A stretch of DNA of 63,829 bases, counting the filler, from Hausera hauseri (lineage: Eukaryota): the NCBI GenBank assembly GCA_046269625.1. It is 12 parts of 12 records of this genome, joined end to end, with 100 filler letters (N's around TTAATTAATTAA, not from the genome) between each part and the next. Parts side by side here need not be neighbours in the genome. Positions count along the whole stretch, not along the records: positions 4,201 to 9,933 come from JBJURY010197636.1; 11 more parts are not named here. One strand, written 5' to 3'. Each line of letters begins with the position of its first letter. Positions within the stretch are counted from its first letter, which is position 1. Of the stretch, positions 1 through 63,829 are shown one piece after another. The position numbers and the translations under genes were made by a program. The notes beneath the pieces are model-generated. The model searched no databases. It was not told where the DNA came from and saw only the letters and a program-made list of their open reading frames with translations.

Positions 1-172
1 CTGCATTGATATGAGCTTGTCTTCCTTCTGCAGAAAGGACAGGTTTGGCTCTTGGATAGCCATTTATCCGCGCATTTCACGCACATAATATGCGTACATC
101 GTAGTAACGCATAGTTCCTTCCGAGTAGTCCGCAACATATTTCGCATCTCAATGGTGCATACGGATTGTCAT
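1..172 (-). CDS. RING-HC (C3HC4) finger exon, partial; not in the ORF track
   Basis: Manual translation: DNPYAPLRCEICCGLLGRNYALLRCTHIMCVKCADKWLSKSQTCPFCRRKTSSYQC, preceded by a TTCAG acceptor (AG at 174-173). Confidence 0.85.
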
Positions 173-564
173 CTGAATTTCAAATTTATATAACAATTTT
201 ACCTTAAAATTATTGCTCATTTTATCAATATGGTGTCCTCACTCGGGGCACCAGTTTATATGTTGGTGGTACAGGGGTTGTTATTATCAACCTTAAATAA
301 TACCTAACATATAAATTCATATTTTTCATTTATTGTCCTCTCGTTGTCTTCACTGGATTCGAGCTCCTTTAATCTTGAATATTATTCCAACAAATTCGGA
401 CTAGATCTATATCTTTTCTCAAAGTAGGCCATCCTTCGATGTTTAACTATAACATTGCCATCAGTCCCAATAATCTGAAAGATTGCGAGTTCTTCTCTGT
501 TTCGTAACTCTATTTCTGTTTTTTCCTCTCGCATTTCGTTTTTCGCCTCAGAACTCCGTTTGTG

Positions 565-805
565 TTTTTCCTTTCGTGGTTCATTAGTCCATAGCAATAG
601 AATTATAACTTTTATCAACAAAATCGAAAAGGCGTTTTTTCCTTTCGTTCATTAGTCTACAGCAACAGAATTATAATTTTTATCAACAAAATCGAAAAGG
701 CGTTTTTTCCTTTCGTTCATTAGTCTATAGCAACAGAATTATAACTTTTATCAACAAATTAGTCCATATCAACAGAATTATAACTTTTATCAACAAAATC
801 GAAAA
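565..805. repeat. ~68-bp tandem repeat, about 3.3 copies
   Basis: The unit TCATTAGTCYAYAGCAAYAGAATTATAA...AAATCGAAAAGGCG restarts at 581, 649 and 717, followed by a partial copy. Confidence 0.9.
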
Positions 806-1328
806 AAAAAACCTCCGGTTCTGGCATAACTACTATAATTTGACGAAATTATGACAGTAAAACGACAATGGACACTAGTTACTTTATACACAAACCAAAA
901 TCATAAAATATAAGTTAGTAATATATCAAATCAAGGGAAATTTGAAATGATATAAAATATAGGTCTCAATGTTCACATAATTAGTACAATTTAATCGTCT
1001 AAAATATGTTCGCAAAATAATCAATATTAAATTAATCGAATGTTGGACTTTATTCACGCATTAACCAAACTTAAATATAGACATTATCCGTTCTGCTGTG
1101 CATAAATAGATCACAACCTCTGTGTGTCACATCCGTCAGATTCATATTATACGTCACGTCTGTCGGATTCATTTCGTAATCCAAATCATTGCAATCGATC
1201 ACGTCCGTCGCATGTATCAAATAGTGCTAAATTCATCGCCACTCGCCATAGCTCTCGCTTGATCGCCACATTCACTACATATATCTGGAATCACAACAAT
1301 TACCGTGGTCATTCTAGTCTACAATACA

Positions 1329-2166
1329 CTATGAATCAGTACCACAGTTCCGCTGATTGTGCACGGTCAATTCTTGAAATTGGATGGTCAATATGACTAT
1401 TCCTGCCTGAATCCAACGATGGTCTTGTACCACAGTGACCCATAAAATAAAATTTTGTATCGACTCCTGGAATTTATAAACTATTTTAAAATCGACCAAC
1501 TTCAAACCAAATTTATTATCAGCGTTTACACTATGATCGACACGTAATGATTGTTGATACATTGGTTCATAATATTACTCGATCGTAGTTTCTAAGCATC
1601 CGACAGATATCTTTCTATCGTACATTTACAAATTTCGATTCTCTGATCATACCAAATCATTAATCAATTTTCTATAACCATCATTTCGTAGTTGTGATTC
1701 TGAACCACACCTATGATAGTGTATAAATCCATAACTCCACTTCTTTATTATGAGCCATGAGTTTCGCTTATCCCCTTTTCAGATTCCAACCGTTTCATTA
1801 TGCTGAATCAATAAGCTTTCGATTAGATAACAACCACTACTTCCATTGTATCGACATCCGATTTCTGATTTACCTGAATAACTTCATAAAATAGTCCAGA
1901 TAGTACATCCTCCATACTGAACTTTGTATATGAATTTATCATAAGCTGCAGCATCATTCTAATTATATATAATAGTCAATTTTAACCACAAGTTATTTAT
2001 TCAAGATCATAGATCACCAAGTATATCGTGCATACTTCTTTGATATGACTAGACATGCATAAGTCCAATTATCAACCCAAATTTTCATTCCAATCATCTA
2101 TCTGGGTCCAACTGACTTTCTTGGATAATTTTCGATCGGGATTCCGACCTTCTGATTAACGTCATT
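1329..2166 (-). pseudogene. Degenerate ORF of unknown function
   Basis: ORF 1329-1562 extends upstream in frame through isolated stops (HRCGSESQLRNDGYRKLINDLV*SENRNL*...). It lies downstream of a TATA/CRE promoter on the same strand. Confidence 0.4.
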
Positions 2167-2432
2167 CCAATTTAATTTCATAAAATTTATTTATATGACA
2201 AATCAATACAATAAAAAATAAAAGAAAAACATAAACATTAATAAGTCGAGAGAATGCATACCTAATTCTCCTTCAAACGAATTGTTGGTATCGTGGTTTT
2301 CGGCCATGTTTCTGTGGAAAAATAATAATAACAAAAAATTTCATATCAAGGCCTAACCTGCAGGAATCGAGGTTCAAAGTTTAAATTTTCTTGAGTGCAA
2401 GTTGTAAGTTAAGTGTAAGTTTTTCAGAGAGG

Positions 2433-2493
2433 TATTTATACTTGGTGGTTGCTATTTTGGGAGTGACGTCATTTTATTTTCAAAATGACGTCA
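2433..2493 (-). promoter_or_regulatory. TATA box with two upstream CRE/ATF palindromes
   Basis: TATAAATA on the minus strand at 2433-2440; perfect TGACGTCA at 2464-2471 and 2486-2493. Confidence 0.6.
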
Positions 2494-2624
2494 TTCTATT
2501 TTAAATTTTTGGTTTTTACCACTGGAAATTCCAAAATCTATTTTTGATATAGATACGGAATATGATCGAAATCGAAACTTAATACAATAATTGCACTATA
2601 ATTTTCAATAATTCATTTTTAATA

Positions 2625-2766
2625 TCGAAACGTATAATTCTATTAAATTTCAACAATTCATTTATTCATTTTAATACCTCACATAACATAATAATTCGAA
2701 ACGTATAATTCTATTAAATTTCAACAATTCATTTATTCATTTTAATACCTCACATAACATAATAAT
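2625..2766. repeat. 71-bp direct tandem duplication
   Basis: TCGAAACGTATAATTCTATT...CATAATAAT starts at 2625 and again at 2696. Confidence 0.9.
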
Positions 2767-3484
2767 TAATTCTTTCTGCTCTACTACTTTCATGTTACTG
2801 AATAACGCACTCTCTCGGCTTACCAACAGGGTTAGGGGTACATCAATTTTACAAAATACAGAGAGAATAGGAATGTCCATCATGTGGGACTTAACATATT
2901 ATAACGAAAGATAATGAAGAAAAACAAAAGATAATAAACAAATGGTTTATTTCATTTAACATGTTTGTCCAAAATGTTGTTTGAAGTGTAAATGTGCATT
3001 TTTATCAATGAATTAATCACAAAGGGGTTTGTCCAAAATGTTGTTTAAGGAGTCGTAACAATTGACATGACAGCCCCTTTCACCTAAAATGTATTAATTA
3101 ACGTAACTTGATTAGTATTTAATTAATAAATTAATAAGTAGGTGAAAAACAACAGCACAAATTAATTTACTTTATAACGATAAAATTAAAAGCAAAACTT
3201 TTATGATCAAACCAACTAGTTAAAATGTGAAGGAACTTATTCATTTTCAATGATGTTGTACAAAAAGATTCGAGTATGAAAATAGCAAAAATTCCGTTTT
3301 TCGGAGTACCAGAATTCTTGTATTTTTGTGTTCAATTCCCAACTACAGGATTTACTTTTATACAGTGGTTAGACTACCAATGCAAAGCTGTCAGTATGTC
3401 ATCCTTATCGGATCTATCTGCACACAACAGCAACTGCAACAGTTTTGTAAAAATAAAATAAATCTTGACCAGTAGTGGTATCTT

Positions 3485-4040
3485 TCAAGGATTCCATTGA
3501 TAGTAATTATTCAGTAATAATAAATTACTTATTAACTCATCTGATGAAAACAAGTAACTGGGCTGTGTTTTGGGTATCTGTACGTTAGTCCAAAGCCAAA
3601 GAAAACCACTCAAATGATTTACCGAAGTTGAGTAGTTGATCTCGTAAATTTTCGCCAATTTCATCAATTTTACGAACAACAGTTCTGGAAACACTTTCCA
3701 CTTTACCCTTGACTTCTGGGCATAAAACATTGACATCCTTAAGCACGCACTCTTTAACAAATTCCCCATCGGAAAATGGCTTGCTTTTCTCGGCTAGCAT
3801 ATGAGTAACCATGAAGCTGACGAAATGAAACAGTTTATTGCTGCTTCATCAACTCTTTTTTTAGTTCCAATTGTGACACATTTTGTCCATAATCCTTGTG
3901 CTTGAATTGATAGTATCTCTTCAGATTGTATTTCTTAAACACGGCTGTGGTGCTCACCTTGCCATTTTTTTCTTGTAAAATTTTGTTCTAATATTCAAAA
4001 AATTGACACTTTCAATTTTTTGATATATTCTGACATGCTT
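3485..4040 (-). mobile_element. hAT (Charlie/Buster, GTF2IRD2-like) transposase fragment, degenerate
   Basis: KPFSDGEFVKEC, RTVVRKIDEI, FSLALD and (frameshifted) TAQLLVFIR motifs typical of Charlie/SPIN-type transposases. Confidence 0.85.
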
Positions 4041-4074
4041 CTATCAATACAATTTAACAAACGTTGAACATTAC

Positions 4075-4100
4075 TGTGGTGCCGCGGACTCGGGCAACAT
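4075..4100 (+). mobile_element. Probable 5' terminus of a Gypsy LTR-like segment, cut by the contig end
   Basis: TGTGGTGCC start identical to the segments at 7468 and 10709, with an abrupt switch to GC-rich sequence. Confidence 0.5.
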
Positions 4101-4200
4101 NNNNNNNNNNNNNNNNNNNNNNNNNNNNNNNNNNNNNNNNNNNNTTAATTAATTAANNNNNNNNNNNNNNNNNNNNNNNNNNNNNNNNNNNNNNNNNNNN
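4101..4200. other. Artificial contig spacer (first of 11)
   Basis: Exactly 100 bp, N44-TTAATTAATTAA-N44 (stops in all six frames). Also at 9934-10033, 17366-17465, 22991-23090, 29893-29992, 34073-34172, 38217-38316, 42294-42393, 48702-48801, 53992-54091 and 59617-59716. Confidence 0.98.
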
Positions 4201-7200
4201 TTCACTCGACGAAATCACTTCATCCAACACCATTTTCAATTCGACCATCTTACACCAAATACCACTTGACTGCACATCACAAAACAATTCACAAATCGCA
4301 TCCATTACTACCCAAGCTGCTTCACCATCATCACAGAATCTATCACAGTTGCCTAAAACTTTACAGCAATTCGTTACCACATCATGTACACGCGTACTTG
4401 AAAAAGGTCGTTCGTTTACCCCTACAACCAGCACTGTACATCACATAGTTACACAGCATCAACGACCAATACGTCAAAAGGTACGACCACTGTCACCTCG
4501 TTGTAGACAGGCTGTAGAAACCGAATTTCTTGAACTAGAACGCTCCGGAATTGTACGCCGTTCCAAATTTCCTTGGTCGTCACCTTTACACGTGGTACAA
4601 AAAAGGATGGTACTTTTAGACCATGCGGTGACTACCGATAGTTAAACAACTTGACCATCATGAATGCCTACCCGTTAGCACTCATCAAGGACATCCTGCA
4701 TTACCTTAATTCAACTATTATTTATTCGACCATCGATTTGGCCAAAGCATACCACCAAATACCGGTGGCACCCGAATACATAAAAAAACTGCTGTTACTA
4801 CTCCTTTTGGGCTCTACGAGTACCTGTTTATGCCATTCTGTTTGTGAAATGACACCCAGACTTTCCACTGACATATCGATTCAATTCTCTCAAATTTCCC
4901 GTTTGCGCCCCTTTACATTGATGATATTCTGATCGTTTTGTCTTCGGTCAAACAACACGAGGAACACGTTTGCGCAATATTCCAAGGCCTCCACCACCAT
5001 TATCTCTTAGTCAGTTTCGACAAATGCCATTTTTCAAAAAACATCAAGTTTTTAGGCCACGCTACTTCACCATACGGCCACTATCCTTAACCAGACCGAG
5101 TTGAAGCCCTTAAAAATATCCAGTTACCACGTACGACCATCGAAATGCGCAGCTTCCTTGGTACACTACACTTTATACATAAATATGTATTATATTGCTC
5201 CGAATTGGCAGCACCATTTGCACACTTAAGCGGTGGCAAAAAATATCAGACAATCCATTGGACACCTGAGTTGGTAGACAAATTTGATAAGTTACGCGAA
5301 GGAATTAAGACCGTGGACATTTTCGCTTTCCCCAAGCCTGATGCAGAACTCATCCTTACTACAGACGCTTCAACCACTACGGTAGGTGTTGTACTCCACC
5401 AGACCTACAAAGGAGAAAATCAACCGCTACAATTTTTCTCTCGCAAAATAACATCCCCTGAAACCAGATATTCGACGTTTGATCGACAGTTATTGGCCAT
5501 CGTTCTTGCTTTAAAGCATTTCTCCCACCTATTTGTCGCTAGCAATTTAATACACAAACCGATCACAAACCCTTACTTAACATCATAGCTATGAAACATC
5601 CTTCCACACGCCAAGAACTACAGATATCATACTTGTCGACATTTAACCTCGACATAAAATATATTAATGGGGTTAATAATTTAGTTGCCAATTTTTTATC
5701 TAGGTCGGTTAGTTCGATTAATTTTTCACCGATTTTTACGCAAGCTTAACTTCAACAGAACCAGCCACCTCAAGACATACTTAATTCTTTTAAGTCTTGC
5801 ACAATTGTTGGCGGCGCGGATTTAGACACTTCCAAACCAGGTCATTCCGTAATAATTCACGCACCATCATTGAAAAGGCAAGCATTTAATAGCGTACATT
5901 TGCTACACCACCCTGATCCTAAGCGACTTTTCGTTTACTCCATCGACAAGTAATTTGGCCGTCAATGCGTTCTGATGTGCCGGCATGGGTTAAAGAGTGT
6001 GTGGTTTGCCAAAAATACAAAACAACTAAGCATTTAAAGCCACTACTGTTCCACTTCCCCTTCACATCGCGTTTTGAATCCGTGCATATCGACATCGTTG
6101 GTTGTCTTCCTCCAGACAACGGTCATCAGTTCATTCTCACCAAGATGGACCGTTCCTCGCGATGGACAGAAGCCATCCCTCTGTGGAGCACGAACACCGA
6201 TACCATAGCTGACGTTTTCATTCGCACATAGATTAACAGATTTGGATCACCTTGCTTCATCATCACGGACCAGGGTCCACAGTTTGAATCCAACCTGTTC
6301 AAATCCCTTGTTAACCGATTGGGGATCTATCTCATACATATTACGCCTTACCATCCCCAATCGAATGGCCTCCTAGAACGCTTCCACCAAAAATTAAAAA
6401 CGTCACTAAGAATCCTTTCAGAGTCCAACACTAGTTGGACAAATCTTCTTCCGTTTGTTCTGCTTGGCTGGCGGAACAATCCGTCTACTTCCACGAGATG
6501 CTCACCTACTAAAGCCTTATTCGGAGCTCCTGTATGATAATTGTTCGAACTAACCGCCCTAGACGACACTGCTACAGATAAACCGATACGGGCGGCACAA
6601 AGTCACTTTGTTGCGGTCAGCAAATACTCGTTCTGCAGGTTATTCCATAAAGACAAAATATATTTACCGAATATTTGTATTCGGCAAAATTTGTATGGCT
6701 AAAGTATCAAACGCCGTGCTGTTTCCGACCGCGGTATCTGGGGCCCTATAAACTATTACAGCTGCATTCACATAATGTTATTATCTCTAAAGATGGCAAA
6801 GAACTTACAGCACAAATTACCAACTTAAAGCCCATCTTCTTTGTCGACGACACTTCACCAATCGAAACGTCAACCTCTTTTCTCAATCCTGCATTCCTTG
6901 CTGTTCCTTTATCTGTTCCAACACCAGTTTCACCTCCTCTTTCGGCTTCTGATTCTGTTTCGTTATTCTCCACACCTTCTACATCCATTCCTATCTCTCT
7001 TCATTTCTCTACCACTCCTTCAGCCTCACTTTTTACTTCTACTCCTTTGTCTAACATAATTCCGATTTCTACTTTAATTTTCGTCTCTCCTCCTTAATCC
7101 GCTACTTCACCTTTTGTCACTCCTTTATCTTCTAGCCTTCTCTCGAACACCTTCAACCATCCATCTTAAACAATCACTCTTCATCCTTTACCTTTTTCTT

Positions 7201-7570
7201 CTCTTTATTCAGACTCGTCTTTGCACGACACAACACTCACAACAAAATCTGACTATTTCTTCCCCAAATTCAAACTTTGCAAACAAACACACAGCATAGA
7301 GACAAAACTCGCAGTCACATTTAGCAAGTATAGCAGGGAAAAATCAGTAGAAGGTACCCAACGTTTTGTTTACACTAAGACCAAATGACACAGACACTTT
7401 TCGTTTAGCGATTTTTTATTCCCGTCTGTTATGCTCTTTATAGTTTTTATTTTGCCACGGGTGGTGATGTGGTGCCCACGTCGGCCGGTGCCCTTTGGCC
7501 CACTTGGTCGGGCGCGGCCGGGCGTCTGTAGCCACTGCGTCGGGCCCATAGTCGAGCCCTATCTTTCGCA
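4201..7570 (+). mobile_element. Ty3/Gypsy (CsRn1-like) copy 1, subfamily A: RT-RNaseH-integrase, PPT and short LTR-like segment; degenerate
   Basis: PWSSPLHVV, DLAKAYHQIP, YIDD, TDAS, YSTFDRQLLA, HIDIVG and YHPQSNG motifs; S/P/T-rich IN tail; GGGTGGTGA followed by TGTGG at 7468. Confidence 0.95.
7468..7570 (+). repeat. 103-nt GC-rich LTR/U3-like segment after the PPT
   Basis: Starts with TG immediately after the PPT; homologous to 17686-17788(-) and 10607-10709(-); homology ends at the same position in all three. Confidence 0.85.
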
Positions 7571-7934
7571 TCGAAAATTTCTGATTTTTGCTCAAAATAC
7601 CTTTTCTATTATTAATAATTACTAGAAATGTTTTCAAGACGATTTTACCAGTTAACAAAAACTGAGGTGTCCTTAGATAGTCGTTTTGGTACAATGCCAG
7701 CATTGATGGAAAAGGAAGATTACGTATATCAGACAAATCATCCAAACCAACTGTGCAGCAAATGGCAGAATACGCTTCACAATTGATTTTAAAAATTGAA
7801 TTTCTCAGCCATATTACGTTTTGTCAAAAATCTTGCTATTCAGTTACAATCGAACGTTTCTAGCTTCAATTTCGATTTTATTTGTCAAGTACAAGGATGT
7901 GTCAGATTCTAACGGTTTGAATTTGTAATTATCA
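7571..7934 (+). pseudogene. Unidentified host-like 5'UTR plus N-terminal coding fragment
   Basis: AT-rich leader, then ATG at 7628 (MFSRRF...), continuing after a frameshift as SFWYNASIDGKGRLRISDKSSKPTVQQMAEYASQL. Confidence 0.35.
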
Positions 7935-9400
7935 TTACCCAACATACGTCGTTATTTTTGCGAGGATATCACAGTCTGTTTTCCTACTACATCGTTCCTT
8001 AATTCTTATAATTTCTTCTTCAATCACGTTCGTTTTAGTTTCTTTGGAAATGGCTGAGTTATAATTTATAAAAATATCTTTCAGAGCCGGTTTCTTATAA
8101 AAGTTAAGCTCGTGGGTCCCGTTTTTGTTAATTGTAATGGTGAAATCTAGCAGACTTAATGAGTTTTCTTGGGTTGGGTGTTCTATTTCAAATTTGATAT
8201 TGTTATGTAAGGCATTCATATCTGAATATATTTTATTTGATTCTTCTTTACTTTTACACAATATGAATATGTCATCAACGTATCGTTTGTAAAGAATAAT
8301 GTTATTATTCAAAATTATTTTACTTTCGATATAGTCCATGAAGAGGATGGCTAATGTTCCTGATAAACAGCTACCCATTGGCAATCCAGAGACTTGTTTA
8401 AATATTTCGTTGTTAAATGTAAAATACGTTGTGTTGATGACAGATTCCAAGAGTTTTCTTATATCTTCTACCTTTATACCGTGATAATTAAAGTTCTTAT
8501 TACTTAGTCTTTGGCAAATATTTAGTACTGCATCTTGAGAGGGAATTGAGGTGTATAGAGCAACAACATCCAAACTAAATGGGTAATTGTTATTTCTTAG
8601 TGTTTCTTTCCCTAGATTCCTGATTGATTTTATTAATTCCATACTACTTTCTAAGTGAGCAGGGCAATCTTTAAGGAGCGGTTTAAGTAGGAATTGGAGA
8701 AACCAGGAGATTTTAGTGTTAGGTGAATTTATATTTGATACTATTGGGCGCACTTTAATTTCATTTCCTATCTTGTGGGTTTTAATGAGGCTGTAAAATC
8801 TAGCGATATTAGAGTTGTGGGTGGTAAACGATTTTTGAATCGGTTTGGAGAGTTTGGCGGACTTACATATATCGACCCATGTTCTATTGATTTTGGACTC
8901 TAAGGTAGAAGGTTGAATTTTTCTAACTACTTGATAAACAGAGTTGTCGCTTAGGTGTTTTCTGGTAGCCTCATTATACTTATTTTCGTTAATAACGCAA
9001 AATTCTTTACCCTTGTCGCTTGGTAGGAAAACTAGATCTTTTTTTCTTAAGTATTTTTAAGATTTGGAGTTCTTCTTTACTTATATTATATTTAGTGGAT
9101 TTAGGGATTTCATCATTGATTTTAGAATAAATTCTTTTTAACCTATATCCAATTCCTTATTAGCATTTTGAATATGAGACAGTTTTTATAGGGCTATCTT
9201 ATAAATGGTTGATCGACTTTATTTAATTTAGTGAGGTTATCGTTCCATAATATTTGGTAAGCAAGACGGCAAAAGTTAGTAGTAATATTATTAAGCGTCT
9301 TAGTGTTAATTGGTTTTTGAAGAACAGAGTTTCAAATTTTCAACTGTTTTATAATTTCAACTGTTGAGTAGTAGATATTTTTGGCAATCTTAACACATTC
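7935..9400 (-). mobile_element. Penelope-like element RT, 3'-truncated (no GIY-YIG endonuclease seen)
   Basis: LPSDKGKEF, FYSLIKTHK, RPIVS, SLDVVALYTSIP, GLPMGSCLS, RYVDD and LSLLD motifs in a long frame from about 9050 to 7935. Confidence 0.92.
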
Positions 9401-10033
9401 CGTGAGGGAAATGAGTTAACACGGACTTCACATGGTATTGCTAGGGAGCCGGAGTGGTGGACTACAGGAATCGTTTGAAAGCGGGTGTTCGGTAAAGGTC
9501 AAATAACGCATTATCTATTTATAGACGTGTGTGCTAGTCGTGCCGTACATTATAACTATCGGTCATTCACTATCGGCGAAATAATACTTTTGTGAAACGT
9601 TCTCTGTTTTGTTCTTGCGTATATTCCGCTGTTAAAATTTATTCTATAGAAAAATATGACATCTCTTCAAAATGCTTTATTATTTATGTATTTTATAAAT
9701 TAAATATAATTTGTTGTTAAATGTAAATAAATTTTCAATATTATAAAATAGATTTATTCAAAATATTGATAGGATATGGAATATTGTAATTGTTTATAAA
9801 TTAAAATAAAATTTGTTTGAATTGTAACAAATGAATCATCATAAGATAAAAAATTGAACGATTTATTTAAAAATAAGTATTATTTGATAAGATATAGTTA
9901 TTTAAAAGTGAAGCGTAATTTCACGCGAAAATANNNNNNNNNNNNNNNNNNNNNNNNNNNNNNNNNNNNNNNNNNNNTTAATTAATTAANNNNNNNNNNN
10001 NNNNNNNNNNNNNNNNNNNNNNNNNNNNNNNNN

Positions 10034-10541
10034 ACTTAATCTTCTTGATGTTGGCCGGATTCCCCAACTAATCAGTCAGGTTCCAACAGCCATATCATCT
10101 GGAAGACAAGTCCGTTACAACTGACATTAAATTTTTCGTAGCATTTTCCATGAGCTGATATTCTTTGGCAACGAGACCAATCGGTTACTGCTGAGGAAAA
10201 GATTTCCAACGTTCAAATTTACAAACCAATGGATGAATTGTTGTTAAATGATTAAAGCTTAAATCCGGTATTTCCAAAAAGATAAAATTACTAATGTTTA
10301 ACGGAAGGCAAAGGAGCATATTATGAGAACAAATAAATATTTCCAAAGAACTCACTTCCGTAATAATATCCGGAATTGTTGTCAGATGATTTTCACTGAT
10401 ATCCATAGAATTTACATCATTAATGGGTAAGGCCAAATTATTTTAGATATTTTAATTCCAGTTTTACGAAAATAAATTTCCCACTTTGCTGGGTTTTGGA
10501 AATTGCTGATAGTAGATTTTTATTCATATTCCATCATCCAT
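10034..10541 (-). pseudogene. Leucine-rich repeat protein N-terminal fragment (LRRC40-like)
   Basis: LxxLxLxxNxL repeats (MDISENHLTTIP, ICSHNMLLCLP, DLSFNHLTTIH). N-terminus MNKNLLSAISKTQQSGKF starts at ATG 10527; frameshifted. Confidence 0.7.
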
Positions 10542-10606
10542 TTTCAACAGGAAAAAATTGTGTTTCGGTATTTGAAGTACAAAAAAATTTCAGATTAGAT
10601 TCTTAG

Positions 10607-10709
10607 AACAAAGAGTCGGATCCGACTATTGATCCGACGCGGTGATAACGGAAGCCTGGCCGTGCCCAAGCAAATGGGCCAAAGGGCACCGGCCGCTATG
10701 GGCACCACA
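10607..10709 (-). repeat. 103-nt LTR/U3-like segment with no preceding PPT
   Basis: TGTGGTGCCCATAGCGGCCGGTGCCCTTTGGCCCA... aligns with 7468-7570. Confidence 0.85.
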
Positions 10710-10712
10710 CAT

Positions 10713-11580
10713 TGTACTGTAGAATATGCTACAGAATTGCATTCGCTAACGGTAGAGGTTGCCGCAAAGCCAACACCTCTATGCTGTTGCATTTTAGTTG
10801 AAAGGGCATCTATGATACAGACCATAATTGGTAGTGCAGCGGTACAAGAAGTCATCCAGTCGACATCTCCTAAATTCACTCCCACTCGACAATGGCTTTA
10901 TTGTCATGTTCTTGAAATCCTCCACAACTCGAATATAACAATGTTGCAGAACACAGCAGCTGACTGTAGTTTGTGTAGCCAACATTGTGATACAATGTTC
11001 ACAAGTAAATCTCGACAGAAAGTGTCAAAGCTAGACCACTTTATTTTCGGTACCTGTGCAATTGGCCATATAAATTTCAAAAACTCCTACATTTTGGAAA
11101 TCGAAAGTGGACCCAAAAAACTTTTCGCGACTGATACGGATAACATTGAAAAATCGCACCTTAATCGACAATTTCTATTTTGTACTCAAGACACACAAAA
11201 AAGGAAATCAGCATTCGCCGTTAAGACTGATAGAACTATGAATCTAGAGAGTGGCTTCGAAGCCTATCATGATCTTATTTGCAAAATAATCAAACGTGTT
11301 AGTAAGAAAATTATTCCCCAAAGACTTAATGTTATCGATAATACTTTCGACACTACTCGAAATAACATGTCTAGGTTTTGAACTCTTAGTCGAAAACCCT
11401 TTTCGTATTCTGGAACTCTTGACATTAAAGGACATTTTTAAGTGACTGTACTGTTCCTAACAAACTCTTTTTATCATTACAAGATCCACCAGAAAAGGTC
11501 ATTCCCGTCTGCACATTAAAAAATATATCACATCTAATTGAACGTCCCCTACTTTGGGTTAGGGATCTATGTCAGGGTCC
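10713..11580 (+). pseudogene. UBA1: Ubiquitin-activating enzyme E1 internal fragment, degenerate, no introns evident
   Basis: IGSAAVQEVIQSTSPKFTPTRQWLY, G-x-x-AIG, TDTDNIEKSHLNRQFLF and SGTLDIKG, then (frameshifted) QDPPEKVIPVCTLKN...WVRD, which includes the catalytic-Cys motif. Confidence 0.9.
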
Positions 11581-11690
11581 AATTATATACCCGTCACGTC
11601 GTACGCCCGCTGTTTGCCCCATGGCCGTGGGTCGCGCGGCGCGCAGTGCGTTGGTTACCGCATCGCGCCCATGGCTCCAGCCAGCCCACT

Positions 11691-11918
11691 TTTTCCATTT
11701 TCATTTTTACATACAACATACACATCCACACACATACCGCAAATCATGATACCTTAGGAAAAGAGCTACATACTTCAATCTTACACTCCACCGACAAGTC
11801 TGACTTTGCCTTGTTTTTCAATAGCTTCATCATCCGTACACATGATTGTCTGTGTAGCTTTCTTTTGCATCCTTTTTTATCCATTTGTGTCACGCTTCAG
11901 CCTAAACTTTATGGTGGT
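11691..11918 (+). CDS. Ubiquitin-like domain at the Gag N-terminus (copy 2)
   Basis: FSIFIFTYNIHIHTHTANHDTLGKELHTSILHSTDKSDFALFFNSFIIRTHDCLCSFLLHPFLSICVTLQPKLYGG, 76 aa, in frame with the Gag CVDFF..WL segment. Confidence 0.75.
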
Positions 11919-14900
11919 TGTGACACCAACTCTGATGAGATAAAAAAGTCGCCTAACAACCTTCGTGTGGCCAACTCCTTCCTCCTTTCATACTTTCAGT
12001 GCGTCGATTTTTTTCCTTGATAGTCAGAATTCCAGCAGAACATGGCTAGATTTCCACGCGAAGTAGCTAGCCTCACACAAAATCACCGAATCCTTTCAGA
12101 AAGCCAACAGTTTACTGATTCATCTGCCGCCCAACATAAAATCCTTCGTCATTAATCTATCTGACATTTCAAATCACTCCGACCTCTACAAATCGCTATT
12201 GGACGCCGTATCTATATCAACGGAGCCTTCGCTAGACTCCATAATTCAAAAATACTTCAACGAAAATGCTCTTGGCGAGCAAAAACCTGTAGAATTCCTT
12301 CAAACCCCACTCTCACAACTAAATTCACTAGGCGTGAACCAACAAAATAACGCCGATCTTTTAAAACGTTATTTCTTATCATCCTTGCCAATCCAAATCC
12401 GCGCACTCCTCACTGTAGTGGAGGATTCTACGTCGCTAGACAAACTGGCGCAACTTGTGGACAAAAGTTATGACAATTTTCATAACAATAATGCACATAC
12501 AATGATTTCAGCTTTACAAGCAACGCAGTCACCAGTAATAGTTGCACATATACAGTCAACAAACTCACTAAACAACGCAGACAACTTAGTTAATAAAATT
12601 CAACATCTGTAGGCCGAAAATGCGGCCTTACATCAGGCTATTTTGGCTATATTCAGCAGATTCGACGCTCTTTCCTTTCCGTGTCATGAGCGACTCAGTG
12701 AAAATCGAAGCAGAAAGTCGTCTGTAAACTCCATGGGTGGTCAGTCGCCTTTGCGACGGTTGGTGTGCTATTATCACACCAAATTCAATCAAAATGCCAA
12801 AAAATGCTGTATAGTCTGTAAATTATATACGCAGAATTTTTAATCACGCGATGTAGTATGCATTTATCACAGTAATTTCAAAGACGGTGCAAAGCGCTGC
12901 TTATCTGTGTGTACGTTTTACACCCAGAACACTCCAACTTCTTCATCTATTCAAAAAAAACGCCCAAAGCCCCCAGAAGCTACGGAAAATTCTGGCAAAG
13001 GCCATCTTTCATCATTTTACAGCCGTACTCATGCAGTATTCCTAATGAACGCTGCACTCACATCTTCTCCACACTATACTAAATTCTTAAATGATTTGGG
13101 TGCAGTTGTGTCATTATTACCCTTATCTTTTTATTCTCTAAAAATTCTTCCCACCTCTGCTAGGGTATTTACTGCCAATGGGCAATACTTACGCATTTCT
13201 GGCACTGCAGAAATCTCCTTCACCTTAGCACAGTTCTCTGAACTTTTTCAATGGAAGTTCATTGTTGCTGATATCACAACTCCCATCTTAGGTTCTGACT
13301 TTCTATCGCATTACAATTTACTTGTCGACTGCAGACAGCATCGTGTAATCAAAAATACAATTAATCATACAAAATCACAAAATAATGCACCACTTGTAGC
13401 GCAGTTGGCTGCAACTCCGGAGTCTATATTAAAGATATCCTTTGTTAAACTAGACAAATTGCATGTTGATAACTCCGACTATGACGTTTCCACTCACACA
13501 GTAACAACAAAAACAGTTGCCAACACCGACACAACCTCACACCTCACCTCCCCATTGATACAACTGGACATAGCCATTCGTGACTATATCACAACTTCTT
13601 GTCTTAGAGCATTGAAGAAGGATCCCAATTTTAACCCTGATTCTACGACGTACTATCACATCGTCACTGAACACCAAAGACCAATTAAACAGAAGGTTAG
13701 GCCACTTTCTCCAATCAGACGCAAAGCTGTGAAATCGGAATTCAATGAATTAGAAAAGGCAGGAATTATAAGATCAAAGTCACCTTGGGACACACCTGTA
13801 CACTTAGTGCCCAAGAAGGACGGTACTTTTAGGCCCTGTAGTAATTATCGCCTATTGAACGCCATCATTGTAATGGACGCATATCCATTACAGCTCATCA
13901 ATAATATTCTACATAGACTCAATGGAAACACCATATTTTCATCCATCGATCTTCATAAAGTCTATCATCAGATTCCTGTCTCACCTGCTGACATACCAAA
14001 AACTGTTGTAACAACACCTTTTGGACTTTCTGAGTATGTCTTCATGCCCTTTGGTCTGCGTAATGCCTCTCAAATATTTCAAAGGCACATAGACACAATT
14101 TTTGCTAGTCTAAACTTTGCATTCCCTTACATAAATGATATTCTTATAGACACGTCATCCCCTAAGCAACATTCTGAGAACTTCCGCACAGTTCTTCAAC
14201 GCCTTCACCAAAATAATTTAGAAGTAAATTTCGCCAAATGATCCTTTTTCCAACACAAGATCCATTTTTTGGTCATGTCATCAACAAATTCGCTACTCTC
14301 CTCGACAAGACCGAATAACTCAGCTTAAGGACATTCAATTTCCACGAACAACAACTGAAATGCGCTCTTTTCTTGGCACACTCTACTTTTTTCACAAATA
14401 TGTGTCGCAATGCCCTGAATTAACCGCACCGTTTGCATTTTTATCGTCTGGAAGGAAAAAACAATTAATTCACTGGACTCCTGAACTTGTCAACCAGTTT
14501 GACCATTTATGTGAAGGTTTAAAAACAGTCAAGATTCTAGCTTATCCCAAGTCTAACGCAGAGCTGATATTAACAACAGATGCCTCTACCACAGCAGTCG
14601 GCGCAATACTGTACTAAATTTTTAATAGAGTCAACGAGCCTCTGGAATTTTATTCTCGGAAACTTACATCACCAGAAAGTCGTTACTCAACGTTCAACAG
14701 AGAGCTCCTAGCTATACATTTTTCGCATTTGTTAATTGCCAGGTCTTTTACTATTCAAACTGACCATAAACCTCTTATTCGCATCATGGATATGAAAACT
14801 TCCTCACCTCGACAAGAACGTCACATATCGTATCTGTCGACATTTAGTTTTAAAATGGTACATATTTCAAGCACTGACAATTTGGTTGCCGATTTTTTGT

Positions 14901-16089
14901 CGAGATCGGTTAACATCATTGGAGTCACTCCCATTTTCTCATAGGTAGTACTTCGGCAAAACGTACCAGCACATGAAATTCTTAAGTCTTTTAAATGGCA
15001 CCAAATCATCGACGGAACAGACTATGGCACTTCTAAACCACGTAATCACAAACCAATTCTGTCTTTATTTTTGCAGAAAACTGCATTTCATAACGTACGT
15101 TATTTTCATCATTCTTGTGCAACGTAGCGTTATATGGCCGTCGATGAGATCAGACGTACAGGCTTGGGTTAAGGAATGCGTGACATATCAAAAATTCAAA
15201 ACTCACAAGCATCTGAAGCCACTATTATATTACTTCCCCTGTACATCTCCTTTTGAATCCGTTCATATAGACCTAGTCGGCCCTCTTTACCCAGGCAACG
15301 GTCATCAATTTATACTCACCATGATGGACCGTGCTTCTCATTGGCCAAAAGTCACTCCATTACGTTCAACCAACACATACACTATCGCCGAGATTTTCAT
15401 CAAAACGTGGATCAGCAGATTAGGTTCCCCTCGCTTCATAATCATGGACCAAGGTCTACAATTCGAGTCAAATCTCTTTAAATCCTTAGTCGATCACTTG
15501 GGGATTAAACATACACACTTCTCCATATCATCCCCAAGTGAACGGTTTACTAGAAAGACTTCACCGCACAATGAAGACTTCACTCAAAATCCTTACTGAA
15601 TCACAAATCAACTGGGCAGCTCTCCCACCTCTACCACCACGGGTTGTTCATTAGCTGAAGCACTATTTGAAACACCGATTCGAGCACTTTACTAGTTAAC
15701 TGATTTGGACGACAACCCAACGGACGAGCTAATTCGTAATGCGCAAAATCACTGTCACACTAAACAAAGACTCATTTTGCAAAATAGTAAATTATAACAG
15801 GTCAAATATACCAAATGATTTGCATACCGCCAAGTTTGTCTGACTTCGCAATCCTTCACCTAGTGGTTTCCAACCGCAATACGTGGGACCATTCAAACTT
15901 TTATCATTATCCCCTCATGCAGCTACCATTCTTAAAAGTGTAAAGAACGAAATGTGCACATCACAAACTTAAAACCAGCTTTCTTCATTGATGATTCTCT
16001 AGAAGACACACAAACGAACACCAACCCTTCTGGCACCTTTCTTGATTCCTTTGCTACCATTTAACCCTCATCAAATTTAACTAACTACA

Positions 16090-16873
16090 CACGAATGTTG
16101 GAATCGATGCTATTCGTGAGAATTTGCAGTTTTCTATCAGGGCGTGTCACATGCGAAACTAGCGGTGTACACTTTGATAATTCGGACAAGGATTGCTTCC
16201 TGGATCCGGAAAATAAAGACTACTCGTCGGCATTGACAAAGTAATCCACATTGGATGATAATGTTTCAGTTTCATTAAGTCTTGGATAGACGTTTGTCAC
16301 CGGCGCCGCAGTTGGAACGTTGTCATTCGACTGGAATGTGAGTTCATCGAGTTCTTCATAAATATTTGATATATCAAGATTTAGTAACGTTCCCATCACC
16401 CGATCTCGCTCGGAGACTGTAGAATAAATACCACCTTCCAAATCGTTAATTCTCGATTCCCGAGAAACTCGCAAAGAATCAATGTGCAGTTGTAAAATTT
16501 TTGATTGGATTATACCCGTTCGATATTCAAAAATATTTGAGTTCATTTCCTGATCGGATGCGGCGGCAAATTTCAATTCCGAGACTGATTCAATTAATGG
16601 TTTCAAATGAAACACCCATATTGGTGGTTGAGAACGATTTTTAACCATTTTGACCTGCTGATTTGCACTTAAGATTCAAACGAAACTCGGTTTTGAAGAT
16701 GTATTACTTGTATAAATATAAAGATTACCATTGGAAATGATTGCATAGTACTTGATCCTATGTTTAAATGAAAGCCAATTAATTTCCCGTTCCAAATAAC
16801 CGGAATATGTTACACTTCGATCTTGTAATAAAATTTGAACTGGTAATTTGCAAAAAACACTATTTTTCGCCAT
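16090..16873 (-). pseudogene. SH3BP2-like PH-domain protein, 5' part, with two in-frame stops
   Basis: ORFs 16676-16873 and 16220-16648 share one frame: LPVQILLQDRSVTYSGYL...YAIISNGNLYIYTSNTSSKP...FAAASDQEM, matching the 3BP2-type PH pattern. Confidence 0.7.
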
Positions 16874-17465
16874 GTTACTGCAGCAATCAAAATAATCTTA
16901 AAAGCAAAACTAACACTTTTGAAACTCCACCAAAAAAGACCTTTATTTAAACAAAAAATTTTACATCAAAAATTGTTTTGCATGGCAATCATCGATTGGG
17001 TAAATGTGGGCACCACAACAACCTTCAATTGAGGACAAATCTTTTTTTGATTCTTCCTTTCAACTTTTTGCAAATTTGCAGTCTCCTTCACATCTTCAGC
17101 TTTCTTCAAACACGCATTCTTCAAATTCTGCTTCATTTCATATCTTTCCTCATATATTTCCACGATTGAGCCCTCCCCAAATCCTCAATCGTTCACATCA
17201 CCTCTTCTTTCATCTTCAACCTTCACTAACTATCCTTAGCAACCTTCACTTTCATCAAACAAAATAATACCCACGATAAAATCCGACATTTTTTCCTGGG
17301 GTGATGCGGCGCCCTCTTGCTGTGTTGCCGCGCAACCAAATCGACATTTGCCCGATATCAAATGTNNNNNNNNNNNNNNNNNNNNNNNNNNNNNNNNNNN
17401 NNNNNNNNNTTAATTAATTAANNNNNNNNNNNNNNNNNNNNNNNNNNNNNNNNNNNNNNNNNNNN

Positions 17466-17675
17466 AGAACAAAACAACTGCGGCGGTGGTATATTAATCC
17501 GATCTAATTCGTTTTTATTCGAAATTGGACTTTTACTCTTAGGACTCTGACATTTACCTGAACTAACTGTATGCTGTATAGAACTGACGTTATGGATTCG
17601 ATTTGGTATTTTATAATCACTCATGGAAGGACAATGTTGGGTACGATCATTTATAGTACGTGTTTTTCTTGACAT
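17466..17675 (-). CDS. Unidentified host-like ORF fragment directly after the LTR-like segment
   Basis: ATG at 17675 (MSRKTRTINDRTQHCPSMSDYKIPNR...), open to the contig end. Confidence 0.35.
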
Positions 17676-17685
17676 ACGATTTAGA

Positions 17686-20600
17686 GGCGGAAGCTCGGGC
17701 TCTGCCATGGGCCAGACGAGACTGCAACGGACGCCCGGCCGCGCCTGACCAAAGAGGCCAAAGGACACTGACCGCCGTGGAAACCACATCACCCCCCCCC
17801 CTTGAAAAAGGGAAGACTATAAAGATCAAAATAGATGGAAAGAAGAAATCGCTAAACGAAAAGTGTCTGTATCAGTTGGTCTTAGTGTGATCAAGACGTT
17901 ATGTGACTTCTACTGATTTTTCACTGCTATACTTGCTAAATGGGACTGCGTGTTCTATCTTTATGCGGTGTGTTTGTTTGCAGAGGTTGAAGTTGGGGAA
18001 AAAATTGTCAGACTTTGTTGCGAGTGCCGTGTCGTGCAAAGAAGAGTCAGAACGAAGGGAGGAAGAGGGTGAAGGAGGGAGAGAGATTGTTGGAGACGGA
18101 TGGTTAAAGGTATTCAATAGAATGTTAGAAGACGAAGGAGTGACGAAAGGTGAAGTAGCGGATAAAGGAGGCGAGACGAAAATTGAAATAAAAATTGGAA
18201 TTGTGTTATGAGAAAGAATAGAAGTAGAAAGTGAGGCTGAAGGAGTGGTAGAGAAAGGAAGAGAGCGAGGAATGGAAGTAGAAGGTGTGGAGAATGATGA
18301 AACAGAATTAGAAGCAGAAAGAGGAGGTGAAACTGGTATATAATACAGATAAAGGAACAGCAGGGAGTGCAGGATTGAAAAAAGAGGTAGACGTGTCGAT
18401 TTGTGAAGTGTGGTCGACAAGGAAGGCGGGCTTTAAGTTGGTAATATGTACTGTAAGTTCTTTGCCGTCTTTATAGATAATAGCATTATGTGAAGGCAGC
18501 TGTATCAGTTTACAGGGCCTCAGATACCGCGGCTGAAAACCGCACGGTGTTCGATTTTTTAGCCGTACGAATTTTGCCAAATACAAGTCTTTGGGTAAAT
18601 ATGTTTTGTCTTTGTCAAGTATCCTGCAGAACAAATCTTTGGTAACCGTAACGAAGTGATTTTGTGCCGCCCGCATCGTTTCATCTGTAGGAGTGTCGTC
18701 TAGGGAAGTTAGTTAGAACAATGATCGTACAGGAGCTCCAAATAAGGCGTCAGTAGGTGAGCATCTCGTAGAAGTAGATGGAGTATTTTGCCAGCCAAGC
18801 AGAACAAACGGAAGAAGATTCGTCCAACTAGTGTTGGACTCTGCAAGGATTCTTAGTGACATTTTCAATGTTCTGTAGAAAAGATGTAGAAGGCCATTTG
18901 ATTGAGGATGATAAGATGTAGTTTGCACGTGATGGATCCCCAATCGGTTAACAAGGGATTTGAACAGGTTGGATTCAAACTGTGGACCCTGATCCTTGAT
19001 GATTAAGCGAGGTGATCCAAACCTGCTAATCCATGTGCGAATGAAAACGTCAGCTATGGTATCAGTGTTCGTGCTCCGCAGAGGGATGGCTTCTGGCCAT
19101 CGCAAGGAACGGTCCATCATGGTTAGGAAAAATTGATGACCGTTGTCTGGAGGAAGAGGGCCAACGATGTCTATATGCACGGATTCTAAACGCGATGTGC
19201 AGGAAAAGTGGAACAATGGTGGCTTTAAATGCTTAGTTGTTTTGTATTTTTGGCAAGTCACACACTCCTTAACCCATGCCTGCACATCAGAACGCATTGA
19301 TGGCCACATTACTTGTCGATGGAATAAACGAAAGGTGGTTTTAGCACCAGGGTGGTGTAGCGAATGTATGCTATTAAATGCTTGCCTTTGCAATGATGGT
19401 GCGAAAATTATTATAGAATGACCTGGTTTCGAAGTATCTAAAGCCACGCCGTGAACGATTTTGCAAGACTTAAAAGAATTAAGAATGTCTTGAGGTGACT
19501 GGTTCTGTTGAAGTTGAGCTTGCGTAAAAATCAGTGAAAAATTAATAGAACTAACCGACCTAGACAAAACATCGGCAACTAAATTATTAACCCAATTAAT
19601 ATGTTTTTTGTCGAAGTTAAATGTCGACAAGTATAATATCTGTCGCTCTTGACATGTGGAAGGATGTTTCGAAGCCATGATGTTATGTAAGGGTTTGTGA
19701 TCGGTTTGTATAGTAAAATGGCGAGCAACAACTAGGTAGGAGAAATGCTTTAAAACAAGAACGATGGCCAATAACTCTCGATCGAACGTTGAATACTTGG
19801 TTTCAGGCATGTTAGATTGTGAGAAAAAAATTCTAGCGGTTGATTTTCTCCTTTGTAAATTTGGTGGAGTACAGCACTTACCGCAGTAATTGAAGCGTCT
19901 GTAGTAAGAATGAGTTCTGCATCAGGCTTGGGAAAAGCGAGAATGTCGATGGTCTTGATTCCTTCGCTTAATTTATCAAATTTGTCTACCAACTCAGGTG
20001 TCCACTGGATGGGCTGATGTTTTTTGCCACCGCTTAAGTGTGCAAATGGTGCTGTCAATTCCGAGCTATATGGTACATATTTATGTACAAAGTGTAGTGT
20101 ACCAAGGAAGCTGAGCATTTCGATGGTCGTGCATGGTAACTGAACATGTTTAAGGGCTTCAACTCGGTCTGGTTGAGGAGAGTGGCCGTTTGGTGAAATA
20201 ATGTTTCTTTTTTTATGCTTTTTTTCAAGAAATGGCATTTGTCGAAATTGACTTTGAGATTATGGTGGTTAAGGCGTTGGAATATTGCGCGAAGGTGTTC
20301 CTCGTGTTGTTTGGCCGAAGACGAAACGATCAGAATATCATCAGTGTAAGAGTGCGCAAACGGGAAATTTGAGAGAATCGAATCAATATGTCGCTGAAAG
20401 GTCTGTGCAGCGTTTTGCAAACTGAAAGGCATAAACAAGTACTCGTAGAGACCAAAAGGAGTAGTGACAGCAGTTTTTCTATATCTTCGGGTGTCACCGG
20501 TATTTGGTGGTATGCTTTGGCCAAATCAATGGTCGAATAGATGGTAGTTGAATTAAGGCAATGCAAGATATCCTTGATGAGCGGTAGGAGGTAGGCATCT

Positions 20601-22990
20601 ATGATGGTCAAGTTGTTCAACTGTCGGTAGTCACCGCATGGTCTAAAAGTACCGTCCTTTTTAGTACAACATGTAAAGGTAACGACCAAGGAGATTTGGG
20701 ACGGCATACAATGCCGGAGCGTTCTAGTTCGAGGAATTCGGCTTATGCGGCCTGTCTACGACGAGGTCACAGTGGTCGCACCTTCTGACGTATTTGTCGT
20801 TGATGCTGTGTAATTATGCGATGTACACTGCTGTTTTTAGAGGTAAACGATCAATATTTTTTAAGTACGCGTGGACATGATATGGTAACAAATTGCTGTA
20901 AAATTGTAGGCAACTGTGATAGATTTGGTGATGATGGCGAAACAGTTTGAGTAGTAGCGGATGCGATTTGCGAATTGTTTTGTGATGTGCAGTCAAGTTG
21001 TATTTGGTGTAAGATGGTCGAATTGAAAATGGTGTTGGATGAAGTGATTTCGTCAAGTAAATAAACACTGGTGGTAGTACCACAATTATCGACACTAAAC
21101 CTCGATCGAATATCGATATTATTATTTAAAAATTTACGAATAGAATTATTGTTATGGAAATTCGAATTACTTATTGATTTTCCCAAAACTGACCTCCGTG
21201 TCTCGATTGATTGCACGGTAATCGAAATGCTATTGTCATGCTCAGAAATGCTGCCAGTGATGCCGCTCCTCAGACATCGTTAACTGCATTCAACCAATAA
21301 ATTATAATGTTATAAAAAATTGGACCTTAGAATTGTCGTCTGGACGTTAGCAACTGTTAACGTTCAGTGGAAAGGTGAAGGGAATTTTGGTAAGATGAAA
21401 GATAATTTAGCCGTGCCAGAAATGTGCAGCGGTTGACCTGAAGCGGTGTATAAGGGTTTAATTTTGAATGGTGAATTTTGTACAGGGAAAGATTGTGGTA
21501 ATAAGGAAATAGCTGCACCTGTATCAATGAGGAAGTCAACAGATTGCGTTGTAGGAGCGATGATTGTAGCCTTTAGAGTAAAGACAGCAAAAGAGGCGTG
21601 TCGGCATTCAGAAAGAAAAGCAGTGCCTTTGCCAGAGTTTGCCCTGACTTCTGGAGGCAAATTTAGTTTTTTTAAAAAGGCTAACTAGGACGACTATTAG
21701 AAGAAAAGATAGTACGTCCGTCGTTCGTGTCTGGTTTGAAAGTGCAGCCTGGAATGCATTTACGGGCTTGATTTTTAAACTTTGCGTGGTAAATGCAAAC
21801 AACATTATCTGAAGAAAAACTTGTTATAAAATTTGCACCATAGGCAGCATTTCTTGGCATTCTTATTGAATCTGCTATGATAATAGCAGATTGACGACCG
21901 TGCAGGCAATGGTGACCGGTTTCTAGATGCAGAATGGGCGCGGTCATCAACAAAATCCCTTCCCCTGGACAAGGAAACTCGTTCAATTTGTTGTTTATAT
22001 TGTTAATGGTTGCGTGTAGTGTAATATTTTCAGCACGTAGCTGATGGATTTGTTGTTGTATTGATATGTTATTGGTTTAAATATCGTTAGGGAAAACTGC
22101 CGCCGAAACGAATGGTGGGGAATTTAAGTGTATAACATCATGTGTTTTATCGGCTAATTCGGCCAGTTTTTCAAAAGCCGTGGAGTCTTCCACCACGGTA
22201 TGTAAGGCCCGGATTTGGATGGGTAACGCGTTAAGAAAGTAATGACGCAGTATTTCTGGGTTGTGTTCTTTAGTAACGCCGAGAGTGTGCAGATGTGCCA
22301 AAGACGTGCGTAAAAATTCTGATGGACGTTGTGTGCCTATAGCATTGTTGCGGATGAAGCGTTGTAGGATCGTGTCCACTGAGAGTTCTGTGATTTTAAG
22401 AACAGCGTTGTAGAGTTGTGAGTATAAGTCAGAATGTTCAAATATTTCAAGTATGTTGTGAATTCGTATTTTAGTGTTGTTAGGGAGTAAGAAGAGGAGA
22501 ATGTGTGCCTTGGTTAAAGGATCGATGATATTGTTTGCCTGTAACCAGAGTTGATGGAATTGCAACCAAGTTTTGCTGGAGCCTTGGTTGTCAATGAAAA
22601 ATTCGGTGCAATTAGGGAAAGGAGCGGAAAAGGTTGTAGGTGAAGTATTTTTGGTGGAAGCAGGAGTGGGTTTTTGAAGTAGTATGACTGATTTTGGTTT
22701 CGTCGTGATTTTATCCGTGGTGTCTATGGTGGGTGGTGAATTCATGCCACCGCAAATGGGAAGTGTATGTGGAGGTGAATGTAAGTTGAAAAAGGTTGCA
22801 CAGTCTAAACGGGAGGCACCGCGGAGCCGTGGTGTGTGAGGTAAAAGTCAGATGAGCGAAGAAAAGTAGAGATAATGTAGTAAATAGCCGCAGTGTTTAA
22901 GTGTGGGAATGTATTTGTGTAAATATGTTTATAATTTAAAAAAAAAAGAGGAAATACGGAGAGGTCGTGTAGCCGGGTGCGTGTCGTGGG
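17686..22990 (-). mobile_element. Ty3/Gypsy copy 3, subfamily A, near full length: UBL remnant-gag-pol-PPT-103-nt LTR-like segment
   Basis: gag 22745 to about 21665, FLIDTGA protease, RT, RH, IN 18713-19810; G10TGA PPT at 17789-17801; TGTGG at 17788. Confidence 0.95.
22746..22950 (-). pseudogene. Degenerate ubiquitin-like domain upstream of gag (copy 3)
   Basis: SSDFYLTHHGSAVPPV*TVQPFSTYIHLHIH-(1-nt shift)-PICGG, immediately followed by the gag Met at 22745. Confidence 0.75.
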
Positions 22991-23276
22991 NNNNNNNNNN
23001 NNNNNNNNNNNNNNNNNNNNNNNNNNNNNNNNNNTTAATTAATTAANNNNNNNNNNNNNNNNNNNNNNNNNNNNNNNNNNNNNNNNNNNNGGTTAACAAA
23101 ATGTCAAGAATATACTAGAAATTATATATTACTGGTCTAAAAAATGTCAAGGTTTTTGTTAATTTATAAAATTTTTCGGCATGCTAGGGGAAATTGAAAA
23201 AGTACAGAATGATGTAACATTTATAAGCCCATACTGCATAATCGTAGCTTTGTTTGCAAAGATTTTGTTAATATTA

Positions 23277-24443
23277 CACTAGGGGACAAAAAAATTTTTT
23301 TTCCTTGCTACCTAAAAAAAACATTATAATCTGTTTAACACTGTTATGCTGATTATGAAGGTGCAACCAGAATTTTTGTGACACGTCAGGTTCTTGAGTT
23401 ATAAAAAGTTTTAAATTTTTGATTTTACATGTTGATGTCAATAATTATTAGGTTTGTTATTTATAGTACTGCCTGTTGTATATCTAAATGTTGTTTTCTA
23501 TATTAGATTGATTTTGTATTAACATGAAAATAATATGAAGAGTTTAACGGGGTTTCTTGAATCATCCAGATAATTTTACCCCCGTAAAAAGTGAAGGCTG
23601 GCTATTATGACCACTTTGGTGTCAAAGTACCTGATCAAGACAGAACCTGAGCGCCAGATATTTGCTGCAGTATTTGTTATATGGGGCTCACACATTGGCT
23701 GAATGGCAAAAGGAAGTACATGCCATTTGCCGTACCAATGATATGGCGAGAGCCCAGAGACCATTATTCTTCTACTTTTGCTGGACCAATATTGCTCGAT
23801 ATTCTAAGAAAAATAAATCGACAATTCTGTATCCAAACTGAAATCTGCTTTGAAAAGTGATGTTTGTTTATTGACTCCAGCAAAGTCAGTCTTAAATCAG
23901 TCCTCCTATACAATGGGAATGTGAAGCTATATATTCCGCTAGCCCATGTGGTCGGTTTACACGAGACGTATTATTATATGAAGTTACTCCTCGGCGTCAT
24001 CAAATACACATACCACAACTGGTACCTCTGCGGGGATCTAAAAGCATTTGCAGCTGGGCTTCACAAAGTATATGTATTTCCTGTGCCTTTGGAACAGTCG
24101 TGATGGTGACAATCATTACTTAGTTAAAGATTGGCCTGCAATAACTGGCCGTGTACCTGGCGAATACAATGCACAGGATGAATCTTTGGTTGATCCTTCC
24201 AAAATATTCCTTCTTCCTCTTCATACTAAGCTTGGATTATTCAAAAATTTGTGAAGGTTCTGCCTAAGAATTCCAATAACTTTGTTTATTTTAAAGAGAA
24301 ATTCAACGCGATTCTTACGCCTGCAAAGTTAAGTGTAGGTGTGTTTAATGGACCTGAGCTTTGTGAAGTCATTCGTGATTCTGACTTTTAGCTGCAGCTA
24401 CAGAATATTCAGTCGGAAGCCTGGGATATATTTGTGGCAGTGG
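23277..24443 (+). mobile_element. Chapaev3-like (CMC) DNA transposon, degenerate and interrupted
   Basis: Putative CACTAGGGGAC terminus at 23277; MPFAVPMIWREPRDH..YFC, FIDSSKVSLKSVLLYNGN, CGDLK, LCLWNSR, LPLHTKLGLFK and EAWDIFVAV motifs. Confidence 0.8.
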
Positions 24444-24512
24444 TGTAGTGCCTAGAATGTGGCTGCACTGTTTGAGGCTGTCGAATCGGTGAAAGATTTT
24501 CCCCGCCATGTG
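24444..24512 (+). repeat. 69-nt 5' LTR/U3-like segment of subfamily C, inserted in the Chapaev3 transposase
   Basis: TGTAGTGCCTAGAATGTGGCTGCACTG...TTTCCCCGCCATGTG is about 70% identical (hand alignment) to 29498-29566; homology ends at CATGTG in both. Confidence 0.85.
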
Positions 24513-24835
24513 TTGATGTGTTTCGTTGTGATGTTGTTGGACAAACTTGGAAAGAATGAAAGAAACAAGCGACAAATAACAAGTTAATGTATTAGCTAGA
24601 GAATATTTCCGAAAGATTTAATAAATATGTGACTTGAAAATCGATATAAAGACGATTTTATAAATGGCTGCCAGAATATTGATACAATTTAGCTACTGTC
24701 TAAACTTGTATCCTATCGACAAACACTGAGGATGAGATCAAGTACAATTAGATCAAATCAATCAACTGATAAATGCAATTCTATTTCAAGGCAATCAGAA
24801 TGATATTTACTCTTCTGCGCAGTAAACAAGGTTTG

Positions 24836-27800
24836 CTAATTTTGCCTTATGTGGAGCTTTCCCTTGATAAAAACAACTCCAGCAAGCCATGGCTCCAATT
24901 TCGCCAACAGTGGCTAACATCGAACAACGTCACAGATTCTTTTGTGCGAGCCAATGGCCTTTTAATTCTTCTGCATGCCAACGTCAAGCAGCAGATTAAT
25001 AATATCTCCGAGCTCCTGCAATCCTCGACACCTTACGAAACACACCGTGAAGCTGTACTGCATGTCACGGATCCTTCTATTGACAATATAATACAAAAGT
25101 ATTTTAATGACCACGCAATAGAAAACTAAAAGTTATCCGACTTTCTCCAAACGGCCATTCTGCAGCTCAGCGCGCTAGACGTGACCCCTACGAATAACGC
25201 GGATTTAATTCGCCGTTATTTTTTATAGTCTTTTCCCACCTCAATTAGTGCCTTACTAACCGTTGTCGAAGAATCCACTGCTATCGAAAAACTGGCAATA
25301 ATTGCTGACAGATCCTTTGAGATTCTTCATACCAACAGTTCTCTCCCTGTTGAGACTGCAACCACATGTGCTCCAACTATAGACACAACATTTTTTACTC
25401 AACAATTGCAAATGATGCAGCAACAGTTTGACAAGATACAACAATCGATTTTGGCCATTACTACTCAACTAAATAATCTTAATGGGCCTCGACGAAGTGA
25501 AACCAGACCTTCAAGGAAGCGAAGCACTTCAAGGCACTCTGCTCGGTCGATTTCACCTGGCGGACGTATGACTTGTTTCTACCACACACGTTTTCGAAAG
25601 GAAGCAAGGAAATGTTTCTTCGGCTGTCGATTCTTTAGTGAGCGATACGCTGTAAATAACCCTATTTGTATATACCACAACAAAGATTAGTCACAGGCCA
25701 GATCATGTGTGCCTGGTTGTAGACATTACAACAAAAAATCTCCTAGCTTTTCTTCCTCTTCTTCCTTTCCTCCAAATCCTCCAAAAACTCATACTTTAGC
25801 CAGATTTTACGGCACCTTCTGGCGCAGGCAACATCGCTCAATCTTCTGGCAGTTTCAACACCGCCTCTGCAGTCTTTTTGTTGAAGGCTGCACTTTTATG
25901 CAGTGATACTTCACATATCGACTTTTTTATAGACTCAGGAGCTGCCTTTTCACTCTTTCCCTTGTCCTTCACCCCTACATCCACTATAATTTCCTGTCCC
26001 CCGCTTTTCACTGCCAGTGAACAACCGTTGCACGTTGCATGGACCACGGAATTGGCTTTCACTTTCGCCAACCTGCCAGATAAGTTTGTCTGGAAGTTCC
26101 ACGTGGCCAATATTAAATCTCCCATTATAGGCTCAGATTTTCTTCCCGCACATGATCTATTGGTAGATTGCAAACACAGCTGTCTTCTCAGCAGGTACTT
26201 GATTTCAACACCAAACATGTCTCTCATGGACAATCCAGCAAGCAATTCATTGAACTCATCTGTAAACATTTTGAGCGCTTCGTCGTCTTTTAAAAAAACT
26301 TCCAATAAAGTTGATATGCCTTGAATTACGAACGACAATCCTAAATCTTCTCTGAAACAAAAATTCGAATTAAGTGTCGACAGTAGCGACCCCAGTTGCC
26401 TTTTATCAATCGCTGCAATTATTCTTTCTAATGATATGCCTCAATCACTCTTATCTCTAGACTCCGATCTTAGATCATATATCACAACATCATGCTTTCG
26501 AATAGTTAAAAGAGACATCAACTACAAGCTCTCGTCCTCAACTTATCATCACAGTAACTGAGCATCAGAGGCCTATCAAACAGAAGGTCAGACCTTTGTC
26601 GCCACGCAGACGTAAAGCTGTGGAGCAGGAGTTTAATGAACTGGAAAGGTCTGGCATCGTTCAAAGATTGAATTCTCCATGGGCCTCTTCTCTTCATGTA
26701 GTTATAAAGAAAAATGGAACCTATAGGCCATGTGGCGACTATCGACAATTAAACAATCTAACTATTACAGATGCCTATCCACTACTACTCATTAAGGATA
26801 TTCTTCATAGCCTCAACAACACCAATACCTATTCTACTATTGATCTGCACAAGGTCTACCATCAAATCCCTGTTGCGCCTGATGACATCCCAAAAACTGC
26901 TGTCATCACACCACTTAGTCATTATGAATACATCTTCATGCCTTTCGGCCTTCGTAGTGCATCTCAGACCTTTCGGCGCCACATTGGCACTGTTCTTTCT
27001 GGTCTTTATTTTGCTCACCCATACATAGATGACATATTAGTCGCTTTCAGCTCCATCAAGCAACATCATGAGCACCTTAGAATTATTTTCTACAGATTGC
27101 ATCAAAGCAACGTGCAAATTAATTTCGCCAGATGCAAATTCTTGTAGAAACGCGTCAACTTCTTAGGCTACATAATTACTCCCAAAGGGCATTCGCCCCA
27201 GCCTGATCGCTTACAACAATTAAAAAATGTTACGTTGCCAACTACTACTACCGATATGAAGAGTTTTCTAGGGACATTGCCCTTCGTACACAAATACGTG
27301 CTACACTGCTCCGAACTAATGGTACCTTTCGCACACCCTTATCTGGGAAGAAAAGACAATTAATCTATTGGACTCTCGATATAGTAAACCAATTTGATCG
27401 CCTTCGTGAAGGTCTAAAAACCGTTGAAATCTTAGCTTTCCCAAAACCAAACGCAGAACTGATATTGTCTACTGATGCCTCAACCACAGCAACTGGTGCG
27501 ATATTACATCATATATACAATGGCGTCGATGAACCATTAGAAATCTATTCCAGAAAGCTCACGCAACCAGAAAGCCGATATTCAACATTCGATCGTGAAC
27601 TCTTGGCTGTAGTTCTAGCAGTAAAGCATTTCGTGCACTTGCTTCTGTCACGTCAATTCACCATCCAAACCGACCATAAGCCCCTACTTCGTATAATGAC
27701 GTTAAAACAGCCATCATCCAAACAAGAACGACAGATATCATACCTGTTGACATTTAGTTTTTCCATGAAATACATTTCAGGCACCAAAAATTTAGTAGAA

Positions 27801-29572
27801 GACTTTGTTTCGTGGTCGGTTAACTCAATTACAGTTCAGCCAATTTTCTCCTGTGAGGTGCTAAAACGCAATCAGCCATCAACGGATATTCTTCAAGCTT
27901 TTAAATCTGTTGAAATAACTGCCGATATCACCTATGACACTTCCAACTCGACCAACAAGAAAATTAATCTTGCTGCATAATTTCAAAAGACAGCTTTCAC
28001 TCATTTTCATTCTCTTCATCATCCGGGTTCAAAAGCTACATTTCGTCTACTGCAACGCCACGTTATATGGACAACTATGCGTACCGATGTACAGAACTGG
28101 GTCAAGGGATGTGTAGCATGTCAGTAATATAAAATCCACAATCCATCAAACCACCACTTTACCACTACCCTTGCACTTCTCATTTTGAATCCGTGCATTT
28201 GGATCTTGTGGGTCCTCTACCTTCCGACAATGGTTATCAATATATTTTATTCATGATGGATTGTGCTTCCTGCTGGCCTAAAGCCGTTCCGCTTCGATCA
28301 ACCAACACCGACTCAGTAGCAGATGCATTTATCAAGACATGGGTCAGCCGTTTTGGCTCACCACGTTACATCATAACGAACCAGGGTCCGCAATTTGAAA
28401 CTGATCTCTTTAAATCTCTGGTAAAACATTTGGGGATAGCCCATTTCAGTACAACGCCGTACCATCCACAAGCGAATGGTCTTCTTGACAGATTTCACGG
28501 TACCATGAAGATCTCCTTAAAAATCTTGGCAAACAACAATCATAATTGGACCTTAGTTCTTCCTCTTTTCCTACTCGGTTGGCGCAACACGCCATCCACC
28601 ACCACAGGTTGTGCAGCAGTTGATGCTTTTTTGGGACACCAGCTCGTGCACTATTTGAACTCTCCAATCTCGATGTAAGTCCGTCAGATGAAGTTATTCG
28701 TGCGATACAGTCCCACTTTGCTGATGTCAAATCACATGACTTCTGCCGTCTTATAAACAAAGACAAATCTTACATCCCAGAAGACTTATACTCAGCCAAG
28801 TTTGTATGACTGAAAGATATATTACCTTCTGGTTTTCGGCCCCAATACGTTGGCCCTTACAAATTACTGAACTTTTCTTCGCACACCGCTACTATTCTAC
28901 GCAAGGAAAAACCTCAAAACGTACACATTTCTAATCTTAAGCCAGCCTTCTTCGTTGACAATGACCAGGATAATAGCATTGTCTCAAATCCCAACTTTAA
29001 CTTCTCTACCCTCGAGCTATCATCTAATTTCCTTGATGATTTTAATCCTTCGCAGCATTCAGTCTCGCGTAACAATCAGTTCTCTTCACTTCCGTCATCA
29101 TCCATTGCTCCTTCAACATAGGCCTCTCCGTCATCGTTTGCACATCCACTACTTATTTCACCTTCATCGCACGATTCGTTGCCATCTACAGTCTCGCCTT
29201 CTGCGCGTGATCCTTTTACCTTTTCAATTTTTTCTCTACTCTTTCTTCTTCATGAATCATCCTTTAAAAACACCACAAAATCTACAGTATCTCTCCCTCA
29301 AACAACTCTACAAGCACCAGTAACATCTAACAGATCACGTCATGTGAGGTTTAATACTTACAGCAGGGAGAAGTTCATAGACGGAGTCCAACGTCTAACA
29401 CGTATCAAAACCAAATAGTTACAAGCTCTATTTTTCTTACTATAATTTCCATTTATTTTTCTCTTAATAGTCCTCATCTTGCCACTGCGGGGGGTGATGT
29501 AGTGCTTAAATCGTGGTCGCACTGGAGGGATTAGCGGACCGGTGAGAGGACTTTCCCCATCATGTGACTACA
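24836..29572 (+). mobile_element. Ty3/Gypsy copy 4, subfamily C: 5'-truncated gag, pol, PPT and LTR-like segment
   Basis: Gag homology begins at LPYVELSLDKNNSSKPWLQF; two CHCC motifs; FFIDSGA; YIDD; HLDLVG; GGGGGGTGA and TGTAGT at 29498. Confidence 0.95.
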
Positions 29573-29992
29573 CTTTTAAAAATTTTACGTGTAGATGTAA
29601 CTCTAGCAATTCTGTATACTTGTATTATAGTCTTTTCCAGTTTTTGTTTCTTTAGCGTTTTTGTTTATGTGAGTGAGTTGAATCAAATGATTATTTAGAC
29701 TTGCAGTGAGACAACACGATCAAGTGATTCCAATACTTCTTGCAATGTGTTCTGCCAATGAATATGCTCGAGAGAGGAAATCAGTGGCTTTAAATCTATC
29801 AGTTATTTGGCTGTTACATGTCATTTCGCACGTCTACAATGTTCCTTCTAACAGACAGTTCAGTTCGTCTCAAATCTAAATCTACGTCACTTNNNNNNNN
29901 NNNNNNNNNNNNNNNNNNNNNNNNNNNNNNNNNNNNTTAATTAATTAANNNNNNNNNNNNNNNNNNNNNNNNNNNNNNNNNNNNNNNNNNNN

Positions 29993-30237
29993 CGTGAGCC
30001 TTTAATTGGGCCGTTTCAATAATTTCGTCCAACGTTTTCATAGCCTTAAATTTATGAAATAACTGTATGTATTCTGGATGTTCTTCAAACAATCTAAGCA
30101 AACATATACACAAGATTTTTACATTTTTTAAACCTTCTAAATACTTCTTGACCCAATCGAATTTTTTCTTCTTTAGTTTTCGTCAATGAAGACCATTCTT
30201 GCCAAAGACATTTTTTATGAAATTCAGTCAAGCTCAT
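29993..30237 (-). CDS. Globin gene, 5' part: exon 1 30237-30134, 40-nt intron 30133-30094, exon 2 from 30093 to the contig end; not in the ORF track
   Basis: Spliced translation MSLTEFHKKCLWQEWSSLTKTKEEKIRLGQEVFRRLFEEHPEYIQLFHKFKAMKTLDEIIETAQLKAH shows Pro C2, Phe CD1, His E7 and a GT-AG intron at the conserved B12.2 position. Confidence 0.92.
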
Positions 30238-30277
30238 TTTAAGTCATATAATGAATCATAATTTCAATGGCTAGTAT

Positions 30278-30374
30278 CATATATAGCCTTTGGATCTTGA
30301 ATTTGAACCAATTGTATGCAGTGTTATAAGGTTAATCTAACCAATGATTACATGTTATTGATTTATTAACCAAT
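30278..30374 (-). promoter_or_regulatory. Globin promoter: TATA-like box and three CCAAT boxes
   Basis: TATATA about 45 nt upstream of the ATG; CCAAT at 30308, 30341 and 30370 (about 30-nt spacing). Confidence 0.55.
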
Positions 30375-30499
30375 GAAATAATAATATTAAAAATTATTAA
30401 GAAATCTATTTTCATTTCTAAAGTATGCAATAGCTCTACATCAATGACAATATTACTTATTATAATGTTAAATTTTGTATTATATGCCACATGTTAAAT

Positions 30500-33057
30500 T
30501 CTATTTGAACAGATTGAAGGCCAGACAAAATTATATTTCTTATATTGCCTCTTTAACTGTATCCGGACATTGGTGTCTACTGGAACAGTTAATCGTTTGC
30601 TTCCTAATTTTGAACCGAAGATTGGAGCCAAATATTTTCCAATATTTTGATTCTCTCATACGTAGACATTTCCACTCACTATCCTCCTTGGAACCATAGA
30701 GACAAAATTGTCTTCTTTACTTGATTCTTGCTTTAGTATTCTGCCATGACAAGATTTTTGGGTGACTCCATGACCGATTCAACTTCTTCGTTCCTTTTAA
30801 TAGTTGCTGGTGTTTTTATTTTCCAGAAGACATTTACTTCGGTCATCTGCTGTGCTTTGGGATCTATTTCTTTTTCCGTTCTTTTTCTTCTAATCAATTC
30901 TCAAACGGAATTTTTTGTCCTTTTGTTTTCCTCCATTGATTCCGTGGGTCTTTCTGTTTTTTGTTTCTTAGGGTATGTGCAAGAGTCTGTTGTATATCGT
31001 TTCCTCTCCGGGACTGTTTTGTTTTGCGTTCATCTGAGGATGTGAACTGATAGAAGATTGAGGGTTGGATTCAATTGTTATCTGGAGATTGTTGCCCCCT
31101 TTGGTACTTATCCATCGCACGGAGTAATATACACGAAATACTTTCCTGTGTTTTTGAATTATTTTGTCCAGTTTTCCAGGGTATTTGAGATTTCGTACAA
31201 CGTTTTTTGGATGACCACTCGTGGTCCCAAAGCAATGACACATAGATATCTCGTAGATACTGTGTGCGTTGACTCGCGGATATCAATTTCTGCAATTTTA
31301 ATATTTCTCGCTCATAGCTATCACAAGGTCCTTCAGTAGCGGGCAAATAGTTGCCTTTTTGAGATAGGGTTTGTTCCATCTGGAATTCGAGTGTGGGGTG
31401 TCTACTAAATTCTCGGATTCCTGCCACATTGTATTGCCCCATTCCAATTTTGTCAAAAATCTTTTCACTTCGTAACTGGCTATGACATTGCGATGTAAAC
31501 AGTGATTAACCTCTCCTTTAATTTGATTAAAATCTTCATCTTTTACCAGAAATTGTATTTTATTTTTATCCGGGGCGCAATCACTTTGTCGATTATTTCT
31601 GTACCGTTTGTTTCTCTAATTGAAATTTCGATGGGTATATCCCGCTCACTCTCATCTTAGCCATAACTTTCCACGATTATTCGGGTATTTCTTCCGACTT
31701 GCACTAGTAGGTCATTTCTATCATTATTTCAGTGGGAACGTCGTCAATTCGAAATTTCAGAACATAATTGATCAGGCTGGAACTGCACATGATGTATGTA
31801 CTATACTCCCAGTGTTGCCCTTTGTTTGTATTCCAAGGTTGGCCGGTTATTCTTTAATGAATTTCCCCTTCAGCCAAGGGGATACAAATATGGTGATGAA
31901 ATCCCACTTCATATGGAACTAAGGCCTTTAATGCATATGCACGGGCATCAGAGTCTTTTCTCATGGAACATATTCGTATGATTCTGTTTTCTTCTGTGCC
32001 CCACTTGAGAATGTTGGGAATTTTACTTTATTTATCTCGATGTAGGTTTCATTTCTTAATTCTTCTGCGATTTTTTGGTAGAAATCTTTTGAAAGTGGAG
32101 TTAACACTACGACGGACTGTTGGAGGAAATCGTCTGTATCATACTGGGGATTCTGAGTTACCGTTTCCGCTATCTTGGAGATACTTACGTTTCTGAAAAA
32201 AAAAGTTAAGCCTAAAAGCAATGATTGTTTTAACATAAACGTTCGTTCTGTTTGGTGATAGGATAACCTGATTTGTAGTTGTCAGGTTATTCTATCATAA
32301 GTGTCCTCTTAGAACTTCCTATTATTTATTCTCCTTTTTCTATTTTTACCGCGCTTAGTATATTTCTGGAAACTATGAAAATAGTCGCAATTAGTATTAT
32401 GAGAACGAACATGGATAAACTCACAGTCAGTAACATTTGATACAGTTGTCAATTTTTGGGTTTTTCCGCAGTAATTATAGTTTCGGTATGGATTTGGTTC
32501 TGTAGGCCGACCACGCAATAGTCTGATGGTGGAGTTGACTTCTCTATTTTCATCAGGCGAATGGAGATTCGTATGTCACTAGGCAAAGTCTTCTTGGTTT
32601 TAATTAGGATACATTCGTCTTCCTCGTTTTCCGAGATTCCGATGATGTTGTCATCTAAAAGTTGTTTTTGTGGATTATTGGTCAATTTGTGTTCCATTTA
32701 TTCGACTCTGAACTAGTATAATTAAACGGAATCGTGGGTCAAACTAGGATTGAATTCCATTTACATTTCGATTGTACATGCTAAATATGTATATATAGGA
32801 AAAGCCTTAATTTACTTTGCAACAATGAATTCCACTTTTCTGAATTCCATGTAGGAAATAGCAATTTACTATTACCTTGTAAATTTCATCCAACTGCAAT
32901 ATCTGAAAATGTGCGGATTTTCTGATAGATTTGTCTGTTCCGAACTAAACACATTGCACTTTCTGATCTATACCATAGGCTTTAATGGACTGTAAACTTT
33001 CTATATCTTTTTGCTTCGCGGTTTGTTTTACCTTTTGGGCTAACATTTGTTGCATTT
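30500..33057 (-). pseudogene. ~2.5-kb degenerate intronless ORF of unknown identity (possibly non-LTR ORF1-like)
   Basis: A chain of minus-strand ORF pieces with coding-like composition (32449-32697, 31961-32236, 31071-31442, 30968-31243), broken by stops and frameshifts. Confidence 0.4.
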
Positions 33058-34172
33058 CATTTTAGTTCCTTAGGCCTGACAAAATAATTTGTCCTCTTCT
33101 TGCCCCCTTTCAGTTTTATTTAAAGAGACACTTCAGAAGTTGTTTGAGCACAGATGGAATTGTCTGATCTGGGAAGTTTAAACATTTAACTTTCTTGTGT
33201 ACCTGCAGACATGACACCTGTGGACCATTATGACTCACCTGAACATGGGACAGGATTTGATAAAGAACATGAAGAAGATGCCGAGCTGGAGGTAAAATAA
33301 TGTTTCTTTTCTTGACATTGCTGTCTTACATTCTTTTTCAAACATTTAACAGTTTACAGCGCTTGTAAATTTACCTCAACTGGAGTTTCCCTATGATTCA
33401 TTGGTTTTAACAACCTTTTAAATTGTGGAGCTCTCTAGTAAATTTATTTCTGTTGGAATTTACAAATTGATAATTTTTTTTGAAACATTATTTCAGAACG
33501 TGTAAAATTGATGACTTCATTTGAATTAGAGCTTGATACTTGATTTTTTTTTTTTAAACACTTGGTAATGTCTCTGTTTCCCTTGTCATTTTCATAAAAA
33601 ATGTTATCTTTTTTAAAATGTAAACAGATTTTACTGTTACATCCAACAAGTTAATCAGATTTACAATATACACACTGAGAACCAAGAGTTATTGGCTTCA
33701 AAAAAATATTTACTGAAAATAAATCAATGACATGTTTTATGACTGTTTAAAAACAAAAGTAAAACTAAGAAACTGGTTTCTAGAATTTTACAAATGAAAC
33801 CACAAAAACTTAGATGATTTGAGACACATGAATATGACATTAGTATTACATTTACAGACGGAAGATCAATTTGTTCGATGACTCCAAAGGCAGGTGGTGG
33901 AATGGCCTAGCATAGGGCTAAGGGCACACCAGGGATAAAGTTGGTAAGCGGCCAGAGACTTTCAGAAAGAAATGGCAAACTACTGGTCGTACGAGTAGTC
34001 ATACTCATGCCAAGAAACTCATAACAGTAAAAAACCATAAAATACAAATATCTGATAGTGAGACCCACAGACNNNNNNNNNNNNNNNNNNNNNNNNNNNN
34101 NNNNNNNNNNNNNNNNTTAATTAATTAANNNNNNNNNNNNNNNNNNNNNNNNNNNNNNNNNNNNNNNNNNNN

Positions 34173-37100
34173 CTGCAAACTGCCATGAACAGCCAGAGGG
34201 AAACTCGGCCACCCTGCATTTTCGGGCCCTCCCCGCCGGGGCGGAAGTCCCAACCGTCAACCCTGCCCCGGTCGGTCGGACGGAGCCTTTCGCGTTGACC
34301 CCACACCACACCCCCAGGCTCATTACTCCCCACTCTATTTCCCTTTTTATAAATAACACACATTTATACAATCACTACATCACATCTACACATTCCAACC
34401 CTTCGTACCTTCATTTCTCTTCTACTCAGTTCTTCCGATTTTTACCTCACCCATAACGGCGCTATCATACCTCTCACCGGAACCCTATTATTTTTCTGAA
34501 GCCGCACTTAACGCCACATACATCTCCGTATCCGTGGTGGCATGAACTTTTCGCCAACCATTAACACCACGGATAAACCCACCACAAAACCAATACCCGT
34601 TATATTACTTCAAAAACCCACTTCTAACTCTGCCAGCAACTTCACAGTCATTACATCTTCAGCTCCTTTCCCTAACTGCACCGAGATTTTTATTGACAAC
34701 CAAGGCTCCAACAAAACCTGGTTGAAATTCCATCAGCTGTGGCTAAAGGCAAATAATATCACTGACTCCCTAACAAAGGCACATAATCTTTTCTTTCTCC
34801 CTAATAATATCAAAACCCGAATTCGCAACATCATCAAAATCTTTGAACTCCCTGACCCATATTTCCAACTTTCCAACGCAGTCCTTAAGATTAAACAACT
34901 TTCCATGGACACGATCATACAACGTTTCTTCCACGACAACGTTATAGGTATCCAACGGCCATCAGAATTCTTACGTATCTCCCTAGCACATCTACATACC
35001 CTCGACGTCACTAAAGAGCACAACCCAGAACTACTACGCCACTATTTCCTCAATGCGTTACCTATCCAAATCCGGGCCCTACTTACCGTGGTGGAGGACT
35101 CCACGCCGCTTGAGAAATTAGCCGAATTAGACGATAGGACACATGACGTTTTACACATAAACTCTCCACCAGTTGTTTCAGCAGCAGTTGCCACTAACAA
35201 TATTCAAACAAATAACACGTCTATAGAACAACAGTTTAATCATCTACGTGCTGAAAATATTGCATTGCATGCAACAATCAACAATATCAATAATAAATTA
35301 AACGAATTGTCTCTGTCACGCCGAGGGGGCTTTGTCACTGACCGCGCTCGTTCTGCGTCTGGAAACCGCTCACCATCGCCTGCGCGGTTTTCAATCTGCT
35401 ATTACCACAGCAGATTCAACACTAATGCCCAGAAGTGCTGCTTAGGGTGCAAATTTTACAACAAGGAATTTTCCTCGGACACTGTTGTTTGCATCTACCA
35501 TGCAAGGTTCAAAAACCAAACTCATAAATGTATTCCAGACTGCACTTTGAAATCAAACACGAATGACGGACGTACTGTCTTTCCTTCTAATAGTCGTCCT
35601 AGTTCGCCCTTTCAAAAAAACTAAGTTGGCCGCCAGCAGTCACGGAAAACTCTGGGAATGGCACAACTTCACATTCTGAACGCCGACACGTCTTTTTTGC
35701 TGTCTTTACTCTAAAGGCTGCAATCACTGCTCCTACAACGCAATCTGTTGACTTCCTCATCGATACAGGTGCGGCGATTTCTTTATTACCACAAACCTTT
35801 CCTGTACAAAATTCCCCATTCAAAATCAAACACTTATACACTGCTTCAGGCCAACCGCTGAACATTTCAGGCATGGCTAAATTATCTTTCACTTTACCAA
35901 ATTTTCCTACACCTTTCCATTGGACGTTCACAGTCGCTAATGTCCAGACGGCAATTCTAGGATCCGACTTTCTCTCACACTATAATTTACTGGTTGACTG
36001 CAGTCAGCGATGTTTGAAGAACAGTACCACTGGCAACGTTTCTGGACATGTCAATAGCATTTCGACTACCGCGCAGTCGACCGGAATGCGGAGGTCTATC
36101 TTAAAAAGTCAATAAATAAATCCAATTTCCATAATAATAATTCTATTTCTAAATTTTTAAATAGTAATATTGATATGCGATCGAGGTTCGATGTCGATAA
36201 TTTAGGTACTGCCACCAACGTTAATTCATTTGACAAAAATACTTCATCCAACATCATTTTCAATTCGACCATCTTACATCAAATACCACTTGACTGAACA
36301 TCACCTAACAACTCACAAATTGCATCCGCAACTACTTAACCCGTTTTACCACTTCCACCAAATCTTTTACAGTTACCTACAACTTTACAGCAATTCGTCA
36401 ATACATCATGCCCACGCGTACTTAAAAAAGACCGTACTTTTACTCCCGCAAACAGTACTTTACACCACAGTTATACAACATCAACGTCCAATACGCCAAA
36501 AGGTACGGCCCCTGTCATCTCGTAGTAGACAGGCCGTAGACGCCGACAACGTTCCGGCATAGTGCGCCGTTCCAAATCGTCTTGGTTATCACCGTTACAC
36601 GTAGTACAAAAAAGGACGGTACTTTTAGACCATGCGGTGACTACCGACAGCTGAACAACTTAACTAGCATGGATGCGTACCCTTTACTATTCATCAAGGA
36701 TATTTTGCATCGCCTTAATTCAACCACCATCTATTCGACCATTGATTTAGCTAAAGCATACCATCAAATATAGGTAGCACCCGAAGACATAAAAAAACTT
36801 CAGTAACTATACCTTTTGGCCTCTATGAATACCTGTTTATGCCATTCGGTTTACGGAATGCCGCACAAACTTTTCAGCGGCACATTGATTCAATTCTTGC
36901 AGACTTCCCGTTTGCACACCCGTATATCCATGATATTCTAGTCGATCCATCTTCGGCCAAACAACACGAGGAACACCTTCGCGCAATATTCCAACGTCTT
37001 AACCACCATAATCTTCAAGCCAGTTTCGACAAATTCTATTTTTTCAAAAATCGCATTAACTTTTTAGGCCACGTTATTACACCAGACGGTCATTCTCCCC

Positions 37101-38216
37101 AATCAGACCGAGTTGAAGGTCTTAAAAACATCCAGTTGCCTCGTACAACCACCGAAATGTGCAGTTTCCTTGGCACACTACACTTTGTACATAAATACGT
37201 ACCATATTGCCCCGAATTGACAGCACCATTCGCACACTTAAGCGGCGGCAAAAAACATCAACCAATCCAGTGGACACCTGAATTGGTTGACAAATTTGAC
37301 AAGCTACACGAAGGAATCAAAACCGTCGATATTCTAGCTTTTCCCAAGCCTGATGCAGAACTTATCCTTACTACAGACGCGTCGACCACTGCAGTAGGCG
37401 CTGTACTCCACTAGATTTACAAAGGAGAAAATCAACCATTAGAATTTTTCTCTTGCAAGCTAACAGCACCTGAAATCAGATATTCCACGTTGGATTGAGA
37501 ATTATTAGCAATCGTTCTCGCTTTAAAGCATTTCTCCTACCTACTTGTCGCTCGTCATTTCACTATACAAACCGAGCCCTTCCACGCGCCAAGAACGACA
37601 AATGTCATATTTATCGACATTTAACTTCGATATTAAACACATTAACGGGGCTAGCAATTTAGTTGCTGATTTATTATCTAGGTCGGTTGGTTCGATTAAT
37701 TTTTCACCGATCTTTACGCAAGACCAACTTTAACAGAACCAGTCACCTCAGGATATGCTTAATTCTTTCAAATCTTGCACAATCGTTGACGGCGTGGCTT
37801 TAGACACCTCCAAACCAGGCCATTCCGTAACAAGTCTTGCACCATCATTGCAAAGGCAAGCTTTTCACAGCGTGCATTTACTACACTATCCTGGTGCTAA
37901 AGCCATCTTTAGTTTACTCCATCGACAAGTAATATAGCCGTCCATGCGTTCTGATGTGCAGGCATGGGTTAAGGAATGTGCGGCTTGCCAAAAATACAAA
38001 ACAGCTAAGCATTTAAAGCCACCTCTATTCCATTTTTCCTGCACATCGGGTTTCGAGTCCGTGCATATCGACATCGTTGGCCCTTTTCCTCCAGACAATG
38101 GTCATCAATTCATCCTCACCATGATGGACCGTTCCTCGTGATGGCCAGAAGCCATCCCTCTGCGGAGCACTAACACAGACACCATAGCTGACGTTTTCAT
38201 TCGCACATGGATTAGC
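34173..38216 (+). mobile_element. Ty3/Gypsy copy 5, subfamily A: GC-rich leader, UBL remnant, open gag (34542-35624), pol as far as IN
   Basis: 360-aa gag with two CHCC motifs; A AAA AAC slippery site at 35615-35621 with pol in the -1 frame; FLIDTGA; RT; RH; IN. Confidence 0.95.
34331..34541 (+). pseudogene. Degenerate ubiquitin-like domain upstream of gag (copy 5)
   Basis: In the gag frame from 34431: SSDFYLTHNGAIIPLTGTLLFF*SRT*RHIHLRIRGG|MNFSP. Confidence 0.85.
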
Positions 38217-38809
38217 NNNNNNNNNNNNNNNNNNNNNNNNNNNNNNNNNNNNNNNNNNNNTTAATTAATTAANNNNNNNNNNNNNNNNNNNNNNNNNNNN
38301 NNNNNNNNNNNNNNNNTAATCTCATAGATTATAGAGGTTTCATGCAGATACCAAAAAAGTATCATGAAAACTACAAATTTGCAGACAAATTTCGAATACC
38401 AAATGACGGCAGTAAACAATCAGCTTCAGCCATCCAACAATTAAAAGTTCAAAGTCAGCAACTTATGAATAGAATACAACCAAAAAGAGAAATATCATGG
38501 CTTAAATTATCTATCCTACTATATGGAGAAATAAATCACATAATCAATGTATCCTTTATCAGCGAGCCAAAAACAACTCAAAATAAGGATAATTAAATAA
38601 TCCCTTACGAAAACTTTGATACATTTACAAACATTCTCGACAAAATACTTTACATTTGGCAATGATAGGAAGTGTTGGATGGTTATAGGATGATTATAAC
38701 ATCTGTAATATATATAACTGCTTTCGTGACATCCGCTAATAACGTTTGTAATTCGCTCAACTCCTGTATTGTATTCGTCTTTTCCTTTTTATTTCCTTTA
38801 TCCTCCAAC

Positions 38810-38834
38810 ATATATATATATATATATATATATA
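38810..38834. repeat. (AT)n microsatellite
   Basis: About 12 uninterrupted AT units. Confidence 0.95.
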
Positions 38835-41314
38835 ACCTGAAGGCGTGTCTGTTCGGTGGCGGTACGATTACCAAGATAATCTGCGCTCAATGTTATTATT
38901 TGGCTATTGTTTCTTCTGTTATATCTCTATTCATTATATTTTCTATTCTGATCTCCAAACTATCTTGTTAAATCACATGGTCGTTCTGAAATCTGACTTA
39001 TATGATACATTCATTCTTTTATAAATAAAGTCTTAACATTGTTAGAACTCTTTTCCACAAGCAACATTTATTTCCATACTTTTATTAGTTGCTATCCCAT
39101 ATATTGTTCAAACATTCTATTGATAATCGCAACCAAAATGTATTCAAATCTTTCCCAACGTTATTTTTCTATACTCATCCCTATGCCTTCTTATCTTATT
39201 TTCCTCCCTCTATATATTAATTAAATAGGGGGAATACTTAGTATAATCAATCCCATATCAAGAGTTCAGGCAACTAATCACTCCACTCAATTTAAAACTT
39301 TTAATTACGTGAGTAAATAAGTCCCCGAGTGCAAATATCCCATCATCAACATAACAGCCAGAGTTTTCATCAAAGTTAATCCCCCAAGGTTCGAATCATG
39401 TTCACATTATTAGTAAATCCCAAGAAATCGCGGCTTGTTTGAACGACCAACATCTTTAATCCAACGTGACTATATGTCAGATACGGAAATCCATATAACC
39501 TCTATGATCAAAACAAACGTGAAGACACCAAATACCTGATGAACAATGAAGGCACTAATCCTGTTTCATAACTTAAAATGGCTACGTAAAGCATGTAAAT
39601 AAATCAAAGAGTGAATTAATATGAGTGACACAGAGCGAAATACAAATATTGGCACAATATACGAAATGAATTCCCCATTTTTAGTTTTTTACTACATCGA
39701 AGAATCAACCTACGATAATCGTTCGTATTCAAGGCAGTCACACGTTCACCAACAATATTATATAATTAAACTCAAAATTATCAACAATAAATCAGAAACA
39801 ATTCAGAACACATATCTTAACAAAACTCGAATTTAAGTAGGTTACCAAGATGTAAAAACGTAATAATGTTGCGGGAAACCAACCCGATTCCAGTTAGTTT
39901 GTCATTTCACGCAAATATAATCACAGGGATCGTTACTAGAGTAAAATTTTATTAAGATATTCACTAAACAACAAATGAATTAAAATACATTCCCTCTATT
40001 ATTTAACTATAATATGTCCTCGAAGGCCACGATATGATTATAAACCAGTTTAATTCATTTTTATCGAGATCGTTCTCGGGTCATACGACGAAGAGTTTTT
40101 CAACCACTCTGTAAATACATGCATATATCGACGACTATGACCAATCGATGAATGCCAATGACGATCCAAACACAATCAATCTCGCTGATTACACGTTTAT
40201 GTTATGGTAGTTTCGGATTTTGTTAACTGCCAAATCACTTCCATCTCGTATAAATGTCTTGTATGGCATCCTTTCCGTCTTTGACTCATACCAAAGCTCA
40301 TGAAACAACAGCGAAGCTAACCGGTCACTGAGCTACACATGGTCATTGAACCAATATCTAAATTTACAATGTCGTCGAAAATTTAGACGATTCATTATTA
40401 CATTATCTGTGATCCAAGGCTTTATTTAACACGTCATTTAATTAACAAATTTAAATACTTTTACTTGGGAGACGCAATGATACGGATACACTGAATTCAA
40501 CTCCTTTCTTTTATTAAACTTTGTGCACATTATTTGCAAAGTCATCAACGTTATCCACGGTGTCCAGACCTCGTGCCAATTCACATAGAGTATAGTTATT
40601 AGGCTCATATTAATCAATAAATTAAACAATTTAAAACATTCGACCCATGAAGTATTTTATCGATGTAGAATCATCAACTCGTATAGATTGCAAACAACAT
40701 TTTATTACAAGGATTCTTTACCATCACATGTATATAAGATGATTCGAACTCCGATTCATGCTTTCTTTCATCAAAATGCTGAACTGAGGCACTCTCGCAT
40801 GTCAGGTTCTTTATACAATATGACACGGATCGATGAGCAATTCGTTTCCAACAATTCTTTTGTCTTTCGACTCCTTTCTTAGGATGGATTTCTTTTCAAT
40901 TTATTCTGATGCCAAATAATTAAAAATCGTCTAAATAAATCATTTATCATAATAACAAGAATTTAGGATGATTCCAATTCGACTTAGATAATCAAATTTT
41001 GGTTTCCCAGATTTATTTTCAGAACGATTTATTATAATACAAATAAATACATCAATACGTACAACTCAATGAAAATATGCCACTTACCACCGTTACCTTC
41101 TAGTGAGTCAAGATCATGATTTCTTTGCGCAGCCATAAGTATAAGATTCAATTGCGATTATTCTCAGAAAGGTTCGATCTGTCCAATATATTCGATTACT
41201 ATATAAAATTAAAGATTATTATAATAATCTTCAAAAACTACTAGAATGCTTCAACTTTGCTTTGTCGTATTACGAGTTAGAAATTGAGAGTGTATTGTGT
41301 CCAACTACCTCGTC

Positions 41315-41558
41315 TATTTATATTTGTTACTGATCTATGTAATGACGTAAATGATTTGTAAATTTAATTTGCTAATTTGTGTATTGACGTCAATTTGACG
41401 ACCGTTGAACCTGATCTTTGTAAATGACGTCAATGCGACGATTTTTTATATTCGATTTTCAAAATCAAAGGCCAACTACAAAGTTTAATTAAAGGTCGAT
41501 GACTGTATCAAAATATATTCCAAAATGTACTAAACTATGATCTTTGTAAATGACGTCA
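41315..41558 (-). promoter_or_regulatory. TATA box with clustered CRE/ATF motifs
   Basis: TATAAATA(-) at 41315-41322; TGACGTAA at 41343; TGACGTCA at 41385, 41425 and 41551. Confidence 0.55.
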
Positions 41559-41663
41559 ATGCAACGATTTTTTATATTCGATTTTCAAAATCAAAGGCCA
41601 GCTACAAAGTTTAATTAAAGGTCGATGACTGTATCAAAATATATTCCAAAATGTACTAAACTA
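41412..41663. repeat. 126-bp direct tandem duplication
   Basis: TGATCTTTGTAAATGACGTCAATGC... starts at 41412 and again at 41538. Confidence 0.9.
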
Positions 41664-42011
41664 ACGAATTTGGATAATTTGTATTTTTTCAATTTTACAT
41701 CATCTGCATCTCGAAACAACTCACACCGCCCGGTAACGGTGGTCGCCATTGTATAACATGGAAAAAGGGGTAAAATATAGTCTACAACCAACAGTGAATA
41801 AAAACGCCTATCAGGGAGGCTCGACAATACACATAGAAGGGGTTATTTTGTTTAAAGTGTTTTCAGGGGTTGCTAATTAATCAAGTTAGTTATGTCAATT
41901 GTTAATCAATCAATATATGATGTTTCAATCAAAATATCTTGTCAATTGTTTTTGATATTTTGAAAGTGTTACTAAACGTCTAAACGTCGCTGATATATCG
42001 AATAATCAATC

Positions 42012-42293
42012 CTAACATTTCTCCCCCTTTTGAAAAAGGATTTGGTCCTCCGGATCACTCTGGGTACTGACATCGATGAAACTGAGGTTTCTGGGTTTAA
42101 TTTTCAACGTCGCATCGTTTATTGGGTTCATCCAATGGCATAATCTTTGGGTTCGGTTGTCGTAGGTATAGGAGAAATGATAGTAGACTGATGGTTGTCG
42201 GCAATACGGGCATGAGATGCCGTTTTGGAAAGTCATCTGGAGAGCATCTTCTGGTTCAATTGATTTGAGAGATTGGGATCGAAGTTTGTTGAA
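42012..42293 (-). CDS. C-terminal part of a probable RING-finger protein
   Basis: Frame open from the contig end; ISCPYCRQ is the last RING cysteine pair. The rest of the motif is missing. Confidence 0.45.
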   Translation of the reverse strand, partial: FNKLRSQSLKSIEPEDALQMTFQNGISCPYCRQPSVYYHFSYTYDNRTQRLCHWMNPINDATLKIKPRNLSFIDVSTQSDPEDQILFQKGEKC

Positions 42294-42393
42294 NNNNNNN
42301 NNNNNNNNNNNNNNNNNNNNNNNNNNNNNNNNNNNNNTTAATTAATTAANNNNNNNNNNNNNNNNNNNNNNNNNNNNNNNNNNNNNNNNNNNN

Positions 42394-43790
42394 ATCGCCT
42401 CGCGTGAACTTTCTCAATGATTGTGTAGGGGCCTTCGTATTTGTCTTTCTCCTTTGTTCCGGATTCCCTCTGTACCAGCACCTGATCCCCTACTTCAAAC
42501 GTCCTTTTCACTGTGGGTCCTTCCTGACTTTGTGTTCCTCCATTCTGTTCCGTCTTTTTGTCCATACCATCTTTCTCTATATATCTTTCTGCCAAATATC
42601 ATCTCTACTGGGCTCTTACCTGTCGTCTTCTGGACTGTCGCATTCAACGTAAATTTTATTTCTGGTAGTATATCCTCCCAGTCCACTTTCCATTTTTCCG
42701 ATATCGTGGTATTTATGTATTCTCTGATTGTTCGGAATTGTCGCTCGATGATACCATTTGTGTTGTGTTCGTTGGTATCCAAATCTTACCTGTTCGTGTT
42801 TTTATTACTCCATCATCTAGTATAAATCTTTCTTGTTTTCGTCGGGCAATGCTTTCTTTTATTTCTTTGATTTCCTTGATGTCCTTCTGGTATTAGTATG
42901 TTCCTACTGTTTCTACGACGTTTATCCTTCGAGTCTTGCATTTCTGCATTTTGGCGTCGTCATGTTGCTGTAGACATTGGCTGCATGTTTCGCAACTCAT
43001 GCAGGATAGCATATCTGCGTTCGCATGATCTGTACCTTTTCTGTACTCCAGGTTGATGTCTAGACTGGATAGATAGTTGATCCACGTCTTAAATAAGGCT
43101 GTTATCGCTTTTTTGTCTTTACCATGAACGTTATTGCCTTGTGGTCTGTTCTCAATGTGAACCGTTTCCCGTATAGGTAATGGTTAAAATGTTGACAGAA
43201 ATAATACATGGCCAGTAGTTACTTCCGAGTTATACAATATCCTTTTTCATGGTTGTTCATTGCGTGTGATCCATACGCAATCACTCTCTTTCACCCCAAA
43301 TTATCCTTCTGTGACAGTAGCACTCCTATTGTGTCGAAGCTTGCGTCCGTATCGAGGGTAATTTTTCTGTTGAAGTCAGGGAAATCTGATATTGGCGGTG
43401 TGGCTAAGGCTCCTTTAATTGACTCGAAAGCCTTATTACATTGCTCGGTCCATATTAATTTCTTGTTATTCAATCCGCATAGTTGCTCCAATATGTTGGC
43501 CTTTGCTGCGTAACCTTCGATAAATCTTCTATAATAGCTGCAGATCCCTAAGAAGCTTCTCAAATTCTTGACACATTTTGGTTTCTCAAACGACGTAATT
43601 GCTTCCAGTTTTGATAGGTCTGTCTGTATACCCTTGTCATTTGCTTATGCCCTAAAAATTTTACTTCTTTCTTGAGTATGTGACATTTCTCTGGGTTTAC
43701 TCTGAGACTTGTTTCCCTGATCCACTGCAGTACCTTTTCTAATATTCTATAATGCTCTTTTAGAATCTTTGAGAAGATTAGTATATCAGT
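42394..43790 (-). mobile_element. Unrelated Ty3/Gypsy pol fragments (end of RT, RNase H, partial IN)
   Basis: DILIFSK, LRVNPEKC, RSFLGICSYYRRFI, DTDASF, NGIIERQFRTI and YEGPY motifs. Confidence 0.9.
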
Positions 43791-43917
43791 AGGTAGAAGT
43801 GTCAGCTCTGCCGCACTTCCCAAAAAGTGCCAAGATTGACTCGGGACCGATATTTCCCCACCTATGTCGCAATTCGGAGCATTTTGTTTTGTGGTCAGAG
43901 ACCCCCTCCTAGGGAAA

Positions 43918-44670
43918 GGACCATGATGTCATAGTGGAATTTGTACATCAAGGACTTTGACAGGTCCAGTATTGCCATACCCACATATATGGGCTTGTTA
44001 AATTGCAAGGATGTTTTCAGCATATTTATGCTGACCAAGTTCTCAACATTTATGATGCTGCCGTGGAAATTGGGCTTGGCAATGAGCTTCTTTGCCCGCT
44101 TACACTCAAAGACTAGTTCGATGTTGATCCTGTTGCGGATATCCTCCATGGTTTTGCCGAATACGCTGTTGTTGTAAAGCTTGAATTGGTCATTGTCAAA
44201 GTCGTTCTTGGCTTTTGTTCGCAGTTTTGTATTGAGGTATATGTATGGCTCCAGCCAGTTGGACTGCCTGAACTGTAGGGCCCGATGGATCTTAGTGATG
44301 CAGAGTCCATTTCTTACCGTTTGCTGGAGATTCATGTAGTGGACTACATAACTCTCCCTACTATTTAGATGGCAGAGCAGCTTTCTGTGCTTTCCATAGG
44401 GCGAAGGCTTGCTTTCAGGGAGAAAGGCAGCTGTTGATGCCTGACATGGATAGAAGCCGGATATTCCATATCCACCTCCAGTATATAGCCCGTATCTCCA
44501 GTGGGATGTAGGTCCAATATAGGGATGTTTTCAGGATTGTCGACTCACTTGAAGTTATCATATGGCAATGGGATGCTGATTGCCAATCCATACAAGTTGT
44601 TGGCATCCAAGAATGATATACATGACGATTCCTTTGTTGAGTCGCATTTGGCTATATTGTTAGGGTTTGT
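43918..44670 (-). mobile_element. Protein-primed PolB fragment (Polinton/Maverick-type), paralogous to about 58700-59450
   Basis: DANNLYG, KLYNNSVFGKTMED and KPIYVGMAILDLSK motifs; clear nucleotide similarity to the plus-strand PolB in contig 11. Confidence 0.9.
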
Positions 44671-44690
44671 TAATATCAATTAACGTATAC

Positions 44691-44772
44691 CCCAACTATA
44701 CTCCAACAATATTGAATAGTGACCAACAACTGAGCGGAGGCCAACAACAAATATATTGTTGGTATAGTTGGG
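44691..44772. repeat. Inverted repeat (about 20-bp stem)
   Basis: CCCAACTATAC(TC)CAACAATAT ... ATATTGTTGGTATAGTTGGG. Confidence 0.8.
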
Positions 44773-45879
44773 TTTGCCTGACGTCTGTACAACTGCCCAC
44801 GAATATTTGCATTAGTATGTGCTTATTACTATGGGGTATTAATTCTTCATGGCGAGGGTCAAAATCGATAATAATATACCATCATTTAATAACTATATAG
44901 TATCGATGGATTACTTAGGTTAAGGGTCCATTATACGGTACTAGCAATTAACGACCATGCAATATCAACGGGTTCCATGTTTTCTCCAACACTTCACCGA
45001 CATACCAACCATCGCTTCCAAGAAAAATGAATCTGAAGGATGAGTTCAGGCGGTTCAGTGGTGAATACCAGCCTGTACCTTTAAAGGTTTGTTGTTGATT
45101 CATAAAATCTTGTATGAAAGCTTGAAATATGAATATCGGGGTGTCCTATATAATAGCAGTGAATTGACATTTTAATTTCACCAAAACTGTGGATTTTCGA
45201 CTCGCAGCGACCACAATCACTTCATCCGTACTACGTATGAATATTACATCGGGTCGTAAATTTTTATTTCGAATAATATAATGCCATTAAAATTAAGTAA
45301 ACTTGGTTGTGGTATTTATTCGCCAACAAGAGTAAATATAAGAAATAAATACTTCAATCAAATTAATTATACAATTTATTCGTTCACCAAGAGGGTAATA
45401 ATTTTCGTATAAGTGGAGGGTAAGCCTATCACTAAATCATATAACTGCTGAATAAATATCTCATCAAGCTTTACGTTCAAGCAATCAACAGATCCTTCAA
45501 TAACTTCTATAGGGAATATTAAATAATTGTTATAACATCTGCAGATTAAAATTACAAAACAAGTAAACAAACATTAATTGGGTATCCAAATCATACTTCC
45601 TTACTAGTTGATGAATCGATTATTCTCATTACCCAACATATGACCTCAGCCTGGATAAAACTGAATATTGACAGGCAGAAAACCCAAAAATCTAAATTCT
45701 ACACACGAGTGAACATGAATTGCTAATTCTCATTTTCGCCATTAAGTGGACTGTTAATTTTAACCGTAACTGATAAGAAAACCTACCAACAATAATCTGT
45801 TCGACAATGTCATATTAGAAAGCGCAGTCTTTCGTTCCCGGTCATTCCCGTTCCCCTTAGCAGGCATGCATTACTTACG

Positions 45880-47085
45880 CTATCTCATCGTCCCGTTGAA
45901 TTCCTAATGCAACGACTGTTATTCTACTGATCATGGTAATTGAATTATACCGAGTATGATTTCATCATTTGTTGTCCTCGAGTACAATCGGTCTATTGAT
46001 TTTCAATTCGAAACAAAATCATCCCTGTAAATGTAGTTCATTACAGGAGAAATCTCATTCACACTATAACAAAAGATGGTTGACGGTAGTCTATCATAAA
46101 GGATAAATTATGAGTATCGGGTCTGTGAAAAGTTTGTACCGGCAGGGTGAAAGTTACGATTGACGAAACCGTTGATATGAGTAGTGGGTAGTTTCAATGA
46201 GTATAGAAGTAAAGCTAGTTGTTTTGTTATAATGAATTTATGTTTCAGCATATCTTGTCTGAGGGGTATGAAGTCTTCTTTATCGATTTTAATTAGGGTG
46301 AGTTCGTCTGTTTTGTCTGAAAGAGGTGTTCTCCAGTAAACGACTTTATGTCTGGAGTACATTTGTTGTTGTGATAAAATTTTGCCTTTATAATCTAATA
46401 TAGCGATATAAACGGTGGTTTAGTTGATAGGTTTCGAATTGGGTTGAGTGGTAACGTAATTATAGGATACGAAGATAAATAGAGGTTCTAAATCTGATAA
46501 GGATAATCCCTCTGGTGCTGAAATGTATTCATTTATTGATGAGAGCGGTTTGGCTATATGTACTGATTGGTTATAATCCTTATTGTAGGTGTATATAAGT
46601 TTTTGTTGTATTACTTCCACAGTATATATACAGTTGGTTGAAGAGGAGATTGTAAAATACAATAATTCCACAGGAGGGATATTAATAATTACACTAGAGT
46701 TGTCGAGCCGTTCGTGATTAATGTCGAATTTAGGATCATTATAGTTGACACTGACAGTTAATTTGTCACTGGTGATATGAATGGCTATAATATCGAATTT
46801 TCTTGGCTTGTCGGTAAGAATTAATTTGGATAATGAATTGGTGATGTCAGTTGTTGTGTGTTGAATACTCATTTCTTTGGGATAGAATTGGAATGACTCG
46901 AACTTTAGGTTATTTGGGATAGATGTTTGGTTTGGGAAAGTATGATACAATTGATCTATACTCAGGTAGGATGACAATGCGTCATAAAAAGTTTGTAAAT
47001 CAATATAAGGCTCCATTTTTATTCTTAATAACAATAAAAGTTTATTTACACTGACATATAAGATGAAATAAACTGTAACATGCAA
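45880..47085 (-). pseudogene. Long intronless ORF of unknown function with isolated in-frame stops
   Basis: ORFs 46420-47085 and 46108-46362 are one frame (KPIN*TTVYIAILDYKGKILSQQMYSR...) and continue beyond 46108. Confidence 0.6.
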
Positions 47086-47296
47086 TACTATATCAATTAT
47101 GAGTTATAAACAATGGTTATAAGAAAAAGAGTGTCAGTAGATGTATGAGACAAGAAACGTCAGCGGTTAGGAGTAAAGATGATAACAATATACAGAACTA
47201 AATAATCATACCCAAATATATACACCAATAAAAGTTTGCGAAGTGCCAAATTGTTTATATTGCGATCTCACGACGCATGATGGCTAATAAGCGTTC

Positions 47297-48701
47297 TCAT
47301 TCGAAGGAGCTAATTATTGGATCACGTATCAGAATGTCATTGATCGTCACGTTTCGATAATTGTGGGTTTCCGGGTGGATATCTGGTCGTCGCATCAGGA
47401 TGGAGACTGCTCCATATGTTCGGGTTAAAAGCGCAGTTATCAAGGGAGTCTCCTCATATTAGCCACATGCATACTTGACGTCGAATAGGTATATTCCATT
47501 GTCAAATTTTTTTATTCAGAAAGGTTTCCAATAAGAGAAATCGTTTAAACACTATTGCGTGGTGTAATGGGGTACTGCGTAATTGTGGTTGAAAAATAGC
47601 TTGAAATGTTTTGTTGTCGTAGGCATAATCGAATATTAGTGTTTGAAGGTTATGTCGACCATGGCGTATAGGCAGTAGTAAGGGAATGTCTCCATCTACA
47701 TTGGATATGTGCAAGGGCGCTTGTGATTGAATAAGCATGAGTGTAAAGAAATCATGACACTCGCTCATGATGGCTAAATGAATGGTGGTGTTTCCATTTG
47801 TATCTTAAAACTTTAGTGTTTCAACTGCTTCATCATCTAATTGAGTTATAGCTTCTCTGGCTCTTTCTTCGTTGCCTGATGCTGCTGCTAACATTAATAC
47901 GGTTGTCCCAGCATTGCTTACTATTGTATAGTCTATTGGATTTGCTGGTTTATCAGTGCATCCTAACATATAGCGTTTTTCCTTTGGTAGAGTTTGTTCT
48001 TTGTTGATTTCTACATAAGGGTAGTATTCGTCTTCCTGGATGATTAATAGCCTTTTCTCATCGCCGTAGATTTCAAAATCATATTCCAGACTGGTTAAGA
48101 GGATTTCGAATGGTATGTTATCAAATGTTGTTATAAGAGGGGTTGTATCTCTTTTCTCGCGTTTATGTTTATATACGCATATAGCGAGGATTACTGCTAT
48201 GATAAGTATTACGCCGATGGGTGCTACTATTAATATTAGCAGGAATATATTATAATCTATTTGGAGTTGTTTTATTGGTTCAACTGATTGTGATATGATG
48301 ATCAGTGTTTCATTGTCTTTAGGAGGATTAGTAGATTTTCTAAAAATGAATTTCCATTCTTTCATTATCTAGTCGATAGTTGGAAATCTAAATAATGAAT
48401 TTACTCGATTTTTGAGTGTATTGACCTCTAGTAATGCAACTGTCTTTTGTTTTCGTAACGGGTCATAGTAAGGTAATTGGATATGGACTAGATAAGGATA
48501 ACCTGATATTAACTGAGTACACTCAACGTAGGTGCTGGTGATTAGAAAGCAAGCATCAATGGCGTTTTCTAATGTGACAATAAAATCGGGATTAGGTAAG
48601 CTGAACATTACACGATCGGATCTCACTTGAAGATAAATATCCAATGGTCTGAATAGAATTATTTTGATTTGTTCCGGAGTTTGTCTTAATCCTGTTATTA
48701 G
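47297..48701 (-). pseudogene. Single-pass membrane protein with cytoplasmic ankyrin repeats (Notch-like), intronless, degenerate
   Basis: Three track ORFs share one frame. TM IFLLILIVAPIGVILIIAVILAICVY-KHKREKR; ANK motifs GTTVLMLAAASG, DTNGNTTIHLAI, DGDIPLLL, STPLHHAI and (shifted) EETPLITA. Confidence 0.75.
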
Positions 48702-48801
48702 NNNNNNNNNNNNNNNNNNNNNNNNNNNNNNNNNNNNNNNNNNNNTTAATTAATTAANNNNNNNNNNNNNNNNNNNNNNNNNNNNNNNNNNNNNNNNNNN
48801 N

Positions 48802-51392
48802 TTGTCTCATATTTTGAGGGGAGCTTTGAACTTTGATCCAGTATTTTGCGTGTGGCACACAGTTTGCAACTATCACACCATTCTTGAACATCTTTCGTCA
48901 TAATCGGCTAAACGTACTTTTTTTTCAATTTACTTATAGTTTTTCGAGTCGATTGATGTCCACCGAGAAGTCCATCATGGTATTAAGTCAATAGTACTCA
49001 TCTGTTCTTTTTAGTTATTACTAACGCTGGTCCATCTTGGTGTATATAATATAAAAATCCTTCATTCTCCTCGTAGGCATCGCTAAATCGAGCCAGGTGG
49101 CGGGCTAACTCCTTATGTTCTGGTATAATTTTACTCTGTATGTAGCTTCTAATTGACTTTATTTCGACATCCTCTTGTTGGTTCTCCTTTATCTTTGCTA
49201 CAGACCTATCCATGCTCCACACAGCTGCAACTACTTCTTTCCTTTCTTTTGGCGGTTCCTTCATTCCCGATAGGTAGTCTGCATTAGCATTTCGTGTTCC
49301 GGGTTTATATTGGAAATTTCTCATGTAAGGTTGCAATTTGAGAGCCCATCGTAATAAGCGACTATTTGGGCTTTCGTGTTGTTTTAACCACTGCAGAGGT
49401 CGATGATGTGTATATATTAACAATGACTTATTCTCACTAATATATGTGAGAATACCTCCAAGGCGAATATTAAGGCCAATAATTCCTTTTCAATGACCGC
49501 ATATTTCTTTTGGTGTTTATTTAGTTTTCTTGATGCATAGGCTACTGAGTGTTCTTTTCCATCTTCACCCTTTTATGATAAAACCGCGCTGACTCCATAG
49601 TCGCTTGCATCTGTGGCTAATATGAAGGGTTTAGTCATATCTTGGTAGATGAAAATTGGCTCATTTAATAATTTTTCTTTTAAGCTTTCAAATGCGTTTT
49701 GACATTCAGCGGTCCATAACACCTTCTCTAAATCTTCACGCAATAACTCGTAGAGTGGTCGAGCTATTTTGCTGAAGTCTTTTATAAATCTTCGATAATA
49801 ATTTGAAAGTCCTAAAAATCGGCGTAATTCTCTCACAGTGATCGGTTTCGGAAAATCTTTGATTTTACCTATCAGCTTATCCTGAGGTTTTACACCATGC
49901 CTATTAACTTGATGTCCGAGGAAGTCGACTTCTGCCTGGGCAAAGGAACATTTCTTTGGATTTATTTTGAGACCCATTATTTCACATCTGTCGAAAAGGT
50001 CCTGCAAATCCTTCAAATGTTGATGGAAATCTGATGATGCTATAATTATATTGTCGATGTATACCATGGCATGTGGTGCGTCTAACAGTAGTAATTGCGT
50101 TCCTCGTTGAAATGTAGGCGGTCTGTTTTTTTAATCCGAATGGCATTTTATTAAATTCCCATAATCCTTCGCCTATTAAAAAGGCCGTTTTTGGTTTGTC
50201 CTGTTCTTTTGCTTCCACCTGCCAATATCCTTTCTGTAGATCAATAGTGGTAAATATAGTTGAACCGTGCAATTTGTCCAATATCTCGTCGATACGGGGA
50301 TACGTATCCGTCTCCGTTATTTCGTTTAATTCTCGATAATCTATACAGAACCTCATAGCTCCATCCTTCTTTTTTACCATGATCACTGGTGCGGTCCATG
50401 ACGAACAGCTAGATCGAATTATTTTAATCTCCCTCATTTCTTTTATGATTTTACGGGCCTCCTGCTTTTTATCATAGGCTAGTCGATACGGTCGTCTCTT
50501 TCAGGGTTTTTCCTGTCCCTTTTTTAATTTAATGGCGTGCTGTATCACTTTCATTGTTCCTAAATCATAGTCATTCTGTGCAAATCTGTTATTATTTTTT
50601 CCAGAAACTGTATTAACATTCCTTTCTCCTCCTTACTCAATACTTTATTATCTCGCAATTTTTCTTCCAAATTAAAACTGACACTTTTAACTCGGTCTTT
50701 ATTTGTTTCTATCTTCAACTTCGCCGTCATCATTTCTTCAATTTTGTCCACATCCGCAATTATGGAATTAATTTCCTCTTTTGATACTTCCTCAACCATC
50801 GTTATTTGTCCCACTCGGGTATCTTTTCTTAGTTTCTTTTCTTTATTCCCCGTATTGCAGATCCTTAAATGAATCATTCCATTTTTCACCTTGTCTAAGT
50901 GTGGTGCGATAAGAATGTCGTGTTTCTCCATTACTCGCGGGAAAGGTTCGAAATACACGGGTGTAATTTATCCTCTCCTTCTATTCTCCCAGGTACTACT
51001 ACCTCGGAACGAGGGGGAATAATTACATCTTTAATTAGAGAGACCGATCCTTCATGTTGACAAGCATACGTTTTAAGTTGGCCTGTCTTCATATCGAGAT
51101 ACGCATTTTTTAGTTGGTTCAATACATCACATCCAATCAGTATTTCATTGGTAAGATTCTTCGCTACTCGAATGGTGTGATTTAGTGTTTGATTACCTAT
51201 CTTCATCTGTGCATCTAGAACCTTTTTTATTTCTTCCTCCATGCCAAACGTTCCCACGTTGATTAGCATCGTGGTTGGTTTTCTTAACTTTCTTTTTAAA
51301 TCTTTGGGCAACTGACTTTCTCCCATTATCGTAGTCGTAGATCCCGTGTCGATTAACACCGTTAACAGATATCCATTTACTTCGATGCCCAT
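48802..51392 (-). mobile_element. Ty3/Gypsy pol (PR-RT-RH-start of IN) of an env-carrying element
   Basis: VLIDTGS, RFCIDYRELN, DLQKGYWQ, MPFGL, VYIDNII, ATDASDYG and RLLRWALKLQ motifs. Confidence 0.95.
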
Positions 51393-51743
51393 CTCTGGTC
51401 TCGAGGGTGGCTGTGATTTGTTTTGTCTTTCGTTTTACACGTAGGTTCATGGATTAGTGGTAAAGGATTTTCTTCGTAACTTCATCTCATAATATTTGAT
51501 ACGTGGAATACATTCCGCCGTGTTTCACGTATCGCGGAGATGAGGGATTTATTACCGGTTGCTCATTATAAATCTGTCCGTGGTATTCATTGGCAGAATC
51601 CAATTGTAGTAAATCGGTTACCAGTTTTCGTATGTATTTTGATTTCCGTAGTCTTAGGGAAATCCGTTTAAATCTCATTAGGTATCTACGGCTTTTAGAT
51701 TTGTTATCCGAGCCGTCATTGTCGTTATCATCATCTTTGTTGT

Positions 51744-53772
51744 TCAATGTACTGTATGGAGAATTCCTTTCAGCCCCGTTTTTTTTTCCTTCAATATTTT
51801 TCTTTTCCATTTTGCGTCATGATTGGCTAAGAAACAACTTGCTGCTGCAGGAATTATAGCTATTATAATTTTCCAGGAACATCCTACTGCTGCGTGAATT
51901 CCATATCCTTTACCAAGGGCAGTAAATATTGTGCGTAAAGCACTAATGATGAAATATATTGCCAAGAATACCGAAGTCGCTTGCCCAAAGTATAAGAATC
52001 TTCCCCACATTTTCTCAATGACGTTTTTCCTGACCTTCTTTAAATAATTCTTTCCCACTAAATTTTCCCATTTTGGTGAACCTTCTCCATCCCACATCAC
52101 TCTTCTCGTTATTTCCGTTATTATCCTCTGTTTTTGCTGCGGGAATAGTAGCATACGTCGATAATCTTCTAAATTATGTTGGGTGTAAATTCCTCCTTAG
52201 GAAATCTCAACAAGTGGTTCAAATTTCTGATTTCTATGTAAGTTAATTAAGCTTAACATCTCCGGTTTTGGTACTGGTTCTCTTTTTGGCATCCTGATCC
52301 AATTTTTCTCATCCAAATTAAACATAGGTGACATATTGAAGCTACAATTATCCAACTGTGTAGGTTTTGCATTAGGCTCCAACAGTATCCTTGTCACAGG
52401 TATTATATATCTGGGTTCCATATTATAAATAACTGGTAGTTCGGAAGTGCATTCTATCGTTGGTCGTATCGTAACATCTACCTTTTTGCATTCAATCCTT
52501 ATTAATACTCCGCCCATTACTCTTCCTATTACTCCGTCACCAAAAGGCATAACAGGTGCCACCATTTCCGGATTCGTTATTACTAGAGCCATTTTGTTTC
52601 ATTATTTCGTAGTTTAACTTACATTCGTTCATTATTATTTCTCTATAGAGACTCCAGATTTCTTTTCTTACATAGTTAATTAAGAAATCGATTTTGCTGT
52701 CAAAATATTGCGTTAGTTTTATATCCTTCTTATCCAGCTTCGCCTTCGCTTGAGCTATTTCTTTAGCAGACAGATAAATGCCTTTATAATTGGTTTTGAG
52801 TATCTCTTCGTCACATTTGCTTATTGTCCCGGCGACTTTAAATCGCATCATATCTTCCGGGTTTTCCGAATAGACCACCGTTGCCACTTCCGTCATCCTT
52901 ATTTCTTTAAATCCTTCTCAATAAGTCGCTGTTTCTTTCTCGGCCGTCTTGTCTACGGTTTTGTTGAATTTGCCTTGCTTCAGCAGGGTCAAATGACAAT
53001 TATTTGAAGACGTTTCCCACGTCATTTTTGATTCTCCAGTATCGCATTCGCCATTATCGTATTCGCATTCACTCATCGTTGTCATCAATTTGGTTTGTGC
53101 ATCGAACAACGCTTTGTACTCCTTTAACTGAACTTGATAATCTTCTATTGCCACTGTTCTAGTTGCAATAAATCCTCCAACATCGTAGTTTACTCCATCG
53201 CAAGTTCCTTCCAGGGTTTTGTCTATCCTTCCTGCTCTGAAATTTCGAGTGTACTTTATTTTATGCCGCACTGCGGGTATCTGAGCGTTTTGTATTGTTA
53301 TTATTCCGATTTTAAAAGCGTCTTGGCATTCCGACATTGATATTATTATCGGCTCAAATAATGTGGTTGGCTCGATGATAGCGGAATTGCCTGAGTAGTA
53401 CGTGCAGTTAAATAGAAAAAAGGATTTCTTCACGTAACATTCTCTGATTTTAACTTTGATGAATTCGGACTCCTGATATATCCAATATCTGCGACCACTG
53501 GTTGTCGTTAATTGCTCGGGGTCAGTCTCGGGGCATTTTTCCAAGTCTACTAAGGAATATTTTTGGCCTTCCTTGGGCTTTGAGCACTCATATGCTACGA
53601 TTCCTACCGCCTTGGGCATGCAGATGGATGCTCTTAGTAGGAGTTGTAATGCTTCCATGAATGACATCCCAGTGATGCCCTGTCTCGTAGTATTTGGCGG
53701 GTTTGGAGTTATTCCTTCAGATGAGCTTCTATATGCTTTTGGTCTTATTTGGTTACTCATTAAACTCGGCAT
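51744..53772 (-). CDS. Chuvirus/herpes-gB-like (class III) envelope glycoprotein, frameshifted, upstream of protease
   Basis: Signal-like segment, then IVAYECS...YSLVDLEKC...IYQ...VKIRECYV...FNC; CEYDNGEC, CKLNYEI, CKKVDV.IR...CTSELPV...YI.P.TRIL; two C-terminal hydrophobic helices. Confidence 0.8.
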
Positions 53773-54091
53773 CCATCAGCCTCTGCGATGTACCCAATTT
53801 TCTAGCGTATCTCGTAGTATCTTAGCCGTTATATTTCGTTCAATTTCTTCCAAATTCTGTGTTTGATAGTTAATAACAATTACTTTATATAGCAAATAAG
53901 CGATAGCTGTTACGAACTTTTCTCTACTAATTCCGGTGGGAAACATTTTTTCTCGAATATCGTGTTCGTGCATTTCATTAATTCGTTCTTCNNNNNNNNN
54001 NNNNNNNNNNNNNNNNNNNNNNNNNNNNNNNNNNNTTAATTAATTAANNNNNNNNNNNNNNNNNNNNNNNNNNNNNNNNNNNNNNNNNNNN

Positions 54092-54405
54092 ATGGTATTG
54101 TGGCAATTCTCGGGGCTATGTATTGTACATGTGCAATACATATATGAACTGCACCTTTGGTTTTCTTTCGACACAATAGACGTTGTTGGCATAATGTTAT
54201 AGAATATTTCTTTTTTCGACTTGACGAATGATATCAAGTGTCGTTTATGTACGTTGTAGAATTCTTCGTACATTGTCCTGCACACTACCTCACATGTAGG
54301 GCATATGTAGTATTGGATTCTATTGAACATGCGGCCATAGTATTTAATCATGGTGATATGGCAGGTTTCTGGTTCATGTATTGGAGCCAGACAATCTTGG
54401 TACAA
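54092..54405 (-). CDS. Cys/His-rich protein of unknown function, truncated by the contig end
   Basis: Repeated motif CLAPIHEPETCHIT / CTCTIHSPENCHNT plus CPTC...C. Confidence 0.5.
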
Positions 54406-54819
54406 TTTGACATCTACAACAAAAGCAATTATTTGATGTAGACAAAATAAGAAAAAGGCTTACCATTCTCGGAAGTGAATTTTGGAAATAATAAAAAATA
54501 TAGCTGTCAACGTGCACTAGTTTTGATAATTGATGCAGCAAAACAAAAACATGTATGGAAAATAATTTTGATGTAGTAAAAACAAAACACATAAGGAAAT
54601 AATTTTAATGTGGTGTACATTTGGCACTGCATATTTGTTGCTAATATGCTGTATTATCAACATCATGTACATTCGTTTTAATGCATCAAATGCATGAACT
54701 TGTCAGGTACTTATTCCATTTCCTAACATCATGCGTTTCTTTTAATGCATCAGATGATTTAAAATATCACGCGCGCCAGCTTTGGTTTTCATACATGCCG
54801 AATCGATTGGCACCATCAC

Positions 54820-55560
54820 ATTCTTCGAATAATGCTTGCTTGACCGAATATTCGAGTTCGAATAGATATTTCTTCGAGTTCGATTAATGTTTTCGATCAT
54901 ATGACATCAGATTCGGATTCGCCACATGTGCTTTCCTATCCATGTACGCTTAAAGATTTACCGATTTCAATGTGCTTCACCTTCAAAATCACCTCAATTG
55001 ATTAATCAATATATGAATGACTGCATTTATTAAGCACTTTTAGCATATTTGAAAAGCCTTGTTTTTATACACTGCACCGCACTAATATTCATTGCCATAT
55101 AGGTTTTCGACCATGTGGAATCAAATGCCCTCATTAGATTCTTCGAATAATGCTCGTTTGACCGAGTTTTCGAGTTCGAATAGCCAAGTATTCGACTAGT
55201 AAGCCTGAATTCGAATATCTAACATCATATTCCAGTTCAACATATATGACTTCCTATCCAGCCCCGCTATTAGATTTATCGATTTCCGCTTCACTGCGCT
55301 TCAAATGCACATTTTGGTAAATTCGAAATATTGATTTTATGCCCATATAGTACATTTTCATGACAATTTTTATGTACATAAGGGTTTTCGAATACGAAGA
55401 ATTGATTCCCGCCGTTAGATTTTTCGAATAGTTCGAACTTCGATATTCGAGCTCGAAAATCTTCGAATTGCAAACTTTCGACTCGAGATTCGAGTTCGCC
55501 ATGGTCGATTTCCTATCTGTCCCCGCTCAATGTTGGATCGAATTTTGCTTCCTACGGCTT
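54820..55560. repeat. Three degenerate ~260-320-bp direct repeats rich in TCGA/TTCGAA palindromes
   Basis: ATTCTTCGAATAATGCT..TTGACCGA..TTCGAGTTCGAATAG at about 54820 and 55138; TTCCTATC..CGCT at about 54933, 55251 and 55510. Confidence 0.75.
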
Positions 55561-55627
55561 AAAAAACATGTTGAAAATATAGCCAATTTGCACTTTCGAT
55601 CGATATTAATCGATAACTAATTAATAG

Positions 55628-56350
55628 ATTTAAATTCTAACTGCACATTCATATACTACACCGTGTTTGCTTCCGATTTCACCCGGTGTCGAGTGCTAAT
55701 CGTCCATATTGGAAATATCGGAAATTCGATATTATTGATTTTTGCACACTTGCACATTTTTGCACTGCACCCCGCCCATCAAGGTGCACCTCGATATGCT
55801 CTATCCGCCTACACTTGACCCCGATCAATTCCATCAATCCTACGCTGCACAACTCAAAAAGTGCGTAAAGTGAAAAAGTGCTCCTGCAAACCGATCAGTA
55901 AACACACCAATCTCGTTTCGTGAACTATTCGATACTACGTCAAGTACTCACACGCCAGTATATGTGCCATATTGAGATTATTGATTTAAAATTTATAGCG
56001 GAAGGGTCTGTGGCGGTTCTGCCCCTCTTGCGAATCATTCGAAAGCCAATCAGTCGATTTAAATTCTAACTGCACATTCACATACAACATCATGTGTGCT
56101 ACCAACTGCACCCGGTCCCGAGTGCTAATTATCAATATTAGATTTATCGGAAATCCAATATTATTGATTTTTGCACACTTGCACGTGTTGCACACTAGCA
56201 CTTGCACCAATCGATGTGCACTGATGTGCACTGTCGATTAGCCCTTTGTCCCGATCGATTCGATCAATACTACACTGTGCAGCGATCGATTTGTGAAAAG
56301 TGCAAAAATGTGCATAGCAACGGTGTGCACTATAGATCGCCACGTGCAAA
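55628..56350. repeat. Two degenerate ~430-bp direct repeats rich in TGCA/GTGCAC/ATCGAT
   Basis: GATTTAAATTCTAACTGCACATTCA...TATTATTGATTTTTGCACACTTGCAC at about 55628 and 56056. Confidence 0.85.
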
Positions 56351-56379
56351 ATCGATTTAACGAATACCCCCTCCGTGGG

Positions 56380-59300
56380 GGTGGGACCGAAAGCACATTT
56401 TCAGACTACTTCTATTATGATCACAAACATCATTTGAGTCACTTCGCATCAAAATCAAAGAAGGCCATCTATAATGTGCAACATAATGTTGATGCATTTG
56501 CTTCGCAGTATTCTGCCTCGCATTATGCTGCTGGATCTGGTGCAGCAGCTGCGAGGCATATTAGAGAATAGAAACGCGCAGCCGCATCATGTGCAGCAGC
56601 ATCAGGCGCAGCCACATCATGCGCAGCAGCATCAGACACGGCCACATTCGACGCACCGGCTCCATCAGAAAGCCAAAGACAGCGACCGGTTGATGCGGCA
56701 GCATTAAAGCGAAAATGCTGCAAATGTTATTGATGCAACTGGTAAAACAACCCTCGAAGACTTTCTCTTATACGCGAAGGACGAGAATGAGGGGATTTTT
56801 CAGGACAACATGGCTGAGCTCATAGCCCTTAAGGTGAATATGAAACTGGAGTCCACATACATCAATGTTGATAGCGAAGAATCCAATGGAGCCTTCAAGA
56901 CCAAAAATAGACCCATATTGGAAAACACCAATATAGCAGAATGGATCCAAAAGGCACACGAGAAGCTGATCCACGAGTCTGAGACGAGCCAGGAAAAGAA
57001 GAGTGGATGGACTCCGGTAACCATCAAGAGATTGCTTCATATATTCAGTTCATATATTTAGCTTTCTGATTGGATCGCTAATATAAATCATGTGTCAATG
57101 TCCATAATAACGACATGTGTTTCATGTATGCCATTCTATCAACACTCGTGCGGGATCAACATAATGCCTCACGAGTTTGGCTATATAAGGATGTGCAGCA
57201 CAACTATGACTTCCAATGTGTTAAGTTCCCGCCATCCATAGATGAAGTCAAGAAGTTCTGTCGAATCAACAATATATCCATCACCATCATTGGATTGGAT
57301 GATGAAGACAAATTCTATCCCCTGCATATATGCGATATTGAATTGGAAGATCATAAGGATCTGCTCCTACCAGACGATGGGGAAAAGAAACATTATGTTT
57401 GTATCAAGAACTTTGAGCGTCTAGTTAGATCTCAAATTAAGAAACACACAACAATAGTCGAAATATGCAAACGGCGCTTTTCCAATTTCAGCGGCGGAGG
57501 CCGTGGACAAGCTTGCAGAGCACAAAATGTACTGCAACAACAATTATTTTATCAGGCTAGAATTTCCCAAAGGAGTTCGAGAAGAAGATCGAGGTCCCAA
57601 TAATTATTTATTGCGACTTAAGCGATCCTGTATCTAGTTCACAGCTGCAGCCCCAATCCCCTACAAAGCAGCACAACGGCATACCCATATCATGAACTTT
57701 CATCGTATTGCATGAATGCCAAGACTGTACAGTGAACCATTTCTATTCAGGGGTCCAGGCGCAGCAGCTGATTTCATGAAACGACTTGAAGACATGGCTC
57801 ATAGGCTTGGCGATATGCAGCAGCAGCTTAAGGATACAATGAGAATGTCGAAGAAGCAAGAAGAATGGCGCAAGGCAACAGTATGTTACTTGTGCTCCAA
57901 ATCATTCACTAAGGAGAATCATAAAGTTAGGGATTATTGCCATTTAACAGGTGCATATCGAGGCGCGGCATACAACAACTGCAGTCTTCGCTGCAAAACA
58001 TGCATATGTGCCTGTAGTGTTCCATAATCTCAGTGGTTATGATTCCCATTTTATAGACCGAGAATTACGCAACATTTATGGTAATATAGATGTTATCCTA
58101 AACAATGAGGATAAATACGTTGCATTTACGAAGCATGTTGGGAAAATCAGGCTTCGCTTCATAGACAGTTTTCGTTTCATGTCGTCTTTACTTGACAGTT
58201 TAGTGAAGAACCTCCCTGCAGAAGAACTCAAGGAGACGAAGCGATTCTTTCCCACGGCATTTGATCTAGTCAAAAGGAAAGGCGTGTTTCCCTATGACTA
58301 TATAACTTCATGGGAAACACTGGATATGACCTCATTGACGGACAAAAAGGACTTTTACAATATCCTCTTTGATTGCGATATCAGTGATGCTGACTACCAG
58401 CATGCCCAGAATGTCTGGGATGCATTCCAATGCCGAACATTAGGAGAATACAGCGACATATACCTCAAGACGGACGTGCTACTTCTGGCAGATGTCTGAG
58501 AGTTTCAGGGATGTTACAATGACGAGCCATGCATTGGATCCGGCTCATTTCTTTACGGCTCCAGGAATGAGTTGGACAGCAATGCTGCACTATACTGGTA
58601 TTAGGTTGCAGGTCGTTAAGTATTACGACATAATCCTTATGATCGAGAGAGGCATTAGAGGCGGAATATGCCAGGCCATTTACTTGTATAGCGAGACCAA
58701 CAACACGTATATGGCCCAGTATGATCCATCCAAGGAATCCTCATATATATCATACCTGGATGCCAACAACTTGTATGGATGGGCAATGAGAGCCCCATTG
58801 CCATATGATAACTTTAAATGGGTCGAGAATCCTGAAGACATCCCTATATTGGACCTAAATCTTACTGGAGATACGGGATACATATTGGAGGTAGATATGG
58901 AATATCCGGCTTCCATCCACGCAGGGCACCAACAGCTGCATTTCCACCCTGAGAGTAGGCCTCCACCCGATGGAAAGCAGAGAAAACTGCTTTGTCATCT
59001 GTGTAATAAGGCGAGGTATGTAGTTCACAACATCAATCTCCAGCAAGCTCTTAGACATGGACTTCGTATTACCAAGATCCATAGAGCCCTGCAGTTCAAC
59101 CAGTCCATGTGGCTGTAGTCATACATAGATCTCAATACGAAGCTGCGGACTAATGTCAAGAACGACTTTGAGAAAGATCAATTCAAACTGTATAACAGCG
59201 TTTTTGGCAAGACCATGGAGAATATCCGCAATAGGATCAATATTGAGCTAATATGTAACTGGAAGCGGGCAAAAAAGCTTATTGCCAAGCCTAACTTCCA

Positions 59301-59616
59301 TAGCACCACCATATATATTGAGAACTTGGTAGGCATCCATATGCTGAAAACATCATTCGTATTCAACAAGCCCATATGTGTGGGTATGGCAATATTGGAT
59401 CTATCAATGACCTTGATGTACAGATTCCATTACGATATAATGGTCCCCAAGTTCAAGTCCATGCAACTGATGTATATGGATACTGATAGTTTCATCTATC
59501 AGATCCATAAAGGGGACATTTATGACGACTTTGTCCAATTGGTTCAACACATGGATACCTCGGACTATCCAAAGGATCATTTCAACTATTCAATTGCCAA
59601 TAAGAAAGTCCTTGGG
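56380..59616 (+). mobile_element. Polinton/Maverick/adintovirus-type protein-primed DNA polymerase B with an endonuclease VII-like domain, degenerate
   Basis: KSGWT, CFMYAIL, CYLC..KVRDYCHLTG.YRGAAYNNC (EndoVII), FHNLSGYDSHF, RKGVFPYDY, YLDANNLYGWAM, FGKTMEN and YMDTDS motifs. Confidence 0.92.
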
Positions 59617-59892
59617 NNNNNNNNNNNNNNNNNNNNNNNNNNNNNNNNNNNNNNNNNNNNTTAATTAATTAANNNNNNNNNNNNNNNNNNNNNNNNNNNN
59701 NNNNNNNNNNNNNNNNAAGTTTGCTAGTTATGGGCCCAGCAAACCTCAAATTAACAACGGGGCACTTATAATATATGGGGCATTTATTTGCGACGAAGCA
59801 TCCATTTTAAATTCTCCACCTTAAATAATCGTCTTTTGCAAGTTGTGTGCAAAACTGCAGAAGTTATTAGTGCCAAGGAAGAGTTTCTGTGG

Positions 59893-60438
59893 AATTTATT
59901 GAAAGATTGGATTTTGTCTATTCAGTCAGAGTATCATCATATTGACTTTAAAATTGGTGATGATGGTAAACGATATGGTGATGAAGAAAGCGTATTAAAA
60001 TGGTCAATAGAAAGATATAAGCATATGATTGAAGTTAAAGAAGAAGCTCCAAAATCAGCACGTCGTGCATGGATATATTATTTGTTTATGATTGATGCCG
60101 ATGCAATGATAATTTATGAAAACATTCTTTCCCATTTAATGGAAAGTGAAGTGCCCATTATTTCACCATTATTAATATGTACAAATTCAGAATCGTATGC
60201 CAACTTTTGTGGTGATATAAGAGAAGAAGGTTACTACAAACGTTCAAACGATTATTTTGCTATTCAGAAACGTAAGACTACAGGTGTCTTTGAAGCACCA
60301 ATGGTTCATACGGTTTATTTGATCAATCTAAATATCATCGAAACACAAAACCTTTTTTTCATTCCACCGATAAACAATTCTTACCCTGTAGACGACATAA
60401 TCCTCTTTGCAAAATCAGCACAAACAAATAACGTTTCT
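59893..60438 (+). pseudogene. COLGALT1: Procollagen galactosyltransferase (COLGALT/GLT25D) internal fragment
   Basis: LKDW..., WSIERYKHMIEVKEEA, YLFMIDADA, GYYKRSNDYF, PMVHTVYLI and DDIILFA motifs. Confidence 0.85.
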
Positions 60439-60685
60439 GCTTATGCAAAGGAGTACGAAAAGTATTTAGGTTTAATGAATCTGAATATAAATGTATGTGA
60501 ATGAGCATTTTAGGACGTATGAGTCACAGCATCATTCCGCAGTTGAAATCAAGATGGAAGTTGAAAAGCACATAATACAAAAAGATATTTTGGAACAGTT
60601 GATTCCTTCAGTTATTATTATTGGACCTTTTTTCTTTAATACAGAAATTGTAAGGCAGGCTTTTTCCCAAAAGAGAGAACTAATA
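60439..60685 (+). pseudogene. DNAH1: Axonemal dynein heavy chain (DNAH1-like) stem fragment
   Basis: AYAKEYEKYLGLMNLNI...(shift)...KDILEQLIPSVIIIGPFFFNTEIVRQAFSQKR, recognised from the DNAH1 pattern AYAKEY.KYL...PSSIIIGPFYINT..V.Q.LS.KR. Confidence 0.8.
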
Positions 60686-60700
60686 AAGCATGTTTCAAAT

Positions 60701-61114
60701 ATCTGCGAAAATCGTGCTGTACATCAGCAATTATCGATTGGGAAAATAACGAGGATGGTGTTTGATAAGAGATATCTATTCGTCAGTTGTGCTTCGACCC
60801 TTGCAAAGTACATGTCATATTGTTTGCAATATCGTGGCGATGTAACACCCGTTGAAGTTAACCAAACAATAAACGAATTGAAACAGAAATCCGAGATCCC
60901 ATTCGCTCCGTGGTGTCCAACCGGATTTAAAATTGGTATAAATTCTCAACCAGTGGTTGCTGTTCCAGCATCTGATATGGCCCAAACAAGCCGGTCAGTG
61001 TCTATGTTGACGAATACTTGTGCAATAAACCAATTGTTGTCCAATTTGAATCATAAGTTACAGTTAATTTTCTCAAAACGTGCATTCGTCCTTTCGTTTG
61101 TGGGAGAAGGAATG
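60701..61114 (+). pseudogene. TUBA: Divergent alpha-tubulin C-terminal fragment
   Basis: HQQLS, KYMSYCLQYRGDVTP, WCPTGFKIGIN and KRAFVLSFVGEGM motifs. Confidence 0.92.
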
Positions 61115-61564
61115 AAAGCATGTATTCGTTTCTTAACTTTCGTTGGGTTGAAACACCAGGAAATTGCTTTATCGTTACTTAAAAAAGTCGCATCAAATAT
61201 TTCCAGCTTCAGAAAACTTCTCAGTAAACGAAATCTTAAGGACAATAAAAATTTACGAACATGTACATTGGATTTCTACATTGTCAGCCCTCCATTTCAA
61301 AACATCCAGTCTGTTCGTGACTCCTCTTTGAAACCAACAAGATCATTTGGCAATAATCCCATGTACATTGTGCAAATTTCACAACAATTTCCTTCCACTC
61401 AAACAGCAAATTCGTTGTTTAAATGTCTGAAACCAAGCAATCCTCCATCTGTCGAAGCAGTTCAGTAGTCGATATCATTTAAAAGTAATTATGATTTACA
61501 TGTGGTTACGCCATCATTTGTAATGCTAAACGACTCTATTGATAGCCTGTTTGAGGAACTAAGC

Positions 61565-63829
61565 GTGTCCGCCCCCGTTGCGCTGCATCGCCTTTCTTTT
61601 CTCATCTTTTCTAATCATAAATATATCCACACATTAAGGGTTACGCAAAAACAAACAGCTCATATTCTGTATACTGAATTGTCCTCTTTTTTCGGCTCCT
61701 CCGATTTTTATGTCATGCACAACGGTCTAATTTTGCGACCTTTCGACTCTCTTTCATCCTTTGCACCTGAGAAATATTCCATCACTCTCACTGTCAATTT
61801 TCGCATCCGTGGTGGATCAGACCTTGATCCTTCTACCGAACACTTAACAAAAACTAGATCTGGTCGTCGTCCTGTCGACACCACACCAACAATTTCTCCA
61901 AATCTCCCCTGCACGGATTTCTTTCTATACAAGGCGAACTCTAGTCGTACCTGGCTGCAGTTCCATTTGAAATGGCTTAAAGCCAATCATATTACAGATC
62001 CCTTTCTGCGGGATAACAGTATGCTGCTATTACTCCCAGCCAACATCAAACAGCAGATAAGTAATTTGGCTGACATACTCTCCTCTTCAAGCCCGTATGA
62101 TATGAAGTACGAATCGGTTCTACATGTTACCGACCCTTCCATCGACAGCATAATCCAGAAGTATTTCAACGACCACGCCATTGGAAATCAAAACCATCAA
62201 ATTTCCTTAAAACTGCCATCTCACAACTGAGCTCTTTAGGCGTGACTCCTATAAATAATGCCGATCTTCTCCGTCTGTATTTTTTTCGTATTTGCCAACC
62301 TCCATTCGAGCTTTGCTTACTTTAGTAGATGACTCTACTGCCCTCGAAAATCTCGCCTTACTGGCAGACAAAAGCTTTAATATTCTGCAATCTAATAACT
62401 TGCAGCCAGTAGCCGCAGCAATTGCACACACACTGCCACAAAACACTTTATTTGCACAACAAATGCACATGATTCAGAAACAGTTAGACACTCTCCAACA
62501 AGCAATCTCTGCGATGACAGCCCAACTCAGTGACTTATCCGTGCGTCGAAGAAGCGAAAATCGTATTTTTCGCAATCGCACTTTTGCCAAGCACTCTTCT
62601 CGTTCTAAATCTTGAGATGGTAAAATGACGTGCTTTTATCACAACAAATTCCGCAGAGATGCAAGGAAATGTGTTTTAGGTTGTCGATTTTACGATGCAC
62701 GATATGCCGTAGACAATCCAATCTTCATCTATCACGTAAAGTACCAGTTCAAGGCTAGGTCATGCGTGCCAGGATGTAAACATTATAAAAGAAATTCTAG
62801 TTCTCCATTTTCTTCGCCTCCGCGCACTCACCATTCCTCCTCTTTCTACCAACAAGTATCAAAAAACCAATAATGCCACCAGACGCCACGGCACACTCTG
62901 GTACAGACAATATCATTCAATCTTCTGGCCGTTTAAACACCACCTCTGCAGTCTTTCTGTTGAAAGCTGATTTGTTTTTTGGAGAGACATCACACATAGA
63001 CTTCCTTATTGATTCAGGAGCTGCTTTTTCACTCCTCCATTTGTCTTTCGCTCCTACATCTAACATAGTTTTCTCTCCTCCACTTTTCACTGCCTGTGGT
63101 CAACCTTTGAACATTGTAGGTACCACAAAACTGACCTTCACATTCTCCAACTTACCACGGAAATTTTCCCGGAATTTTCACATAGCCAACATCAGATCGC
63201 CCGATTTCTTGGCTGCATACGATTTGTTAGTCGACTGCAAGCATAAATGCATCCTGCGCAGAAACTTCGTCGCAAATTCTAATAAATGCTTATTAAACGA
63301 CCTGTAGGACACTTTGTCTTCCTCTGCTCATTCAAATGTCAATTTGACATCCTGTTCATTGGTTGACAATAACACATTTAACATTTCATCAATATTTTCA
63401 ATCTCATCAAATTGGAATAAATTAATCCTGAAACAATCGGCTGAACCAAATGTCCTTAATGAAGCATTTATTCAATCTACATCAATTACAGCCACCGACT
63501 CTTTCAATGATATGCTCTCATCATTCTTATCGTTGGGTTCTGACCTTAAATCCTACATTAAAACTTCTTGTTTCCGTACTCTTAAGAAGGACATCAATTT
63601 CAAGCCGCATTCTACAACATATCACCACATAGTCACCAAACACCAAAGACCTATCAGATAAAAGGTAAGGCCACTTTTACCTAGAAGACGAAAAGCTGTT
63701 GAATCAGGGTTCAATACACTCGAAAAGGCGGGCATTATTAAAGATCCAAATTACCATGGGCTTCGCCTTTGCATGTTGTGACGAAGAAAGATGGCACATA
63801 CAGACCATGCGGTGATTATCGGCAATTAA
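61565..63829 (+). mobile_element. Ty3/Gypsy copy 6, subfamily C: UBL-gag-PR-start of RT
   Basis: Gag CA region, two CHCC motifs, A AAA AAC at 62861-62867 with pol in the -1 frame, FLIDSGA, RPCGDYRQL. Confidence 0.95.
61592..61816 (+). CDS. Intact ubiquitin-like domain fused to Gag (copy 6)
   Basis: 75 aa, aligns to ubiquitin: HTLRVTQKQTAHILYTELSSFFG ~ [42 protein letters not shown] ~ QRLIFAGKQLEDGRTLSDY; ITLTVNFRIRGG ~ STLHLVLRLRGG. Confidence 0.88.

Follow-up and report, generated by a model that had tools for sequence, protein, structure and literature searches.

A GC-rich segment found before three gene-like frames in Hausera hauseri is probably a short LTR of a CsRn1-like Ty3/Gypsy retrotransposon

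In the genome of Hausera hauseri, the same GC-rich segment is found at three loci, and each time a different gene-like frame begins on the same strand shortly after it. This raises the question of why a repeat should stop at the same point, just before a start codon, at unrelated sites. A sequence-only reading offered two answers: ultra-short LTRs whose integration is targeted just upstream of genes, or a U3 segment that was joined to the 5' ends of mRNAs during reverse transcription. We analysed the window, that is, the whole stretch of 63,829 nt, which consists of 12 contigs (4.0–7.3 kb each) joined by N44-TTAATTAATTAA-N44 linkers. The coordinates of the features are given in Table 1.

Table 1. 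Positions of repeat copies, elements and gene relics along the window
Feature	Position	Strand	Remarks
LTR copy A	7468..7576	+	109 nt, TGT...AAA; likely the 3' LTR of contig 2's decayed Gypsy element
LTR copy B	17680..17788	-	109 nt, TGT...AAA; likely 3' LTR
LTR copy C	10602..10709	-	108 nt, TGT...AAG; no polypurine tract before it; likely a solo LTR
Polypurine-tract-like GGGTGGTGA	7459..7467	+	immediately 5' of A
Polypurine tract	17789..17800	-	G run, then TGA; immediately 5' of B
Element A, internal part	4201..7467	+	broken RT, RNase H and integrase with GPY motif
Element B, internal part	17801..22990	-	broken throughout: Gag (two CHCC motifs), PR, RT, RNase H, integrase
Segment D	11570..11697	+	GC-rich 5' end of a related element; TGT start at UBA1 break
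Sister element G, 5' LTR copy	24444..24512	+	z 10-12 against 3' copy
Sister element G, 3' LTR (G3)	29498..29572	+	75 nt, TGTAGT...ACTACA, after GGGGGGTGA tract
Gag head	61589-61816	+	cleavable-ubiquitin-like look
Gag head	about 34340-34540	+	cleavable-ubiquitin-like look
Gag head	about 22760-22975	-	cleavable-ubiquitin-like look
Gag head	about 11690-11917	+	cleavable-ubiquitin-like look
Candidate target-site duplication, 5' copy AATG	10710..10713	-	3/4 match to 10598-10601
Candidate target-site duplication, 3' copy AATC	10598..10601	-	
LRR gene relic	10089..10527	-	frameshifted, intronless; database match ~10200-10424
End of another high-depth repeat	10034..10088	-	TGT start, cuts LRR relic; depth 41,188; 49 contigs diverge at 10088
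UBA1 (ubiquitin E1) relic	10812..11569	+	intronless, residues about 396-650; ends at TG of segment D
52-codon ATG frame after A	7628..7786	+	no homologue; 82-codon frame antisense
ATG frame after B	17466..17675	-	at least 70 codons, 4 nt after B, cut by contig end; no homologue
Penelope-like RT frame	7974..9050	-	stops at residue 607/805 of closest relative; short of A
Alpha-tubulin relic	60698-61117	+	residues 275-414
RING finger relic	3-179	-	
Globin-like relic	29994-30101	-	
Ankyrin relic	47505-47804	-	

The similarity among the three copies is real. Over the 103 positions delimited by the sequence-only reading (7468–7570 for A on the + strand, 17788–17686 for B and 10709–10607 for C on the − strand), the copies align without gaps, with 78/103 identical positions for A and B, 76/103 for A and C and 65/103 for B and C, far above shuffled sequences (0/300). 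Their GC content is 59–69%. The copies lie on three different contigs, which agrees with the claim of three independent loci, and the polypurine tract reported before A and B is there as a G-rich tract ending in TGA, with none before C. A profile built from the three copies detected no fourth copy within the window. The shared stretch is longer than the 103 nt proposed, however, since A and B align to 7576 and 17680, six bases further, so that it measures about 109 nt; their identity is 7/10 in columns 101–110 and 3/10 in columns 111–120. AAA terminates both A and B at position 109 and AAG terminates C at position 108 (10602), and the sequences downstream of A, B or C do not realign with each other. 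Three truncations at one position had been called unlikely; the common stop stands, but it is likely the natural end of an LTR, which removes the puzzle.

Other readings of the segment found little support. There was no match to a known RNA family in Rfam at E up to 1 and no tRNA; the folding z-scores are −1.65, −0.82 and −3.01 for A, B and C, and a covariation term of +0.35 with two-sided changes in 3 of 34 pairs makes no case for a structured RNA. A spliced-leader remnant at the junction is unsupported by the copies themselves, because identity declines towards the 3' end of the segment. A pattern search for further copies in metagenome contigs gave no matches, searches for related loci confirmed 0/8, 0/38, 0/592, 0/48 and 0/2 pattern matches, and no RNA dataset was among the matches listed for public runs. 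One contig end (4075–4100, + strand) reads TGTGGTGCC..., with its first nine bases as in A and C and no purine tract before it; over this very short stretch, the comparison gives z 1.0.

Judging by the CHCC motif of Gag, A and B terminate decayed copies of a CsRn1-like Ty3/Gypsy element. The motif CX2HX9CX3C, which is the signature of the CsRn1 clade (PMC2582038), has eight matches in five element copies of the window, two of them in element B, and is doubled in three Gag copies. Elements A and B are 86% identical over 3388 columns; the 5' LTR of B is absent from its contig. Pfam domains follow the order RVT_1, RT_RNaseH, Integrase_H2C2 and rve along the copies, consistent with the Ty3/Gypsy Pol order PR-RT-RNase H-integrase, with GPY in the frame 6651–7097, and the integrase frames that we scanned gave no chromodomain in Pfam. 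LTRs of the clade are described as ending in TGT...AAA or TGT...ATA, with 4-bp duplications and a polypurine tract before the 3' LTR (PMC2582038). A and B have such ends (AAA), and a tract lies directly before A, B and G3, the 3' LTR of a sister element. For comparison, one of AAA, ATA or ACA is present at 8.9% of the non-mobile window positions. A scan for a tRNA-Trp primer site, in a window without any 5' LTR of the A/B family, gave none with fewer than two mismatches; the best candidate (11652, three mismatches in 12) is one of 25 such sites.

How long is the LTR? A pair of LTRs is present in the sister element G (contig 5), where the two copies correspond over 69/75 nt; G3 has perfect 6-nt inverted repeats at its ends and closes with ACA. 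No 4-bp duplication of G was found in the six registers tried, and no long ATG frame or gene start follows G3. After its 5' LTR, about 300 nt of A-rich sequence (24513–24830, + strand) replace the Gag head before Gag resumes; this stretch has no Pfam match and is possibly a captured or inserted piece. Segment D resembles A (z 5.0–5.8) and, more weakly, B and C (z 2.4–3.8). GC-rich stretches at the 5' ends of two sister copies (from 34173 upwards and from 22990 downwards) show no significant similarity to A or B (z 1.8 and 1.9). The 5' ends of elements A and B are either diverged or fall outside the contigs, and since the window thus lacks a 5' LTR of their family, the length rests on the 3' copies and one solo copy. 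Their sequences suggest that the shared segment is likely a complete LTR that begins with TGT and closes with AAA after about 109 nt. The LTR may instead stop at position 103, where A reads CA; most of the aligned public-run contigs have the letter C at positions 100 and 102.

Read depth provides a further view of the termini. In the public run X1, the summed depth is 38,645 in the bin 10655–10723 (first half of C), compared to 43–99 over 10724–11620 and 93–261 over 10103–10585, where the depth of Logan contigs is not equivalent to copy number. This run contains 45% of the sampled words of contig 3, is possibly related to the DNA source of this window, and is not independent support. Outward from 10709/10710, 187 and 52 contigs carry unrelated sequence (agreement 0.38–0.39); the 5' TGT of C is clearly a terminus common to many loci. 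Within C, depth is about 12-fold greater in the first half than in the second. This step is explained by the divergence of C itself, because 32 contigs leave C at 10647 with letters still similar.

Locus C is the only one of the three with both flanks, and gene relics lie on each side. C is likely a solo LTR, with weak support from a near-duplication: AATG and AATC bracket it in the register predicted by the AAA end, with a 3/4 match that has a 7.6% probability by chance. The imperfect duplication and the origin of the flanks from different genes (LRR and UBA1) speak against our preferred reading. Downstream, matches of the LRR relic to the PDB begin at about 10424, and there is no intron over about 146 codons. 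Of the two ATGs before this match, the one at 10541 opens 5 codons and the one at 10527 opens 29 codons; the latter frame has an LRR-like hydrophobic spacing by eye and may resemble LRCH proteins. The search for a parent gene gave one match among 25 candidates, a plant kinase at 29%. On the opposite flank, the UBA1 relic comes within about 100 nt of C in the middle of the gene. Its frame stays open for 34 codons ahead of the database match, up to the first base of C (chance 16%). Beyond C, a + strand frame (10424–10597) is open for 58 codons (open-run chance 6.6%) and is in the phase of UBA1 if 112 nt are discounted; it has no UBA1 match in Pfam, NCBIfam or the PDB and overlaps the LRR start in antisense. 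Two contig joints near C, which skip 75 and 82 nt, were left out since their short side has just 29 letters.

Are the frames after the LTRs gene starts, or are they expected by chance? The ATGs at 7628, 17675, 10541 and 10527 that had been pointed out are all present, and counted from the end of the 109-nt LTR they lie 51 nt (A), 4 nt (B) and 60–74 nt (C) away. This proximity holds but means little, because a same-strand ATG is found within 80 nt at 11,985 of the 14,943 sampled non-mobile window positions (80%; the sampled positions overlap and are not independent). Such an ATG opens at least 29 codons at 27%, at least 52 codons at 11% and at least 70 codons at 8% of the non-mobile positions. 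Frames of at least 52 codons at two of three flanks thus have a binomial probability of about 0.03, or about 0.09 if both ends of G are counted, where we found no frame comparable to those after A and B. At locus A, the antisense frame of 82 codons is longer than the best sense frame (60 codons), and the frame after B shares its phase with an ATG within the LTR (17708). Of the three host-like gene starts proposed, only that at C is recognisable (LRR), whereas the A and B flanks match no Pfam family (0/14 frames). The B frame has no homologue among six candidates, and its two matches among 1.84 billion representatives are long repeat proteins with summed weak stretches and are not credible. A codon-usage test had no power, as the true frame was best in one of seven leave-one-out trials. 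Taken together, the long frames plus one recognisable LRR start amount to a modest excess that was noticed after the fact and that chance does not fit comfortably.

Gene remains are present elsewhere in the window as well, namely relics of alpha-tubulin, a RING finger, a globin-like protein and an ankyrin protein, and element ends cut relics in the middle of a frame (segment D in UBA1 and the repeat ending at 10088 in the LRR relic). These further relics and cuts raise the background. The broken 3' part of the element of contig 3 is adjoined by a host-like frame (16220–16873, − strand), which spans about 216 codons, includes one stop, has no Pfam match and may be PH-domain-like. Near A, the Penelope-like element (7974–9050, − strand) lacks the last 198 residues; a relative with 88% identity occurs in a public metagenome assembly (P0002). 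We rejected the idea that the A flank is the endonuclease tail of this element, as none of 113 relatives matches 7571–7930 at E 0.01. A candidate fourth case of an LTR followed by a gene (17285–17365, − strand) was also rejected, with z 2.0 against D, 16/300 shuffles and no match to A. On the + strand, the overlapping stretch 17296–17365 reads GGGGTGA and then TGCGG before it turns GC-rich at the end of the contig; it has no significant match to A–D and could be where a 3' LTR of a different family begins.

The window contains further mobile sequences. In contig 10 (51744–53775, − strand), broken frames that match the chuvirus/Monjiviricetes fusion glycoprotein family lie upstream of Gypsy-type protease and RT frames, which is an unusual place for an envelope-like gene. 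A protein-primed type B DNA polymerase is present in pieces, together with an endonuclease VII-like stretch, at 57716–59446 (+) and 43918–44657 (−); the second copy, on contig 9, is 81% identical and adjoins RT and RNase H frames. Tandem repeats occur at 565–758, 2620–2767, 41412–41663 and 56576–56647, with periods of 68, 71, 126 and 15/30.

On balance, we consider it probable that the segment is the whole LTR (about 109 nt) of an abundant CsRn1-like Ty3/Gypsy retrotransposon and that the flanks are ordinary insertion sites amid decayed gene copies. The direct observations behind this reading are the sequence, the termini, the polypurine tract, the Gag motif and the sharp 5' terminus in the reads. 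A and B would be the 3' LTRs of elements that were reverse-transcribed normally and inserted by integrase, in which case the similarity would end where the element ends. C would be a solo LTR that remained after the two LTRs of a single element had recombined, a process described in PMC7175516. The nearby ATGs may be due partly to chance in AT-rich DNA and partly to the dense retrocopy-like relics around the elements. The gene-like starts beside the LTRs are probably decayed neighbours and not captured mRNAs, and the link between the LTRs and gene starts is unproven and more likely incidental than mechanistic. The proposal of ultra-short LTRs is supported by the TGT...AAA ends, the polypurine tract at A and B, the sharp 5' terminus and the 75-nt sister LTRs. 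A fusion of bare U3 with the 5' ends of mRNAs is disfavoured, since the junction coincides with the AAA end, which is the LTR end of the clade.

A chimeric cDNA is an unlikely alternative that still has several observations on its side. Here, a co-packaged host mRNA would be reverse-transcribed as far as its 5' end, and the reverse transcriptase would then jump onto the end of the LTR of the element. The product, a whole LTR with or without internal part that is fused to the 5' end of an intronless gene copy, would be inserted as a unit. This would fit the co-oriented frames 4–74 nt past the LTR end at all three flanks, with their modest excess over chance, and the lack of introns over the LRR relic. 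It would also fit the unrelated genes on the two sides of C, where UBA1 is open to the TGT as if LTR and LRR had entered together, and locus A, where the LTR plus about 400 nt adjoins a Penelope-like element broken in the middle of a frame. LTR elements make retrocopies in animals, which likewise include intronless fragments that adjoin LTR-element sequence in sense orientation (Tan et al. 2016, PMC5131818). In the cases described there, however, the mRNA copy lies inside the element, where it takes the place of internal sequence flanked by the two LTRs, and the joints show short similarity, whereas at A and B the gene-like sequence lies outside the 3' LTR and at C neither a primer site nor internal sequence lies between LTR and gene. 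Furthermore, the junction coincides with the natural LTR end of the clade and not with a U3/R point inside the LTR, C is bracketed by a near-duplication, the sister end G3 lacks a gene start, the A and B flanks lack homologues and the candidate fourth case failed.

It is doubtful that this CsRn1-like family fuses its whole 109-nt LTR end-on to the 5' ends of host mRNA copies, outside the frame of two LTRs. No LTR fused in this way to mRNA 5' ends was found in the titles and abstract openings searched, in a library with few subscription papers. If true, such a fusion would mean that retrocopies are born with an LTR promoter directly before the start codon, and it would account for the abundance of intronless gene relics near these elements as well. 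LTR elements would then have an added way to make promoter-equipped retrogenes.

We regard targeted integration as quite improbable. An integrase tethered to promoters, as in Tf1, would place the element just 5' of start codons in a fixed orientation, and the LTR may then act as a promoter. Co-oriented ATGs 4–74 nt away at 3/3 loci and an integrase with a GPY/F motif are consistent with this, as are two known systems: the Ty3/Gypsy elements Tf1 and Tf2 of fission yeast, whose LTRs lie close to start codons and cluster within 400 bp of them (PMC7175516), and tapeworms, where solo LTRs drive downstream genes (PMC4558846). However, the other flank of C is a mid-gene UBA1 relic and not promoter DNA, which speaks against the proposed targeting upstream of genes; the downstream genes are decayed, and the related elements D and G sit in mid-coding relics. 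Tf1 is described as targeting the promoters of intact genes in either orientation (PMC7175516), unlike the situation here, and the mosquito CsRn1-like elements are reported in PMC2582038 to have no target preference at the nucleotide level. The ta-TRIMs of Echinococcus share abundant short solo LTRs, 4-bp duplications and a location of some copies upstream of genes (PMC4558846), but they are non-autonomous and were shown to be transcribed into intact genes, whereas the elements described here have full gag-pol. Finally, it is very improbable that the segment is only a part (U3) of a longer LTR or a separate short mobile element and that the true repeat lies elsewhere, since the missing 5' LTR match in sister copies, the lack of a clear tRNA-Trp primer site and the depth step in run X1 are set against clade-typical termini at both ends, no realignment downstream of A, B and C and a depth step explained by the divergence of C.

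Compared to its closest known relatives, the CsRn1 clade (CsRn1, PwRn1 and AgCR1-14; PMC2582038), the family shares the Gag motif CX2HX9CX3C, the order PR-RT-RH-IN, the GPY/F motif, the tract before the 3' LTR, the TGT...AAA ends and possibly the 4-bp duplication. It differs in the doubled CHCC motif of three copies and a ubiquitin-like start of Gag, and a clear tRNA-Trp primer site was not detected in the window. In four copies, Gag opens with a stretch of about 75 residues that ends in RIRGG, ICGG or LYGG and is located immediately after the GC-rich 5' segment. This head has a weak match in the PDB to the head of SDE2 including its RGG end (E 0.21), and a single-sequence fold was not confident (mean pLDDT 47). 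An ATG in the context CCCATGG lies inside LTR B (17708–17706, − strand), with a matching place in D (11670–11672, + strand) just 5' of the Gag head, and Gag may start inside the LTR. A Gypsy Gag with a ubiquitin head was not found in the titles and abstract openings of the same library. This head may be a more unusual feature of the family than its short LTRs.

The LTR of Mag is 77 bp long. Within the CsRn1-like elements, the pufferfish LTRs measure 174–302 bp (PMC11117352), in a study whose own filter may have excluded elements with short LTRs, and LTRs of 146–407 bp are listed for AgCR1-14 of mosquito and of 381 bp for PwRn1 (PMC2582038). At an LTR length of about 109 nt, or 75 nt for the sister element, the family described here would thus fall below the published 146–407 bp in the tables compared. 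Annotation tools that screen for long LTRs may miss elements with such short LTRs.

Follow-up and report, generated by a model that had tools for sequence, protein, structure and literature searches.

The window analysed here, a stretch of 63,829 nucleotides from Hausera hauseri, consists of contigs chained by N44-TTAATTAATTAA-N44 spacers and is rich in nested transposable-element debris; no tRNA gene was found in it. The element under study occupies exactly one 5.2-kb contig (48802-53991) on the minus strand, between the artificial spacers at 53992-54091 and 48702-48801. Since it coincides with a single contig among joined contigs, the neighbouring sequence is uninformative about it. One end of the contig lies inside a Bcl-2-fold domain, with the Gag and 5′ LTR side beyond it, and the other inside the integrase, with the integrase core and the 3′ LTR side beyond. 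Read on the minus strand, a Bcl-2-like domain (identified by sequence profile, by Pfam on family members and by the model of a relative) stands directly before a class III envelope glycoprotein (Env) of chuvirus/gB type, followed by a protease (PR), a dUTPase-like domain, a reverse transcriptase (RT), an RNase H (RH) and the zinc finger of an integrase (IN). A Pfam scan of nine pieces of the element returned gypsy-type Pol domains in the order PR-RT-RH-IN and bore out the Env-to-IN order proposed by an earlier sequence-only reading; no BEL/Pao-type family was among the matches. The copy is decayed, with eight in-frame stops in the aligned frames and at least five frame changes, and a search of the contig for LTR-like repeats found none, its longest direct repeat being 23 nt at 83%.

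Env is preceded by an internal signal-peptide-like segment (53596-53652), weak in the window copy with a KD hydropathy peak of 1.46; in relatives, a hydrophobic stretch (1.0-2.4) sits immediately ahead of the A-Y/F-D/E-C start of Env. The N-terminal part of the ectodomain (52597-53595; stop at 52918-52920, frame change near 52596) contains 11 Cys and 4 sequons, is 52% identical to the relative P0003 and matches the class III fusogen family PF24664 (Monjiviricetes_fusion) over profile positions 4-350 of 653 at E 1.1e-29. The C-terminal part (51999-52596; in-frame stop at 52197-52199) matches positions 347-604 of the same profile at E 1.8e-46, with a weak BDV_G match, and is 36-41% identical to L001, P0006 and P0016. 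Past the ectodomain lie a transmembrane helix (51942-51998; KD 1.65, and 1.67-2.54 in the 15 relatives having such a tail) and a second hydrophobic, Cys-containing segment (51825-51881; KD 1.85), for which only eight of these 15 relatives have a peak of at least 1.3 (1.3-1.7). Hence the signal-like segment and the two hydrophobic peaks that had been noted before are present, the second probably being a membrane-hugging cytosolic helix rather than a second pass. The class III fold predicted for the glycoprotein was likewise supported, both by PF24664 on the window Env itself and by a model of the Env of a natural relative, P0004, which is 32-38% identical to the window Env. This model (pLDDT 81.2) matched HSV gB at E 1.4e-13 and the G protein of Tacheng tick virus 4 at E 1.4e-42. 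In a by-eye comparison, all eight cysteines of domains I-II match those of Schmidtea errantivirus 1. A protein search with the Env piece gave no match at longer lengths.

Env and PR are joined by a charged linker (51405-51824), read in three-frame translation as its reading frame is broken. The pre-TM motif and the protease motif are 219 codons apart, compared with 126-223 in 11 of 12 relatives. The linker has no Pfam match better than 0.009 and no ESM Atlas match, the latter showing neither novelty nor absence. An RVKR motif at 51430-51441, to which the sequence-only reading had drawn attention, lies in a frame other than that of the protease and does not appear to be a meaningful cleavage site: R-x-K/R-R occurs in the linker of only two of the 12 relatives with a downstream protease motif. 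A furin site was rejected because the motif is not conserved and the linker should be cytosolic.

The aspartic protease (51108-51404) was recognized by RVP (E 6.5e-11) and gag-asp_proteas (9.6e-8). Evidence for a dUTPase-like domain between PR and RT (50770-51050; frame change near 50960) is weak: with profile A5, all nine PDB sequences at E≤10 were dUTPases or dCTP deaminases, the best at only E 0.46, and Pfam dUTPase was found in one of the eight profile members, weakly (E 0.052). The reverse transcriptase (49717-50584; stop at 50501-50503, frame change near 50120) has a degenerate catalytic motif, RVT_1 matches of E 3.2e-11 and 1.2e-10, and 50-59% identity to L001. RNase H (49325-49716; stop at 49573-49575, frame change near 49435) matches RT_RNaseH_2 (3.7e-14) and RT_RNaseH (2.8e-7). 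The integrase zinc-binding domain (48802-49000; Integrase_H2C2, 5.8e-5) contains three stops, is cut by the contig end and is collinear with L001 up to aa 2682.

Intact relatives reveal how such an element is encoded. L001 is one stop-free ORF of 3426 aa with a Bcl-2-like domain (profile E 1.2e-17), Env (4.7e-94), PR, RT, RH and IN, and aligns collinearly with the contig in seven segments that extend from Env as far as the integrase zinc finger; Env and Pol are also collinear with the P0006, P0016 and P0025 polyproteins. Among 25 long Env relatives scanned (of 98 matches), PR and/or RT follows Env in the same protein in ten, and zf-CCHC or Retrotrans_gag precedes it in four; P0025 and P0220 run from a CCHC knuckle through Env to integrase within one protein. 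Gag was found upstream of Env in P0003, L002, P0007, P0025, P0031 and P0220. P0003, the closest relative, aligns from the contig's first codon (45% over 459 aa) and has an N-terminal Arc/Ty3-type capsid (E 0.007) and CCHC knuckle. In L002, the order is Gag-CCHC, ubiquitin-like (8e-5), Bcl-2-like (5e-24) and Env, and a ubiquitin-like domain is placed before the Bcl-2 domain in L001, P0007, P0218 and P0220 by similarity to L002. Ankyrin occurs in P0101 and P0222, and several relatives carry repeated PR-like domains. L001 and L002 are both incomplete, and no LTRs were found in L001. A by-eye suspicion that its extra membrane cassettes are fibronectin-like was dropped after Pfam, PDB and pairwise tests all came back empty. 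A related-locus search with alignment A4 gave two loci, and nothing was returned from viral contigs, from genome contigs or, with P0003, from metagenome contigs.

Together with the fold matches, these single-ORF relatives support the earlier view, namely a Ty3/gypsy element in whose single polyprotein a class III glycoprotein sits between Gag and Pol. The element is very probably a genomic copy, now decayed, of a Burro-like LTR retroelement (Ty3/gypsy) whose active form encodes one long polyprotein. Since the copy has no continuous ORF, single-ORF coding of the element itself is taken from its relatives. The active form would comprise Gag (capsid and CCHC knuckle), ubiquitin-like and Bcl-2-fold domains, an internal signal peptide, Env, a transmembrane helix, PR, a dUTPase-like domain, RT, RNase H and integrase. 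It is improbable that Gag-Bcl-2, Env and Pol of this one element, with its gene order unchanged, are instead separate ORFs joined by stop read-through, frameshifting or splicing. An in-frame TGA does precede Env in the window copy (53776-53778) and, between Bcl-2 and the signal peptide, in L002; the Env-PR linker of the window copy is out of frame, and PMC13524379 refers to GAG, ENV and POL ORFs. However, the two stops differ in location, P0003 has an open frame where the window copy has its stop, and reading is uninterrupted between Bcl-2 and PR in P0009 as well as in L001. The breaks in the window copy are explained by decay, because it holds seven further stops and at least five frame changes, some of them within RT and RNase H.

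The short ORF ahead of Env is in frame with it across that one TGA, as had been noted, but was previously taken for Gag. It is instead the C-terminal half (BH1-BH2 region) of a Bcl-2-fold domain (53758-53991), cut by the contig end and interrupted by the stop within the BH2-like motif. The window piece is 56% identical to a stretch of P0003. The family profile matches Bcl-xL at E 1.1e-4, and Pfam Bcl-2 was detected in six of seven family members (best 2.1e-5), with scores under the gathering cut-off. The fold was computed on P0003 rather than on the window copy (pLDDT 82.8). With this model, all 42 matches listed by Foldseek belong to the Bcl-2 family (TM about 0.5-0.66), and the top 20 in VIA are Bcl-2 proteins with Z of 12.8-10.1, against at most 5.4 for unrelated folds. 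The BH2 signature W-x-x-x-x-G-G-W is retained; BH1 is degenerate: the Trp and Gly that the Bcl-xL motif has are lost, and a basic residue is mostly kept. Of the 25 relatives in the set in which 90 aa or more precede Env, only seven showed a Bcl-2 domain, and six of these had gone into building the profile. In the Env tree, these domains are spread over four separate branches, which fits ancestral presence followed by losses. A protein search with the Bcl-2 profile returned only its two input proteins, and ESM Atlas gave no usable match, which shows neither novelty nor absence. Could the short ORF still be a Gag tail, its Bcl-2 likeness a generic helical-bundle match? The window piece alone has no Pfam match at E≤10, unrelated helical bundles can reach a VIA Z of about 13, and the best Foldseek E is just 3.5e-3. 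Yet profile, Pfam, Foldseek and VIA all indicate Bcl-2 alone, unrelated folds trailing clearly behind; in P0003 and L002, the end of the capsid and CCHC knuckle comes 400-550 aa earlier, and Burro has BCL2 reported at the same position in the accessible part of PMC6431247. We regard a Gag tail as very improbable.

The ten closest of 44 RT-RH regions are eight env-before-pol proteins and two pol-only relatives, and the window RT, on a long branch (0.86), falls inside the env-before-pol clade with UFBoot 87 and SH-aLRT 90, under the starred threshold. It groups among gypsy-type RTs, in a tree built without BEL/Pao, copia or named GyDB references. A quick tree of 47 rows was accompanied by a careful one of 26, which omitted 22 of those rows, namely outgroups, the three other window copies and P0102, and added L001; P0133 was excluded from both. 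The RT protein search was crowded by multi-RT gene models (PF24664 in three of 120 rows) and served only for outgroups. In the Env tree, a quick tree with many long branches, the window Env is sister to P0003 (SH-aLRT 99) within a clade of polyprotein-embedded Envs (88).

Env and Pol are parts of one element: the contig is collinear with the unbroken natural ORFs of L001, P0006, P0016 and P0025, and its RT clusters with env-before-pol elements. The collinearity largely refutes an origin of Env from a separate adjacent element. Although solo and Pao-linked chuvirus glycoproteins are common in invertebrate genomes (PMC7642597, in the part available) and nested debris abounds in the window, a chuvirus-derived insertion, or the env of a neighbouring Anakin-type BEL/Pao or other element, adjoining gypsy pol by chance has a negligible likelihood, given that no LTR or repeat lies between the parts, the Env-PR spacing is that of intact polyproteins, Env and RT both indicate one family, the Pfam matches are of gypsy type, and other copies bridge the Env-PR junction. 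These diverged copies come from run X1 and cover 51496-51848, from the Env tail into the linker, and 51368-51695, from the linker into the protease; since X1 may be the source sample, they are not independent support.

The closest known systems are the giant Ty3/gypsy elements Burro/GYPSM1 of planarians, whose layout, in the part of the report available (PMC6431247), is Gag...BCL2-Env-PR-dUTPase-like-RT-RH-IN in one ORF. Likeness was judged from this published layout, not from the Burro1 sequence. Shared with Burro, as far as that part of the report describes it, are the BCL2-like domain directly ahead of a mononegavirus-like Env, an Env in frame between Gag and Pol (here seen in L001, P0025 and P0220), the series PR, dUTPase-like (on weak evidence here), RT, RH and IN, and, in the five relatives named above, a ubiquitin-like domain before BCL2. 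In contrast to Burro, the present element has one protease and a short Env-PR linker; the Burro extras (MATH, BIR, ankyrin, Smc and a giant size of >25 kb) would fall beyond the contig ends. Decayed Burro copies are described in Dugesia japonica in the same source. Gene order, class III Env and Ty3/gypsy Pol are also shared with the GAG-ENV-POL 'ancient errantiviruses' with HSV/gB-type ENV of Platyhelminthes, Nematoda and Bryozoa (PMC13524379), and domains I-II of the present Env are similar to that work's Schmidtea 'Platyhelminthes_C1a' rows, with the same eight cysteines by eye. That paper catalogues intact copies, whereas the window copy is decayed, and its main text has no mention of Bcl-2 or polyprotein.

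Other families are less close. Anakin BEL/Pao elements share the chuvirus-like glycoprotein family PF24664 but have a Pao-type Pol (PMC7642597, same part); membership was rejected, as the Pol families here are gypsy-type, the nearest RTs belong to gypsy-type env-before-pol elements and Env lies ahead of Pol. Classical insect errantiviruses (gypsy, ZAM, and aphid P0168 as representative) share a Ty3/gypsy Pol and an envelope gene, but their Env is of baculovirus F type and follows Pol, in contrast to a PF24664 Env 5′ of Pol; this candidate was rejected too, and P0168, only 41% identical in RT-RH, falls outside the env-before-pol clade. The Bcl-2 proteins of large DNA viruses (CNP058, BHRF1, A179L, M11 and the poxviral A52/N1 type) appear to share the fold of the P0003 model (Z 6-13) and have the same BH2 signature, whereas the present domain is embedded in a retroelement polyprotein and its BH1 lacks the Trp and Gly found in the Bcl-xL motif. 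The novelty implied earlier does not stand: from the parts of the sources available, both an in-frame gag-env-pol that includes BCL2 (Burro, PMC6431247) and gypsy elements bearing a gB/chuvirus-type Env (PMC13524379) are already published. As the architecture is in print, a dead copy adds little alone, and its value is comparative.

From hydropathy and logic, it seems fairly likely that the polyprotein is threaded through the ER membrane, with signal-peptide anchoring and protease release. The Gag-ubiquitin-like-Bcl-2 portion would remain cytosolic, and the signal peptide would take Env into the lumen. After signal-peptidase cleavage, the signal peptide would stay as the C-terminal anchor of the Gag-Bcl-2 piece, at the position where the tail anchor of a Bcl-2 protein would be; the Bcl-2 domain is probably held in the membrane in this way. 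The transmembrane helix would bring Pol back to the cytosol, and the element's own protease would free the parts. Gag, Env and Pol would therefore begin at one membrane in a 1:1:1 ratio, an arrangement that would favour the budding of enveloped particles fusing with neighbouring or germ-line cells. For the Bcl-2 domain, we tentatively propose a dampening of host cell death or ER-stress signalling, a candidate role whose chance is slightly short of even; classical BH3 binding is uncertain because BH1 is degenerate. A broader and rather unlikely conjecture is that Burro-type elements are a wider, older enveloped clade which ancestrally had a working viral-type Bcl-2, with the signal peptide as its tail anchor tethering Gag to the ER, so that one polyprotein sets up budding and blocks cell death; the copy would perhaps come from a host outside Burro's planarian family. 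A literature search found no paper testing the ancestral working Bcl-2 or the tail-anchor reading of the signal peptide in Burro-type elements.

Taken as a compact, deep-branching relative of Burro-type elements, the copy brings structure-level support, from predicted models of natural intact relatives, for two domains whose assignment in the 2019 review came only from motif or HHpred. It also exposes a testable topology, in which an Env signal peptide would anchor a Bcl-2-fold domain. To our knowledge, viral Bcl-2 proteins come from large DNA viruses only. Should the Bcl-2 domain block apoptosis, it would represent the counterpart of those proteins in an RNA element and would bear on the persistence of such elements in stem-cell-rich animals.

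Our analysis demonstrated the domain order of the env-carrying Ty3/gypsy copy at 48802–53991 (minus strand) and, in its relatives, single-ORF coding as well as the Env and Bcl-2 folds. In line with the sequence-only reading, which had placed a glycoprotein ahead of the protease, Pfam assigned two consecutive Env halves on the minus strand, both translated through stops with X for the scan, to the Monjiviricetes (chuvirus-type) fusion glycoprotein PF24664 (E 1.1e-29, profile 4–350 of 653; E 1.8e-46, profile 347–604 of 653), followed by retroviral protease (PR), RT, RNase H (RH) and an integrase (IN) zinc finger. A full HMMER search yielded 98 relatives of the Env piece. Among 25 of these that were picked for length and scanned, 10 carry PR and/or RT downstream of Env within one protein, and a Gag mark precedes Env in 4; the relatives P0025 and P0220 run from a CCHC knuckle through Env to integrase as single proteins. 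At the DNA level, the related locus L001 contains Env, PR, RT, RH and IN in one stop-free frame of 3426 codons; the contig is collinear with this frame in seven segments. Alternatively, Gag, Env and Pol could be separate ORFs connected by recoding, since a second related locus, L002, has its own in-frame stop. However, this stop sits elsewhere than that of the element, and such an arrangement is improbable.

The short ORF at the contig end was confirmed to lie in frame with Env, with one TGA between, and its earlier attribution to Gag was abandoned. The alignment of P0003, the closest natural relative, begins at the first codon of the contig, and the Arc/Ty3-type capsid and CCHC knuckle of P0003 end ~400 residues before the region aligned to the contig start. 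When the window piece was combined with six homologous stretches into a profile, this matched Bcl-xL at E 1.1e-4, with Bcl-2 family members in all 60 rows shown. Pfam Bcl-2 scores six of the seven profile members, all under the gathering cut-off, and gave no match for the window piece by itself. Modelled with AlphaFold (pLDDT 82.8), the P0003 domain had Bcl-2 proteins alone among the Foldseek matches listed (best E 3.5e-3, TM ~0.6), and in a full structural alignment Bcl-2-fold proteins took the first 34 rows (Z 12.8–6.2), unrelated folds reaching at most 5.4. BH2 is conserved, and BH1 is without its Trp and Gly. Of 25 relatives examined that have ≥90 residues upstream of Env, 7 possess the domain, six of these having built the searching profile. 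It is also present in both L001 and L002, and in L002 a ubiquitin-like domain separates Gag from Bcl-2. The short ORF is therefore Bcl-2-like, not Gag, and it is very unlikely to be a Gag tail. Neither the Env nor the Bcl-2 profile matched elsewhere in the window.

In the element, 219 codons separate the pre-TM motif from the protease, compared with 126–223 in 11 of 12 relatives and 548 in the twelfth. We selected 44 RT-RH regions for comparison, 10 of them env-linked or close and 34 taken from a separate RT search; the ten nearest to the element were eight env-before-pol proteins and two pol-only relatives. The proposed RT phylogeny agreed, as the element RT fell inside a clade of env-before-pol relatives in a 26-row tree with moderate support (87/90). 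In a quick Env tree, the element was sister to P0003 (support 99) within polyprotein-embedded Envs (support 88); that Env adjoins Pol by chance is barely credible. In the sequencing run X1, 6064 contigs covered all 30 bins, most 85–95% alike, and among the eight pieces listed two span a junction (Env tail-linker and linker-protease). Since X1 may be the source sample, these matches show multiple copies and lend no independent support.

As a stand-in for the element Env, we folded the natural relative P0004 (32–38% identical over both halves, 42-row alignment). The model (pLDDT 81.2) had herpesvirus gB as top PDB matches (E 1.4e-13) and chuvirus glycoproteins as top viral-model matches (E 1.4e-42), so that the P0004 glycoprotein is, as modelled, a class III fusogen, the fold anticipated. 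By eye, the domain I–II region and all eight cysteines of P0004 match Schmidtea errantivirus 1 in supplementary file 2 of PMC13524379. The signal-like segment first described was recovered in the element, where it is weak, as were the two hydrophobic segments that follow the ectodomain. Among relatives, the second of these attains a hydropathy of 1.3 in just 8 of 15 and is weaker than the first. Gag and Pol both need the cytosol, which requires one signal pass and one TM pass; the second segment is thus probably membrane-hugging and the linker out of furin's reach. The RVKR of the basic/acidic linker does not share the reading frame of the protease, and a motif of this kind occurs in the linker of only 2 of 12 relatives.

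The window comprises 12 unrelated contigs and 11 artificial spacers N44-TTAATTAATTAA-N44 (4101–4200, 9934–10033, ... 59617–59716), across which neighbourhood is artificial. The element coincides exactly with one contig, so the window shows nothing past its two ends; no LTR-like repeat was found within 48802–53991. With eight stops in frames aligning to intact relatives, at least five frame changes and a degenerate RT catalytic motif, this copy is dead. On the remaining contigs lie degraded transposon pieces along with a small number of animal-like gene fragments. Env-less Ty3/gypsy-type copies, likewise decayed, are numerous (4157–5588, 12067–15599, 18713–22847, 25229–28678, 34512–37555, 61469–63307). 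Three of them were tested (13681, 26560, 36594) and grouped in a clade of their own (SH-aLRT 100), well apart from the element. Protein-primed-type DNA polymerase B fragments (57082–59664, plus; 43895–44530, minus; PF03175, E 3.8e-7) are presumably Polinton/Maverick-like debris, and a 373-aa RT-like ORF (7935–9056, minus; RVT_1, 1.2e-11), unlike gypsy RTs, may be Penelope-like. A tubulin C-terminal fragment (60491–61468, plus; E 2.2e-26), a ThiF fragment (10599–11381, plus; E 6.8e-11) and an ankyrin-repeat piece adjoining a hydrophobic segment (47502–48368, minus) are host-gene-like or pseudogene fragments.

According to Arkhipova and Yushenova (PMC6431247), planarian Burro/GYPSM1 is one ORF with Gag, Ubi2/SUMO-like and BCL-2 domains, an Env between BCL2 and PR matching mononegavirus fusion glycoproteins, and, separating PR from RT, a dUTPase-like domain. 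The last is weakly supported in the element; none of the defining features tested failed. The element works in the manner of Burro elements and is a putative, rather than a proven, member of that group in the strict sense. Chary and Hayashi (PMC13524379) list gypsy elements of GAG-ENV-POL order whose Env is gB-type, from nematodes, bryozoans and flatworms, as well as 114 gypsy elements of arthropods that bear the chuvirus-like glycoprotein. The SMEDWI-2 paper (PMC8532177) reports BURRO1 expression upon PIWI loss. Neither a structural test of the Bcl-2 domain nor a signal peptide as tail anchor was found in the non-subscription literature searched, the main text of PMC13524379 included.

The related polyproteins show further features. 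The intact polyprotein of L001 carries two extra hydrophobic-bracketed (signal-like to TM-like) cassettes (4748–5300 and 9047–10040), one between protease repeats and the other after integrase, for which no family match was found; possibly, such threading yields additional membrane proteins from them. P0006, P0016, P0101 and P0220 likewise have paired hydrophobic peaks downstream of RT. A separate downstream ORF of L001 (10617–12107) has an RNase T/DEDDh exonuclease domain (E 1.4e-5). Protease-like motifs number 2–4 per polyprotein, some after integrase (P0006, P0007, P0101, P0218, P0220, L001 ORF), and P0101 combines C2H2 fingers with ankyrin repeats. In L002, the frame is open from Gag to Env save for one in-frame TGA (3058–3060), either decay or read-through, that separates the Bcl-2-like domain from the Env signal peptide. 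The env-pol polyprotein P0016 (HBK71150.1), which belongs to this family, bears the annotation of a protein from a Flavobacteriaceae bacterium MAG; most likely, animal DNA was binned into that MAG.

We infer, with reasonable confidence, a scheme in which the polyprotein would be threaded co-translationally through the ER membrane. The internal signal peptide would stay as C-terminal anchor of Gag-Ubl-Bcl-2, while Env would sit in the lumen and Pol would remain attached to its tail. The element's own protease would release the parts, after which particles would bud and enter neighbouring cells or the germ line by class III fusion. Tentatively, the most likely role of the Bcl-2 domain would be to damp cell death or ER stress; otherwise it may serve as a non-apoptotic scaffold, as poxviral Bcl-2-fold proteins do, or be without function. 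That a working, Env-anchored retroelement Bcl-2 is common to a wider clade seems doubtful.
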